Source: a virus
Taxonomy: Duplodnaviria; Heunggongvirae; Uroviricota; Caudoviricetes
Length of the DNA stretch: 64,000 nucleotides
Virus record (IMG/VR): IMGVR_UViG_3300031418_000001
Reading direction: 5' to 3' (one strand)
Shown here: positions 1-64,000 of the stretch, in pieces
Layout of the letters: the number at the start of each line of letters is the position of its first letter
How positions within the stretch are numbered: position 1 is the stretch's first letter
Notes under the pieces: model-generated
Seen by the model: only the letters and a program-made list of their open reading frames with translations
What the model was told of the DNA's origin: nothing
Databases searched by the model: none
Translations under genes and position numbers: made by a program

Positions 1-112
1 ACCATCCAATTTTAAAGTAGCTTATGTAATTGGTTTTATTCCAGTACTTAACACATTACATTTTATCGTGTTGGTATCTGATCTTTTTACAAAAGAAAAA
101 TAGAGATAAAAT

Positions 113-460
113 ATGTTTTTGAATTTGTTTAAATTGCATACGAAGTTTATTAAAACTTCTTTCTTTTCTAAGAAGCATCAGGGTTATCGTATCCATCGTG
201 AATATCGTCTTCCTGGATATATTGATACATTTGATTTATATAAACAACAATTTTGTTTAGTACATTATGCTTTTTGGGGATTAATTAAGTACAGAACAGA
301 AGTACTGTTTGAAGAAACTATCCCAAACTATGTAATTATGCATGAATGGTTTTTACCCTATAACTCAGATTGGAAAAGTTCGTGTCCTGAAGAAATTCGT
401 GATCATTTTCATTGGCGTGGTCAACCATATCAAAGTCAAAAATGGTTCAAAGGTAGCTAA
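113..460 (+). CDS. hypothetical protein
   Basis: 115-aa ORF with + strand polarity like all other genes; no recognisable motif. Confidence 0.3.
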   Translation: MFLNLFKLHTKFIKTSFFSKKHQGYRIHREYRLPGYIDTFDLYKQQFCLVHYAFWGLIKYRTEVLFEETIPNYVIMHEWFLPYNSDWKSSCPEEIRDHFHWRGQPYQSQKWFKGS

Positions 461-509
461 ATTATACTTCAGTACTACCATCACCAAAATATATTACTAA
501 GGAAACATA

Positions 510-761
510 ATGAGTACTTTTAAACTTGAAGTAAGATATTGCATGAATAATTCCGACATTAATGTTGTTGGTGGAATGCTTGGATATAACTGGAATGATG
601 TATGTAATTATGTACAACAAACTGAAATCTATGGACAAGATGGTTGTGGTTATACACTGGTTGAACGTGGAGACACATTTGATCATGAACAGATTGATGC
701 AATCTTTGAAAAAATCTTTAGTGATAATCCTGAAGTAGATCAAATTTACATCCTGAATTAA
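510..761 (+). CDS. hypothetical protein
   Basis: 83-aa ORF, RBS-like AAGGAAAC upstream; no motif. Confidence 0.3.
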   Translation: MSTFKLEVRYCMNNSDINVVGGMLGYNWNDVCNYVQQTEIYGQDGCGYTLVERGDTFDHEQIDAIFEKIFSDNPEVDQIYILN

Positions 762-1126
762 TGAACATTGAAAGATTAATTAAAAGAGCACATGCAATGC
801 CCGATCATCCTAAAAGTAAAGGACGAAAAAGGCAAAAATTACTTGCATGTGCTCTTGATAAAAAAGGCAAAGTACTTTCAATTCGTTCTAATGATTATGA
901 ATGTTCTCATCCAGTACAGAAACATTTTGCTGAACTTGTTGGCAGACCTGACGCAATATATCTACATGCTGAAATATCTGCCCTGATTGCAGCAAAGAAA
1001 GAAGTGTATAAGATGATTGTCGTAAGGATTGATGCTGATGGTAGTCCAGTACTTGCAAAGCCATGCAAGATTTGTGAACGTGCAATGAAAGAATATGGAG
1101 TTAAAGTAATTGAGTACACCATCTAA
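761..1126 (+). CDS. cytidine/deoxycytidylate deaminase-fold (CDA) zinc-binding protein
   Basis: HAE(ISALIAA)...27 aa...PCKICERAM matches the H[AC]E / PCxxC zinc-binding signature of CMP/dCMP/TadA-like deaminases; small (121 aa). Confidence 0.55.
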   Translation: MNIERLIKRAHAMPDHPKSKGRKRQKLLACALDKKGKVLSIRSNDYECSHPVQKHFAELVGRPDAIYLHAEISALIAAKKEVYKMIVVRIDADGSPVLAKPCKICERAMKEYGVKVIEYTI

Positions 1127-1628
1127 AACAGTAAAAGAAAAGATTGAGATAATGAAAAATCTTTTACTCAGCTTTTATAAAATTGATAAGAAATATAGAG
1201 TATATGACAATGACAATAAAACACATCTTATTGAAATTTGTCAAGACCGATATAACATAATGAATAACATTAGCGGTAAAAGAGTACTATCATTAAAGCA
1301 CCGAGTTTGGGATTTTGCATGTATTGATGAAGAACATATTATAGTGAACGGTGATTATCGTTTTGCTTTAGTACTTGGTGATGAGAAAATCTTCATTAAT
1401 TCAAGACTTACTGAAAAGAAATATAATGAGATTATAAAATCAGAAAGTGTGTTCAATCATCTTTTACTAAACCAATCTGGCGTACCGTCTTATGAAGATA
1501 TTGAACTTGCTATCGGAATAAGAAATATTATGCAAATTGACAAAAATGTTAGACACATTGGTCTTATTTTAAACTACAAACATATTGATTGGGACATGAT
1601 TGCTAATATTAAGGAATTGTATGCTTGA
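1110..1628 (+). CDS. hypothetical protein, member of multicopy FNxSL small-protein family
   Basis: C-proximal motif FINSRLTEKKY...PSYEDIELA shared with >10 neighbouring small ORFs. Confidence 0.35.
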   Translation: MSTPSKTVKEKIEIMKNLLLSFYKIDKKYRVYDNDNKTHLIEICQDRYNIMNNISGKRVLSLKHRVWDFACIDEEHIIVNGDYRFALVLGDEKIFINSRLTEKKYNEIIKSESVFNHLLLNQSGVPSYEDIELAIGIRNIMQIDKNVRHIGLILNYKHIDWDMIANIKELYA

Positions 1629-2130
1629 TTCTTATCATATAAAAGAACTTGATCGTATCTTTAAAGAAATTTGTAATGTTGACAGTAATAAGGTTAAATG
1701 GGTAGAATATGGAGATAGAACTAAAAGTTTATTTCATTTCTCTGAACCAAGTGTTTGTACTCGTGTAACAATTACCACATCAAATGTACTTAATATTCTT
1801 ATTTTGGTATCTTTTAGTGATGTTTCTACATGCAAGTTTAGCTGTACTTTTAATGGCTCAAGAAGAACTGTTGGTTCAAATATTGAAAACGACCGCTATG
1901 ATTCTGACGGTTATAGTACTTTAATGTACCAAAACCAAAATCCATCAGAAATATCAAAATCAGATTACTTCAACGAAATGATTAATAATCCAGATCTTCC
2001 TGATTATAATCATTTATTGTTAGCAGAAGAAGTAGATAAACTTTTTATTGATAATGAGATTTCCGGTGAACTTTATTTCAATATTAGTACTGTAAATTTA
2101 AAGAAGATTACATTCAAGGAGTACTGGTAG
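1600..2130 (+). CDS. hypothetical protein, FNxSL family member
   Basis: YFNISTVNLKK motif near C-terminus; overlaps neighbours by a few nt. Confidence 0.3.
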   Translation: MLILRNCMLDSYHIKELDRIFKEICNVDSNKVKWVEYGDRTKSLFHFSEPSVCTRVTITTSNVLNILILVSFSDVSTCKFSCTFNGSRRTVGSNIENDRYDSDGYSTLMYQNQNPSEISKSDYFNEMINNPDLPDYNHLLLAEEVDKLFIDNEISGELYFNISTVNLKKITFKEYW

Positions 2131-2603
2131 TGAAAGATATGTATGATTTTTTGATACCATTTATGCGTTCCTTACTAAGAGTGAGATACTATGGTACTTC
2201 TCTTAAAACTATAAAGTCTATAAATGGATATGATATTAAACTAACACAACGTAGTTGTGAAATAGTAGACCAACATTTTAAAAATAGAACTCTTATACAT
2301 TTGGATACAAATGTAAATGAAAGTAGAATTTTCAGAAATACAATAATAACGAGCAGGCACCGATATATTATACCAAGCATTAATCCTTTAAAAAAAGTTG
2401 AAAGTGTTGACAAAGATATGCTTTTCAATATGTCACTAACTAAACATTTACCAACATATGAACATATTATGTTTGCATTTGAACTCAGGAAACTTTTATT
2501 TGAATTTGATGATCCATTTGGTGATGAATACCATTACCGAATTATGACTATTCATCCAAGTTTCATTAATTTAGAATTATTAAAAAATACGGAGATTCCC
2601 TAA
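2130..2603 (+). CDS. hypothetical protein, FNxSL family member
   Basis: LFNMSLTKHLPTYEHIMFAFELRKLL motif. Confidence 0.35.
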   Translation: MKDMYDFLIPFMRSLLRVRYYGTSLKTIKSINGYDIKLTQRSCEIVDQHFKNRTLIHLDTNVNESRIFRNTIITSRHRYIIPSINPLKKVESVDKDMLFNMSLTKHLPTYEHIMFAFELRKLLFEFDDPFGDEYHYRIMTIHPSFINLELLKNTEIP

Positions 2604-3151
2604 TGGAATATGATTTTGAAGTACTTGAAAGACTTTGTAAATTTCATCAGACAAAAGTTCTTGGATTAAGTCCAGAGCGTGTAAGTACTAAACATGTAGT
2701 CAAAGATGAGATTAAATTCAAGTACAAAGAATTTAAAACAGATGGATATTACGTTAATATTATCCATGAAGATGTAAGAAGTATGTATGGTTATATTCAA
2801 CACCATCGTCGGTATGTAGGTCTATCATTAACACCACTGAGTGAAGGTGGTAAAGTCATTCTGAGCATTGAAAAAAGTGATTCAGGTGAAGGTGAGATTA
2901 CTGAACATAAGGTAGTACTTAATGGTAGTAATGTTATTCGTTATCAAAATAACGGAGTTCAACTAACAGTTAATAAGTTCCTCACTAAAGATAAATTCTT
3001 TGAAAACATTATCATGTCAGATATTAATCTGGAGTATAAGTACTTTGAACTCGCCATGAATCTTAAGCAAAAGTTGCAATCACAGAATAAAAAAATCATT
3101 TTTAAATTTAATGAAGTTGATAATGAAATCCTTAAAAGGACTGTTTTATGA
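2603..3151 (+). CDS. hypothetical protein, FNxSL family-related
   Basis: 182 aa; QLTVNKFLTKDKFFENI region resembles family motif. Confidence 0.3.
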   Translation: MEYDFEVLERLCKFHQTKVLGLSPERVSTKHVVKDEIKFKYKEFKTDGYYVNIIHEDVRSMYGYIQHHRRYVGLSLTPLSEGGKVILSIEKSDSGEGEITEHKVVLNGSNVIRYQNNGVQLTVNKFLTKDKFFENIIMSDINLEYKYFELAMNLKQKLQSQNKKIIFKFNEVDNEILKRTVL

Positions 3152-3681
3152 GCATTGTTCAAAATATAAAAAGACTTCGAAATGAAATGGTTGCAATACA
3201 AGCTAATTTTATTCCAAATAGACATAAATTCGAATCTCTTACCTATGTGTCTAAAAGTGATGGATATACTGCATCAGTCTGTGGAAACTATGGTAATTAT
3301 CACCTTAAAGTACGTGATGACGATAAGAAGGAAGTCATTCTTACAATTACACGTTCATCATATAATTCATTGGATCATAGTATTATGCGATGTAATGGAA
3401 ATGTCACGTTAGTAGGGAAGAATCCAATCCGTCATGAACATGAATGGAAGGTGTTTTTTAATAGCAGAATGACAAAAGAAAAGTACTTTCAATATGCCAT
3501 TCAGCATAACATGCCTACATATGAACACACTTTAGCTGTTATAGAAATGAAGAAACTATTACAAGGTGCTCATGTAAATTATGATATATTTTTAAACAGA
3601 ATTGACATTGCTAAAATTGAGCTTTGTAATTTAGATGTACTTAACTTTACCAAGAAATGGAAAAATGACAGCCCATTCTAA
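3148..3681 (+). CDS. hypothetical protein, FNxSL family member
   Basis: FFNSRMTKEKYFQYAIQHNMPTYEHTLAVIEMKKLL motif. Confidence 0.35.
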   Translation: MSIVQNIKRLRNEMVAIQANFIPNRHKFESLTYVSKSDGYTASVCGNYGNYHLKVRDDDKKEVILTITRSSYNSLDHSIMRCNGNVTLVGKNPIRHEHEWKVFFNSRMTKEKYFQYAIQHNMPTYEHTLAVIEMKKLLQGAHVNYDIFLNRIDIAKIELCNLDVLNFTKKWKNDSPF

Positions 3682-4033
3682 TAAACAGTTCGATAAAACA
3701 TTATACTACATGACAGAGTTCAGTAAAAATACGTTTCTTAGTACTTCAGATTTAGAATACTATTTGATTTATGAGTGTAATGCTGTAATCTATTCACATC
3801 AGATTGACGGAAGAATCATATTCGAAAAATTTGATTCTGATTCTGAACTTATCATAGACTACTATGATGCTTATATAAAATGTGATAATGAAGTTATAAA
3901 AGATATATTAAGTACTGATGGTTATTTTAATGCTACTTTGAGGTATCCGAATTTACCAAGTAGAGAATTATTGAAGCAACTTTCGGAAAGTTGTTTACTG
4001 GTTCATAATGTTCATATACCCTGGAATATCTAA
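3635..4033 (+). CDS. hypothetical protein, FNxSL family-related
   Basis: YFNATLRYPNLPSRELLKQL motif; true start may be internal Met (about 3665). Confidence 0.3.
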   Translation: MYLTLPRNGKMTAHSNKQFDKTLYYMTEFSKNTFLSTSDLEYYLIYECNAVIYSHQIDGRIIFEKFDSDSELIIDYYDAYIKCDNEVIKDILSTDGYFNATLRYPNLPSRELLKQLSESCLLVHNVHIPWNI

Positions 4034-4061
4034 CCAAAGTATGATTTAGATCAATCAAATT

Positions 4062-4084
4062 ACCCCTCTATAGGGGTGTTTTTG
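4062..4084 (+). terminator. rho-independent terminator
   Basis: ACCCCT-ctat-AGGGGT hairpin followed by GTTTTTGTTT. Confidence 0.5.
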
Positions 4085-4096
4085 TTTATAGGGGTA

Positions 4097-4104
4097 TATA
4101 AATA
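4097..4104 (+). promoter_or_regulatory. T4-late-type promoter box TATAAATA upstream of nrdD
   Basis: exact TATAAATA 34 nt upstream of the nrdD ATG, downstream of a terminator hairpin at 4062-4084. Confidence 0.4.
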
Positions 4105-4137
4105 TTTTCACCCTATAAAAGACATGGAGAGTCGAAA

Positions 4138-5949
4138 ATGAATAAAGAACATAAATTGTTTGAAGATATTAATTCTTTTCTTGAGAATAAAAATAAAGAT
4201 CTTACAAACGAAAACGCTAATAAGGATGCTAAATGTGTCAATACACACCGTGACCTACTTGCTGGTATATTATCTAAACATCTGGCAGTGAATGATATTC
4301 TTCCAGAAAAAATAGCTAAATGGCATCAGGAAGGTTATGGACATTTTCACGATCTTGATTATCTTATTTCTCCATTAACAAATTGCTGTCTTATTAACTA
4401 CCGAGATATGCTTGAGAATGGTTTTAAAATTGGTAACGCACACGTTGGTACTCCCAACAGTATAGGGGTAGCAAGTACCGTACTTACACAGATAGTACTT
4501 GCCGTATCTGCGAGTCAATATGGTGGACAGTCACTGGCACATATTGACTTTGGTTTAGAACCATATGTCATAGAATCTCATCAGAAATTACTGGAACAAC
4601 AAGAAAAATACAACTTATCCGATGAATATGTAATCTCAACATTAGAAAAAGAAGTGTATGATGCAATGCAGGCATTGCTTTATCAGGTTAATACTATTAC
4701 AAGCTCTAATGGTCAAACCCCATTTGTAAGTATCAGTTTAGGTCTTAATATTTCATGGTACGGGAAATTGATTACCAAATCATATCTTGAAGTACATAAG
4801 AAGGGTTTGGGTAAAGATGGCACTACGCCAGTGTTTCCTAAAGTAATCTTCTTTCTTGAAGAAGGTACAAATATGAATCCAGAAGATCCAAACTATGATA
4901 TGAAAGTACTTGCAATGGATACTGCTGCTAAACGTATCTATCCTGATTTTGTTTCTGTGCCACTTAACCGTAAAGTCACAGGAAGTACAGCAGAACCAGT
5001 AACAAGTATGGGCTGTCGGTCTTTCTTGGGTAAATGGGAAGATGATAAAGGTACGGAACGTTATGATGGAAGATTTAATTTAGGAGTAGTATCAGTTTCA
5101 TTGCCTATGATTGCTCTTGAATCGGCATCAGAAGCGATTTTCTTTGATAAGCTATCACATCATATGGATATTGCGTATGAAGCCCATATGTTCCGTGTAG
5201 AGCGTTTGAAGAACACTAAAGCACGACAGAACCCTACTATGTTTATGGAAGGTGCCATTGCACGGTTAGAACCGGAAGAAACAATCGAGAAACTTTTTTA
5301 TGATGGGTATGCAAGTATAAGTATCGGATATATTGGGGTTTCAGAGTGTTCAGAAATAATTAAAGGTTCTATTAACAAAGAATTCGGATTAAAAGTACTT
5401 CAGTTTATGAAGGAACGGTGCGACAAATATAAAGAACAAAGTAGAATATCATTCAGTTTATATGGAACTCCTGCTGAATCACTGTGTTATCGTTTTGCTA
5501 AATGTATTGAAGCTAAGTATCCAGGGAAACTAAATCATGAGTACCTTACAAATTCATTCCACCAGCCAGTATGGGTTGAAAGTACTCCATTCGAAAAGTG
5601 GTCTTATGAAGAAGGATTTGCTTACCTGAGTAATGGTGGTAATATAGGGTACGTTGAAACAAGTAATCTTTCTAAGAATATGAAAGCACTTGAATCTCTA
5701 ATTAATTTTGCTTATGAACATATTCCTTATTTTGGTATAAATCAGCCCGTAGATCACTGTTATAAATGTGGATTTGAAGGTGAATTCCATGTCGATAAAG
5801 AAGGCTTTTGTTGTCCTGAATGTACTAATAGAGAAGAAGGTACTATATCAGTTATTCGCCGTGTTTCAGGTTACTTAAGTTCTCCAAATAGTCGCCCATT
5901 TAATAACGGCAAACAAGAAGAAGTAATTGAAAGAATAAAACATGAATAA
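4138..5949 (+). CDS. nrdD: anaerobic ribonucleoside-triphosphate reductase (class III RNR)
   Basis: 603 aa; C-terminal CYKCG...CCPEC zinc ribbon and glycyl-radical motif RRVSGYL; length and features match T4-type NrdD; ORF uninterrupted (no intron). Confidence 0.9.
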   Translation: MNKEHKLFEDINSFLENKNKDLTNENANKDAKCVNTHRDLLAGILSKHLAVNDILPEKIAKWHQEGYGHFHDLDYLISPLTNCCLINYRDMLENGFKIGNAHVGTPNSIGVASTVLTQIVLAVSASQYGGQSLAHIDFGLEPYVIESHQKLLEQQEKYNLSDEYVISTLEKEVYDAMQALLYQVNTITSSNGQTPFVSISLGLNISWYGKLITKSYLEVHKKGLGKDGTTPVFPKVIFFLEEGTNMNPEDPNYDMKVLAMDTAAKRIYPDFVSVPLNRKVTGSTAEPVTSMGCRSFLGKWEDDKGTERYDGRFNLGVVSVSLPMIALESASEAIFFDKLSHHMDIAYEAHMFRVERLKNTKARQNPTMFMEGAIARLEPEETIEKLFYDGYASISIGYIGVSECSEIIKGSINKEFGLKVLQFMKERCDKYKEQSRISFSLYGTPAESLCYRFAKCIEAKYPGKLNHEYLTNSFHQPVWVESTPFEKWSYEEGFAYLSNGGNIGYVETSNLSKNMKALESLINFAYEHIPYFGINQPVDHCYKCGFEGEFHVDKEGFCCPECTNREEGTISVIRRVSGYLSSPNSRPFNNGKQEEVIERIKHE

Positions 5950-6463
5950 AATTCCATATGATTTAACTTTAAGGGAGAATATGATTCTGTACTTCTCCCT
6001 TAAAAATAAGCATGGTTACTCACTACCAAACAGAAATGAAGTACTTGATAAAATAGTTTCAGAGTTAGATTTAAGTTATTATGAATGTATCATTATACCT
6101 GAAAGTACTTCAGATTTTCTTGAACAGATATGCATACGTTTAAAGAAAAAGTACATAGTTCTTGAAAAGAATGACATTGAGTACTTTAAAGAACTGGTAA
6201 AAACTTTAGGATTGCAGAGGGCCGAATTGAAAAGTCACATTGACAGAATGGACGAAATGGGAGATAATTTCCGAATAAACCTGTTAAAAGCTCAGCAGAG
6301 AAAAAGATATATACCTTATCTTTTTAAAACTACATTAGTACCAAAGAATTCAGTACTTCTCGATGATAGTAATTTTACAGGTTGTACTAAAGCTGCGATG
6401 AGATACAGTACTGGTGTCTATAATTATATCCCAATATTCAGTAAAGATGATGAAAACATATAA
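5942..6463 (+). CDS. hypothetical protein (weak PRPP-binding-like motif)
   Basis: 173 aa; C-proximal VLLDDSNFTGCT resembles the type I PRTase PRPP loop, but context is weak. Confidence 0.25.
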   Translation: MNKIPYDLTLRENMILYFSLKNKHGYSLPNRNEVLDKIVSELDLSYYECIIIPESTSDFLEQICIRLKKKYIVLEKNDIEYFKELVKTLGLQRAELKSHIDRMDEMGDNFRINLLKAQQRKRYIPYLFKTTLVPKNSVLLDDSNFTGCTKAAMRYSTGVYNYIPIFSKDDENI

Positions 6464-6821
6464 GAACAGTATAAAACTTTTTAATACATTACAAAGCATC
6501 ATCAATGAAGATGATGTTGTTGAATTTGAGTATGATAATAATAAGATCTACTTTAAAACGGAAACTTATATTATCAGAATTGCTTTAGAAAATTCAACTA
6601 AAGATAGTTCTCTGAGATTCAGAGATTCTTCTTCAGGTTTTGAAGAAAGTCCTATGCTTAAGTTAAAAGAATATGATTCATCTTTCTATTTTAATAATGC
6701 AATCAAGATGAAGATACTTTTATCTAATGATGATGTACAAAAAATAGTTCAAGAATGTCTAAAAATTGACCAAAGAACTTATATTATAATTGAAAGTATC
6801 TGGAGAAAAAATAATGTTTAA
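6414..6821 (+). CDS. hypothetical protein
   Basis: 135-aa ORF; YFNNAIKMKILL family-like motif. Confidence 0.3.
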   Translation: MSIIISQYSVKMMKTYKNSIKLFNTLQSIINEDDVVEFEYDNNKIYFKTETYIIRIALENSTKDSSLRFRDSSSGFEESPMLKLKEYDSSFYFNNAIKMKILLSNDDVQKIVQECLKIDQRTYIIIESIWRKNNV

Positions 6822-7014
6822 AGATAAAATGGTCTTCCAAGATAAAGAAGAACCTCTAAAAAAGCAGGTTCTAAGTGGGGAACATAAAGGTACTATCTTC
6901 ATCCATGATGAAGAATATGCAATTGTAGTTTCCTCTGAAACATTTTCAGAAGATGATACAGTACTGTACAGTACCTTTGAAAATGAAGAACTGGTAGTTC
7001 TACCAATCGAATAA
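6814..7014 (+). CDS. hypothetical small protein
   Basis: ATG at 6814 preceded by GGAGAAAAAATA RBS; followed by a terminator. Confidence 0.35.
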   Translation: MFKDKMVFQDKEEPLKKQVLSGEHKGTIFIHDEEYAIVVSSETFSEDDTVLYSTFENEELVVLPIE

Positions 7015-7018
7015 TATA

Positions 7019-7039
7019 ACCGCCTACTGGCGGTTTTTT
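7019..7039 (+). terminator. rho-independent terminator
   Basis: ACCGCC-tact-GGCGGT followed by TTTTT. Confidence 0.6.
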
Positions 7040-7049
7040 GGATCATACT

Positions 7050-7463
7050 ATGCAACTTTCTGTATTTGAAGATAATATTAATTTAGCAAAACAAATCGCG
7101 GCTATCATGGATTGGGATTTAGGTACTATCAGAATAGAAGTTTGTAATCATGAAATTACTTTTCATCAAACACAAAGAACCTCATCATCCTTTATTGCTA
7201 TTAGTAAAAAGTCCAATATTACTAATAAACTTCTTCGTGTAAAATTATATGATAACTACGAAAACATTGATTTATTCATCTATCGCAAGAAGCCAAATTC
7301 CGAAACTGAATATTGTAAACAATCACCATCAAAAGATAGATTGTTTAACATGAGTTTAGAAAAGGATATTTTAACTAATTACGACCAATTAATTAAAATG
7401 GAAAAGCTAATGGATGATTACAATGATGTTATTCAGATTATTGTTCAATTAAGGAACGTTTAA
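7050..7463 (+). CDS. hypothetical protein, FNxSL family member
   Basis: RLFNMSLEKDILTNYDQL motif; ATG at 7050 (the track start at 7038 is TTG inside the terminator). Confidence 0.35.
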   Translation: MQLSVFEDNINLAKQIAAIMDWDLGTIRIEVCNHEITFHQTQRTSSSFIAISKKSNITNKLLRVKLYDNYENIDLFIYRKKPNSETEYCKQSPSKDRLFNMSLEKDILTNYDQLIKMEKLMDDYNDVIQIIVQLRNV

Positions 7464-7464
7464 A

Positions 7465-7803
7465 GTGACATACGATATTGTTACCGAATGGTATGATACG
7501 ATAATAGAAATTTCAAACATCTTTTTCGCAGAAGGTGGTAGTTCATTACGAATTACAGACAGTACTTTTATTTTGAATAAAGGGTGGGATCAAATAATCA
7601 TCACACCAAACACACCTGAACGTACTATTACTATGTCTAATATTACTGATTTTTTCTATAAAGAAGATAAGATAGAAGATATTGAATCACATGAGTGGTT
7701 TCACTTAACTATACTTCATAAAGTGCCGTATTCTTATGAATGTATTAAGAAATTGAGTACTATTGACAAAAAATTTCATATTTTGATTGGGGTTAATGAT
7801 TGA
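7465..7803 (+). CDS. hypothetical protein
   Basis: 112-aa ORF (GTG start in track); no motif. Confidence 0.3.
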   Translation: MTYDIVTEWYDTIIEISNIFFAEGGSSLRITDSTFILNKGWDQIIITPNTPERTITMSNITDFFYKEDKIEDIESHEWFHLTILHKVPYSYECIKKLSTIDKKFHILIGVND

Positions 7804-8259
7804 ATGAATACTAAACTTCATATTGAATGCTATGAACTTTTACATTCTATTACTGAACAATTTGAAGGAATTAAATTTGAAGCGTTCAATGATTTCGGTA
7901 ACAGTATAAGAGTTAGTTCTGAGAACTTTTTTGGTGAGAATGAAGACGGTTCCATAAGAATGCATTTAGATATTACTATTTTCCCTGGTCATAATAATTT
8001 TGCGGAAAATTATCTTCATGTTGTAAGAACTACATATGTGAATGAATCTCCTTCTGAATTCATGAAGGATTGTATTGATATTCCATGTACTTATATCACT
8101 GATGATTATTATGATAAACGTTCAAAACGACATTCTACGGTTTTACCCAAAGAGACATTTTACAAAATTTCTAAAGTTCTAAAAGATTTTAAACAAAATA
8201 GTGATCATATTAATTTGGTTATTTTTCATTATTATTTCAGTATAACGGTGCAATTATAA
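7804..8259 (+). CDS. hypothetical protein
   Basis: 151-aa ORF, abuts previous stop. Confidence 0.3.
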   Translation: MNTKLHIECYELLHSITEQFEGIKFEAFNDFGNSIRVSSENFFGENEDGSIRMHLDITIFPGHNNFAENYLHVVRTTYVNESPSEFMKDCIDIPCTYITDDYYDKRSKRHSTVLPKETFYKISKVLKDFKQNSDHINLVIFHYYFSITVQL

Positions 8260-8266
8260 GGATTAT

Positions 8267-8734
8267 GTGCTGATGAATTTAAAAGAACAAAAACAATATC
8301 TCAAATTTCTATACAAAGTTATAGATATTTTTGGATTACAAGAAAACCAGGTATGTTGTAGTATTGAAATGGATAAGATTTCATTTATGGCATTTAAAAC
8401 AAAAGAAATGTTGGGTAAAGACCAAACTTTTAAGTTTGAACTTAAGGTTAATACAACTCCTACATTGGCGGTTTTTACCAGAAAAGTACTGGATGATAAA
8501 AAATACGCATGGAGTTCACCAACAAATTATGACAGTTGTGTTTTTAGCTACAGTAATGAATTTGGAATATCATTTCACGATAAAGACAATATATGCTATG
8601 AATTTAACAAAAGCTCCCACTTCAATATGTCGTTAGACAATAATATGTTGATCACATTTAGTCAGTACCGTGATTTATATAATGAATTCAAGAAAATTAA
8701 ATCCAATTACTCCTTGCTAATTTATGGTTATTAA
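8267..8734 (+). CDS. hypothetical protein, FNxSL family member
   Basis: SHFNMSLDNNMLITFSQYRDLYNEFKKIK motif. Confidence 0.35.
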   Translation: MLMNLKEQKQYLKFLYKVIDIFGLQENQVCCSIEMDKISFMAFKTKEMLGKDQTFKFELKVNTTPTLAVFTRKVLDDKKYAWSSPTNYDSCVFSYSNEFGISFHDKDNICYEFNKSSHFNMSLDNNMLITFSQYRDLYNEFKKIKSNYSLLIYGY

Positions 8735-8735
8735 C

Positions 8736-9206
8736 ATGAACTATAATGCTTTAGTAAAAGATGATTTGATTAATGGGGAAGGAGTAAGAGTATCTTTATT
8801 TGTGAGTGGATGTTCTCATGGATGTAAAGGTTGTTTTAATGAAGAAACATGGGACTATCGCTTCGGTAATGAATTTAATGATGAAGTACTCAAGGAATTA
8901 TTCATAGCTTTGAATAAACCTTACATTGATGGACTTACATTGTTAGGTGGCGACCCATTAATGAAGAAAAATATTGAAACGGTACTTCATATTTGTACTA
9001 AATTCAAAGAAGAATTCCCTGATAAAAATATTTGGTGCTGGACAGGATATACACTTCAAGAGGTAATGACAAACCATGCAGAACCAATTCTTGAGTATAT
9101 TGATGTACTGGTTGATGGGAAATTCGTTGAGGAACTTAAGGATCTGACACTCCCATTTCGTGGAAGTTCTAATCAACGTATACTAAGGAAAGGAGTTGAC
9201 TTTTGA
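8736..9206 (+). CDS. nrdG: anaerobic RNR activating protein (radical SAM)
   Basis: CSHGCKGC = CxxxCxxC radical-SAM cluster motif; N-terminus MNYNALVKDDLINGEG aligns with T4 NrdG; 156 aa. Confidence 0.85.
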   Translation: MNYNALVKDDLINGEGVRVSLFVSGCSHGCKGCFNEETWDYRFGNEFNDEVLKELFIALNKPYIDGLTLLGGDPLMKKNIETVLHICTKFKEEFPDKNIWCWTGYTLQEVMTNHAEPILEYIDVLVDGKFVEELKDLTLPFRGSSNQRILRKGVDF

Positions 9207-9556
9207 ACTTAAAAGATATTAAGAAATGTAAATTTGAAATTGAGAAGCGATACTGGATTTTTGTAACGGGGTCAAGAAAGAACCCATCAAGATTCAAACC
9301 CGTTAAATCAAAGATGGGGCCAGCTATATTTGTACTTATAGTAGTGCAACGGAATCAGGAACTAATTATTACAAACGATAGTGTGTCTGTGTATCGTGAC
9401 CGCATAGAAGACCTCTCGATTGGTAAAGAATACACTAAAGAAGACTTTTTCACTAACAGCTTATTGTATAATTTACCTTCACCTGAAGAACTGGTTGAGA
9501 TAAGAAAGTACTTCAAAAAACATCATAAGAACCATCAGGTGACAGTCTATCTTTAA
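9203..9556 (+). CDS. hypothetical protein
   Basis: 117-aa basic ORF overlapping the nrdG stop. Confidence 0.3.
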   Translation: MNLKDIKKCKFEIEKRYWIFVTGSRKNPSRFKPVKSKMGPAIFVLIVVQRNQELIITNDSVSVYRDRIEDLSIGKEYTKEDFFTNSLLYNLPSPEELVEIRKYFKKHHKNHQVTVYL

Positions 9557-9564
9557 GTACTCAA

Positions 9565-9572
9565 AATAAATA
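9565..9572 (+). promoter_or_regulatory. putative late promoter variant AATAAATA
   Basis: AATAAATA 32 nt upstream of the first fibre gene; the same 8-mer precedes lysozyme, sheath, tube and 59069 genes. Confidence 0.35.
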
Positions 9573-9603
9573 CTATATTATTATCTTAGACAAGGATAGT
9601 TAA

Positions 9604-12312
9604 ATGAGTAAAAGAATAATAGCTGATGTTGATATTAAAGGCACCGCCACATCATCATCAAAATACTTAGCACAGAGTGTGCTCGGTAATCAGTTTGATT
9701 CATCTGGTAATCTTGAAATAGATGCTTATACAAATGATGAAATAAACGATATAATCAATGTACTGCCCGTATCACACTATGGCACATATAACTTCCTTCC
9801 TGCTGGCGTTAATGGTTCGTTTGAAGGTGCAAGTGACGTACCTGTATATCGCTACAGAAGAATTCATGTTGAAGATGATGGAACTTTAACCATATTAAGA
9901 CCAGGCTCCAACGGTGCTAAACGTGGACTTTATTATTCTTATCTGAATAATATTTTAAGTACTACTGATTTAAATACTGCTGTTAATACCAATCGTGAAT
10001 ATAAGCCTGGCTATTTTGGAAGTACCTATACCGGTAAAATGTGTTTTGCAAGTGATAACAAAATTGTTTCTGGTATAGCATTAGATTCAAGTAATAACTC
10101 GTACATCTTTACTTCATGGGCTAATGGAACACTTAATGATACGCAACATGTAGGGAGTATCGTACCAGTACTAACATTAATGCCAAATGGTGGTACAGTT
10201 AGATTTGTAATGACAGGGAATACTGAAATTTATTTCTTTGTTGAAGTCAGTCAAGGTAATGAATTAGTATTTGAAGTGCGTTCAATTCCCATTACTCAAA
10301 TAAAAAATTCTTCGAGTACGTTAACTGTTACTGAATATAAAAACTGGACAACTAATACGTTTTATAACCAAAGTATTTCTAATGCTAATATAGTTATGAA
10401 TGAAATGCTGAACAGTACTTCAGTTTCAGATAGACCGTATATGCTGATTCCAGCCAATGCTACAGTCTATCAACCTTATATGACAGGTGTGGATGTATAT
10501 GCAGCACAGAATGCAGCAGGAACCGTTAGAGTGCGTGTGGTAGGGGATGGATGGTGTACTACTCCAGCACGTAATATCCGACCAAAACATAGTTACAGTT
10601 TCGTTTTAAATTTCAGTACTAAAGTTGCAACACTTGAATCTGGAAATGTGGCACCGTTAACAATTACAGACCCAGGATCAGGAACCTCATTAGTGGCAAC
10701 AGGATCAACATTAACAACTGATCCAGTAACAACATTTAATGGCAACCGTGCCAATCAGGTTATTGGATATTATTATTTTGATAATGGAACTACACTGGCA
10801 ATCGCTACCGAAAACTTAGGTTCATATCCAACAAAAATAATTCGTGCGGTTTATCCTAACGCAACAACTGTATATGACACATTACAAGTTCGTTCTCATG
10901 CAAGTACTAACTTTTTATTTGGCTCAATGAATACATCATACGGTTCGCCGGTTGGGTCTGAAGTAATGGCATTTGAATGGTTGCCGAATAACAGATACAG
11001 AGTATCATCATTTGATGGTAATTCAAGATATCGCAATTCATTGAACCAATATAAACCAGGGGCAACTTATACATTCAACTCTGTTGGGTTTGGTACTCTT
11101 AATGGATTTGAACCAACTACTAATCGTAAATTTATTGATGACACTTGGGATAACAGAGTTTTAATTTCGAGTATTAGCGGAACAACGATATCAACTAACG
11201 GTGGGGTATTAATTGAAAGTACAAAATTAAGTACTCCGTTAAGTTATGACCAAGATATGAATAAGTCTGGCTCAATAAGTATAAGTGGTACTTTGTTAAC
11301 TAATTTCAAAAATCAGCAATTATCTAATGCTGCGTTTACAGTTGACCTTGCTAATAAAACAAATATTACTCTGTTTGTCCCACAACAAACTGATTGTCCG
11401 GTCTTTGCATTGATTTCAGGTTGTACACCGTCTTTAACTAATTATTATAAAGTGGTAGAAGTCAACGTTAATACAAGAACAGATGCAATAAGTACCTTAA
11501 CCTTCAAGCGGTTAGTTGCTGAAGGAACTGGAACATTTGGTGCATTGAGATCAGATGCTACGTATGGCCCAGGCACCACATCTGTTGGTATTACAATATA
11601 TGATGCAGGTTCATTCTATTTCATTGGTGGAGTTGACCCGTACATTTATGCAACTCAGGGTGACAGCAATGGAATTACTTGGAGAGCTAAAGTAACTAAA
11701 AGTACTCAGCAAATGGATGACTTCACTGTAAGTGGTACTTACCAGAATCACACTTCAGGAAATTCACAAATGCCGTGGGCCGTTCCTGGAATTGGTTTCG
11801 GTTATCTTGATTTTGCTGCACAAGCATCTGATGACCGAGTAAGAATTACATTTCAGCCAGTAGGAACTACTTTAGCAGAATATACTTCATGGGCTGATAA
11901 TGGAAATAAATTAGTACTGGCATCACAGGATGTTGCTCAAGGGTTTATTATCTATTTTACTGAAGAAACTCCAGTTATATTATCAGGTAAGTCATTCACC
12001 ATGCCAATTACAAACATTGACTTAACAACAGTAAAAGCTAACCCAGCTAATGCTACGTTCCATGTTTATGTACAAATGGTTGAAGGTCTTGCACAGTATA
12101 AAATAACTGAAGAAGTAATTGCTGAAACTGGAACATCGGCTTATAACCTGTTATGGATTGGAACTATTACGACAAATTCACTTCAGATTAGTTCTATTAA
12201 TATTCAGAAGCGTAGTCGCCTTGATGTATTTGGCCCATCAATACAACCTGCTGGTTCTTCATTCCCTGTTAGTTCTGGTTTACCTTCTGGTAATGGTTCA
12301 ATTCAATGGTAA
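9604..12312 (+). CDS. tail fibre / receptor-binding protein paralogue 1
   Basis: 902 aa, Ser/Thr/Asn/Gly-rich; shares N-terminal (VLPVSHYG, EDDGTL..LRPGSNG) and C-terminal (FxxPITxIDLxTVKANPxN...PxSxGxPSGxG) blocks with the next two genes, variable middle. Confidence 0.5.
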   Translation: MSKRIIADVDIKGTATSSSKYLAQSVLGNQFDSSGNLEIDAYTNDEINDIINVLPVSHYGTYNFLPAGVNGSFEGASDVPVYRYRRIHVEDDGTLTILRPGSNGAKRGLYYSYLNNILSTTDLNTAVNTNREYKPGYFGSTYTGKMCFASDNKIVSGIALDSSNNSYIFTSWANGTLNDTQHVGSIVPVLTLMPNGGTVRFVMTGNTEIYFFVEVSQGNELVFEVRSIPITQIKNSSSTLTVTEYKNWTTNTFYNQSISNANIVMNEMLNSTSVSDRPYMLIPANATVYQPYMTGVDVYAAQNAAGTVRVRVVGDGWCTTPARNIRPKHSYSFVLNFSTKVATLESGNVAPLTITDPGSGTSLVATGSTLTTDPVTTFNGNRANQVIGYYYFDNGTTLAIATENLGSYPTKIIRAVYPNATTVYDTLQVRSHASTNFLFGSMNTSYGSPVGSEVMAFEWLPNNRYRVSSFDGNSRYRNSLNQYKPGATYTFNSVGFGTLNGFEPTTNRKFIDDTWDNRVLISSISGTTISTNGGVLIESTKLSTPLSYDQDMNKSGSISISGTLLTNFKNQQLSNAAFTVDLANKTNITLFVPQQTDCPVFALISGCTPSLTNYYKVVEVNVNTRTDAISTLTFKRLVAEGTGTFGALRSDATYGPGTTSVGITIYDAGSFYFIGGVDPYIYATQGDSNGITWRAKVTKSTQQMDDFTVSGTYQNHTSGNSQMPWAVPGIGFGYLDFAAQASDDRVRITFQPVGTTLAEYTSWADNGNKLVLASQDVAQGFIIYFTEETPVILSGKSFTMPITNIDLTTVKANPANATFHVYVQMVEGLAQYKITEEVIAETGTSAYNLLWIGTITTNSLQISSINIQKRSRLDVFGPSIQPAGSSFPVSSGLPSGNGSIQW

Positions 12313-12325
12313 AAAGGAATTTACT

Positions 12326-15067
12326 ATGACTTATAAAGTTATTGGTGATTTAGAAGTCGCCGGAAAAATTAACGTTAATGGTAAGGTTAGTGGCGTATCC
12401 GTCACCCTTACCGATCATGACGAAGTTTATACAGCGGATACTAATGGTCATGTTGATCTTCCAGTACCGCAAAAAAATGAATTTGATTATATTTTAAAAC
12501 AATTACCACTTACTCAGTATGGGGCAGTTAATAACGTACCAGTAGGTGTTGCTGGTACGTTTGATGGTGGTAGTACTATACCATATTATGCAGCAATGCC
12601 AGTACTGTTAGAAGATGACGGAACGTTAGCATTTCTTCGCCCAGGTTCAAACGGTAGTACTATCAATTATTATTACACTTACGTTACGAGTCCAGAGTCA
12701 AGTACTAAACCGACAACTACAATTAGAAAGTACTATAATGGTACTGGTAAGAATATTCTATTTTATGATTCATATACCAAAGATACTTTGATATATCAAG
12801 ATATTGATAATGCTTTATTTTATGTGGTACTAACAAATGGCACCCTTGATAATTCTAAACATCAACAGGCTTCATTTGACCGAACTTTGATTCCATACAA
12901 CATAATGTCTGCACTAAAAGTTGGAAATTACGTTTATATAATCTCATTATATAACAGTGCTTATAATGTAAGTAATCCAGTATCTATCAGTTATAATATC
13001 AACGACCCGTTTCAGTTCATGATGCATCGAATTCCTGTATCACAAATTCAAGCTGGTAATATTACCACAGTTGAAGCTGTTACCGGTATTACTGGAAATA
13101 ATATGTTTGGTGATGCAAATACTTCAGGTAATATAAGAATTGCAGATTCATGGGCCAGTACTTCAGATACTGCGACTAAATCTTTCATCAAATATCCAGT
13201 AGGAACAAATGTTTCTCCCTATACATATTCAATTGTCAGTGCTGGGAAATCATATTTTGATGGAACAAATATTATTTTTTCATTCTTTACAAATGGATAT
13301 GTTGTTAACAGTACAGCACGTATAGATACTATGTATGGATTAACTGTAACATATAATGTGAATAATAAAACTTTCAGTACTGATTTGTCACCAACTTCAA
13401 TGGTATGTAATGGTGGAACCACTGGAGCAGTAACGTGGAATAATCCATATGCAATCAATACTTCAAAAACTTACGGTGTTGGAACTGGTATTGCTGATGG
13501 TAATTCTAATACATGGTGCATAACTGATGGTGGAGTTCAATATGCCATTAAAGAAAAATATGTTTTGTCTGATACATATTTGGTATCAAGATGTATTATC
13601 ACTAATTTTACCACTAAAGCTGAAGCATACAAAGTAAGAAATAGAGTACTGTCCCCAACATCAAGTACTAATGCTTCTGCCGATTTTGCGTCAAGAGTTG
13701 GTGATCAGTTGGTTGGTGGTTCCCCTATTTCAAGTACTCGAATAATGTTTACCGGAACAGGTACATATGAAGGTACTGCGTATACCAAATATTTTCGAGG
13801 TATTGCTGATATTGGGACAACCCGAAACTATACTTATAACTCTATTGATCGTGGAACTATAACAGGATATGCACCACAACCATTCCGAGTTCCATTTGGT
13901 AGTGAGAATTTGATGCGTTCAAAACTTTCATTCTGTGATGCGTCAGGTAATGTTGAATCTTATGGATGTGCATTTTTAGAAAACGTTATTTTAACTACAG
14001 GGTATAAACTATCTGCAAGTTCTTTAACGTATGATAAAACTATTAATATATCTAACAGTACATTAGTTAGTCTAAAAAATTCAATTCTTGCAAATGCTGG
14101 TATTACCTCTCCGGCTGATTCAAAAATAGGATTATATTATTCTCCAAAATCTGATTACTGTAAAAGTATTGCACATGTTGTGGTATATAATGGTACAAAC
14201 TTAGGTGGACGGAATATATTTGCAACAGTTGATTGTACCTTAACCGGAACCACCGTTAGTGCGGCAACGTTAAGTACTGTATTCTATAATCAATCTGTTG
14301 AGAGAATGCAGGGAATTACAGCAAACCCAACCGAAGTGTTTGCTAAATCTGGATTATCATGCGTGAAATACTCAGACTTTACTTATATTGCATTCAGTGG
14401 TTTGTTTGTTTATGGAACACCTGGAGATAGTGAAGAAGTAACAGGATGTGGTATTGTAAGTGGTAATACCGTAAATTCAGTGATTGTTTCAAACAGCTAT
14501 CATGCAACTGGATTACCCGGAGCAGAGCCGAGACGTGAATATAGTTATATTCCTAACCTTGGATTTGGATATTACATATATTCACCAACCGATAAGGGTA
14601 CTAAGCTAATATTCAAAAATTGTGGCAATACCTCTGCACAATTTACTTCCAATATGTCTAACGGAACAGGTACTGATGTTGTAATTTTAGCACAGGATGT
14701 TGTTGTAGGTTTTTATCTGTATTTTACAGAGAGAACTCCATTATTCATGAGTGGTCAGTACTTTGAACTTCCTATTACAACTATTGATTTGAATACGGTT
14801 AAAGCAAATCCAGGAAATACTAAATTTTATGTTTATGCAAAACTTGAGTATGGACTTCCTATATATAAAGTAAGTGAAACCGAATTAGTTGAGAATGAAA
14901 CTACTATGTTCATTGGAACTATTCAGACTGATGGAACAAAGGTTAGTGACTTAAATATAACAAAGGTTTCTAAATTTGATAATTACAGACCATCTGCCAG
15001 CACTATTGGAGGTGCATTCCCTGTAAGTACTGGAAACTCAATGGATTCAGGAACTATCAACTGGTAA
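12326..15067 (+). CDS. tail fibre / receptor-binding protein paralogue 2
   Basis: ATG at 12326 after AAAGGAA RBS (upstream extension in track is an overlapping-frame artefact); conserved termini as above. Confidence 0.5.
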   Translation: MTYKVIGDLEVAGKINVNGKVSGVSVTLTDHDEVYTADTNGHVDLPVPQKNEFDYILKQLPLTQYGAVNNVPVGVAGTFDGGSTIPYYAAMPVLLEDDGTLAFLRPGSNGSTINYYYTYVTSPESSTKPTTTIRKYYNGTGKNILFYDSYTKDTLIYQDIDNALFYVVLTNGTLDNSKHQQASFDRTLIPYNIMSALKVGNYVYIISLYNSAYNVSNPVSISYNINDPFQFMMHRIPVSQIQAGNITTVEAVTGITGNNMFGDANTSGNIRIADSWASTSDTATKSFIKYPVGTNVSPYTYSIVSAGKSYFDGTNIIFSFFTNGYVVNSTARIDTMYGLTVTYNVNNKTFSTDLSPTSMVCNGGTTGAVTWNNPYAINTSKTYGVGTGIADGNSNTWCITDGGVQYAIKEKYVLSDTYLVSRCIITNFTTKAEAYKVRNRVLSPTSSTNASADFASRVGDQLVGGSPISSTRIMFTGTGTYEGTAYTKYFRGIADIGTTRNYTYNSIDRGTITGYAPQPFRVPFGSENLMRSKLSFCDASGNVESYGCAFLENVILTTGYKLSASSLTYDKTINISNSTLVSLKNSILANAGITSPADSKIGLYYSPKSDYCKSIAHVVVYNGTNLGGRNIFATVDCTLTGTTVSAATLSTVFYNQSVERMQGITANPTEVFAKSGLSCVKYSDFTYIAFSGLFVYGTPGDSEEVTGCGIVSGNTVNSVIVSNSYHATGLPGAEPRREYSYIPNLGFGYYIYSPTDKGTKLIFKNCGNTSAQFTSNMSNGTGTDVVILAQDVVVGFYLYFTERTPLFMSGQYFELPITTIDLNTVKANPGNTKFYVYAKLEYGLPIYKVSETELVENETTMFIGTIQTDGTKVSDLNITKVSKFDNYRPSASTIGGAFPVSTGNSMDSGTINW

Positions 15068-15079
15068 AAGGATTTAGCA

Positions 15080-17818
15080 ATGTCTAAAAAAATAATCGGA
15101 AATGTTAGCGTTTCACGAAACACTACATCAATGGGTGAGAATACTATTCGTGATGTTAATGGTGTTTCTCCTGATAGCACTGGTAACATTAATTATCAGT
15201 ACTATACAAAAGAGTATGTTGACCAGGTAATTAAGGTACTTCCTGTTTCTCGTGTTGGTAGTATGGATTATCTCCCTATGAACATTAATGGTTCATATGA
15301 GGGTGCAACAACATATTTTGATAAAAGAGTTTTGCCTGTAATAGTTGAAGATGATGGTACACTTGTGTACCTTCGTCCTGGTACAAATGGAAGTACTAAT
15401 GGTTATTACTTTAGTTACACCGCAAATTCAAGAACTGTTAGTACTTTAACTCCAGTGCTTACAAATGAGAAATACGTTCCATCATTTTTCACGGTGAACC
15501 ATTCACTTATTTCTTTTGTTGGTTCTAAAGCCAATGAGCTTTTATTCATGAAAACGAATAATGGAACTAATGATACCTATACAATTGCTTTAACAAATGG
15601 TACACTTAATAGTGTATCACATCAATATCTTGAATTTAACCGCACCTTAATTCCAAATACAGATCCGCAATATGCTCATATTGTTGGAAGTTTAGTATAT
15701 ATTTGGTGTATTGATTCATATGATGCAAGTAATGCACTTGACATATCATTGTATACCATTTCATTAGATGATATTCGTTCTGGTAGTAGTACATCATTAC
15801 AGAGAATTACAGGAATAAGTGGGAAAACTATTTCTGGTGCAACAGTAGCTTCATCAAGCACCGTAAGACTTGCACAGAAATATGTAAGTACTGTTGCATC
15901 TGATAATCCACTATTATTAACTGATTCAGCAACGACAGTTTTACCGTTTGTTCTTAATAATGATGGTGTTATACAAGCTGTAGTTAATGATGCAAATACA
16001 TCAGTAAGAGTTGCAGTGTTTCATCCTTTTGGTGCACTTAATGCTCAAAGTAATTCACAGCAGAAAATGTGGGGTTTAAGTTTTACGTACAATATTAGTA
16101 CTAAAGCCTATGTACTTGACCAAGCAGCCGGTTCAATAAGTATATCTACATCTAATAATCAGATTGTAATTAATGACCCTTATAATGTTACAATGGAAAA
16201 TATAAATGGATATGTAACCGGAAGTCAGGGTAATGTTCCTACTATTTTCCAAACTGCTGATGGTTTAGTTTTCAGTACTGTTGCACGTTATATTACTTCG
16301 CCTCAACATAAAATAACACGTTCTACTTTAAGTACATTTACAAACTTATATGATTCGTGGAATTTGAGTACAAGAAAATTAACTAAGGTTTCGTCTACAT
16401 TAGTAGATCCAATTTATGGTTCTACCATTGGAGAAAATCTTATAAGTCCTACGGTATTATCACCTACAAAAGTACTATTCAACTGTAGTGGTACATCTAA
16501 TGGAAATACATTTGGATTTGATTCTAAGGTTTATACCGATATTGGAAGCACTCGAAACTATTCATATAAGTCAGTAGTCACAGGTTCAACTATTAACGGT
16601 TATGCACCACAGAAGAACCGAAATTTAGTTGACAATACAAATAACAGACTTAATGGATTAATTACGTTAATTGCAGCAGATGGAAGTACTACAGTTTATG
16701 GTTCATCTTTTATAGAAGGAACAACAAAACCTGCTAATGGTTTAATGGATATTAACACCTTCAATTTCGGTGCACCTTATACTTTATCAAGTACGTCATT
16801 ATTGAGTACTCTTAAAGACTCCATTATAAATTCAGTATCATTTACTGGAAATGTTATAGAAAGTAAAATAGTATTGTACTATGTACCTAATAGCACATTT
16901 GGTAAGAGTATTGCTTCTGTCACATTAAGAACGGATACGAAAGATTCATCAGGATATATAGGTCATGTCATTGTAAGTACTGTTGATGTTGTGGTTAATG
17001 CTAATGTTATATCTGGACTTACAGCAGTTAATAGTATCATAAATGGTGTTTCAACAGATGCAATTTCTATTAATACTACATACTTAAGTCGTATGCCAGG
17101 ATTAACAATTGCAAAGTATCAAGGTTTCTCATATATAGGAATACCCGCTATTTTTAATATAGGTATACCAGCAAATGCGACATTCAGAACGACAATAGGA
17201 AAACTTGATTCAAATAATAATATTACAGCAATTAAGGTAATATCCTCAGATTACGTAAGTGCAGCGGGAGGTACTTATGAAGCTGGAGTTATGCCTGGTT
17301 ATGGTTTTGGATTGTTCATGAACGGTGATCTTACTGATTTTCAGACAAAATTAGTCTTTGGTAATTTTGGTACTACATCAGCACAGCTTGATTCACTGAT
17401 AGCAGGAAACCTGACTCCACTTGAAACGGTGGTAGTTGCCTCACAAGAAGTACCACAAGGTTTTAACGTGTACTTTACACAGGAAGTTCCTGTTTTGATA
17501 AACGGTGCCTACTATAAGTTACAGCCAACTGATGTTGATTTAACTACGATTGATTCGTCGCCAGCTAACAAAACCTTTTACATTTATGTTTATGTTGTAG
17601 AAAATATTTGCAAGTACGTGATAAGTACTTCTAAGTTAACGGAAGAACTAAACCGTATCTTTATTGGTACAATCGTAACAGGTTCTAATAATATTACTTC
17701 AATTGAATCAGAAAAAGTAACAAGGTTCTTAACGTATCGTGTAAGTACGACTAAACGTGGTTCAGCAATTCCTGCAAGTACTGGAGTACCATCAGGTACT
17801 GGAACCCGCTGGAATTAA
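15080..17818 (+). CDS. tail fibre / receptor-binding protein paralogue 3
   Basis: 912 aa; same conserved N- and C-terminal blocks. Confidence 0.5.
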   Translation: MSKKIIGNVSVSRNTTSMGENTIRDVNGVSPDSTGNINYQYYTKEYVDQVIKVLPVSRVGSMDYLPMNINGSYEGATTYFDKRVLPVIVEDDGTLVYLRPGTNGSTNGYYFSYTANSRTVSTLTPVLTNEKYVPSFFTVNHSLISFVGSKANELLFMKTNNGTNDTYTIALTNGTLNSVSHQYLEFNRTLIPNTDPQYAHIVGSLVYIWCIDSYDASNALDISLYTISLDDIRSGSSTSLQRITGISGKTISGATVASSSTVRLAQKYVSTVASDNPLLLTDSATTVLPFVLNNDGVIQAVVNDANTSVRVAVFHPFGALNAQSNSQQKMWGLSFTYNISTKAYVLDQAAGSISISTSNNQIVINDPYNVTMENINGYVTGSQGNVPTIFQTADGLVFSTVARYITSPQHKITRSTLSTFTNLYDSWNLSTRKLTKVSSTLVDPIYGSTIGENLISPTVLSPTKVLFNCSGTSNGNTFGFDSKVYTDIGSTRNYSYKSVVTGSTINGYAPQKNRNLVDNTNNRLNGLITLIAADGSTTVYGSSFIEGTTKPANGLMDINTFNFGAPYTLSSTSLLSTLKDSIINSVSFTGNVIESKIVLYYVPNSTFGKSIASVTLRTDTKDSSGYIGHVIVSTVDVVVNANVISGLTAVNSIINGVSTDAISINTTYLSRMPGLTIAKYQGFSYIGIPAIFNIGIPANATFRTTIGKLDSNNNITAIKVISSDYVSAAGGTYEAGVMPGYGFGLFMNGDLTDFQTKLVFGNFGTTSAQLDSLIAGNLTPLETVVVASQEVPQGFNVYFTQEVPVLINGAYYKLQPTDVDLTTIDSSPANKTFYIYVYVVENICKYVISTSKLTEELNRIFIGTIVTGSNNITSIESEKVTRFLTYRVSTTKRGSAIPASTGVPSGTGTRWN

Positions 17819-17825
17819 TATATCA

Positions 17826-17866
17826 AAAGCAGGGTTTAATGAGTAATCATTTTCCCTGCTTTTTTC
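17826..17866 (+). terminator. rho-independent terminator
   Basis: AAAGCAGGG...CCCTGCTTT long hairpin followed by T-run. Confidence 0.55.
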
Positions 17867-17946
17867 ATTTTAATTGCTTTTTGGTGTTGACGGGATAATT
17901 CTTTTCCTGTAGTCTAATTGAAAATCAAACAAAATGGATTAACAAA

Positions 17947-18684
17947 ATGCAACTCGGTGATCGTGTAAAGCAACTGTACGAGAAAACAGAAACGTCTCAG
18001 AAATTCCTTCCTTTGCTGCCAATCTATTGCCGCATCGACGGACGATCCTTTAGCAAATTCACTAAAGGAATGACAAAGCCATATGAAGAACGTATGAGCC
18101 ATGTTATGCAGGAAGTTACTAAATTTCTTGTTAAAGAAACTTCTGCTCGTGTTGGATATACTCAATCTGACGAAATTTCACTACTTTTTTATGTAGATGA
18201 TATTCGTTCTTCTATCTTCTTTGATGGTAAAAAACAGAAGATGGTTAGTATTCTTGCTGCGGCTGCGAGTGCAAAATTCATGCAAGTTGCAAGTACTGAA
18301 ATTCCTGAATTTGTACAGGATAAAGTACCAATGTTTGATGCTCGTGTTTTCAACGTACCGAACAAAACTGAAGCGATGAACTGCTTCCTGTGGCGTGTAC
18401 AGGATGCTGTAAAGAACAGTATTTCTATGGCTGCACGTAGTGTGTTTTCACACCGTGAAGTAAATAACAAAAACCAAAGCCAGATGCTTGATATGCTCAT
18501 GGAAAAGGGTATCAACTGGAACGACTATCCTAAGTACTTTAAAGAAGGTTCATTCTTCCAGCGTATTCAGTACGAAAAAGTTCCTGGGGTTATTCGTTCA
18601 CGTATTGATGAAATCCTTGTTGGTACTAAATTTGAAGATCTTAGTACTGAAGAACGTATTAAAGTACTTTTTGGAGAGAACTAA
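17947..18684 (+). CDS. Thg1-like protein (tRNA-His guanylyltransferase family 3'-5' nucleotidyltransferase)
   Basis: N-terminal RIDGRSFSKFTK matches the Thg1 VRIDG+xFxxF signature and SDEIS(LLF) matches the GESDEYSF catalytic carboxylate motif; 245 aa is typical length. Confidence 0.8.
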   Translation: MQLGDRVKQLYEKTETSQKFLPLLPIYCRIDGRSFSKFTKGMTKPYEERMSHVMQEVTKFLVKETSARVGYTQSDEISLLFYVDDIRSSIFFDGKKQKMVSILAAAASAKFMQVASTEIPEFVQDKVPMFDARVFNVPNKTEAMNCFLWRVQDAVKNSISMAARSVFSHREVNNKNQSQMLDMLMEKGINWNDYPKYFKEGSFFQRIQYEKVPGVIRSRIDEILVGTKFEDLSTEERIKVLFGEN

Positions 18685-18698
18685 TATCAGGAGGGTAC

Positions 18699-19034
18699 AT
18701 GGAAGTACCTGTAGTAGTTAACAAATATAAATCTGAGTATGATGTTTATATTGGTAGGGGTTCTAAATGGGGAAACCCATTTACTCATATTAAAGACAGA
18801 AATACTAAAGCTGAGTACATTGTAAGTACCAGAGAAGAATCAATTGAACGATTCAGAGAGTACATATATCATAAGATACAAACTGGTGAAATTAGTGTTG
18901 AAGAACTTTATGAACTTCAAGGTAAGAGGTTAGGGTGTTTCTGTAAGCCTAAGTCGTGTCATGGTGATATATTAGTTGAAATTATACAAGCCATTATAGA
19001 AATGAGCGAAGAAAATGAAAAATATAGTACGTGA
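18699..19034 (+). CDS. DUF4326-family protein
   Basis: DVYIGRGSKWGNPF ... LQGKRLGCFCKPKSCHGDIL matches the DUF4326 hallmark (YIGR..WGNPF; CxC.P..CHgd); 111 aa. Confidence 0.7.
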   Translation: MEVPVVVNKYKSEYDVYIGRGSKWGNPFTHIKDRNTKAEYIVSTREESIERFREYIYHKIQTGEISVEELYELQGKRLGCFCKPKSCHGDILVEIIQAIIEMSEENEKYST

Positions 19035-19851
19035 AGCATCTGATATTGAAAAAGATTATATTACAAATTCACTATCTGACGTAAACATTAATGTTGAAAA
19101 AGTCATTATACATAGTGTTACTGAAAGTCCAACAGGTACTGAATATTCAGTAGAAGTTCATCACGATGAACAATGTACTATTTTTGTTGGTGATAAAAAC
19201 AAAATCAATGGAATGATGCTTAAACAAAATGCTCACACTCCAGAAGAAATTCATCAAATAATAACTAAAGCTGCATTGGATTGTGAATTGTTACATAAGT
19301 ACTCTCTTAATATAGTTCCATTTATTGTAACTTGCGGAGAGTTGACTTTTTCAGTTCGTAACAATATATTAAGTTTAATGAAAACTGTTAATAATCAAAA
19401 TAAAGATTATTACTTGAAAACAACACAATCACTTCTTTTTACTGGTATGTTTGTCGTTGAAATTAATTCAGGTTCTAATCATGTGAAACTTGATCGTATC
19501 TATGATAAGTCAATTCGACTTACTCATGATAGCACACAATTTAGTTATAGCGGAAGTAATAGTAAAAATATTGATATTAATTATTTTGAAAATCCAGATG
19601 ATTACTTTGCATTAAGTACTGTAAATCCAATTTCAAAGGAATCATTTTTGCAACTTTGTGATTTATATAAAGTACTAAACAGTATTAAATACACAGAATA
19701 CAAGATCAAATTTAGTGATGATAATAGATCGAAATTATCGAATAAGTCATTATTCCGAAAATCATTTAAAGAATATATGAAATTTGATTTAGAAAAACAA
19801 ATTCTTGATGAAATAGAGAGAGAATATGCTGATTATATCAAAGTACCATGA
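19015..19851 (+). CDS. hypothetical protein
   Basis: 278-aa ORF, no motif recognised. Confidence 0.3.
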   Translation: MKNIVREASDIEKDYITNSLSDVNINVEKVIIHSVTESPTGTEYSVEVHHDEQCTIFVGDKNKINGMMLKQNAHTPEEIHQIITKAALDCELLHKYSLNIVPFIVTCGELTFSVRNNILSLMKTVNNQNKDYYLKTTQSLLFTGMFVVEINSGSNHVKLDRIYDKSIRLTHDSTQFSYSGSNSKNIDINYFENPDDYFALSTVNPISKESFLQLCDLYKVLNSIKYTEYKIKFSDDNRSKLSNKSLFRKSFKEYMKFDLEKQILDEIEREYADYIKVP

Positions 19852-20527
19852 TTATTACGATCACGTGCAACAAGCTGGTGTAGATAAGCGAGTTGTTTTG
19901 CACCGTGAAATGAAAGAAATTGATGTACCAAATGGTCTGAAGTTCAGTAACATGCAGCTTGCCAGTATTGATGAGCGTGGCAACCGTGTTGCATCTTACA
20001 ACTTTATTTCAGGCAGAGTGTTCCGGTTGGAGTGGTTATTCTTCTGTGGTAAAGCGTACCCTAAGATTTTCTCCTTTGACAAAGAATACAATAGTGATGT
20101 TTTCCATAACATCAAGTTCTATAGTACCTTGGAAGAAGCAGAACAAGACATTCCACCATCAGCACATTACTTTAATAGTAAGAACTGGAATACAGGAATG
20201 ATCCTGGCTCATCAGGTACGTGAAATTCTGTCAATGCCACGTGAAATTGATGCTAATGTATTTCAAAAACTAAAAGCACCGTATTTCGTATACAAAAGAC
20301 GTGATTCATCGGTTCGCTATGGTGATAAGGGTAAAGTAATAACTTTTCCAGTACTTAAGGATTATACCCCATTCCTTAACTTGGATGCTTATAGTACGTA
20401 TCAGGAAATTGAAATGTACTGTTCCGGTGTAATGGGCGTAGGTGAACCGGAAATAATTGAAGTGTCCGATATTTCAAAACGAGATAGTAAAGGTTTTGAT
20501 AAATTTAGCTTCAAACACAGAAAATAA
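19826..20527 (+). CDS. hypothetical protein
   Basis: 233-aa ORF with ATG start, overlaps upstream gene by 26 nt. Confidence 0.3.
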   Translation: MLIISKYHDYYDHVQQAGVDKRVVLHREMKEIDVPNGLKFSNMQLASIDERGNRVASYNFISGRVFRLEWLFFCGKAYPKIFSFDKEYNSDVFHNIKFYSTLEEAEQDIPPSAHYFNSKNWNTGMILAHQVREILSMPREIDANVFQKLKAPYFVYKRRDSSVRYGDKGKVITFPVLKDYTPFLNLDAYSTYQEIEMYCSGVMGVGEPEIIEVSDISKRDSKGFDKFSFKHRK

Positions 20528-20531
20528 TCAT

Positions 20532-20556
20532 AAGGAACCTTTTGGTTCCTTTTTTC
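20532..20556 (+). terminator. rho-independent terminator
   Basis: AAGGAACC-tttt-GGTTCCTT followed by TTTTC. Confidence 0.6.
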
Positions 20557-20574
20557 ATTTACAACGAGGTTTTT

Positions 20575-21045
20575 ATGACTGGTTTTTTGCAATACGTATT
20601 AGATATTTCTGAATCATTAAGAACAAATATCCTTAGTGATAAAATCAAATCATCAGGTTATGATTTTCGAATTTGTGAAAAAGATGAAGATGATAACAGC
20701 TCAATTCGTACCGTTTATATTACCAGTACTGGTTATGGTATTGCAACTAATCTTGCATCTAAAGATGATGTACCTGAAGACTTTGTTGTAACTCTTAAGT
20801 ACTACAATAATTCTTATGATGAACATGATATGTTTTTTATTATCAATTCATCTGGAATTGCGTTTCACTTCAGAGGTGAAGTATATGAAGATATTCAAAA
20901 AGATGAGTACTTTAATTTAACCATGTGTTTTTCTAATAAGATGATCAGCTTTGACGAGATTAAAGGAATTCATAATAACTTGGACAAACTTGTAGGATTT
21001 ACATTATATTATGCACAGGACGAAGAAAAACAATACGGCTATTAA
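20575..21045 (+). CDS. hypothetical protein, tandem paralogue A (C-terminal EEKxYGY)
   Basis: ATG 20575 after GAGGTTTTT; ends DEEKQYGY; shares N-terminal FLxxVLDIS and FNLTM motifs with the next two ORFs. Confidence 0.4.
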   Translation: MTGFLQYVLDISESLRTNILSDKIKSSGYDFRICEKDEDDNSSIRTVYITSTGYGIATNLASKDDVPEDFVVTLKYYNNSYDEHDMFFIINSSGIAFHFRGEVYEDIQKDEYFNLTMCFSNKMISFDEIKGIHNNLDKLVGFTLYYAQDEEKQYGY

Positions 21046-21496
21046 TAATTTTTTTAATGATGTGTTTAATTCCATTCTTAAAAAGGAAATTGTAGGAAAT
21101 CTAAAGAAAACGGATTTTATAATTTACCGTGATTTATGTATTGAAAATGATGAATACCATTTACTTGAATGTAGTAAATCAAGAGAAAGGAAAAGTTTAA
21201 AATTATTCTTTAGTACTTGGGTGAATCCAACTGTAGGTTATGAATCCTATGACCATTTTATTGAAATTTTCGAGAATGGTGAATTCAGGTTCTATAAGGA
21301 TGAAGATTCCGAAGAGTATGAAATTATTTCAATGCAAGAAGATATTTTCAATATAGCAATACAATATGAAATGTATATGTCTATGGAAGAACTGCAATTA
21401 CTAAAAAGACTTTTTAAAAAGGTCGTTAAGAAAAGAGATTTAACCACATTACGTTTTTACTATGGCAAGGGTGAGGAAAAAATGTATGGGTACTAA
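21011..21496 (+). CDS. hypothetical protein, tandem paralogue B (C-terminal EEKxYGY)
   Basis: ends GEEKMYGY; start uncertain (ATG 21011 overlaps paralogue A by 35 nt; GTG 21062 alternative). Confidence 0.35.
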   Translation: MHRTKKNNTAINNFFNDVFNSILKKEIVGNLKKTDFIIYRDLCIENDEYHLLECSKSRERKSLKLFFSTWVNPTVGYESYDHFIEIFENGEFRFYKDEDSEEYEIISMQEDIFNIAIQYEMYMSMEELQLLKRLFKKVVKKRDLTTLRFYYGKGEEKMYGY

Positions 21497-21941
21497 ACAG
21501 TTTCTATTGGATTTGGTTCAAAGTTATATTGATAATAAGATTCCAAAACCATTAGTTAAATATGCGTCGTTTGACAAAGGTGTTGATACTATTAGTATTG
21601 GTATTGATAATTACTATACATCAAAAGCATCTTATAAACCTGGCGAAAAAACATTAAATATAGAGTTTTTTAATGGTTACTTAGCATCTGATAAAGAAAA
21701 TTATTACATTTCTATGACTAAAAAAGATATTTTAATTATTGACGATGATGAAGGTACTTTTATAGTTGACTGTAATAACAGTGATATGATTTTTAACATT
21801 TCATTGAAATATAATTTTCCTCTTACACTTCAAGACTTAATAGAAATTCATAATAAATTTGTAGAATTGATTGATACCCAAGAGATTACTAAACTCGAAA
21901 TTTTTTACACAGCAGAAGAAGAAAAGAAATATGGATACTAA
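21486..21941 (+). CDS. hypothetical protein, tandem paralogue C (C-terminal EEKxYGY)
   Basis: ATG 21486 lies inside the TATGGGTACTAA encoding YGY* of paralogue B, with GAGGAAAAA (=EEK) as RBS; ends EEEKKYGY. Confidence 0.4.
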   Translation: MGTKQFLLDLVQSYIDNKIPKPLVKYASFDKGVDTISIGIDNYYTSKASYKPGEKTLNIEFFNGYLASDKENYYISMTKKDILIIDDDEGTFIVDCNNSDMIFNISLKYNFPLTLQDLIEIHNKFVELIDTQEITKLEIFYTAEEEKKYGY

Positions 21942-23271
21942 ACAACAAATTCAAACTAAACCAGAAGTTGAAAAGCAAATTGTAAAACACTTTGCTGGTT
22001 CAATTTCTTACGGTACAAATACGGCTGCATCTGACACAGATTATCGTGGAATTTTTCTTGCACCTAAAGAATATATCATGACACCATTCTGGAATGTTCG
22101 TGAAGTTAAAGATGAAAAAGAAGAAGATACTAAATTCTTCGAACTCAATAACTATATGGAACTTTATTTAGATGCTAACCCTAATGTAATTGAAACTCTT
22201 TGGGTACGTGATGAAGATATTGTACAACGTACTGAAGAATATGATGTACTTCGTCAGTACGCACAACAGCTACTGAGTACTAAACTTGCATTCACATATA
22301 CCGGATATGCACATAATCAAGCAACCAGAATGAAAAATCATCATGGATGGATGGATAAGGAACGTACAGGAATTCGTATTCTTCAGGAATATATTGATGA
22401 AATTTCATGTGAGCAGATCAAAGAATGGGTTAAAGATACATTTCCTGAATACGTATACAACTTAATTGATTTCTCAAAATGTAATGGAAGATACCTTAAA
22501 GGAATGCTGAAAACAGAGAAATATATGCGTAACACTTCTCTGCAAATGCTTAGTTCTCTCCCATTAGCACAATATCACTTTATTAAATTAGTACATAACT
22601 ATTTTCAACATCAGGTACTGGATCGTGATTTCAGCATCATGGATTATAATGATGGATATGAACTTCTTCCTTATGGTGAAAATATCTTTGCTGTAGTTAA
22701 GAAAGAGGGTGGTAAATGTATTAATTCTGATGGAAGTATCCATAAGGTTGATACCAGTAATCGAACTCTTGAAGAAATCAAACAACAGCCTTGTATGATC
22801 GTTAAATTCAACAAGGATGAGTACTTAAAAAGTTCTGATAACCGGAAGAATTATCATTCATGGAAACAGAATCGCAACGAAGCTCGTTCTGAACTTGAGC
22901 AGAAAAACGGATACGACACAAAACATGCAATGCATGTAGTTCGACTGTTACGTACCGCACAGGAAGCTCTGGAGACAGGTCATATCAATGTATATCGCCC
23001 TGATGCACAGGAACTGCTTGCTATTCGCAACGGTTCATGGACGTATGATGAAATGATGGAGTACTGGAAAGATATGGATAATAAGATCCGTCATCTTTAC
23101 TATCCAAAATCGGAGCTACCTAAGAAACCAGACGTTAAACTGGCGACTAAAGTACTTCTCGATATTCGTGAAATTCAGTTCTATAGTACTAAAACTGAAA
23201 GTTATGAAAGTTCTAAAATTTCTACACCTACTGCAACGATTACTGAAAAATTCAGAAATTGGTTTAAGTAA
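21931..23271 (+). CDS. Pol-beta superfamily nucleotidyltransferase, RlaP-like (RNA-ligase-associated NTase family)
   Basis: GSISYGTNTAASDTDYRGIFLAP matches the GS..YG.....SDxD.RGV..P N-terminal signature of RlaP/MNT-type Pol-beta NTases; ATG 21931 again embedded in YGY* of the upstream gene. Confidence 0.5.
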   Translation: MDTKQQIQTKPEVEKQIVKHFAGSISYGTNTAASDTDYRGIFLAPKEYIMTPFWNVREVKDEKEEDTKFFELNNYMELYLDANPNVIETLWVRDEDIVQRTEEYDVLRQYAQQLLSTKLAFTYTGYAHNQATRMKNHHGWMDKERTGIRILQEYIDEISCEQIKEWVKDTFPEYVYNLIDFSKCNGRYLKGMLKTEKYMRNTSLQMLSSLPLAQYHFIKLVHNYFQHQVLDRDFSIMDYNDGYELLPYGENIFAVVKKEGGKCINSDGSIHKVDTSNRTLEEIKQQPCMIVKFNKDEYLKSSDNRKNYHSWKQNRNEARSELEQKNGYDTKHAMHVVRLLRTAQEALETGHINVYRPDAQELLAIRNGSWTYDEMMEYWKDMDNKIRHLYYPKSELPKKPDVKLATKVLLDIREIQFYSTKTESYESSKISTPTATITEKFRNWFK

Positions 23272-23300
23272 ATATTTAAAATCCAAACTTGAGGTGATAT

Positions 23301-23444
23301 ATGAAACTGAATGAAATGAAAGAATCGTTGAAAAAAGCTCTTGAAGAAGTTTATGACAAGCATGAAAAAAGCACAGATAAGTATATGTTCCTTCATGATA
23401 TTGAAGAATTCATGAAAAAACTACGTGAGAAAAACAAACACTAA
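23301..23444 (+). CDS. hypothetical small protein (47 aa, not in ORF track)
   Basis: ATG 23301 after GAGGTGATAT RBS; charged helical peptide; followed by terminator. Confidence 0.3.
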   Translation: MKLNEMKESLKKALEEVYDKHEKSTDKYMFLHDIEEFMKKLREKNKH

Positions 23445-23458
23445 ATACTATATCCTAA

Positions 23459-23487
23459 AAGCCTGGACTCTATGTTCAGGCTTTTTT
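23459..23487 (+). terminator. rho-independent terminator
   Basis: AAGCCTGGAC-tctat-GTTCAGGCTT followed by TTTTTT. Confidence 0.6.
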
Positions 23488-23540
23488 CGTTATGGGGTCA
23501 TAAATATTTTTATCTACAACACACTTAAGGTAAAAATATT

Positions 23541-23810
23541 ATGATTTGGACATTTATTGGAAAATTAGTTCTCAAAGTACTAATTCAAGTACTTCTTAAA
23601 ATGGTTTATTCTGTTGCATCAGAACAGGTTATATCAGCATTAATTTTTAAATTACTACACGCTTTAGCAAGTAAGACTAAAACAGAGAAAGATGATGAGT
23701 TCGTAAATAAGATGGAAGCTCTTTATCATTCAATGTCTGACAAAACCGACCCTGAAGTTCAAGAAACCGTTGATAAGATAAAGGTATTAAAAAGTACAAA
23801 TGAACAATAA
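23541..23810 (+). CDS. hypothetical membrane-anchored protein
   Basis: 89 aa, hydrophobic N-terminal 25 aa. Confidence 0.35.
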   Translation: MIWTFIGKLVLKVLIQVLLKMVYSVASEQVISALIFKLLHALASKTKTEKDDEFVNKMEALYHSMSDKTDPEVQETVDKIKVLKSTNEQ

Positions 23811-23821
23811 GGACATTATTC

Positions 23822-25846
23822 ATGAAACTTCGAGATTTATATCTTACTGAAGGGATTATCAAAGTACCACCTACTTTACTTAAACAAATAAATTTATATG
23901 TTTCTTCAGTATATGCTACAAGAATTGCTGATAGTATTGAAATGGTTAATCAAGTTGGTTATATGCGTATAACAGGAAAAAGATTATTTGACCAAGAACG
24001 TGAAGATGCTAAACAAAAACTTGTACCTGAATTAACAAAAATTCTAAAATACTTACAAACGAATTATGGTGCTAAGATTCTTAGTAATGATTCATTTAAA
24101 AAAGTACTAAATTCTTCAATTAAATTGAATATTCCAGTACAAGAATTGATGAGTGAACTACCTAATAATCTAAGAAAACCAGAAGTACAAAAAAATCTTG
24201 AAAATTTAACTACAAGATTACGTATGTCTTATAAAACTGATGACCGCTTTTATGGTGGGCTTTCTCATCAACGCAGTCACGATGACCATATTATTCAAAT
24301 TACTATATATGATATTGGAGATACCCCACAAAGTGCATTACATGTTATTCGTAGTAGTATGAGTACTGTATATCATGAATCACAACATTATATTCAATCT
24401 GAAGTAATAGATTTTGTTGATAAATCCAAAAGACAAACTCAATATAAAGATGGATATGAAAATGTATATGATGTTAATAATCCAGATCGTGATGCATATC
24501 ATTCAAGTTCAGTAGAATATACGCCACAAATCGGGGATTTAGGTCATTTGGCAATTAATAAATTACAAGACATGAAAGATTCTGGTGAATTAACTGGTAA
24601 TATGAATAAAGATATTACGGCAGCAGTTCAACACGCATTATCATCATCACACAGAACTAAGATATTAAAAGCACTTAAAAAGTATGGAGAAATAGACCGC
24701 CATAATAAGGGTCTAAAAATCATATACAGTATGGTTGCGAAAAAATATGATTCAGTACTGAACTCTGAAGATGATAATGATCATTCTGATATTGATACCA
24801 GTAACAGAGAAGAACTTGAAAATAATGAAGATATTCTTGACACAATATATAATATGATTGATGATTCTAAATTTAAAGTGCTACAATCATTTTACACTGT
24901 TCAACAAGATAAGGAAATGAAATTCAAGTTCAAAGATGGTTCTGACCCGTATGTTAATACCATTAAATTTAATGATGATGGTACTTATATGTTATCTTTA
25001 CATCAAGCACAAAAAGAAAAATATTCAATATCATTTGATGATTCTAAAAAATTCATACAAATTTGTAGTGAACTTCTTCATTCTAAAGATGTTGAACAAA
25101 TGCTTGAAATATATGATTGGTTAGATTATGATTCTAAACCAGAAGTAAGTACTGAAAGTATTGAACAAATGCTATCTGAATTACAAAAGCAATATGGTGG
25201 AGAAGTTGAAGGTACTAATATTACTTTACCAAACGCAGATGATGGAATGGATGTTAATGTACAATTTAGAACAGATTATAATTCATCAAAAGAAGGAATA
25301 ATGAAAATTTCATTTTCTAATGAAATTGGCGAACTTGGTTTAAATGATATGAAAGATCTTGCTTCATTAATACTTCAATCTATACCAAAGGGTGTTGATG
25401 CAGTATACGATATTCTTACTAAGTACAAGACTAAAGATGAAATTATCAAAGGACTTGAAGAACTTAAAAATAAGAATGCTGTAGACGATTCTGATATTGA
25501 ACGTGTTTTATCTAAAGCGAAGCATGATACTGAAGAAGTTTATCAGCATCAGGGAGAAGCTAAAATATACCCTGAACGGCTGAAGATAAGTTTCAAGTTT
25601 CCTGATTTTGTTCGTTTTCAACCTGGTACTAAAGATAAGTACAGTGTTGAAATGGTTTATAAAGGTAACTGGCGTACAATTCCAATGGATGACTTATATG
25701 ATGTAGTTTATTATATTGTTATGACATATGACCAAGAAAAAGAATACATTACTAAGTTGCTTTCAAGTTCTGAATACTCTGATGAACAATTTATTAAGCG
25801 TATAAAAGAAGCCCACATGGGCGAGGATAATTATTTCGAATGGTAA
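23822..25846 (+). CDS. hypothetical large acidic protein
   Basis: 674-aa ORF, D/E-rich, no motif. Confidence 0.4.
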   Translation: MKLRDLYLTEGIIKVPPTLLKQINLYVSSVYATRIADSIEMVNQVGYMRITGKRLFDQEREDAKQKLVPELTKILKYLQTNYGAKILSNDSFKKVLNSSIKLNIPVQELMSELPNNLRKPEVQKNLENLTTRLRMSYKTDDRFYGGLSHQRSHDDHIIQITIYDIGDTPQSALHVIRSSMSTVYHESQHYIQSEVIDFVDKSKRQTQYKDGYENVYDVNNPDRDAYHSSSVEYTPQIGDLGHLAINKLQDMKDSGELTGNMNKDITAAVQHALSSSHRTKILKALKKYGEIDRHNKGLKIIYSMVAKKYDSVLNSEDDNDHSDIDTSNREELENNEDILDTIYNMIDDSKFKVLQSFYTVQQDKEMKFKFKDGSDPYVNTIKFNDDGTYMLSLHQAQKEKYSISFDDSKKFIQICSELLHSKDVEQMLEIYDWLDYDSKPEVSTESIEQMLSELQKQYGGEVEGTNITLPNADDGMDVNVQFRTDYNSSKEGIMKISFSNEIGELGLNDMKDLASLILQSIPKGVDAVYDILTKYKTKDEIIKGLEELKNKNAVDDSDIERVLSKAKHDTEEVYQHQGEAKIYPERLKISFKFPDFVRFQPGTKDKYSVEMVYKGNWRTIPMDDLYDVVYYIVMTYDQEKEYITKLLSSSEYSDEQFIKRIKEAHMGEDNYFEW

Positions 25847-25866
25847 TTACAAAGGAGAGTAGTAAA

Positions 25867-26232
25867 ATGTTAAGTACATATAAGTACTTGATTGCTGCGA
25901 TCATAGGTGTTGTTTACAGTGCCAGCCTTTTAGGGGCTGGCTGGAAAGCACATGAATGGTATACCGGTTATCAAGAAAACAAAATGAATGAAGTAAAAGC
26001 TGAAATTAAACAGGCTAATCAGGATGTAATCAGTTCTATTGCTAAAAGTTTTGAGGATCAGAAAGTAGTACTGGATGAAAGTTCAAAAGACTATACTAAT
26101 AAGTTAAAGAACATAACAAGTACTAAAACTATCTATAAAAATATATGCCTGGATGATGATGCAGTACAAGTTCTAAAAGATTACAAACTGCAATCAAGTA
26201 CTGATAGGGGCATCAAATATGATAAAAAATAA
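25867..26232 (+). CDS. putative i-spanin (Rz-like)
   Basis: ATG 25867 after AAAGGAGAG RBS; N-terminal TM helix (LIAAIIGVVYSASLLGAGW) then charged periplasmic region; the next gene, overlapping it, encodes a lipoprotein. Confidence 0.5.
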   Translation: MLSTYKYLIAAIIGVVYSASLLGAGWKAHEWYTGYQENKMNEVKAEIKQANQDVISSIAKSFEDQKVVLDESSKDYTNKLKNITSTKTIYKNICLDDDAVQVLKDYKLQSSTDRGIKYDKK

Positions 26233-26530
26233 ATTTTTTGGTTGCATTATAGCTGGTGTGTTGCTAATATCAGGGTGTGCCGAACGAGTAACCGTAAATC
26301 CTGACTCAAATCTGATTCAGGAAAATTTACTGGTTAGATGCACTGATGACACTCCAATCCCTGAAAGTACTAAAGTTGATGATCAGGGTAGGAAAGTGTA
26401 TGACGGTGTGGATCTATCAAGTACTCTAAAAGAGTGGCAAACCGTTTATAATGTATGTGCTGCAAGCCATGATAAGTTGATCGAAGCAGTACGTAAATCA
26501 CAACAGCAAAGTACTATCAAGGTAAAATAA
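26219..26530 (+). CDS. putative o-spanin (Rz1-like outer-membrane lipoprotein)
   Basis: signal peptide with lipobox LLISGC; 103 aa; overlaps i-spanin 3' end. Confidence 0.5.
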   Translation: MIKNKFFGCIIAGVLLISGCAERVTVNPDSNLIQENLLVRCTDDTPIPESTKVDDQGRKVYDGVDLSSTLKEWQTVYNVCAASHDKLIEAVRKSQQQSTIKVK

Positions 26531-26532
26531 TC

Positions 26533-27123
26533 ATGGGATACAAATCAGTAGGTAAATTCGAAGTTCAGGAAATCATTGATCTTATCAATGCCCCTAAATC
26601 TTCTGCAATTCTCGCTGGATTCAAAATCAGCGTTAGTGGTGGTCGTTTGAAGAATTTTGCAATTAACGGTACTGATTGTATCTGTTGTGGTGCAAAAGGT
26701 TCTTATTTTTCTGTTGAAACAACAAACAAAGATCCTAACACTGGATTACATTTAAATTTATACGCTATTAATAAGTATGGTGATCCAGTACTTATGACAA
26801 AAGATCATAAGGTACTTAAATCTTTGGGTGGAGAAGATAAAGTAGAGAACTACAGCCCTATGTGTTTACGTTGTAACAATCTACGTGGTAATAAGTACCA
26901 AAACCAACAAGATTTCCTTGATGCATATCATAGTGGTAAAACACTAAATGGTACTGGCGGTTTACGTAATATACATGACCAATTACCAGATCCTAATTCA
27001 AAACGTCAAAAAGCAATTAAGAAGAAAGCTGAACAAAACAAGTTGAATAAGATTAACCATCAGTCTCATGTTATATCTTATTTTAAGAATGTTAAGTACT
27101 CAAATTTAGCTGAAACACTTTAA
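26533..27123 (+). CDS. HNH endonuclease (possible free-standing homing endonuclease)
   Basis: CICCGAKG ... DHKVL ... N ... CLRCNNLRGNK = zinc-binding HNH signature; the ORF-free region downstream of it is not coding. Confidence 0.6.
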   Translation: MGYKSVGKFEVQEIIDLINAPKSSAILAGFKISVSGGRLKNFAINGTDCICCGAKGSYFSVETTNKDPNTGLHLNLYAINKYGDPVLMTKDHKVLKSLGGEDKVENYSPMCLRCNNLRGNKYQNQQDFLDAYHSGKTLNGTGGLRNIHDQLPDPNSKRQKAIKKKAEQNKLNKINHQSHVISYFKNVKYSNLAETL

Positions 27124-27139
27124 CTTTATGTCCTATACT
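27111..27139 (+). promoter_or_regulatory. early-type promoter copy 1: TGAAAC-N17-TATACT
   Basis: one of four copies with identical 17-nt spacing and conserved ATG(T/A)(G/C)C upstream of the -10 and (T/A)(A/T)AAG downstream; overlaps HNH stop codon. Confidence 0.55.
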
Positions 27140-27726
27140 ATAAGGGAAAGGCCGAACATGGTCTTTCCCTTTTTTATTATAAAATCCTGAACGGCTTAAG
27201 TACTAAAGTACTTAAGACAAATAGAACCTGATCCTATCGAAAAGTAGATGGCAGATGAGTTGTCCGTACAGAACGAAGTGCAAATAATACCCGTGTCACT
27301 CCCGAACCGATATACAAAACAGGTTGGAAATACGGCAATGCGGCACTATAAAGGTGAGAGAAAACATTATCACCCACGATAGACATTTATAGCTCGCCTA
27401 TACTATGTACAAAGGGAGTTATTACTGAAAGGTGATAACACTATGAAGTACTGCTGAATTGGTAGTTCATAGAGTGCAGTGAAGAACTGTGACCGTTGTA
27501 TGCGACAGAGGTAACTGGAAACCGGACAACCCGCCAGTGCCTGTAAATTGGATAATAAAGATCCGTCCAAATTTTGCAGAATCCTTTAATTCAGATTGAA
27601 CTATGACTACCATCGTCAGGTTTATAATTTCGTTCCCCCTTGCGGGGGGATGGAATTGAATAACAAACCTCGTCAAGTAATACTGTTAAAGTTAATTAAT
27701 TATAATTGAATTGAAATGAGTACTGA
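27124..27726 (+). ncRNA. ORF-free, GC-elevated ~600-nt region; candidate structured RNA or decayed remnant
   Basis: no + strand ORF >45 aa in a genome that is otherwise fully coding; contains perfect hairpins CTTAAGTAC-taaa-GTACTTAAG (27195-27216) and CCCCC-ttgc-GGGGG (27635-27648) and a partial promoter-motif copy (CCTATACTATGTAC at 27397). Confidence 0.3.
27144..27178 (+). terminator. rho-independent terminator (10-bp stem)
   Basis: GGGAAAGGCC-gaacat-GGTCTTTCCC followed by TTTTTTATT; begins 5 nt after the -10 of promoter copy 1. Confidence 0.65.
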
Positions 27727-28149
27727 ATGAACGAAGTGAATTCAATACGAATGAAATTCTTGACTTACGTAGTAAGGCAACTAAAAGGATATAAAGTGAA
27801 TTGTGATTCTGTCATTTTAGTAGGTCTTCCATATCACGAATTCCAATATAAAACTAAAAGATTATGGTCTTCTATTGAAGTTGGAATTGATGAGAACGAA
27901 GAACACAAATTTAAACGTTTTATTGAAGAATATGATTTGTATTTTATCAATTCAGATTCCGATGATCATAAACGCCGTTTCATTGGCTATAAAGTACATT
28001 CAGTATATGGTGATGCACAGGTTGTTGAGTTAACTGCTATTAATGCAGAAGCACAACGACACAGAGGTAATTTTTACCGAAATTTTGATTTAACTCCTAA
28101 TGTATACTTAGGTGTATCATATGACCTTGAAGAGAATGATGAATTTTAA
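27727..28149 (+). CDS. hypothetical protein
   Basis: 140-aa ORF. Confidence 0.3.
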   Translation: MNEVNSIRMKFLTYVVRQLKGYKVNCDSVILVGLPYHEFQYKTKRLWSSIEVGIDENEEHKFKRFIEEYDLYFINSDSDDHKRRFIGYKVHSVYGDAQVVELTAINAEAQRHRGNFYRNFDLTPNVYLGVSYDLEENDEF

Positions 28150-28381
28150 ACCATGTCCATTTTGTGGTACTGAAGCACCACAAGACCTAATTGATAATCT
28201 TTATCCATCTGGTATTTTCTATAATAAAGAACCAGATGGTTATATTTCTTACTATTCCTTTATGGAACGTCAGATCGATCATCTGCCAATGTATAAGTAC
28301 ATATGTAATGGTTGTGATGTAGAAATGAATGGTCACACTGAAGAAGAAGTACTTGAGAAGTGGAATAACAGAGTTAAATAA
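28121..28381 (+). CDS. Lar-family restriction-alleviation-like protein
   Basis: FKPCPFCGTEA ... CNGCDVEM ... EEEVLEKWNNR matches the Lar family (KPCPFCG, second CxxC, C-terminal AWNxR); ATG 28121 after AGGTG. Confidence 0.65.
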   Translation: MTLKRMMNFKPCPFCGTEAPQDLIDNLYPSGIFYNKEPDGYISYYSFMERQIDHLPMYKYICNGCDVEMNGHTEEEVLEKWNNRVK

Positions 28382-28414
28382 ATACCATAATTATAACAAT
28401 ATAGGTATTTTATA

Positions 28415-28855
28415 ATGAGTGATTTCGATCCAAACAGCTTACGATCAATGATGGATTTTGTTGATAATGAAGAAGGTTCTAATACAGAGGAAGCAGTACT
28501 TAAATTTGTAGAGAACTCTATTTTTCTTGAATCACAAGCCCATCACTGGCATCTACAATGTGGTAATTATGCAAAACACATGGAATTGAATGAATTCTAT
28601 GAAGGATTACCCGAGTATGTTGATTCATTTATTGAAGGTTTAATGCAAACCCGTGGTGCTCTTGTAATTACAGGTTCATCATTTGTTTTCCAACCATTAT
28701 CTTCAGTAGTTGCAGTACTCGATGACTATAAACGTCAATGTTTAGCAATACATAAAATTCTTGATTCTCAAGAAGAATTTGGTTCAGTTAATACCCTTGA
28801 AGATATTATCAGCTTCGTAGATAGTATCCTATACAAATTAAAAGTACTAAAATAA
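28415..28855 (+). CDS. possible Dps/ferritin-like four-helix-bundle protein
   Basis: QAHHWHLQCGNYAKHMELNEFYEGLPEYVDSFIEGL resembles the Dps helix A/B pattern (HW..G..F..H..L.E.Y...D..E); 146 aa. Confidence 0.3.
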   Translation: MSDFDPNSLRSMMDFVDNEEGSNTEEAVLKFVENSIFLESQAHHWHLQCGNYAKHMELNEFYEGLPEYVDSFIEGLMQTRGALVITGSSFVFQPLSSVVAVLDDYKRQCLAIHKILDSQEEFGSVNTLEDIISFVDSILYKLKVLK

Positions 28856-28857
28856 TA

Positions 28858-28885
28858 CAAGGACTCTTTATGAGTCCTTTTTCTT
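28858..28885 (+). terminator. rho-independent terminator (AAGGACTC/GAGTCCTT stem)
   Basis: AAGGACTC-tttat-GAGTCCTT followed by TTTCTTT; a near-identical stem recurs at 49041. Confidence 0.6.
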
Positions 28886-29034
28886 TGGAGAAAATATGAA
28901 GACTTGGCGATCACGTACTGGATGGTATGAAAAAGGTCGAGTAATTAAGAATTATGAGAAATGTACCGCCAGAACTTCAGATGGCGAAGAATTATTTGAA
29001 AAAAGCCAGACTGAACATTTAAAAGGAAAAATAA

Positions 29035-29220
29035 ATGAAATTAACTCCAGAAGTAGCACGAACCGTAGCACGTAAATTAGGTTATATTTCTAACAGCCAG
29101 GGGAGTGATATTGAATACGTATTATCATTACTGGTAAATGGTACTGCAAGTACAATAGAAGAAGCAATTGCAATTTTTCATAAAGAATTTGAAGATGAGG
29201 ATGAAGACGATGATTATTAA
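29035..29220 (+). CDS. hypothetical small acidic protein
   Basis: 61 aa after AAAGGAAAAATAA RBS; C-terminal EDEDEDDDY. Confidence 0.35.
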   Translation: MKLTPEVARTVARKLGYISNSQGSDIEYVLSLLVNGTASTIEEAIAIFHKEFEDEDEDDDY

Positions 29221-29692
29221 GGATGGGTTTGCATTATTCTGGAAGAGTTATGATTACATGTCTAACTGGCATCTAAGCACTTTTGAACTTCACGGAATTA
29301 CATTTAATTGTGCTGAACAGTACATGATGTACTCCAAAGCTATGCTATTTGGAGACAAATACATTGCAGATGAAGTACTGAAGACTAAATCACCACGTGA
29401 GCAGAAAGCATTAGGTCGTAAGGTTCGTAATTATGATAATGCAGTATGGGAACAGCAACGCTTTCAAATTTTATATGAAGGATGTTTAGCAAAATTCAGA
29501 CAGGATGAAGTACTGAAGAAAAAACTACTAAGTACTAATGAACTTCATTTAGTCGAATCATCACCAAGTGATACGATTTGGGGAATTGGTTTAGCTCAGG
29601 ATCATCCAGACGCTACTAACCCGCAGAACTGGAAAGGTCTTAATCTTCTCGGTGAAGTACTTATGAAAGTACGTAAGACACTAAAGGGGTAA
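29210..29692 (+). CDS. NADAR-domain protein (YbiA/DUF1768 family)
   Basis: LSNW.L.....G..F...EQYMMYSKAMLFGD ... AKF.QD..L.K.LLST....LVESSPSDTIWGIGL ... W.G.NLLGEVLMKVR matches the NADAR consensus; ATG 29210 (track start is TTG). Confidence 0.7.
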   Translation: MIIKDGFALFWKSYDYMSNWHLSTFELHGITFNCAEQYMMYSKAMLFGDKYIADEVLKTKSPREQKALGRKVRNYDNAVWEQQRFQILYEGCLAKFRQDEVLKKKLLSTNELHLVESSPSDTIWGIGLAQDHPDATNPQNWKGLNLLGEVLMKVRKTLKG

Positions 29693-29695
29693 GTT

Positions 29696-29989
29696 ATGGC
29701 ATTGCGTGGTAGAAGAGAGTTTCAGTACACAAATTCCAATAATAATGAACCTAATAAAATTACACAGGAATTCTTTGAAGTACGTAAAATGATGTACGGT
29801 GCACCACGCCGTGCAAACCTTATGAGATTGTTCAAACAAGGTCTTGAGTTTTATGTTAACCGTAGACATTGTATTATACTTAGTGAAGATACAGACATTA
29901 AGTACCTTATTAAAAAAGAAAAAATTGAACTTGTTAATGAAACGCAAGGCAAAAAATGTAAACATTCCTTTGTAAGACTAAAACGATGA
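29696..29989 (+). CDS. hypothetical protein
   Basis: 97-aa basic ORF. Confidence 0.3.
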   Translation: MALRGRREFQYTNSNNNEPNKITQEFFEVRKMMYGAPRRANLMRLFKQGLEFYVNRRHCIILSEDTDIKYLIKKEKIELVNETQGKKCKHSFVRLKR

Positions 29990-30390
29990 AACCAAAAATT
30001 AGATACTTATCAGTTAAAGATATTAGTGGTTATCCTTATTCAAGAAAGATTTCTGAAAGTGGAAATTCATCAGGTGAGTACTTTAAAAACCGATTAATTA
30101 CTGCACTTGAAAGTGATGCAACTTTCGTTTGTATGAATATTGATAACATTATTATTCCTGGAGCCAGTTGGTTTGATGAAATATTTGGCACAATGAATAA
30201 TGTACAAAAAGAATTAGTACAACAAAAACTTTACGTTAAAACTCAATATGAATTCATTAGAGGACTTATTGAACTTCGATTGGGATTTAAGTTAGTAAAA
30301 CATTATGAAATACAACATGATTTAGAAATAACTCACAGAAAGAAATCAGAAGGTTGGTTTAAAAGATTATTAAGAAATACTTGGAAATAA
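29986..30390 (+). CDS. hypothetical protein
   Basis: 134-aa ORF, ATGA overlap. Confidence 0.3.
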   Translation: MKPKIRYLSVKDISGYPYSRKISESGNSSGEYFKNRLITALESDATFVCMNIDNIIIPGASWFDEIFGTMNNVQKELVQQKLYVKTQYEFIRGLIELRLGFKLVKHYEIQHDLEITHRKKSEGWFKRLLRNTWK

Positions 30391-30415
30391 AATATTTTCC
30401 TACACAACAAGGAGG

Positions 30416-30631
30416 TTGGTTATGGAAACTGGTCATAGAAGTATGTATGAAGATAAATTACGTTCTATTATAATGAATGAAATTAATGGTGCTATGTCAC
30501 AATTAAGAATCAACCACAATATAATTAGTATTGAACAACATGGAACGCGAATAGAAACAGTAGTAACATTTATGGGTAGAAATATATGTTCGTCTATATA
30601 TTATATCCCTAACGGGGGTAAAAATGTCTAA
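30416..30631 (+). CDS. hypothetical small protein
   Basis: 71 aa after AAGGAGG RBS. Confidence 0.35.
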   Translation: MVMETGHRSMYEDKLRSIIMNEINGAMSQLRINHNIISIEQHGTRIETVVTFMGRNICSSIYYIPNGGKNV

Positions 30632-31187
30632 ATTTTACTACCGTTATAGTGCAATGAATAGTGGTAAGTCATTAGACCTTCTGAAGACAGCTAATAACTA
30701 TGTTGAAGGAGAATTTGAAGTACTTCTGTTTACTTCTGGACTTGATAACCGTTATGGTACTGGTAAGATTACTTCCAGAATTGGACTTGAAAAAGAAGCA
30801 ACTATCATCAATCCAAACAGTTTGAAAGAACTTAATGATGCAGTACTAAAATTACAAGAAAATCCTAACATTAAAGCTGTATTTGTTGACGAATGCCAAT
30901 TTTTATCATCGAAACAGATTGACATATTATCTGACATGGTTGATAATCATGACGTAACCGTGTATTGCTACGGAATTAGAACAGACTTTACGGGCAAATT
31001 GTTTAGTGGCTCTGAAAGACTATTTGAAATTGCAGACTGTATTGAAGAACTTCGTAACGTTTGTGCTTGTGGACGAAAAGCCATTATGAATGCACGAATC
31101 GTGAACAGCACTGAAAAAGTACTTATTGGTGGTAATGATATGTACAAGAGTATGTGCCGGAAGTGCTTCAAAAAACATAACGAGTAA
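30624..31187 (+). CDS. tk: thymidine kinase
   Basis: YSAMNSGKS P-loop, VFVDECQF, C-terminal CxCG...C zinc motif typical of type II TK; 187 aa. Confidence 0.85.
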   Translation: MSKFYYRYSAMNSGKSLDLLKTANNYVEGEFEVLLFTSGLDNRYGTGKITSRIGLEKEATIINPNSLKELNDAVLKLQENPNIKAVFVDECQFLSSKQIDILSDMVDNHDVTVYCYGIRTDFTGKLFSGSERLFEIADCIEELRNVCACGRKAIMNARIVNSTEKVLIGGNDMYKSMCRKCFKKHNE

Positions 31188-31360
31188 TCTATGAAGAAAG
31201 TTGAACTTGCTATTCAGGTATATGAAGCAATCGTAGATATTGTTTACGGTTTTTACTGGAATGATATTAAAGATTGTGCTGATAAAAGAAAAGCGTATCT
31301 GAGATTAAAAACTCATGGTATTATCCAGCATGATAGGGTACTGAATAGTAAGGTCAACCC

Positions 31361-31621
31361 ATGTTTATAACACCAAAGAATCAAGTACTAAAACCAGGAA
31401 CTACTTTTGCAGTTCTTGGTAAAAATGAAGTACTGAAAGGGAATGATTTAGTTCGTCAAACAATTTATGTAACTGACTATATTAGTACAGATGCAGAAAT
31501 GAATATGAACTGGCAGAAAGTAAAAGATTGTTTACCAGCTTGGGTAGGTAAAACAATTTCAGATTATGAGAATTTCGGTTATCCTAAACAATCAACTTAC
31601 GAAGTTATTCGTATTATTTAA
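31361..31621 (+). CDS. hypothetical protein
   Basis: 86-aa ORF. Confidence 0.3.
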   Translation: MFITPKNQVLKPGTTFAVLGKNEVLKGNDLVRQTIYVTDYISTDAEMNMNWQKVKDCLPAWVGKTISDYENFGYPKQSTYEVIRII

Positions 31622-31634
31622 AAAGGTAATTATA

Positions 31635-32456
31635 ATGAAAGGTATTATTGCTGTTATTGTAGGTTTAGTAGTTTTAATTGGTGCGTGGGCTTTTATTTCA
31701 TGGGCATTCTTTATGCATTCAGTAACAGTAAAACCTACTGAACAAGTCGTACTGGTTGACCGTCCTTACGTATGGGGTTCTGAAGGAGTACGAACTGAAC
31801 CACTTAAAGAAGGTCGTAAAATCATATGGAATACCACAATTGAATATCCTGTTACTGTAATTCCACAAAGTATTAATATTGCATTTGATGATTTCACCTC
31901 ATCTGATAATATTATGTTAGATTTTGAAAGTACTATTCAATACCGAGTTACAGATTCTGTAAAATTGGTTACTAAATTTGGTACTGACTGGTTTAAGAAT
32001 AACTTAAAGAACCAGTACACTCAGATTGTACGTGATCAGATTAAAGAAAACAGTATGTCCGATATGATGAGCAATGTAACTGTATCTGGTACTGTTGATA
32101 AAAACGTAACTAAAGAACTACGTGATCTGATTAAAGAGAACGATATTCCAGTAGAGATTATCAATATTTCTTTAGGTCGTGCAAAACCGAACCCTGAAGT
32201 ACTTAAACAAATGAACGAAACTGCTGCACAACAGCAACGCCGTAAAACATTAGTTGCAAGTACTGCTGCTGAAGAACAACGCGAACAAGAACAGATTGCA
32301 AAGGCAAAAGCAGATAATGCATACCGTAATGCAATGCAAATGTCTCCAGAACAATATATTGAACTTGAACGTATTAATAAGTACAGCGAATCATGTGCTA
32401 AAGCACAAACCTGTATTGTAACAAGCGGTCAGGAAAAAATGTTGAATCTAAAATAA
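31635..32456 (+). CDS. SPFH/band-7 (stomatin/prohibitin/HflKC-like) membrane protein
   Basis: N-terminal TM helix, then a domain with SPFH-like organisation and a C-terminal Ala/Gln-rich coiled coil (AAQQQRRKTLVASTAAEEQREQEQIAKAKADNAYRNA). Confidence 0.45.
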   Translation: MKGIIAVIVGLVVLIGAWAFISWAFFMHSVTVKPTEQVVLVDRPYVWGSEGVRTEPLKEGRKIIWNTTIEYPVTVIPQSINIAFDDFTSSDNIMLDFESTIQYRVTDSVKLVTKFGTDWFKNNLKNQYTQIVRDQIKENSMSDMMSNVTVSGTVDKNVTKELRDLIKENDIPVEIINISLGRAKPNPEVLKQMNETAAQQQRRKTLVASTAAEEQREQEQIAKAKADNAYRNAMQMSPEQYIELERINKYSESCAKAQTCIVTSGQEKMLNLK

Positions 32457-32462
32457 TATAAT

Positions 32463-32488
32463 GGGAGCCTTCGTGCTCCCATCTTTTA
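32463..32488 (+). terminator. rho-independent terminator (weak T-run)
   Basis: GGGAGC-cttcgt-GCTCCC followed by ATCTTTTA. Confidence 0.45.
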
Positions 32489-32498
32489 TAGGTATATT

Positions 32499-32825
32499 AT
32501 GGTTAAAAGTATTATTAAACGTAATAATAAAAAGTACAAGTATATTTTCTCATTGGGTTCACTTTACATCAGAATCATTTACCGTGATCGTGCACGTGCT
32601 CAAACAGAAAAAATAAGTCATAAGTACCATCAAGTACTTGATATTCAAAAAGCAGGGTTACTTAATGGTAGACTAATTTCAGTTCCAGTATTAACAAAAT
32701 CAAAATGTAAGAAAAGTAGAATTAATCATGCCTACACTTACAGAATTTTTACCAGCATTGAGGATTTTAATGCTGAAACCGGTTTAAATTATAATCTACG
32801 TGATATTAAACCACTTGTCGTTTAA
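32499..32825 (+). CDS. hypothetical basic protein
   Basis: 108 aa, K/R-rich. Confidence 0.3.
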   Translation: MVKSIIKRNNKKYKYIFSLGSLYIRIIYRDRARAQTEKISHKYHQVLDIQKAGLLNGRLISVPVLTKSKCKKSRINHAYTYRIFTSIEDFNAETGLNYNLRDIKPLVV

Positions 32826-32841
32826 AAGGAGTTTTGATAAG

Positions 32842-33186
32842 ATGGCTTTTAAAGAAAATGCCTGTACTGAAACATTTTACGTTACTCTGCATATTGCAGG
32901 GTCGTATGAAGATGCATTACGTTTTTGTAAGAAGTACTCATATGAGCGTGGTAGTTGTTTTCAGCTTACTCGTTGCCAGTATCAGTACACTGGTGGCACC
33001 GAAGATGGAATGACGGTGCGTGTGATTGATTATCCACGTTTCCCGAAAGATCATAACGAAATACTGAATACATTTACAGATTTTGCTTGTGCATTGGCAA
33101 CTGAACTATGTCAAAAGAGTTTCACTATTGAAAGTACATTAGGTACTAAGTACTTCGAAAGTGATGAAAAATTACATTCAAAATAG
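32842..33186 (+). CDS. hypothetical protein
   Basis: ATG 32842 after AAAGGAG RBS. Confidence 0.35.
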   Translation: MAFKENACTETFYVTLHIAGSYEDALRFCKKYSYERGSCFQLTRCQYQYTGGTEDGMTVRVIDYPRFPKDHNEILNTFTDFACALATELCQKSFTIESTLGTKYFESDEKLHSK

Positions 33187-33195
33187 GTATAAATT

Positions 33196-33420
33196 GTGCA
33201 GAAAGAGTTAACTCCTAATAAGGGAAAGAAATACGGTAACTGTAATGTTACTCATTGTCAGACCCCGCGTTTGGTATTATTCTTTAATACTTCAACTCAT
33301 GCATATTATTGCTATGATTGTTGTACTAATATTAGAAACGCATGTGAAGAAATTAAGGATGAAATTTTCCCTAATTTCAAGGTTGAAATGAAAGAATACA
33401 TATCTAAACTGGACGATTAA
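33196..33420 (+). CDS. hypothetical Cys-rich small protein
   Basis: 74 aa with CNVTHC ... CYDCC ... C pattern suggesting a zinc ribbon; a near-late TATAAATT box lies at 33189. Confidence 0.3.
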   Translation: MQKELTPNKGKKYGNCNVTHCQTPRLVLFFNTSTHAYYCYDCCTNIRNACEEIKDEIFPNFKVEMKEYISKLDD

Positions 33421-33430
33421 GGATTATACA

Positions 33431-33967
33431 ATGCACGAATCTTTTTTGAACTATCTGACCCATAATGTTCCTGAATATCAACAGTACGTTGCAAAATACG
33501 GTACTCCTGGACTGAAACGTGTTAACAAAATGGTTCAGGGTATTAAGTTACCGTGTGATGAAACATTGTTGCGTGGAACAACCTATAAAGAACAAACATT
33601 CAGTATGGCTTCTGAATTTAGTACGGTTGAAGGTTATATCCTTTACTTCCGTACTCGTATACAAGAAATTGAGAATGAACTTCGGGATTCTGTTGAACCG
33701 TTCATTAAAATTTCTTCATTCCAGACTAACTATCGTGGTGAATTAGTAGTTAATTATCAAGTACAGGAAAGTTCACAAACCTTCAAAAAACGTTTAAAAG
33801 AAAATGAACGTATTAAATCTTTGAATGCATTGATCCCACTGGTACAGGCAGCTTCTGAATGTTTCCAGAACGATACAATGGAACGTATTAATGAACAACG
33901 TAAGTTGGGTATCAAAAAGAAAATGGAAGCACTACAGCGTGAACTCAACGAACTTAATGGGGAATAA
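33431..33967 (+). CDS. hypothetical protein
   Basis: 178 aa, C-terminal coiled coil. Confidence 0.3.
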   Translation: MHESFLNYLTHNVPEYQQYVAKYGTPGLKRVNKMVQGIKLPCDETLLRGTTYKEQTFSMASEFSTVEGYILYFRTRIQEIENELRDSVEPFIKISSFQTNYRGELVVNYQVQESSQTFKKRLKENERIKSLNALIPLVQAASECFQNDTMERINEQRKLGIKKKMEALQRELNELNGE

Positions 33968-33969
33968 GT

Positions 33970-34365
33970 ATGTCTACAAAAAATCAGAAGGTAGAAGCTC
34001 ATATTCCAATCCCTTTTCGTAAAGGTAATACAGTAATCCGTGAATACGTACAAGAAATTGTACGTAACGGTACTATCTACCGTTCTGTACTTGTTGACTT
34101 CTCCTATAAAAATAAGAAAGGAGAAGTACAGGTTGAAGAAGGTTATGCTTTGCGGCATGAAACTATCCGTACTTCTGATTCACATTTGAATACTTCTGAT
34201 TTGAATGAAATGGATATTACAGATATTTTAACACATATGCTTTTTATTATAAAACCAGAATACAAGTACTATACTCGTACTTATATGGATTTTCTTATTA
34301 AGTACGTTGAACGTCGTGCTCGACTGAAACTAAACAATCTACCGTATTATGCAGAAATAAAATAA
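33970..34365 (+). CDS. hypothetical protein
   Basis: 131-aa ORF. Confidence 0.3.
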   Translation: MSTKNQKVEAHIPIPFRKGNTVIREYVQEIVRNGTIYRSVLVDFSYKNKKGEVQVEEGYALRHETIRTSDSHLNTSDLNEMDITDILTHMLFIIKPEYKYYTRTYMDFLIKYVERRARLKLNNLPYYAEIK

Positions 34366-34374
34366 GGAGTGTCT

Positions 34375-34944
34375 ATGGCCCGTATTGATAAAAAATTTAT
34401 TAATAAATGTATTGAGAAATACCCTGAAGTTAAGAAACATAAAGAACTCTTCGGATTAGAACTTTCTGATATCCGTAAAGTACTTGAAGATGATTATTCA
34501 TATACACCAGAAGATCCTAATCCGTTAGTTACAAAAGATACTAATCTGATGGTTAATATTGATATTGGTGATAAAAAATTCAATTCAATCTCTGGTAATC
34601 TAAAGCATATTGAAGAATGTGTGAAATCTGAAATGATCAAAGAATATGGAATTTTTAACTATTCTGAAGTTAAGGATCTTGAGATTTTTGCACAGGAAGA
34701 TACTATGGTATGTTCTTTCACCCGTTCCCGTACAGAAACTAAAGCAGAATTTGCCGCTCGTATGGTTCAAGACTATGAAGATAAATCTTTATTTCTTATT
34801 TCTACTGTACTGAAAAATGAATATGATGATCTCATTAATAGTGAGATACGTGCTCAAGAAGAAAAAGAGCGTCGTCGTCTTCAGGCCGAAATTGCAGTAC
34901 TTGAAAAGCGTAAGAAGGAATTAGAAAAACAGATTAACAAATAA
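34375..34944 (+). CDS. hypothetical protein
   Basis: ATG 34375 after AAGGAG; coiled-coil C-terminus. Confidence 0.3.
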   Translation: MARIDKKFINKCIEKYPEVKKHKELFGLELSDIRKVLEDDYSYTPEDPNPLVTKDTNLMVNIDIGDKKFNSISGNLKHIEECVKSEMIKEYGIFNYSEVKDLEIFAQEDTMVCSFTRSRTETKAEFAARMVQDYEDKSLFLISTVLKNEYDDLINSEIRAQEEKERRRLQAEIAVLEKRKKELEKQINK

Positions 34945-35000
34945 TTTTTTTCAATTATTGTCAATTACAGCTTGACAAAGATATAAGATAAAGGCAAAAT

Positions 35001-35222
35001 ATGACTCATTACGAACACCCTAATGTTGAAGGTTGCTCTGATGGCGGGTGTATTCTTAAACGTCCAACGGGTATGCATACGAACAGCAGTTGTCGTTGTA
35101 TTAGTACCCAAATGACGAAGATACAAACTATCCATACAAAGGCTACTATTAATTACTTAAGAAATTTATTAAACGATAAAGATAAAGAAATAGAAGAACT
35201 TAAGAAACAATTAGGAAAATAA
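35001..35222 (+). CDS. hypothetical small protein
   Basis: 73 aa; CSDGGC...CRC cysteines. Confidence 0.3.
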   Translation: MTHYEHPNVEGCSDGGCILKRPTGMHTNSSCRCISTQMTKIQTIHTKATINYLRNLLNDKDKEIEELKKQLGK

Positions 35223-35223
35223 T

Positions 35224-35730
35224 ATGCAAATTGATGGACTTCCATATGCACTGATAGCAATCAATAAAGTTATTTTTGGTAAATTTAGAATTGATATTGG
35301 AAGACAGCTTTCATATGGATTTCGAATTAAGGGTGGTTACAGCACACATGATGTTAAAGTTCATCAAGACGGTGTTATTAGTGAAATAGAAGTAACATAT
35401 CCCTCTCTTAGTCGAGGAAGACGGGATAGTATAACAATACGTGATTATGCTTTTCCTGTTGTGCATTTGATATTTGATGCAAGTAAGAATTCAATAGTAC
35501 TTAAAAATAACAACATATATTTCTGTAACCAAGAAATTGAAAATATGTTTAATCATGAATCCGCTTATCATGAAAGTATTGAAAATTTCGATATAGGTGA
35601 TGTTTTTGCATTAAGTACCATATTCAATGGTGTATTGGATGTAGCATTGATTAACTCATTAATTGAACAGTACAAACAAATGAAAAAGAACGGTACTGAA
35701 CTTAAATTAACGATAAAAAGGTACAAGTGA
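35224..35730 (+). CDS. hypothetical protein (paralogue pair member 1)
   Basis: shares PxVxxxxxAS/DS...I....NFxxxDxFxxxxxSTIxFN motif block with the next ORF. Confidence 0.3.
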   Translation: MQIDGLPYALIAINKVIFGKFRIDIGRQLSYGFRIKGGYSTHDVKVHQDGVISEIEVTYPSLSRGRRDSITIRDYAFPVVHLIFDASKNSIVLKNNNIYFCNQEIENMFNHESAYHESIENFDIGDVFALSTIFNGVLDVALINSLIEQYKQMKKNGTELKLTIKRYK

Positions 35731-36308
35731 TGAATTTTTTAGTACTTAATTCAGTTCTTACGAAGTATCTTAATAAATCTGGTACAATCGACAGGTTAAA
35801 AGAACTTAAACTTGAATTGAATTACCGTATTGGATGTTCTGGTGCTTTTGATGTTTATTTGGATGACCGTATTGTTATTGGTTATGAATCTGAAGAAACA
35901 TATCATAAAAACAGAGACTATTATGAAGAAACTAAACAAAGTATTTTTGTAGAAGAAGAAAAAAAGCGTCAACTTAAGTACAACTACGATAAAGCATATG
36001 TGGTAAGAGATTTCGTTTATCCTGCTGTTGTATATCGAGCTAATGATAGTGATGCTATTTGGATAAGAAATAAAACCATCCATATTTTTACTGGACAAAG
36101 TAAAAATGCTATTAATTTTGGTACACAATCGGAGTACTCAATTGGTATTGATAACTTTAGCAAAGAAGATTTATTCGGTATCAGATTAGTTTCAACTATT
36201 GATTTCAACGAAGAAGCATTATATGATGCGATCAATTGTTATCAATTACTTAAAAAACAAAACTTAAACATTCTATTCGATATTAGAGAAGGTAAGGAAA
36301 ATAAATGA
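35727..36308 (+). CDS. hypothetical protein (paralogue pair member 2)
   Basis: as above. Confidence 0.3.
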   Translation: MMNFLVLNSVLTKYLNKSGTIDRLKELKLELNYRIGCSGAFDVYLDDRIVIGYESEETYHKNRDYYEETKQSIFVEEEKKRQLKYNYDKAYVVRDFVYPAVVYRANDSDAIWIRNKTIHIFTGQSKNAINFGTQSEYSIGIDNFSKEDLFGIRLVSTIDFNEEALYDAINCYQLLKKQNLNILFDIREGKENK

Positions 36309-36808
36309 AATACTCACTTAAAATGGTACTGGTTGTTGCTCTGGCGTTTGTACTTTCAGCATGTAATGATGATGAAGATAAGAAGAACGCTCAACTTCTG
36401 CAACAACAGCAACAAGAACAGCAATACGCCGCCCAGCAACAAGTACAGCAGGCAGCACCAGGTCAGCCAATTGTTATCAATAACCAGCAGCCTAATAACA
36501 GTGGTGTTGGTGACTTTGCAAGTGGCATGGTTGCAGGTCATATTGTTTCGTCAATGATGAATAACAATAACCGTTCATATAATGATGATCGTTACTACGA
36601 TTCTCGTGCAAACCGGTCGGTCAAGAATAAAACGACTATTGTTAATAACAATACCTATATTAACCAACCAGTAAAACGTACTGTAAGTACTCCAAGTTCT
36701 TCTTACTATGGTAGTACTCAAAAATCTTCTTCATCTTTCAGTACGTCTAAGCCTAAATCAAAGTACAGCAACGTATTCTCTCGCTCTAAGTCGTCAAAAC
36801 GTCGCTAA
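36305..36808 (+). CDS. putative lipoprotein, Gln-rich
   Basis: signal peptide with lipobox VLSAC; low-complexity Q/S/N-rich mature part. Confidence 0.45.
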   Translation: MKYSLKMVLVVALAFVLSACNDDEDKKNAQLLQQQQQEQQYAAQQQVQQAAPGQPIVINNQQPNNSGVGDFASGMVAGHIVSSMMNNNNRSYNDDRYYDSRANRSVKNKTTIVNNNTYINQPVKRTVSTPSSSYYGSTQKSSSSFSTSKPKSKYSNVFSRSKSSKRR

Positions 36809-36825
36809 TGTGTTCTAACTAAAAT

Positions 36826-36852
36826 AAAGGTACTAATATAGTACCTTTTTTA
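36826..36852 (+). terminator. rho-independent terminator (GGTACT/AGTACC stem)
   Basis: AAAGGTACTA-ata-TAGTACCTTT followed by TTTTTAAT. Confidence 0.6.
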
Positions 36853-36863
36853 ATGAGTGAAAT

Positions 36864-37271
36864 ATGAATAATCATAAACTTAAAGCTGTTGTTTGGGTTG
36901 TACATGCTATTATTTGTGTACTGTTTATTTGGGGCACAATTAATTATATGAATACTGATGATAACCGGACTGAAACTGATGTTCCATTGACTGTTATTAA
37001 GATCATTCAGGAAGATCACAAAAGTAGTACCAGCTATCGTGGAGTATTCCAGATGGAAAATGGCCGATATATTGATTTCAATGTGTCAGCAAGTACATTT
37101 GCGACTACAAAACCAGGCGATCAAGTACTCTATAAACTAAACAAATATGAAACTAAAGAAGCAGAACATGAGTTTCCAATATTAGGATTTCTGTTCTTTA
37201 TTGGAACTGTATGTTATGTAATGTTTGGAACTACTATAGTTTATTATTTAAAAATAGAGGTACTTGAATAA
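36864..37271 (+). CDS. hypothetical membrane protein (tandem paralogue 1)
   Basis: N- and C-terminal TM helices; middle (IQEDHKSSTSYRGVFQMENG) matches the next ORF. Confidence 0.35.
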   Translation: MNNHKLKAVVWVVHAIICVLFIWGTINYMNTDDNRTETDVPLTVIKIIQEDHKSSTSYRGVFQMENGRYIDFNVSASTFATTKPGDQVLYKLNKYETKEAEHEFPILGFLFFIGTVCYVMFGTTIVYYLKIEVLE

Positions 37272-37678
37272 TGAAATATTATTCTATGTGGATTGCACAT
37301 ATCATTGTATGTTGTGTCTTCATTTTAGTTACGGTAAAAATCATCCAAAGTGATCCTAATAATGAAACACGCCAAGTTGATGTAACGATAGTCAATACTA
37401 TTCAGGAAAATAACGAAGATAGTACTTCATACTATGGAGTATTTGAACTACCTAATGGTAAAATTATTTCAAGAAAAATTAATCGTGTTATCTATGGTTC
37501 TGTCAAAGCTGGCGAAGAAGGTACTTTAAATTTAAATCGCTATGATACCGGTGAAGCCGAAAGAGATCCAGTAAGAACTACAGGTGAAATACTATTGATG
37601 CTTTTATGTTTCTTGTATGCATTTATTGGTACTTTAAGATTACAATCCTATATCAGAAAAATGAAAGATTATTATTAA
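37271..37678 (+). CDS. hypothetical membrane protein (tandem paralogue 2)
   Basis: same topology and motif (IQENNEDSTSYYGVFELPNG). Confidence 0.35.
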   Translation: MKYYSMWIAHIIVCCVFILVTVKIIQSDPNNETRQVDVTIVNTIQENNEDSTSYYGVFELPNGKIISRKINRVIYGSVKAGEEGTLNLNRYDTGEAERDPVRTTGEILLMLLCFLYAFIGTLRLQSYIRKMKDYY

Positions 37679-37687
37679 GGAATAAAA

Positions 37688-45649: not shown

Positions 45650-45675
45650 TTAAAATATATTGACATAATTAATAC

Positions 45676-45703
45676 AAGGACAGTCCAGTACTGTCCTTTT
45701 TCT
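45676..45703 (+). terminator. rho-independent terminator
   Basis: AAGGACAG-tccagta-CTGTCCTT followed by TTTTC. Confidence 0.6.
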
Positions 45704-45721
45704 ATTCTTGGAATTTAAATA

Positions 45722-45898
45722 ATGACTACTAAATTAAAAACGATTGATGAATTTACTAAAGAAGAATTATTTAAATTCTATGAAGAAATTCGTTCACGAG
45801 AAACCTATAATTCAGATGGTTATACCTATGTAACACCTAACGAAAGTTTACTTGATGATATTGAATATATGGTCAAAGAAATGGAGTCCAGAAAATGA
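45722..45898 (+). CDS. hypothetical small protein (58 aa, not in ORF track)
   Basis: ATG 45722; the 91-aa minus-strand ORF over this region is less likely given + strand polarity. Confidence 0.25.
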   Translation: MTTKLKTIDEFTKEELFKFYEEIRSRETYNSDGYTYVTPNESLLDDIEYMVKEMESRK

Positions 45899-46043
45899 TT
45901 ACAGTACTTGAAGAAGATTGGGGAGTAAGTGAGCAAGGTACAGGTGAATATGTATTTCCTGAAAGTACTAAAGAAGAATCATGGTATGATAAATTGAAAG
46001 AATTTATTGGACGAATCCTTTTTGGAAAAAGAGAGACAAAATG
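45894..46043 (+). CDS. hypothetical small protein (49 aa, not in ORF track)
   Basis: ATGA overlaps on both sides (45894 and 46041). Confidence 0.25.
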
Positions 46044-47162
46044 AAAAAGTACATTGTTGGTGGTTTTTGTCGAGATAAATTGTTGGGTCTGCAACCGAAA
46101 GACCGTGACTTTGTTATTGTTGGTGCGAATGAGTGGGATATTAAGCAACTTATTCTACAAGGCTATGAGCAAGTAGGAGCCGATTTCCCCGTGTTTATCT
46201 CACCACAAGGGGAAGAGTATGCCTTGGCCCGTATCGAGCGTAAAACAGGCGTAGGATACGATGGTTTTGATGTACAAACTAAGAACGTAACCTTAGAACA
46301 AGATTTGTCCAGACGTGATCTAACTATTAATGCAATCGCATATGATCAAGTCAAACGTACTTATATCGACCCTTATAATGGTCAAGCGGATTTGAATAAT
46401 AAAGTACTACGTCATGTTTCTGATGCTTTTAAAGAAGATCCGCTACGTGTACTTCGTTTAGCAAGATTCGCAGCAAGATACTCAGAATTTAAAGTACATC
46501 CTGATACAGACAAAATGGTGCGTGAAATGGTTTCTAATGGTGAAATTAATCATCTTACAAAAGAACGTGTTTATGTTGAGTTTGAAAAAGCATGTACTGA
46601 AGATACTCCAAGTATTTTCTTTAAGTACTTAAATGATATTCAGGCACTAAAAGTACTTCTGCCTGAGTTTAAATGCACTCAAGTAAATCAGAAACGAATT
46701 GATGCTATTGCCAAAAATGCAACTTCTGCATATGTTCAAGATTTTATTTGGGCTATTCTTCTTGAAAAGAAAGAACTTAGTAAAGTTAAAGGTGGAGTTC
46801 TTGATAAGATCAAGGCTCCGGTACATTTAATTAAGTTTGCGACATTAGTACAGAAACATTCAGAAACCTTCCTTAAGTTTCGTAAATTAAAACCTGAAGA
46901 AATGGTTTCTTTGTTTGATGCTATTAATGTTAAAAATTTAGGCGGGGAAGAGTTCTTATATAAATTCTGTGAGTACTTTATTATTAATAAAGAACTTGAT
47001 ACAGAACATGAAGAACTAATTATGAAAGTTTATGATACTTATATTGATACTGATCTATCTTCGATTGAAGAAAAACAAAAATCGGGAGAAATGAGTGGTA
47101 TTGAAGTACGTGATGCTGTTCATAATGCCCGTGTGGTTAATGTATCAAAGATGTTTATTTAA
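46041..47162 (+). CDS. cca: tRNA nucleotidyltransferase (CCA-adding enzyme, class II head domain)
   Basis: IVGGFCRDKLLG ... DRDFVIVG (GGxVRD/DxD NTase motif), RRDLTINAIA, DPLRVLRLARFAARY match class II CCA enzymes; 373 aa, no HD domain. Confidence 0.85.
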   Translation: MKKYIVGGFCRDKLLGLQPKDRDFVIVGANEWDIKQLILQGYEQVGADFPVFISPQGEEYALARIERKTGVGYDGFDVQTKNVTLEQDLSRRDLTINAIAYDQVKRTYIDPYNGQADLNNKVLRHVSDAFKEDPLRVLRLARFAARYSEFKVHPDTDKMVREMVSNGEINHLTKERVYVEFEKACTEDTPSIFFKYLNDIQALKVLLPEFKCTQVNQKRIDAIAKNATSAYVQDFIWAILLEKKELSKVKGGVLDKIKAPVHLIKFATLVQKHSETFLKFRKLKPEEMVSLFDAINVKNLGGEEFLYKFCEYFIINKELDTEHEELIMKVYDTYIDTDLSSIEEKQKSGEMSGIEVRDAVHNARVVNVSKMFI

Positions 47163-47192
47163 TTTAGGCTGAATATAATAACAATATTTTTG

Positions 47193-47221
47193 TGAAATAC
47201 ATTTTTACAATGTGCTATACT
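47193..47221 (+). promoter_or_regulatory. early-type promoter copy 3: TGAAAT-N17-TATACT
   Basis: TGAAAT 47193-98, TATACT 47216-21 with TGc extended -10 and ATAAG downstream. Confidence 0.55.
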
Positions 47222-47253
47222 ATAAGTATCTGACAAATCTATGGAATTGTATC

Positions 47254-47688
47254 ATGCGTTATTCATGCGGGATTATATTTTATAAAGACGGTCAGATACT
47301 TGTAGGTCACGCAACAGGGCAACATCATTGGGATATACCTAAAGGAAAAACTGAAAATACCGAAACTTTTGCACAGGCGGCAGTACGTGAATGTGATGAA
47401 GAAATTGGATTTAAAGTCTCCGAGGATAATTTATTATTGTTAGGTGAGGTTTCTTATCGTAAAGGAAAAAGATTAGTTCTGTTCTTTTATCTTTCAAGAG
47501 AAGTTCCCGATATAGATGACTGTATATGTAAAAGCACATACGTAAACAAATATGGTCAGGAAAAGCCTGAATTCGATGACTTCAAATACATTCCAGTAAC
47601 TGAATGTACTAAGTACTTAACTGTACGAATGTGTAAAAGTATCTGTGCCGCAGTAGAATTATATAAAGAAAGGAATCAAAAAGAATGA
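47254..47688 (+). CDS. Nudix hydrolase
   Basis: GKTENTETFAQAAVRECDEEIGF = Nudix box Gx5Ex7REUxEExGU; ATG 47254. Confidence 0.75.
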   Translation: MRYSCGIIFYKDGQILVGHATGQHHWDIPKGKTENTETFAQAAVRECDEEIGFKVSEDNLLLLGEVSYRKGKRLVLFFYLSREVPDIDDCICKSTYVNKYGQEKPEFDDFKYIPVTECTKYLTVRMCKSICAAVELYKERNQKE

Positions 47689-47924
47689 AAGTAAAAATTT
47701 ATGGTCGTACTCAAGGATGTAAATTCTGTGATCAAGCTAAAGCAATTTGCGAAGCTAATAATTTTGATATGGAATTTATTGATATTGAGAAAGAAGGTTT
47801 AACTGGCGAAGCACTGAATGAAATTTGTGGTGAACCAGTTCGTACTGTTCCTCAGATTTTCGTTGATGATGTGTTTATTCCTGGCGGGGCAACTGGTTTC
47901 GTTAAGTTCCTGAAAGGTGAATAA
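47685..47924 (+). CDS. nrdC: glutaredoxin/thioredoxin-like (T4 NrdC-like)
   Basis: KIYGRTQGCKFCDQAK (CxxC) ... TVPQIFVDDVFIPGG resembles T4 NrdC (YGYDSNIHKCVYCDNAK ... MPQVF..DGSHIGG). Confidence 0.6.
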   Translation: MKVKIYGRTQGCKFCDQAKAICEANNFDMEFIDIEKEGLTGEALNEICGEPVRTVPQIFVDDVFIPGGATGFVKFLKGE

Positions 47925-48360
47925 TATGTTATTCCAAGAAATTAAAAAAGACAGAATGAAACATCTTGGTAAAGACAGTGTTGCATTTGGTATTCTTGGT
48001 CTTGTTATCTCAGAGATTCAGCGTACAACACTAAGTGAAGATGTTCCAGATGATAAAGTTGTAAAGGTAATTAAAAAGCTAATTGAAGGTATTGATGATT
48101 CTCTTGCTAAAGCGAAACAGCATGGTGCAGATGAATCTAAAGTACTGACATTACAAAAAGAACATTCTGTACTGACCTCTTATCTTCAAGAAGAACCAGA
48201 GCAACTTACAGAACAGGAACTAACAACTATTTTAACTACTGTGCTTGAAGAACATCCTGAATGGAAAACTAATTTAGGTGGTGTATTTGGTTTCATGAAA
48301 GCTAATTATGCTAACCGTTATGATGGTGCACTGGTTAAACAAATACTGGCTAAACTATGA
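47917..48360 (+). CDS. GatB/YqeY-domain protein
   Basis: overall pattern (EIKKDRMKHLGKD ... SEIQR ... KLIEGIDDS ... SYLQEEPEQLTEQELTTILTTVLEE ... GGVFGFMKANYANRYDGALVKQILAKL) matches the YqeY family (...yLP.qLseeEl...v..ai ... mG.vMg ... g.aDg..v..iv...L). Confidence 0.6.
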   Translation: MNNMLFQEIKKDRMKHLGKDSVAFGILGLVISEIQRTTLSEDVPDDKVVKVIKKLIEGIDDSLAKAKQHGADESKVLTLQKEHSVLTSYLQEEPEQLTEQELTTILTTVLEEHPEWKTNLGGVFGFMKANYANRYDGALVKQILAKL

Positions 48361-48704
48361 TTAGAACTGAACTTGATGATGATATTAATCCGTACTTAAC
48401 GGATGATGATACACATTACAAATTGCATAATTCACATTATGTACTTGGTCAAAATGATTATCGTGATATTCAAAAACGTGCGAAAGAACGCCGAGAAAAT
48501 CTCAAAAAAATGATCGAGGAATTAGGTGTACAGGATATGGTCAAATTACATGATCGTAATAAATCTGTAGCTGAAATGGAATTAAAGGTATATTACCTTG
48601 AGCATAAAAATGTCATTGATAAAGCATTTAAAGATGCATTATCTGTGTGTGAGATTGACGATATTATCAAGTATCTGGACGAATATTTAAATTCAAAATC
48701 CTAA
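48357..48704 (+). CDS. hypothetical protein
   Basis: 115-aa ORF. Confidence 0.3.
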   Translation: MIRTELDDDINPYLTDDDTHYKLHNSHYVLGQNDYRDIQKRAKERRENLKKMIEELGVQDMVKLHDRNKSVAEMELKVYYLEHKNVIDKAFKDALSVCEIDDIIKYLDEYLNSKS

Positions 48705-48780
48705 ATAATTATGAGGCACTAAAGTACTTTTCTGTACTTAAGTGCTTCATTCTTATAATTTTATTTTAGGAGAATTTATT

Positions 48781-49032
48781 ATGCTTAGTTTACGTGAAAA
48801 ATTAGCTCAAGGTATTATCGAAACCGTTGTTTCCACTGCAAATATTCCATCTAAATTTAAATCTTTAGGTAAAATCACAGAAGATGGTTATTGTGATTAT
48901 GATGTACCTGAACTTGATAAAAGTTATATGGAAAAAGATAATACACGTGCATTGAGGATAGAAAGCAGTACACGTGCTCGTAAGCATAGAAAAGAAGTAA
49001 GAAAATATCGTAACAGTATTTCTGGACATTAA
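48781..49032 (+). CDS. hypothetical protein
   Basis: ATG 48781 after TAGGAGAATTTATT RBS. Confidence 0.35.
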   Translation: MLSLREKLAQGIIETVVSTANIPSKFKSLGKITEDGYCDYDVPELDKSYMEKDNTRALRIESSTRARKHRKEVRKYRNSISGH

Positions 49033-49040
49033 TTAATATA

Positions 49041-49069
49041 AAAGGACTCTTTTTGAGTCCTTTTGTTTT
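49041..49069 (+). terminator. rho-independent terminator (AAGGACTC/GAGTCCTT stem, duplicate of 28858)
   Basis: AAAGGACTC-ttttt-GAGTCCTTT followed by TGTTTT. Confidence 0.6.
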
Positions 49070-49268
49070 AGGAGTATACAATATGTTATTACCGTGGATT
49101 GTGTGTGGTTTAATTATATTTGCAAGTACTTTGGTATTCCTGAAAAAGAAAACAGGCGGTGAAATTGCATTCAATAACGAACTATTATTGTCTATGATCG
49201 TATTTGCAATTATGGGGCCAACTGCAATTTTCATGGGGAGCATAGTAATTAATGATTTTCGTAATTAA
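49053..49268 (+). CDS. hypothetical small membrane protein
   Basis: 71 aa, two hydrophobic helices; overlaps the terminator, so uncertain. Confidence 0.25.
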   Translation: MSPFVLGVYNMLLPWIVCGLIIFASTLVFLKKKTGGEIAFNNELLLSMIVFAIMGPTAIFMGSIVINDFRN

Positions 49269-49728
49269 AGGGAACTTGTTTAATGAAGTTCCGGTATCAG
49301 GTTCAGTTGAACCAATTATAATTGCACACGGCTGTAATGCACAAGGTAAGATGCGTTCTGGTTTTGCTAAAGTAGTACGGGACTTAAATGAAGGCGTATT
49401 CAATGCATATATCCAATCAGGTCATCAGTTAGGTTCAGTATCGTACTTTGAACTATATCCAAATGTATTCGTAGCAAACTGTGTAACTCAGGAATTTTAT
49501 GGGTATGATGGTATAAAATATACTTCATATGATGCAGTAGATTCTTGTTTCAAAAAACTAAATGACTTCATAAAAGAACTTCTTCCTATCACTGGAGCAA
49601 AACGTGCTCAACTAATGTTCCCTAAAATCGGGGCAGTATTAGGTGGTGGTAATTTAGAAGTAATTAATAAGATTATTGATGTAAATGTTCAAGATGAACT
49701 TGCATCTAAAGTACAATTCGTAATTTAA
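49252..49728 (+). CDS. macro domain protein, TARG1/OARD1-like
   Basis: VIKGNLFNEV ... EPIIIAHGCNAQGKMRSGFAKVV parallels TARG1 ([31 protein letters not shown]); 158 aa. Confidence 0.55.
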   Translation: MIFVIKGNLFNEVPVSGSVEPIIIAHGCNAQGKMRSGFAKVVRDLNEGVFNAYIQSGHQLGSVSYFELYPNVFVANCVTQEFYGYDGIKYTSYDAVDSCFKKLNDFIKELLPITGAKRAQLMFPKIGAVLGGGNLEVINKIIDVNVQDELASKVQFVI

Positions 49729-49737
49729 GGAATAAAA

Positions 49738-50040
49738 ATGTCTCAAGCTAAAATTTTCGTAGTAAATGGTGTTGGCCCTGTAATTGTTACTGTAATTACC
49801 GAGCAATCAGATCGTTTTATTTGTACTAATCCAGTACAACTACAACCAGTAAATGATAAAGAAATGTCATTCTCTCCATTACTTGACTTCATGGTTGCTG
49901 ATGATGAACCTCATGAATTCTATAAATCATGTGTTTCTGTTGTTGTAAATCCGAACGAAGGTCTTGCTAAAGCATATATCCAGGCAACCAATCCTAATGC
50001 GATCATTGCACCACCAGAAAAGAAAATTCTGTTGCCTTAA
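49738..50040 (+). CDS. hypothetical protein
   Basis: 100 aa after AAGGAATAAAA RBS. Confidence 0.35.
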   Translation: MSQAKIFVVNGVGPVIVTVITEQSDRFICTNPVQLQPVNDKEMSFSPLLDFMVADDEPHEFYKSCVSVVVNPNEGLAKAYIQATNPNAIIAPPEKKILLP

Positions 50041-50073
50041 TCCAGAATATGGAGTAATATACACTTGAAGAGA

Positions 50074-50349
50074 ATGCGTTATTATCCAACGGTTGAACAA
50101 GCAAGAACTGTCGTTGAAGAAAACATTTTAGTCAATTTCCAACGGGATACATTATATGATATTCCGTTTGTTTATCCTTGTGATAAAACATCACATTTCG
50201 AATTAGAAATGATGAATATTTTAGTACTACAAGATTCAAGTTCATATTCAGGACTTACTGAAATTATTTCTGAATGGCACGATAAAGGTGCAATGAACCA
50301 ATTCAAAGAATTCTTTAAACAACATAAAGGTAGAACTTTCGATGAGTAA
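50074..50349 (+). CDS. hypothetical protein
   Basis: ATG 50074 (track TTG 50065). Confidence 0.3.
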   Translation: MRYYPTVEQARTVVEENILVNFQRDTLYDIPFVYPCDKTSHFELEMMNILVLQDSSSYSGLTEIISEWHDKGAMNQFKEFFKQHKGRTFDE

Positions 50350-50743
50350 AAAACAACTTCCAGATGAAGTAATGCAGGTAGTTATTGTACGTAAAGATTC
50401 TGAAATGAGTCATGCTGCATTAGCACTCCATATTTCTCGTGCAAGTATTGAACTTCGTGATAAATTCGATCCAAATCATCCTGAATATGTGGGACGATAT
50501 GAAGAAGATTACTTTAAAGCGGTCATGAAGAAGTGGTATGAAACCGGACGTGATCAAGAGTACTATGAAGTTGATGACTTTATTGATCTACGCGAAATTG
50601 CATTCCAGTGTGGTATGCAAGCAGTACCATCAAGTTTCTTGGATCGTGAAAACGAAGAAAGTGCTCATTGTCTGATTCTCGGCCCGTTCGATAAGTACGA
50701 GTTGGAAGAACTTACTCAGTACGCTAAATACATCCGAGTGTAA
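50342..50743 (+). CDS. peptidyl-tRNA hydrolase, PTH2 family-like
   Basis: QVVIVRKDSEMSHAALALHISRAS resembles PTH2 core ([24 protein letters not shown]) and the C-terminal CLILGPF...ELTQYAKYI resembles TVLGIGPGP...VTGHLKLY; 133 aa. Confidence 0.45.
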   Translation: MSKKQLPDEVMQVVIVRKDSEMSHAALALHISRASIELRDKFDPNHPEYVGRYEEDYFKAVMKKWYETGRDQEYYEVDDFIDLREIAFQCGMQAVPSSFLDRENEESAHCLILGPFDKYELEELTQYAKYIRV

Positions 50744-50748
50744 TATAG

Positions 50749-50792
50749 AATCCTCTAAATATGTTATATAAACTGTTTAGAGGATTTTTTTT
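50749..50792 (+). promoter_or_regulatory. long hairpin plus T-run that sequesters the RBS of the downstream gene
   Basis: AATCCTCTAAA-(16-nt loop tatgttatataaactg)-TTTAGAGGATT followed by TTTTTTTT then ATG 50793; the only RBS-like element (AGAGGA) is the 3' stem arm. Confidence 0.45.
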
Positions 50793-51572
50793 ATGTATAA
50801 TTCAAATGTACCACAAAATACTAATAATGAGTGGAGAGAGGAAATGAAAGGTACTCTCCAGACGTTATTATCTGGTGATACTATTGAAGTTGAAATTACA
50901 GATAACCAATATGAACAAGCTATCACCAATGCCGTTATAAACTATCGTGCGTGGAGTTCGAATTCAAAAGAAGAAGCATTTCTTCATATGAAGATGTATG
51001 AAAGTGAATCTGTATATACCCTTCCAAAAGAAGTTTCAAACGTTCATCGTATCTACCGCAGAGGTAATGGAGTAGTTTCTGGTTCAGGATCTACCGTTGA
51101 CCCCTTCAGCTTAGCTTATAGTAATACCTATCTTTTAAGTGCAGTACGTGGAAGTACAGGCGGCGGTCTTTTAACTTATGATTTGTATCATCAGTTTGAC
51201 GAAACCGTTGGCAGAATGTTCGGACGTGAAATCATTTTCAACTTCAACCCTGTAACCAAAAAACTTACTTTACATCGTGATATTCGTGGTGAAGAAGAAG
51301 TACTAATACATTGCTATCAGAATAAACCTGAAGGGTTACTTTTCATGGATGAACAAATCTATCCGTGGCTTCGTGATTGGGCTTTATCAGAATGTATGTT
51401 AATGCTTGGAAGAACTCGTGGTAAGTTTGGTTCAATTGCTGGCCCACAAGGTTCGTTTGCATTGGATGGTGAATCTTATAAACAAGAAGCACGTGAAATG
51501 CAGGAACGTTTAAAAGAAGAACTAAAACGTTTCAGGGATGGTGGTACACCATATGGATTTATTATAGGTTAA
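50793..51572 (+). CDS. virion structural protein (possible neck/tail-completion protein)
   Basis: 259 aa, first gene of the structural block; no specific motif; assignment by context only. Confidence 0.25.
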   Translation: MYNSNVPQNTNNEWREEMKGTLQTLLSGDTIEVEITDNQYEQAITNAVINYRAWSSNSKEEAFLHMKMYESESVYTLPKEVSNVHRIYRRGNGVVSGSGSTVDPFSLAYSNTYLLSAVRGSTGGGLLTYDLYHQFDETVGRMFGREIIFNFNPVTKKLTLHRDIRGEEEVLIHCYQNKPEGLLFMDEQIYPWLRDWALSECMLMLGRTRGKFGSIAGPQGSFALDGESYKQEAREMQERLKEELKRFRDGGTPYGFIIG

Positions 51573-51574
51573 AT

Positions 51575-51582
51575 TATAAATA
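51575..51582 (+). promoter_or_regulatory. T4-late-type promoter box TATAAATA
   Basis: exact TATAAATA 31 nt upstream of ATG 51613. Confidence 0.4.
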
Positions 51583-51612
51583 CTTTTAACTAACAAAGTT
51601 AAAGGTGTTTAT

Positions 51613-51858
51613 ATGAAAGAATATATACGATATAAAGCATACCTTGGTTTTGATGAACTTAGTGACTCTGATGAATTATTAAATTCAATGTCTATGTTAA
51701 TAGACTCAGTTGAATATGATACAATAGAAAGTACTTTCGACATTATTACTGAATATAGGAATAGGACTCCATTTTTTTATGCAGAGGTCTATATACCTAA
51801 GTGGTCTGAAAGTTTGTTGTTTATTAAATTCCCTGAATATAATTGGGAAGTTTGTTAA
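51613..51858 (+). CDS. hypothetical protein
   Basis: 81-aa ORF behind a late-type promoter. Confidence 0.35.
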   Translation: MKEYIRYKAYLGFDELSDSDELLNSMSMLIDSVEYDTIESTFDIITEYRNRTPFFYAEVYIPKWSESLLFIKFPEYNWEVC

Positions 51859-51864
51859 ATCTTA

Positions 51865-51896
51865 GGAAGTACTTAATTGTACTTCCTATTTTTATA
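51865..51896 (+). terminator. rho-independent terminator (AAGTAC/GTACTT stem)
   Basis: AGGAAGTAC-ttaatt-GTACTTCCT followed by ATTTTTAT. Confidence 0.55.
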
Positions 51897-51908
51897 TGGA
51901 GATTTTTC

Positions 51909-52565
51909 ATGGAAAGAAAAATTGTTGCTATTAATGGAACTATTGGTTCAGGTAAAGATACCTTTTCTAAAATGTTTATAGAGAATGGTTATCATCGTGT
52001 TTCTTTTGCAGAATCCCTCAAAGATGCAGTAAGTGCGATATTTGGTTGGGATCGTGAAATGTTGGAAGGTAATACAGAAGAATCAAGAAAAATTCGTGAA
52101 ACGGTTGATGAGTACTGGTCATCTGTACTTGGTAGAGAAGTTACTCCACGATGGATTCTTCAGAATTTCGGTACTGATGTATTACGTAAACATTTTCATG
52201 ATAATATTTGGGTATTCAGTTTGCAGAAACGTATTATGAATACTAACAGCGATAAGATCATTATTACTGATTGTCGTTTTCCCAATGAGCTTGAAATGAT
52301 ACGCTCTAATAATGGGATTGTTATTGAAATACAACGTATTGTACCTTACTGGTATGATTTTTGTGTAGGTTATAATAAAGAATTACAGGAACAGCTTAAA
52401 GCTAATCCTAATTATCAAGTACAACAATCTCCTTCTGATCTCTTTGGTATTCATTCATCTGAATATGCGTGGATAGGTTTGAACAATCCTGACTACGTAA
52501 TACAGAATGATGGTACAAAAGACGACCTTGAACGAAAGGCATTAGCTATTATTGCTAAACTTTAG
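51909..52565 (+). CDS. deoxynucleoside monophosphate kinase (T4 gp1-like)
   Basis: KIVAINGTIGSGKDTFSK ... SLKDAVSAIFGWD ... ILQNFGTDVLR ... IIITDCRFPNELEM aligns with T4 gp1 (LIFLSGVKRSGKDTTAD ... PIKDALAYAWG ... LMQALGTDLIV ... YYIVPDTRQDHEMD); ATG 51909. Confidence 0.8.
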   Translation: MERKIVAINGTIGSGKDTFSKMFIENGYHRVSFAESLKDAVSAIFGWDREMLEGNTEESRKIRETVDEYWSSVLGREVTPRWILQNFGTDVLRKHFHDNIWVFSLQKRIMNTNSDKIIITDCRFPNELEMIRSNNGIVIEIQRIVPYWYDFCVGYNKELQEQLKANPNYQVQQSPSDLFGIHSSEYAWIGLNNPDYVIQNDGTKDDLERKALAIIAKL

Positions 52566-52594
52566 TCGTTTTCCATACGAACCTTTAATCCTCC

Positions 52595-52602
52595 AATAAA
52601 TA
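52595..52602 (+). promoter_or_regulatory. putative late promoter variant AATAAATA upstream of sheath gene
   Basis: AATAAATAAG; same 10-mer before the tube gene at 55349. Confidence 0.35.
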
Positions 52603-52653
52603 AGATTATACGAATATTCGATATACTTTTAACCCAAAATTTTGGAGGATTAA

Positions 52654-55287
52654 ATGGCTGATTTACAATCTCCAGGTGTAAGTGTAACAGTTACCGACGA
52701 CACTATTAGTGCGGCTTCAAGTAACGGTACTGTACCTCTATTTTTTATCGCAACTGCTCAAGATAAGTTAATTCCAAACAGTACTACAGTTGCAAGTGGT
52801 ACAACTGCTGCAAAAGCTGGTAAATTACAATTAGTTACATCACAAAAAAATGTTTTAGAAACATTCGGTTCACCTATATTCCAGAAGAGTTCAGGTTCTG
52901 TAATTCAAGGTGATGAATTGAATGAATATGGTCTTCATGCATTATACAGTTATATGGGCCTTGCAAACCGTGCCTATGTTCTACGTGCTGATATTGACCT
53001 TGCACAACTACAACCTACTGGTGTTGAACCTACTGGCCCTGTTACTAACGGTACACTATGGTTAGATACATCAGCAAGTCAGGTAGAAGCATATGTTGCT
53101 AAAGTTGCTAATCCAACTTCTTTCTACGACTGGCAGTTAACTCCAGTGACTATTGTTAGTTCTGAACAACTATCAGGTATTAATACTTCTGGTTTTAACC
53201 TAAATGATCTGGTAATCCGTCACGTACCAAGTACCGGACAGATGTTAGTTTATATGTACACTGCTAACGGTTTAGCACAACAAGATACTGTACTATCTCC
53301 AATCAATAAAGTACCTACTGCTGGTAAAGTTTGGATTCGTAGTGGTTTCACTCAAAGTGGTACACAGTACTTTGGTACTCGTTTTGTTGTTAAACGCTAT
53401 CGTTCATTAACTAATGTATGGGGTTCTGTACCTGCTTTCACTGGTAACTCTTACCAAGAAGTTGAAGCACAAAGTGGTAAATTAGACAACTCTTACATTG
53501 CAGTTATTTTTGATGAAGATAGTAATAGTTTCAGTATGTTTATTAATAGTGAAGCAAATGCAACTATTTCTGCTGCTGCAACAACTCTTACTGGTACTGC
53601 AAGTGCTGTTGGTTTCCTAACCTTCAAATACCTAAACAAATCAGTTAAGGTACAAGTACTAAATGTCGGTGATGATGTAAGTGGTACTACTATTGTTTCT
53701 AAACTTGGCTTAAGTGCTGATTTAGTTAATGATGGTTTCTCATTCGTGGGTGGTACAACTCTAACAATTACTAACAAGAAAGGTTATAGTTTTGTTGTTC
53801 AACAAAGTGGTCAAGCATCATTCAGTACTGCTGAACTCGACCAACTTGCAACTGATGGTGTACAGAACTATGCAATGCTAAGTTCAACCAACCTATCAGT
53901 AAATGCAAACGAACCTAAGAGTGTTGCATCTGAAGGTACTTTATGGTTTAACTTCAGTAATGAAAATTCAGTAACTGTTACTCTTTATACTGCTGATGTT
54001 AGTACTGACACTTGGACTGTTGTTCAGGATTCTAATAAGTACATCCAGTTAGATGAACCTAACGCTGACCGTCAATTTTGGGTTAAACCATTATCTCAAG
54101 GTGGCGATGGTTATGTGTTCTATAAGAACATTAACGGTTCTTGGACTGAACTTGATACAACTGATCAAAGTACACTAAACGGCGTACTATTTGAAGATTT
54201 CGGTGCGGGTGTACCTGCTGCTGAACTATATCAAAATGGTATGTTAGCTGTTGATATGGGTGCTACTGAAGGTGTTGTACTAAAAATGGTTAGTGGTAAG
54301 TGGCAGGTAATTAGTGGTTCTGCTCTTGATGGTTCTGGTTTATTTGGTCGTGCTGCACAGCGTCAAATTATCGTTGAATCGCTTGCAAGTGCTGTTGTTT
54401 CTAACGAAGATATTCGTTCTGAAACAATTGAATATAACTTAATCAGTGCTCCAGGTTATGTTGAACTACTTGATGAATTAGTAACACTTAATACTGATCG
54501 TAAAGAAACTGCTTTCATCGTTACTGATGTACCAGCACGTTTATCACCAACTGCAATGGCTATTCAGCAATGGGCGACCAATGCTAATAATGCTCCAAGT
54601 AATGGTGAAGTTGGTCGTACTACTGCTTATGCTTATGCTGCACAGTACGGTGGATGGTGCTTAAGTACTAACGTTGATGGCGAAGAAGTTGCTGTACCTG
54701 GTAGTACTATTGCAATGAGAACTTATGCATATAGTGATAGTGTAAGTTATGTTTGGTTCCCACCTGCTGGTACTCAACGTGGCGTAGTAAGTAATGCTGC
54801 TTCTGTAGGTTATATCAATGACGAAGGTGAATATGCTCCAGTAGTATATAATCAGGGTCAACGTGATACAATGTACACTAACAACATTAACCCAATCGCA
54901 ATGCGTCCTAACCGTGGATTACTTGTGTTCGGTGACAAAACTCTATCACCAAATGCTACTTCCGCTTTAAGTCGTGTTAACGTTGCTCGTTTAATTGTTT
55001 ATATCCGTAAACAACTTGAACTACTTGCTGAACCATTCCTATTCAGATTGAATACTGCAAGTACTCGTCAGGCATTTACAGCAGTTGTTAATAGTTTCCT
55101 ATCAGAAATTCTACAACTTGAAGGTCTTCAAGACTTCTTAGTAGTATGTGATGAAAGTAACAACACTACTGAACGTGTTAATCGTAACGAACTATGGATG
55201 GACGTTGCTCTTGTTCCTACAAGAAGTATCAACTTCATTTACATTCCGATTCGTATCGAGACTGATTCAAGCAAGTTATCTCAGTAA
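52654..55287 (+). CDS. tail sheath protein
   Basis: N-terminus MADLQSPGVSVTVTDDT resembles T4 gp18 (MTLLSPGIELKETTV); 877 aa, followed by tube genes. Confidence 0.7.
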   Translation: MADLQSPGVSVTVTDDTISAASSNGTVPLFFIATAQDKLIPNSTTVASGTTAAKAGKLQLVTSQKNVLETFGSPIFQKSSGSVIQGDELNEYGLHALYSYMGLANRAYVLRADIDLAQLQPTGVEPTGPVTNGTLWLDTSASQVEAYVAKVANPTSFYDWQLTPVTIVSSEQLSGINTSGFNLNDLVIRHVPSTGQMLVYMYTANGLAQQDTVLSPINKVPTAGKVWIRSGFTQSGTQYFGTRFVVKRYRSLTNVWGSVPAFTGNSYQEVEAQSGKLDNSYIAVIFDEDSNSFSMFINSEANATISAAATTLTGTASAVGFLTFKYLNKSVKVQVLNVGDDVSGTTIVSKLGLSADLVNDGFSFVGGTTLTITNKKGYSFVVQQSGQASFSTAELDQLATDGVQNYAMLSSTNLSVNANEPKSVASEGTLWFNFSNENSVTVTLYTADVSTDTWTVVQDSNKYIQLDEPNADRQFWVKPLSQGGDGYVFYKNINGSWTELDTTDQSTLNGVLFEDFGAGVPAAELYQNGMLAVDMGATEGVVLKMVSGKWQVISGSALDGSGLFGRAAQRQIIVESLASAVVSNEDIRSETIEYNLISAPGYVELLDELVTLNTDRKETAFIVTDVPARLSPTAMAIQQWATNANNAPSNGEVGRTTAYAYAAQYGGWCLSTNVDGEEVAVPGSTIAMRTYAYSDSVSYVWFPPAGTQRGVVSNAASVGYINDEGEYAPVVYNQGQRDTMYTNNINPIAMRPNRGLLVFGDKTLSPNATSALSRVNVARLIVYIRKQLELLAEPFLFRLNTASTRQAFTAVVNSFLSEILQLEGLQDFLVVCDESNNTTERVNRNELWMDVALVPTRSINFIYIPIRIETDSSKLSQ

Positions 55288-55291
55288 AATT

Positions 55292-55322
55292 AAGAAGTAC
55301 TCGAAAGAGTACTTCTTTTTTT
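55292..55322 (+). terminator. rho-independent terminator (GAAA tetraloop, AGTACT stem)
   Basis: AAGAAGTACTC-gaaa-GAGTACTTCTT followed by TTTTT. Confidence 0.65.
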
Positions 55323-55348
55323 GTAACTATCAAATTCTACATTCCCTA

Positions 55349-55356
55349 AATAAATA
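55349..55356 (+). promoter_or_regulatory. putative late promoter variant AATAAATA upstream of tube gene
   Basis: CTAAATAAATAAG 29 nt before ATG 55385. Confidence 0.35.
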
Positions 55357-55384
55357 AGTAAAAGAATTATTCTTAATTAGGAGA

Positions 55385-56080
55385 ATGACAATGAGTAATA
55401 GTTTAGACAAATTTGGAGTTCCAATTCCAGGTGGCGGTCGTTCACCAATGAAACAACCGAAACCAAAATATCGTTTCCGTATTATGTTGTTTGCATTCGG
55501 TACACCGGATGATGGTACTATGGTAACAATTGATACAAGTACTGTAGCTTCACCTAATCAAAGTTGGGCGAAAACTGAAGTACATAGTTATAACAGTGTA
55601 AGTAACTTTAAAGGTAAGTATACTTGGGAAGAAATCGAAGTTACATTCCGTGACTCCGTTGGTTCTCAACCAATGAAAGCATTATATAACCAGATGCGTA
55701 GAGAGTTTAACCCGTATAGTCAAGAATCTCGTACTGCTGCAAGTCAATATAAATTTGAAATGTGGATTCAGTCTTTAGATGGTTCAAACAGTGAGAATCT
55801 TGAAAATCTATATGAAGGTACTTTACATACTTGGATATGTCAAGGTTGCTTCATTGTAAGTACTAACTTTGGTGATTGGGATTATGCAAGTTCTGATTCA
55901 CAGATTATCACTTTCTCTGTTCAACCTGACAACTGTGTTCTTGTTGATGAAAATGGTAAGCCTATGGGTGATGAAGTATCCGGTAACGGTACTCCTGAAA
56001 ATGCTGTTGGTATGACTTCAAGCCAGCACAACATTCCTTCTGATACACTATCAGATAACAACTTCTTCCGTGGTCGTTAA
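55385..56080 (+). CDS. tail tube protein paralogue 1
   Basis: immediately follows sheath; N-terminus LDKFGVPIPGG...KYRFRIMLFAFG and blocks YKFEMWIQS, ITFSVQPDNC shared with the next gene. Confidence 0.55.
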   Translation: MTMSNSLDKFGVPIPGGGRSPMKQPKPKYRFRIMLFAFGTPDDGTMVTIDTSTVASPNQSWAKTEVHSYNSVSNFKGKYTWEEIEVTFRDSVGSQPMKALYNQMRREFNPYSQESRTAASQYKFEMWIQSLDGSNSENLENLYEGTLHTWICQGCFIVSTNFGDWDYASSDSQIITFSVQPDNCVLVDENGKPMGDEVSGNGTPENAVGMTSSQHNIPSDTLSDNNFFRGR

Positions 56081-56105
56081 TGCAACATTAATGGCGTCAA
56101 ACAAA

Positions 56106-56133
56106 GCCCTGAACCTTCAGGGCTTTTCTTTTT
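56106..56133 (+). terminator. rho-independent terminator
   Basis: GCCCTG-aacctt-CAGGGC followed by TTTTCTTTTT. Confidence 0.6.
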
Positions 56134-56173
56134 GCTAAATAATAATATATGTTTAAAACATAAGGATATTATT

Positions 56174-56950
56174 ATGACAGCATCAATTTTAGACAAGTTC
56201 GGTGTACCTTTACCAAGTGGTAGAAACCGTACTATGAGTCAACCAAAAATAAAACATAAGTTCAGAGTGGTTGTTTTTAATTTCGGTATTGATATTGATG
56301 AGAAAGATTACATGGCAATGAACGTCGATGAAGTAGATCGACCAAGTGTTGAATTTGAAACTTTCCAATTACAGTACTTCAGTGGTAATACAAGTTATAT
56401 TGGAAAACATAACTGGAAACCAATTACCCTTGTTATTCGTGACTCAGTTGATAACTTAGCTGCTAAAGGAATTACCAGACAATTACAGAAACAATTAGAT
56501 TTCCATAGAAGAATTTCGGATCGTTCACAACAACAAACAGCTTCTTATAAATTTAAAATGCTTATTGAAACTACTGGTGGTGCAAATCCCGATGATACAC
56601 TGACAAATCTAATTCGTGATACCGCAGTAGATTCAGGTACAGCAATAACTAATAATCAAGGACTTGTTGGAGCAATTGACGATTTTGTTGGCGGTAAAGG
56701 ATATAACGCAATTAGTAGTTTAGATCGTTGGGTTTGTTATGGATGTATTATTCAGGATATTACATGGGATACACTTAACTACGGTTCTTCTGATTATATT
56801 ACTATCAAACTAACTATTAAGCCTGATAATTGTGTTCAGTACGATATGATTGAGGAAATGTTTTCTAACCGTATTAGTTCTCTATTACCCGATAAAGTTG
56901 ATAATGCTTTAGATATAGTTGATAAAATTTTTGGTAATATTGGATTATAA
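56174..56950 (+). CDS. tail tube protein paralogue 2
   Basis: ATG 56174 after TAAGGATATT; LDKFGVPLPSG...KHKFRVVVFNFG, YKFKMLIETTGG, ITIKLTIKPDNC. Confidence 0.55.
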   Translation: MTASILDKFGVPLPSGRNRTMSQPKIKHKFRVVVFNFGIDIDEKDYMAMNVDEVDRPSVEFETFQLQYFSGNTSYIGKHNWKPITLVIRDSVDNLAAKGITRQLQKQLDFHRRISDRSQQQTASYKFKMLIETTGGANPDDTLTNLIRDTAVDSGTAITNNQGLVGAIDDFVGGKGYNAISSLDRWVCYGCIIQDITWDTLNYGSSDYITIKLTIKPDNCVQYDMIEEMFSNRISSLLPDKVDNALDIVDKIFGNIGL

Positions 56951-56961
56951 GGAGATAATTA

Positions 56962-58053
56962 ATGAGTGATTTTGTAAATGATTTCGTAAGTTCAGGTACT
57001 GATATTGTAAGTAAAGTACTTGATGGAGTTACGGTAGTTAAAGATCCAAACAACCAGCAATATAATGCAGCACAACAAATATTCGGCACAGCCGGAGAAG
57101 GTGGGTTTGACTCATATAATCTTCCTAAGATGAAATTCAGCTTTGTTGTTGAGTTTATTCTATCAGAACAGGCTAAATATTTTATTCAAAACGTACTGTC
57201 AGATACCCATTCAGCTTTTACCGTACTCAATTGTTCTTATTTCATTAAAGATGTAAAACTACCAAGTGCTTCTTTTACTATTGATGAAAAGAATCAGTAC
57301 AATAAAACTCGCTATCAGACAGGCCGTGTAAAATATAAACCAAGTACAATAACATTTTATGACACCGTGGATAGTAGTGCTGTTCTTTTGATGGATGCTT
57401 ATAAAAAATTCTATTATGGTGATTTTTTTGATAAGAGTGGAACATCGTTTGTGAATGACACATTGAGTTCACCAACACAGTTTGAAAATATATCATCAAA
57501 TTGGGGTCGTTCTGTACTTAATAATGGTCAGTATGATAACCAGTACTTCTTTAAAGCAGTCAATATATATGAAGTAGATAGTCAAAATTATACAGTTCAT
57601 AATATGTATAATGCTTTTATTGAAGATATTGAAACGGAAACCAAGTCACATGAAAGTCAGGGTGAACCGTCATTATTAAGTATGACATTGAAATATGAAG
57701 GTATGGGACATAACGCAGCCATCGGCCCTGCTATGGGTTCATCAAGTGTAGAGATAGGTAATTTACTAACAAGTACTGCACTATTCGGTAAATCTGGATT
57801 CTTCAAGTTCTTTGGTGAGTTGGATGATAAGAGTGTTAATGCACTTACCGTCAGTGATGTTATTAAAGCAGGTACGAGCGTATATGATATTGTTAAATCA
57901 GTAGAAGATATTTTAAAAGGTGATTTAAATCCCGATACGGTTCGTAATATTGGCAATGCTGTTGTTCGTGGTGCAAATGCTATTGGCTTAGGTGATGTTG
58001 TTAGTGATGCCAGTTCCAAATTGGGATTAGGTAATATATTGGGAGATTTCTAA
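56962..58053 (+). CDS. tail-tube-fold paralogue 3 (possible tube initiator/terminator, gp48/gp54-like)
   Basis: KMKFSFVVEF, VKYKPSTITFYDTVDSS, MYNAFIEDIETE, LSMTLKYEG parallel the tube blocks; 363 aa with Gly/Ala-rich C-terminal extension. Confidence 0.4.
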   Translation: MSDFVNDFVSSGTDIVSKVLDGVTVVKDPNNQQYNAAQQIFGTAGEGGFDSYNLPKMKFSFVVEFILSEQAKYFIQNVLSDTHSAFTVLNCSYFIKDVKLPSASFTIDEKNQYNKTRYQTGRVKYKPSTITFYDTVDSSAVLLMDAYKKFYYGDFFDKSGTSFVNDTLSSPTQFENISSNWGRSVLNNGQYDNQYFFKAVNIYEVDSQNYTVHNMYNAFIEDIETETKSHESQGEPSLLSMTLKYEGMGHNAAIGPAMGSSSVEIGNLLTSTALFGKSGFFKFFGELDDKSVNALTVSDVIKAGTSVYDIVKSVEDILKGDLNPDTVRNIGNAVVRGANAIGLGDVVSDASSKLGLGNILGDF

Positions 58054-58505
58054 TGCAATCATTTAATCCAGCAAAAATAGGCAATAGCAGACAAGCACAG
58101 GGTGTTTATAACATACAGAACAGAGAAAAGTATATAGGGAATAATCCCCCGATATACAGAAGTTCATGGGAAAAAGATTTCATGATAACATGTGATATGA
58201 ATCCTGCGATTTTCGAATGGGCGGTTGAACCTTTTCCTATTCAGTATGTTTGTCCGTTTGATAGAGTAGTTAAAAATTACTGGCCTGACTTTATTATTAA
58301 ATATGTACAAGCTGATGGTACTATTAAATCTCAGATTATCGAAATTAAACCATATAAGCAGACCAACATGGAATCTGCACGTGGGAAAAAAGCTAAAATG
58401 ATGGTACAAGTTAATCTTTACAAATGGGCGTATGCTCAAAAGTTTTGTGAAGATAATGGGTTAGAGTTTAAAGTACTTACTGAAAAGGATTTATACAAAA
58501 AATGA
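58053..58505 (+). CDS. hypothetical protein with PD-(D/E)xK-like motif
   Basis: WPDFIIKY...(20 aa)...IIEIKPYKQ fits D...ExK spacing; 150 aa (same length as T4 gp4 head completion protein, unverified). Confidence 0.3.
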   Translation: MQSFNPAKIGNSRQAQGVYNIQNREKYIGNNPPIYRSSWEKDFMITCDMNPAIFEWAVEPFPIQYVCPFDRVVKNYWPDFIIKYVQADGTIKSQIIEIKPYKQTNMESARGKKAKMMVQVNLYKWAYAQKFCEDNGLEFKVLTEKDLYKK

Positions 58506-59044
58506 TAGAGAAAAAAGGAATTGCTGAGGCACTTAATTTACCAACACCAGAACAACTTAGTAAGTTGCATGGTATTGACCTTCCTGAATTATATAATGAT
58601 GAGGAAGAAGAAGAAAAAGAGGATATTAGTTTAGAAGAAGCACGTAATGCAATGGAAGCATTAAAACAAATGCGAGTTCAGTTGCGTGAAATTCCTGATA
58701 TTACCTCAAGAAAGGCAATGCTTGATAAGTTAGCAGAAAAAGCAGAAGAAAAGTTCAATGATATTTTCGACCGTGCTTTCAATTGTGAAGATAGATACGC
58801 TTCTGAAATGATCAATGCTGCTACTGCAATGCTTAAAATCGCTTTAGATGCACATTCTAAGGTAATTGATTCAGATGTTAAGCTAATTGATTTACAAATT
58901 AAGAAAGACAAGATCGAAATAGAACTTAACCAGAGTAAAAAAACACATTCTGGTATTGAAAGTTCGCAGGAAAGTATTGAAGGTGAGAAAGTTCAAATCA
59001 TGAACCGTAATGAAAGACTTGCTCAAAGAAATAGTAATAAATAA
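58502..59044 (+). CDS. hypothetical coiled-coil acidic protein (scaffold-like)
   Basis: 180 aa, E/K-rich heptad-like repeats. Confidence 0.3.
   Translation: MIEKKGIAEALNLPTPEQLSKLHGIDLPELYNDEEEEEKEDISLEEARNAMEALKQMRVQLREIPDITSRKAMLDKLAEKAEEKFNDIFDRAFNCEDRYASEMINAATAMLKIALDAHSKVIDSDVKLIDLQIKKDKIEIELNQSKKTHSGIESSQESIEGEKVQIMNRNERLAQRNSNK
59036..59043 (+). promoter_or_regulatory. putative late promoter variant AATAAATA
   Basis: AATAAATAAA overlapping the stop of the upstream gene, 26 nt before ATG 59069. Confidence 0.3.
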
Positions 59045-59068
59045 ATTAAAATACTGATGGAGTTTTAT

Positions 59069-59617
59069 ATGAACAGATTACAAGACATGCTAACTTCACT
59101 AAATCCAGTGTTTTCATATCGTATTAAGTTTGCTTGTGAGCCAAGTACTGAAGAATTACATAAAATTACTTCACGTTTAACTGACCGTTATGATGCATTT
59201 GATATTGGTGCACTGAAAAAGACAATTTTTCAAACAAACCCGATTGATTTTTATAATTTAGATTGTGGTGAGATTTGGATGTTTGATTTTAAATGTCATC
59301 GTGGTATTCAACCACAGATGTTGGTATTTGAAATTGGAAATATTTTAAAATGGCCTGAATCTTTGATTCATGTTCGTAATAACGATGAGCCATATCAAAT
59401 GGAGATTGCTGGCACTGAAGATGACATTGACTTTGATGAAGAATATGAACCTCGTTTATTAGATCCTGAGTACAAAGAAGTACCGGAAGTGGATGCTGAA
59501 GAACTTGGTGGTCAAGGTCGTGCAGATGCAGCAGTTAAAGATGCAATTGATGCTTATAATAAAGATAAGAAGCCATACTTTGACTTTTTATCAGCAGGTT
59601 TTGGTAAAAAGGAGTAA
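59069..59617 (+). CDS. hypothetical protein
   Basis: ATG 59069 after GATGGAG; acidic C-terminus. Confidence 0.3.
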   Translation: MNRLQDMLTSLNPVFSYRIKFACEPSTEELHKITSRLTDRYDAFDIGALKKTIFQTNPIDFYNLDCGEIWMFDFKCHRGIQPQMLVFEIGNILKWPESLIHVRNNDEPYQMEIAGTEDDIDFDEEYEPRLLDPEYKEVPEVDAEELGGQGRADAAVKDAIDAYNKDKKPYFDFLSAGFGKKE

Positions 59618-59620
59618 TAT

Positions 59621-60226
59621 ATGTCGATTCTTAATGAACTTTTTAACGAAGATTTTAGTAAACAGCTTCATGAGCAACAATTAAATGAACTTACACAACC
59701 TTATGGTCGTACTTCCAGTGCAATTAACCGTGCTAAAGGTGCAGTTAAAGGTTTTGTTGGTGGTGGTCAGTATGAACAAGGTGCTGAACAAGCAGGACAG
59801 TTAGCTAATCGCTATTTTATGAATTTTAAACGTTATATTGGTAGTAAATACGGTCGTAAACCACAGTACGTTACGTTTGATGATGTTAAAGGATTCTTAG
59901 ATAGTAATAAATTAGATGCTTCTGGCTTGGGTTCAAACCAGAACATGACATTTACACCAAAAGATGTAGCTAATCTACTTTTAAAAGCTGCACAAGAACA
60001 AGTTTCTTCTGGAATGGTTCCACCAGCACAAGGTAGTAACACGCCACCAGCAGCCGGACAAGAACAAGGTAATTCTGGAGCGGCACAAGGTCAGGGACAA
60101 GGTAATACCCAACCTAATAGTGGTGCATCTGGTTCAAATGGGTCTGATTCATCAATTCCTAATTCTTTATCATCATTAACACCAGAACAACGTGCTCAAC
60201 TACTTTCAATTCTGTCAAGAATCTAA
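59621..60226 (+). CDS. hypothetical Gly/Gln-rich low-complexity protein
   Basis: 201 aa; GQEQGNSGAAQGQGQGNTQPNSGASGSNG tract. Confidence 0.3.
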   Translation: MSILNELFNEDFSKQLHEQQLNELTQPYGRTSSAINRAKGAVKGFVGGGQYEQGAEQAGQLANRYFMNFKRYIGSKYGRKPQYVTFDDVKGFLDSNKLDASGLGSNQNMTFTPKDVANLLLKAAQEQVSSGMVPPAQGSNTPPAAGQEQGNSGAAQGQGQGNTQPNSGASGSNGSDSSIPNSLSSLTPEQRAQLLSILSRI

Positions 60227-60238
60227 TAGGAGTACCGT

Positions 60239-61855
60239 ATGTCTATTTTAAATTTTGTGTTTGAAGAAAAACACACTCCAAAAAAACCTGTGGGTACTAA
60301 AGTTACCCATAGTTCAGGAAAAACCTATATTAAGGAAAGTACTGGATGGTATAATTCGGTAACAGGTAATAAGTTAGACTATAAAAGTAGTCTAATTTTA
60401 GAAGCTGCTAAGGATTATGTAGTTAAGCAAAACGATGGAATTTACATTGATGGAACTAAACTGTCACCAGAACAAGCAAGCCATTTTAAAAATGCTTTTT
60501 ACAAAAACGGCGAATGGCATAGAACGAATGGTGGCGGTAAAATTTCAGGTTCTGATGAATCAAAACTTAATGATGCATTTTATACAATTCAAAATGAGAT
60601 TCATAGAAAAAAATCTGAAGAAAAGAAAGCACAAGCACCTCAAAATAAATCTGATGAACCTGTTAAAGATGTAACCCAAGGAAATTTGAAAAATGTTGAT
60701 GGTATGTATATGCTTTATGGCATTGAAGTTCCACCTGAGAAGGCCAAACCGTTTCAACGATATGCAAGACATGATGCTAAATGGTATGACAGAAGTAATG
60801 GCAAAGAAGTAACTGGTAATTTATCTAATGAACTTGAAAATAACTATCAAAGTATTTTTAATAGTAATGATAGTACTTCCGATGAAAAACCATCAAATGA
60901 TGAAGCTAAATCTGATACTCAGTCGAATGAACCACAGGGTTCTACTGAAGTAAATGATCAAGTACCAGCAAATACTCAGCAAAATACAAATGCGTCATCA
61001 GAGACAGATGATAGTACTAATACAGAAAATGAAGCAAGTTCTGGTAATTCATCTATTCCGAATGGATATGTATATACATCCGGTAAAGGTAATAAGTTCA
61101 TCTTTAAAAATGGAACATGGTTCAATTTAGCTACTAAAAAGCCTGTTAATCAAAGTAATGTTAATATGCTTAATCGTTCCGCTGAAAAAACAATCACCGA
61201 TTATAATTCAAAGAATGATATTAAAATTGGTTCTAAAGTTACATCAAATAAAGGAACTGAATATACATTTAATGGTACTGGTTTTATTTCTGGTGAAGGA
61301 AAAACCTTATCAGGTGGTGCTGCACAATCTGCGATGAATAAGTTAAAAGCACAGCAAGAATCGAGTTCATCAAGTGCAAATAATAAAGAACAACAATCTG
61401 ATAATGTGAATTCTTCTGAAGTTAAACCTGACGATTCTGGAATTGTACCAGGAGAAAGTGCTTTAGATACTCAAACAAACACACAGGGAGGTTCTAACGT
61501 ACCACCAAGTGAAGGTGAAAGTTCTAATAGTTCAGAGCAGTCTGATGATTATAATGCTCAAAGTATTATAAACAACTTGAATTCTGAAGAACAGGGTACA
61601 CAGGGTGGTGATAGTACTGATAGTACTGATAATGCACCTAAACCAGAAGATACCCCGCCTGCAAGTAATAATAGTAATGATCCACTAACTAAACTTGCAC
61701 AAAAAATTAAGGGTAACAAATATAATAAACAAATTGTTACTTTATTATCTCGTGGTAGTGATATGGATATACTTGCTGCTGATATTTTACTTAACGGTAA
61801 TATTCAGGAAGTAATCAGCCAATTGCAATCACTAAATAATTCAAATACACAATAA
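60239..61855 (+). CDS. hypothetical repeat-containing protein
   Basis: 538 aa; at least 5 internal ~35-aa repeats of the form G(T/N)x(Y/F)xxxxGxW(Y/F)Nxx(T/G)GKxL; S/N/D/E-rich linkers. Confidence 0.35.
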   Translation: MSILNFVFEEKHTPKKPVGTKVTHSSGKTYIKESTGWYNSVTGNKLDYKSSLILEAAKDYVVKQNDGIYIDGTKLSPEQASHFKNAFYKNGEWHRTNGGGKISGSDESKLNDAFYTIQNEIHRKKSEEKKAQAPQNKSDEPVKDVTQGNLKNVDGMYMLYGIEVPPEKAKPFQRYARHDAKWYDRSNGKEVTGNLSNELENNYQSIFNSNDSTSDEKPSNDEAKSDTQSNEPQGSTEVNDQVPANTQQNTNASSETDDSTNTENEASSGNSSIPNGYVYTSGKGNKFIFKNGTWFNLATKKPVNQSNVNMLNRSAEKTITDYNSKNDIKIGSKVTSNKGTEYTFNGTGFISGEGKTLSGGAAQSAMNKLKAQQESSSSSANNKEQQSDNVNSSEVKPDDSGIVPGESALDTQTNTQGGSNVPPSEGESSNSSEQSDDYNAQSIINNLNSEEQGTQGGDSTDSTDNAPKPEDTPPASNNSNDPLTKLAQKIKGNKYNKQIVTLLSRGSDMDILAADILLNGNIQEVISQLQSLNNSNTQ

Positions 61856-61867
61856 GGAATTATTAGA

Positions 61868-62776
61868 ATGACCAGAAAACTTAAAGAAGCTGCTGTAAAA
61901 GTAGATATTAATGGCCTTGAGTCAAGTGATTTAGAAATGCTATCACGTATGCTACAACTTGCAGGACAAGCTGAACAAGGTAGTACCCTTGGTGGTGCTC
62001 CTGACTTATCACAAGGTATTAGTGCTTTGGATTTTGATGAACCAAGTACTGATATTGGTGCTGGAATTGGTTCTATGGGTGATGAAAGTACTGAACTTGA
62101 TCCAAGTATGGGAATGTCGATGGTAGGTGATTCAGACCCTGCTTCTGATATAGCACCTGAAGAAGTGGTTGACATTCAGGCTGAGCCTGAATTAGAATCA
62201 CAGGGTGACGCATTTAGTGATGTAGTCGGCCAGGATGATATTTCAAACGAAACAGATAGTATCTTTGATGAATCATTCGACATGGCTGCTATGCGTCGTA
62301 TTGCTGGTCTTACTGAAGATATTTCAGATGACAACATTGATGAAGATAACGATTCTTCTGAAGGTGATGATGACGCTGAAGACTTAGATGAAGCTCGTAT
62401 CCTCCCTGACCTGTCTCTTAACGAAGAACCCGAAGAAGCATTTGGGCCTTTCCGTTCTGAACAAGAATGCAGTATGAACGGACAGATGGAAACTAATGGG
62501 GTTGCTGGTTCTAACTTTATTGTTATGAGCAAGCCTGATGGTTACTACTGGAAACGTACTGTACAAGAAGATGCAGAGAACCGTCCTGACCCAATGCAGT
62601 TTGACGATGAAGGTCTACAACATTCTCGCCATGAGTATCGCCATAAACGTACTAAAGTTGGTGATAACACTATTCTTTCTAACATTCATGAAGAAGCTGA
62701 AGAAGAAGATGAATCTGTTGAACAAATTCATGAATCTCTGAATGAACGTTATAAAAAGTTCCTTGGAGGTGAATAA
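61868..62776 (+). CDS. hypothetical highly acidic protein
   Basis: 302 aa, long D/E/S tracts. Confidence 0.35.
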   Translation: MTRKLKEAAVKVDINGLESSDLEMLSRMLQLAGQAEQGSTLGGAPDLSQGISALDFDEPSTDIGAGIGSMGDESTELDPSMGMSMVGDSDPASDIAPEEVVDIQAEPELESQGDAFSDVVGQDDISNETDSIFDESFDMAAMRRIAGLTEDISDDNIDEDNDSSEGDDDAEDLDEARILPDLSLNEEPEEAFGPFRSEQECSMNGQMETNGVAGSNFIVMSKPDGYYWKRTVQEDAENRPDPMQFDDEGLQHSRHEYRHKRTKVGDNTILSNIHEEAEEEDESVEQIHESLNERYKKFLGGE

Positions 62777-63144
62777 TGGAAGACAGTAAAGTACTTCGTT
62801 CGTTAATGGAAAGTATTGAACCTATGATGGATTCAGAACCAAGTGATGTTCCTCAAGAACAAATTGGTTCTGAACCAATGTTAAGTTTAAAAAGTATTAT
62901 GGAATCAATTAAGACTATCGTTAGTGCACTTCAGAGTGATGAGCATATCGACGATATTACTTCTGGATTACATAATGTTTCCGAAGAACTAAAACAATTA
63001 GCTGAATCTGTTGGTAGTTTAGAAGAGTGTCATGGTACTGAAGATATGGGGCCAAATTTAGTAGATAAAGATGGTGCAGAACTTCAGGTATATTCAGTTC
63101 CTGGTGCTGATTCATTCCCTGAAAGGAATGGTTTTGTGGGGTAA
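62776..63144 (+). CDS. hypothetical protein
   Basis: 122 aa, ATGA overlap. Confidence 0.3.
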   Translation: MEDSKVLRSLMESIEPMMDSEPSDVPQEQIGSEPMLSLKSIMESIKTIVSALQSDEHIDDITSGLHNVSEELKQLAESVGSLEECHGTEDMGPNLVDKDGAELQVYSVPGADSFPERNGFVG

Positions 63145-63146
63145 GT

Positions 63147-63518
63147 ATGATCTCACTGAATGACGGCACTGAATATCAAGACAAAGTACTTAATAAAATT
63201 AAAGAAGTATACGATAGTAACGGCATCAGTGATCGAATAGTACTGATGAGTATATTTCATAATTATAGAACTGGTGCAGGATTACGTTTAAGCGATAAAG
63301 GCTATGAGATTTGTAAGAACAATAGCCTTTATGAGTTCCATGACGTACCACTACCAAGGCTAAAGCAAACATCGTTATTGTTTACATCACTTGATCGTAT
63401 ATGCAAATCTCCCTATTACGTATTAGGCAACACACTTTTTTTAAGTGATCGCATAATCGTTACACATTACACGCTGTGCGGTGGAGATTTCGATAAAATT
63501 TTCGATACATTTTCGTGA
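63147..63518 (+). CDS. hypothetical protein
   Basis: 123-aa ORF. Confidence 0.3.
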   Translation: MISLNDGTEYQDKVLNKIKEVYDSNGISDRIVLMSIFHNYRTGAGLRLSDKGYEICKNNSLYEFHDVPLPRLKQTSLLFTSLDRICKSPYYVLGNTLFLSDRIIVTHYTLCGGDFDKIFDTFS

Positions 63519-63544
63519 AACGAAAAAATTTTATGACCTATACT
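63516..63544 (+). promoter_or_regulatory. early-type promoter copy 4: TGAAAC-N17-TATACT
   Basis: TGAAAC 63516-21 overlapping the upstream stop; TATACT 63539-44; conserved ATGACC and TTAAAG flanks. Confidence 0.55.
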
Positions 63545-63576
63545 TAAAGTGTTGAGGCGATACAGAGAAAAACGAA

Positions 63577-63605
63577 AGGCTCCCAACACGGAGCCTTCTC
63601 TTTTG
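63577..63605 (+). terminator. hairpin plus T-run (terminator/attenuator)
   Basis: AAAGGCTCC-caacac-GGAGCCTT followed by CTCTTTT; lies about 30 nt downstream of promoter copy 4. Confidence 0.45.
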
Positions 63606-63666
63606 TCCTAACAAAACAAATACTAATTAACTAAGAAGCAACTATCTATCCTAAAGGAAATTAATA

Positions 63667-64000
63667 ATGGCTAAAGAAACTCGTCAAGACAAAATCACCA
63701 ACGAAATCAGTCTGAAACCTTCTCAGGTTTATCAAGCAATGCGAATGGCTGATGTAATCGGTGATAGTATGATGGTGTGGGGTGCTCCAGGTATCGGTAA
63801 ATCAATGCTGGCTAAGCAGTATGCTAATGAGAACTATCCACTGGTTAAAGATAACCTGGAAGTAGTTGCTAAGCTGCAAGCTCGTGTTGCTGATAAAGAT
63901 GACACCTATACTCAATCAGAACTTGACGCATTCAAAGCAACTCTGATTGACCAGGAAACAAACTTTATTGATTTCCGTCTGTCACAGATTGAACCAACGG
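63667..64000 (+). CDS. P-loop NTPase (partial, runs off window end)
   Basis: MVWGAPGIGKS Walker A about 40 aa from the N-terminus; AAGGAAATTAATA RBS. Confidence 0.5.
   Translation, partial: MAKETRQDKITNEISLKPSQVYQAMRMADVIGDSMMVWGAPGIGKSMLAKQYANENYPLVKDNLEVVAKLQARVADKDDTYTQSELDAFKATLIDQETNFIDFRLSQIEPT

Follow-up and report, generated by a model that had tools for sequence, protein, structure and literature searches.

A gene for a Thg1-like protein (TLP) in a phage genome raises the question of what this enzyme would do during infection and, when a gene of the DUF4326 family starts just after it, whether both products act together. This arrangement is found on the plus strand of a 64-kb stretch of phage DNA (this whole stretch is called the window in what follows), in which the TLP gene occupies positions 17947-18684 and the DUF4326 gene positions 18699-19034. 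The original prediction had described these two ORFs, with their coordinates, 14-nt spacer and sequence motifs, all of which were borne out; it had also linked both genes functionally and credited the phage with mending all three classic sites of tRNA damage.

Genomic context of the TLP gene

The source of the window is a Rak2/GAP32-like jumbo phage with a genome of about 349 kb. A 349,332-bp metagenomic contig (ENA ERZ22351198, NODE_18) carries an exact copy of the window's DUF4326 protein, and the gene order of the TLP region is common to four independent metagenome assemblies, this contig included; no close nucleotide match to the window was found in the reference phage collection. Upstream of the TLP gene lie nrdD (4138-5949, plus strand; PF13597, E=2e-163) and nrdG (8724-9206, plus strand; PF13353, E=1e-53), and the window also encodes a Band-7 protein, a homolog of a ribosome hibernation factor, a NUDIX protein and YqeY.

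An intrinsic-terminator-like hairpin with a U-tract (17825-17871, plus strand) sits 3' of the last tail-fibre-like gene and is followed by UUUUUUCAUUUU. Its predicted RNA fold has an energy of -18.5 kcal/mol (z=-4.1), and none of 200 shuffled sequences folded equally well, so this hairpin would close the tail-fibre gene block and the TLP gene would open a new unit. The 14-nt spacer between the TLP and DUF4326 genes (18685-18698) contains an AGGAGG Shine-Dalgarno sequence (18689-18694), and a terminator scan found none between these two genes. The stop codon of the DUF4326 gene is overlapped by 20 nt by an ORF of 278 aa (19015-19851, plus strand), which has no match in Pfam or PHROGs, is called as a gene in four assemblies and probably shares an operon with DUF4326. 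Next comes an ORF of 233 aa (19826-20527, plus strand; phrog_4243, E=2.3e-21) with no relative found in the PDB and with a homolog in Xanthomonas phage XaC1 (E=2e-73) that adjoins DUF4326 there. Further terminator-like hairpins were located by the scan after this ORF (20532-20551) and after the gene of an RNA ligase-associated Pol-beta (RlaP-family) nucleotidyltransferase (23457-23485), and between them lie three tandem paralogous ORFs of about 160 aa each (20542-21941, plus strand), which align with 21-23% identity and have an invariant C-terminal motif, EEKxYGY. This layout suggests that the TLP, DUF4326 and the two unassigned ORFs would form one unit, and the three paralogs and RlaP the next one. 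A scan for sigma-70 promoters returned 29 sites where chance alone would give 33, and no promoter is therefore claimed.

Identity and active site of the TLP

The TLP gene (ATG start, TAA stop at 18682-18684) codes for a protein of 245 aa that matches the Pfam Thg1 profile (PF04446) over positions 7-130 of 130, with E=2.7e-29 and 102.2 bits (curated cutoff 29.2), and PHROG 4717 ("tRNA-His guanylyltransferase") with E=2.1e-85. Among all PDB sequences, the best match is the TLP from Bacillus thuringiensis (BtTLP, 4KGK; E=6.3e-37, 130.5 bits), residues 3-219 of the phage protein aligning to residues 4-216, whereas eukaryotic Thg1s and one archaeal TLP reached just 24-45 bits. Together with the DUF4326 matches described below, these scores place both family assignments, as judged from sequence, far beyond chance.

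The motifs RIDGRSFSKF and SDEIS correspond to residues 29-38 and 74-78. In an alignment with 30 homologs (50-88% identity), the invariant positions are E12, R29, D31, S74, D75, E76, K98, R133, R150, N157 and M161. The structure of BtTLP assigned roles to several of them: D30 and D75 are the metal-binding carboxylates and E76 is the third one, these three corresponding to D29, D76 and E77 of human THG1 (hTHG1) (PMC3701042). D31, D75 and E76 of the phage protein align to this triad, thus confirming the three catalytic carboxylates predicted for it, and E12, R29, S74, R133 and R150 align to E12, R28, S74, R131 and R147 of BtTLP, K98 being the invariant lysine equivalent to K95 of hTHG1. Met158 of BtTLP is specific to TLPs, its place being taken by an Asn in eukaryotic Thg1 (PMC3701042), and it aligns to M161 of the phage protein. 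Both the phage TLP and BtTLP have KNSISM where Thg1 chains show "thinnl" or "chinnl" (the H-I-N-N-L block). Since all the functional residues of BtTLP and the KNSISM block are kept, the product of 17947-18684 is classed as a TLP of the bacterial type and not of the eukaryotic Thg1 type, and it is apparently catalytically intact and active.

Phage TLP and BtTLP (4KGK/4KGM) thus resemble each other in their length (both 245 aa), carboxylates, NTP-binding residues and activation-site Met; they differ in that BtTLP is a bacterial gene product, whereas the phage copy is viral, moderately divergent, with a C-terminus of about 25 residues that cannot be aligned, and known by its sequence. Eukaryotic Thg1s (human, 3OTB; Candida albicans, 3WBZ) belong to the same superfamily and have the same catalytic triad, but they score just 24-41 bits, and the phage TLP lacks their H-I-N-N-L block and ATP-activation Asn (PMC3701042). 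By analogy with BtTLP, the phage enzyme is expected to be template-dependent, in contrast to the non-templated G addition by eukaryotic Thg1.

The DUF4326 protein

The neighbouring gene (18699-19034, plus strand) codes for a stand-alone, single-domain protein of 111 aa, whose assignment to DUF4326 was upheld by Pfam PF14216 (E=6.7e-25, 88 bits, cutoff 25) and phrog_464 (E=3.5e-43). Its two motifs are YIGRGSKWGNPF (residues 17-28) and CFCKPKSCHGD (residues 80-90), and R20 together with C80, C82, C87 and H88 (a C-x-C-x4-C-H core) is 100% conserved in 150 diverse representatives and also conserved in 56 close homologs. An AlphaFold (AF2) model built from these 56 homologs (pLDDT 93.9) is a small alpha/beta domain in which a strand (77-80) leads into the Cys/His loop and then into a helix (88-109). 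A metal site would suit this Cys/His pattern no less well than would a lone catalytic cysteine.

A Foldseek search of the model against the PDB gave no match below E=2, and the DUF4326 profile had no match among PDB sequences. Aligned by hhalign to E. coli YeaO, which we take to be an example of DUF488 and for which an approximate sequence was used, the DUF4326 profile reached an uninformative probability of 0.3%. Half of the close DUF4326 homologs gave sub-threshold matches to Pfam DUF488-N3a, in agreement with the literature, where DUF4326 is assigned to the rhodanese-phosphatase superfamily (PMC9503650), within the RapZ-C/DUF488/DUF4326 clade of Burroughs & Aravind 2023. The predicted substrates of this clade are ADP-ribose derivatives, whose ribose-linked phosphates it would process (PMC9503650). 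The fusion partners of DUF4326 are SLOG (DUF2493/YpsA), NADAR/PTP, RNase H and further copies of itself in tandem, and no fusion to Thg1 was among those observed. The family is also repeatedly associated with ribonucleotide reductase genes (nrdD/nrdG, and "NrdA.1"-type annotations elsewhere), pointing to a role in nucleotide metabolism, and nothing in these associations ties it to Thg1. DUF4326, with 18,245 representatives at 50% identity in a large protein library, is a separate domain, enzyme-like and very widespread in viruses, whose substrate is probably a nucleotide or a phospho-ribose.

Linkage between TLP and DUF4326 genes

The TLP of the window shares 57-67% identity with genes annotated in Rak2/GAP32-like jumbo phages (XaC1, fHe-Yen9-03/04, CBB, BF, the pEa_SNUABM phages, GAP32 and XbC2). 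XaC1 gp211, GAP32_147, CBB_152, fHe-Yen9-04 g142 and XbC2_144 occupy the same slot as the gene in the window, after tail-fibre genes and before DUF4326 and RlaP, although members of Mimasvirus have a DNA methyltransferase downstream and the window has other ORFs instead. The order TLP, DUF4326, RlaP is kept in all six genomes of this lineage that were compared (the window, XaC1, GAP32, CBB, XbC2 and fHe-Yen9-04), TLP and DUF4326 lying 4-750 nt apart with at most two genes in between: the two are directly adjacent in the window and XbC2, and split by one or two unrelated genes in GAP32, CBB, fHe-Yen9-04 and XaC1.

Outside this lineage the picture is different. Loci extending 10 kb to either side were taken from IMG/VR, 86 of them anchored on diverse viral TLPs and 80 on DUF4326. 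DUF4326 was present within 10 kb of the TLP in three of the 86 loci, at -9.2, -8.0 and -2.3 kb, and directly adjacent in none; conversely, none of the 80 DUF4326 loci contained a TLP within 10 kb. Reference phage records with DUF4326 number 2,196, against 162 with a TLP. Among the 140 proteins encoded by genes flanking 70 non-redundant phage TLPs, no Pfam family was found in more than two, and the Pfam census of DUF4326 flanks returned clamp-loader AAA+ ATPases, NrdD/NrdG, DNA methylase and 5'-3' exonuclease, and no RNA-repair gene.

The DUF4326 gene itself is displaced in a related phage. The corresponding region of Escherichia phage 121Q, from nrdD to RlaP, otherwise follows the gene order of the window (identities of 70% for nrdD, 67% for nrdG, 40-44% for the fibre genes and 55% for RlaP), but it has no TLP, and its 73%-identical DUF4326 ortholog, gp497, is placed between nrdD and nrdG. 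This 121Q copy (E~1e-55) is a nearer relative of the window's DUF4326 than are the GAP32-type copies (~1e-29), and RlaP shows the opposite pattern, being closer to the GAP32-type than to the 121Q protein; these discordant kinships suggest that the small DUF4326 gene has its own history. The linkage thus holds for the six lineage genomes and does not recur outside them, and the functional link that had been proposed was not supported by the locus counts, the displaced 121Q ortholog or the flanking genes, which share no families. Only in the Mimasvirus/Eneladusvirus-like lineage does the pairing recur, and there we read it as lineage-specific synteny and not as a functional module.

tRNA genes near TLPs

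No tRNA gene was found in the 64-kb window. In the IMG/VR loci, tRNAs lie within 10 kb in 27 of the 86 TLP loci and 28 of the 80 DUF4326 loci. After de-duplication, TLPs showed no excess of proximity to tRNA genes over random ORFs of the same loci (p=0.35-0.56), and for DUF4326 the excess was modest (p=0.007 at 3 kb, 0.056 at 1 kb). The tRNA frequencies of the two anchor sets were alike (32% and 29%), suggesting that the association with tRNAs is probably a property of the accessory regions of large phages.

A need for tRNA 5' editing of the mitochondrial style was considered and rejected: mismatches in pairs 1-3 of the acceptor stem were found in 11 of 199 tRNAs of TLP loci and in 15 of 215 of control loci (p=0.69), and most acceptor-stem mismatches are the normal C1:A72 of initiator tRNAs. 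There are no extra mismatches near TLPs and, therefore, no sign of a mitochondrial-type requirement for 5' editing. G-1 and C73 are both encoded in all five tRNA-His genes that lie near phage TLPs, so that addition of G-1 would be possible and not obligatory, and tRNA-His is not over-represented among the tRNAs there (5 of 207).

Proposed role of the TLP and alternatives

The biochemistry of the bacterial and archaeal enzymes provides the model for the phage protein. BtTLP and MaTLP add nucleotides in a templated manner and kinetically prefer 5'-truncated tRNAs; for BtTLP, whose addition follows Watson-Crick pairing, this preference over full-length tRNA-His is 5-160-fold, and the enzyme is also active on tRNA-Phe and is, thus, not His-specific (PMC3061083). 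By analogy, the phage TLP would activate the 5'-monophosphate of a tRNA with ATP or GTP and would then add the missing nucleotide or nucleotides 3'-to-5', with the 3' strand of the acceptor stem serving as Watson-Crick template. Two-metal catalysis would take place on D31 and D75, with E76 supporting R29. Its likeliest job would be to restore 5'-truncated tRNAs of the host or of the phage, including a lost G-1 of tRNA-His opposite C73, as a stand-alone accessory gene within a dispersed RNA-maintenance toolkit. We consider it probable that an intact bacterial-type TLP repairs tRNA 5' ends on its own, with DUF4326 a separate protein and their pairing a matter of lineage synteny; in this account the family assignments, the conserved residues, the synteny and the linkage statistics are what was observed, and the substrate and physiological role of the TLP and the operon structure are what we infer.

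The enzyme could instead be dedicated to tRNA-His, adding or restoring G-1 on the phage or host molecule, as the GenBank annotation "tRNA-His guanylyltransferase" implies and as the CBB genome paper does in tying the TLP of CBB to a phage tRNA-His (PMC5259590). BtTLP is indeed efficient in adding G-1 across from C73 (kcat/KM 5500 M-1 s-1; PMC3061083), and C73 is present in five of five phage tRNA-His genes lying within 10 kb of a TLP, but the same five genes encode G-1 genomically, as in bacteria, and they are only five of the 207 tRNAs found near phage TLPs. BtTLP moreover favours truncated tRNAs whatever their identity (PMC3061083), and in the phage protein Met161 is of the TLP type and the motif of eukaryotic Thg1 is missing, all of which makes this dedication unlikely. 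More doubtful still is a substrate other than tRNA, be it that the enzyme acts on the 5' ends of further RNAs of the phage or the host, or that it synthesises a small nucleotide. The absence of tRNA genes from the 64-kb window and the lack of a preferential location of TLPs near them speak for it, as do some Dictyostelium TLPs that act on non-tRNA RNAs. The Thg1 palm domain is also homologous to the GGDEF/Cas10 polymerase domains (PMC2904730). However, the closest characterised homolog (E=6e-37) repairs tRNA, every residue used by BtTLP is conserved, and nothing in the sequence signals an altered specificity.

The other alternative concerns the neighbour: TLP and DUF4326 could cooperate on RNA 5' ends within this lineage, a phosphatase-like DUF4326 preparing the 5' end or trimming a leftover 5'-triphosphate. 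The gene order kept in six genomes, the 14-nt spacer with its strong Shine-Dalgarno sequence and no intervening terminator, and the modestly closer location of DUF4326 to tRNA genes than of random ORFs (p=0.007, 3 kb) would be in line with it, as would the rhodanese-phosphatase assignment and the processing of ribose-linked terminal phosphates predicted for DUF4326 (PMC9503650). Against it stand the absence of TLPs from all 80 DUF4326 loci, the presence of DUF4326 in just three of 86 TLP loci and never next to the TLP, the 121Q/RaK2 ortholog placed between nrdD and nrdG without a TLP, the unrelated genes that intervene in GAP32, CBB, Yen9-04 and XaC1, a history discordant with that of its neighbours, and fusions to SLOG, NADAR and RNase H but never to Thg1. 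Taken together, this cooperation appears quite improbable, and we give a slimmer chance still to its specific form, in which DUF4326 would be a processor of RNA or tRNA ends (such as a phosphohydrolase of 5' or 2'/3' ribose phosphates that depends on a metal or on Cys) recruited beside the TLP in the Mimasvirus-like lineage for a two-step 5'-end repair. If that were true, a wider trace of such a role would be left in the DUF4326 genes that lie, in modest excess, beside phage tRNA arrays.

A plausible RNA-repair toolkit and known systems

Independent tRNA 5'-end repair by the TLP, the account that we favour, finds company in other genes of the window, all on the plus strand. The RlaP-family nucleotidyltransferase is encoded at 21871-23271 (PF10127, E=5.9e-14; phrog_388, E=8e-76), and in six of six clade members RlaP lies 2.4-3.6 kb downstream of the TLP; in the IMG/VR loci RlaP was detected, by single-sequence phmmer of limited sensitivity, in 6 of the 86 loci with a TLP and in 4 of 80 controls, which is no difference. 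An ATP-dependent RNA ligase of the DRB0094/Rnl5 type (37688-38953; PF21189, E=8e-35; PF09414, E=1e-17) matches the TIGR02306 DRB0094 equivalog above its cutoff (E=2e-82) and is built of an N-terminal OB domain (PHA02142 OB) and a nucleotidyltransferase domain (RNA_ligase). A cluster at 40506-43666 combines a ComF-like PRTase (PF15610, E=8e-51), DUF2828/DUF7788 (TROVE/vWA-like; PF25043, E=4e-41, and PF11443, E=2.5e-30) and a 2H "Swiss Army Knife" phosphoesterase domain (PF22547, E=5.7e-7), and is of the RNA-repair type as far as its domains tell. A class II CCA-adding tRNA nucleotidyltransferase is encoded at 46041-47162 (PF01743, the PolyA_pol head domain, E=2.6e-20, plus PF12627), where the NCBIfam model for CCA addition and repair (315 bits, E=6e-94) scores far above PcnB (98 bits, 4e-28). 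The CCA enzyme and the ligase that had been announced for this phage are thus in place, and a wider tRNA/RNA-repair toolkit in the window is plausible.

A known phage response to tRNA damage is that of T4 Pnk and Rnl1, with which the window has in common a phage-encoded ligase, here together with a 2H phosphoesterase. The two differ in that the ligase of the window is of the DRB0094/Rnl5 type and no polynucleotide kinase (PNK) domain was detected among about 50 window ORFs scanned, and in that T4 Pnk and Rnl1 target the anticodon loop whereas a TLP targets the 5' end of the acceptor stem. The claim that this phage mends all three tRNA damage sites is, therefore, overstated: other RNA-repair enzymes are indeed present, but the ligase is not of the T4 Rnl1 anticodon-loop type, the scanned ORFs yielded no PNK and the window has no tRNA gene.

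The presence of Thg1 in the caudovirus 201phi2-1 was already pointed out in 2010 (PMC2904730), and the genome paper of CBB reported a TLP common to GAP32 and absent from Rak2, which has just the other two tRNA-related genes in common with CBB (PMC5259590). Iyer et al. 2021 proposed that Thg1 in jumbo phages of groups 2-3 restores tRNA 5' nucleotides, and set it alongside RlaP, the CCA-adding enzyme and RNA ligases (PMC7824862), so that the idea of a jumbo-phage RNA-repair toolkit is already published. The TLP gene is also annotated already in about 160 phages, GAP32 and CBB among them, and in PHROGs. Our literature search found no experimental or biochemical study of a phage TLP.

Implications

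The present analysis places the TLP gene of this phage within the published jumbo-phage RNA-repair framework, and its value is also corrective, as a tempting TLP-DUF4326 "module" is removed and the ligase is shown not to be of the anticodon-loop type. We know of no bacterial nuclease that truncates the 5' ends of tRNAs, and the damage that the TLP would repair is therefore hypothetical. The retention of an intact TLP by a virus implies that the 5' ends of tRNAs are damaged, or G-1 lost, in the course of infection, making cultivable relatives such as CBB of Pectobacterium and GAP32 of Cronobacter tractable systems in which the damaging agent could be found.

Genes flanking the Thg1-like protein unit

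Three tail-fibre-like paralogs of about 900 aa lie in tandem on the plus strand at 9604-17818 and are 29-44% identical to two proteins of Escherichia phage 121Q; in relatives they carry the annotation of a structural or a minor tail protein. The listed TTG start of the middle ORF, at 12119, probably lies too far upstream; the product called in assemblies has 913 aa. Downstream of the Thg1-like protein unit, and upstream of the RlaP nucleotidyltransferase gene, there are three paralogous ORFs in tandem (20542-21941, plus strand; 167, 161 and 159 aa; 21-23% identical), all of which end at the C-terminus in EEKxYGY and for which a family search found no match. Four copies of this paralog are present in the assembly variant L177, and the related jumbo phage XaC1 has a comparable run of small ORFs.

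RNA-repair-type and translation-related genes

Immediately upstream of the Rnl5-type RNA ligase gene are two adjoining 135-aa paralogs (36864-37678, plus strand) with sub-threshold matches to DUF2500. An RNA-repair-type cluster, absent from the original prediction, occupies 40506-43666 on the same strand, where a ComF-like PRTase (PF15610) is encoded next to a DUF2828/DUF7788 (TROVE/vWA-like) protein, with a 2H 'Swiss Army Knife' phosphoesterase domain alongside them. The CCA-adding enzyme gene is flanked by three plus-strand ORFs, with which it forms a translation-related accessory block: 45218-45649 encodes a homolog of the ribosome hibernation factor (Ribosomal_S30AE, E=5e-22), 47212-47688 a NUDIX hydrolase and 47917-48360 a YqeY-like protein.

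DUF4326 and its genomic context

DUF4326 proteins are often wrongly named 'NrdA' or 'ribonucleotide reductase NrdA-like' (GenBank XbC2_145 and GAP32_149; PHROG 24867), a label that looks like it spread from the T4-like gene name 'NrdA.1' and not from similarity to the reductase. Among six DUF4326 proteins (P0251, P0270, P0271, P0289, P0245 and P0284), some contain two to four tandem copies of the domain, and in the rest it is joined to RNase H or to a YpsA-type SLOG domain.

A tRNA gene is found within 3 kb of DUF4326 in 14 of the 58 non-redundant DUF4326-anchored IMG/VR loci (from L090-L169), a proximity modestly greater than that of random ORFs from the same loci (p=0.007, 3 kb), which may be mere clustering in accessory regions. 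In L010, a 152-kb viral contig, ARAGORN places a tRNA with a CUA anticodon (9778-9851) about 120 nt upstream of a Thg1-like gene; it is labelled 'tRNA-Pyl' and is amber-suppressor-like, and this phage could be recoding a stop codon.

Comparison of 4138-9206 with 8175-10763 of the 121Q locus (L173) shows that the order nrdD, nrdG, fibre and RlaP is collinear in both phages, with the exception of DUF4326. In 121Q/RaK2-type phages this gene is located between nrdD and nrdG, whereas here that gap is occupied by six small ORFs of unknown function. This arrangement suggests that the small gene moved by local translocation, and that the association of DUF4326 with ribonucleotide reductase is a recurrent one.
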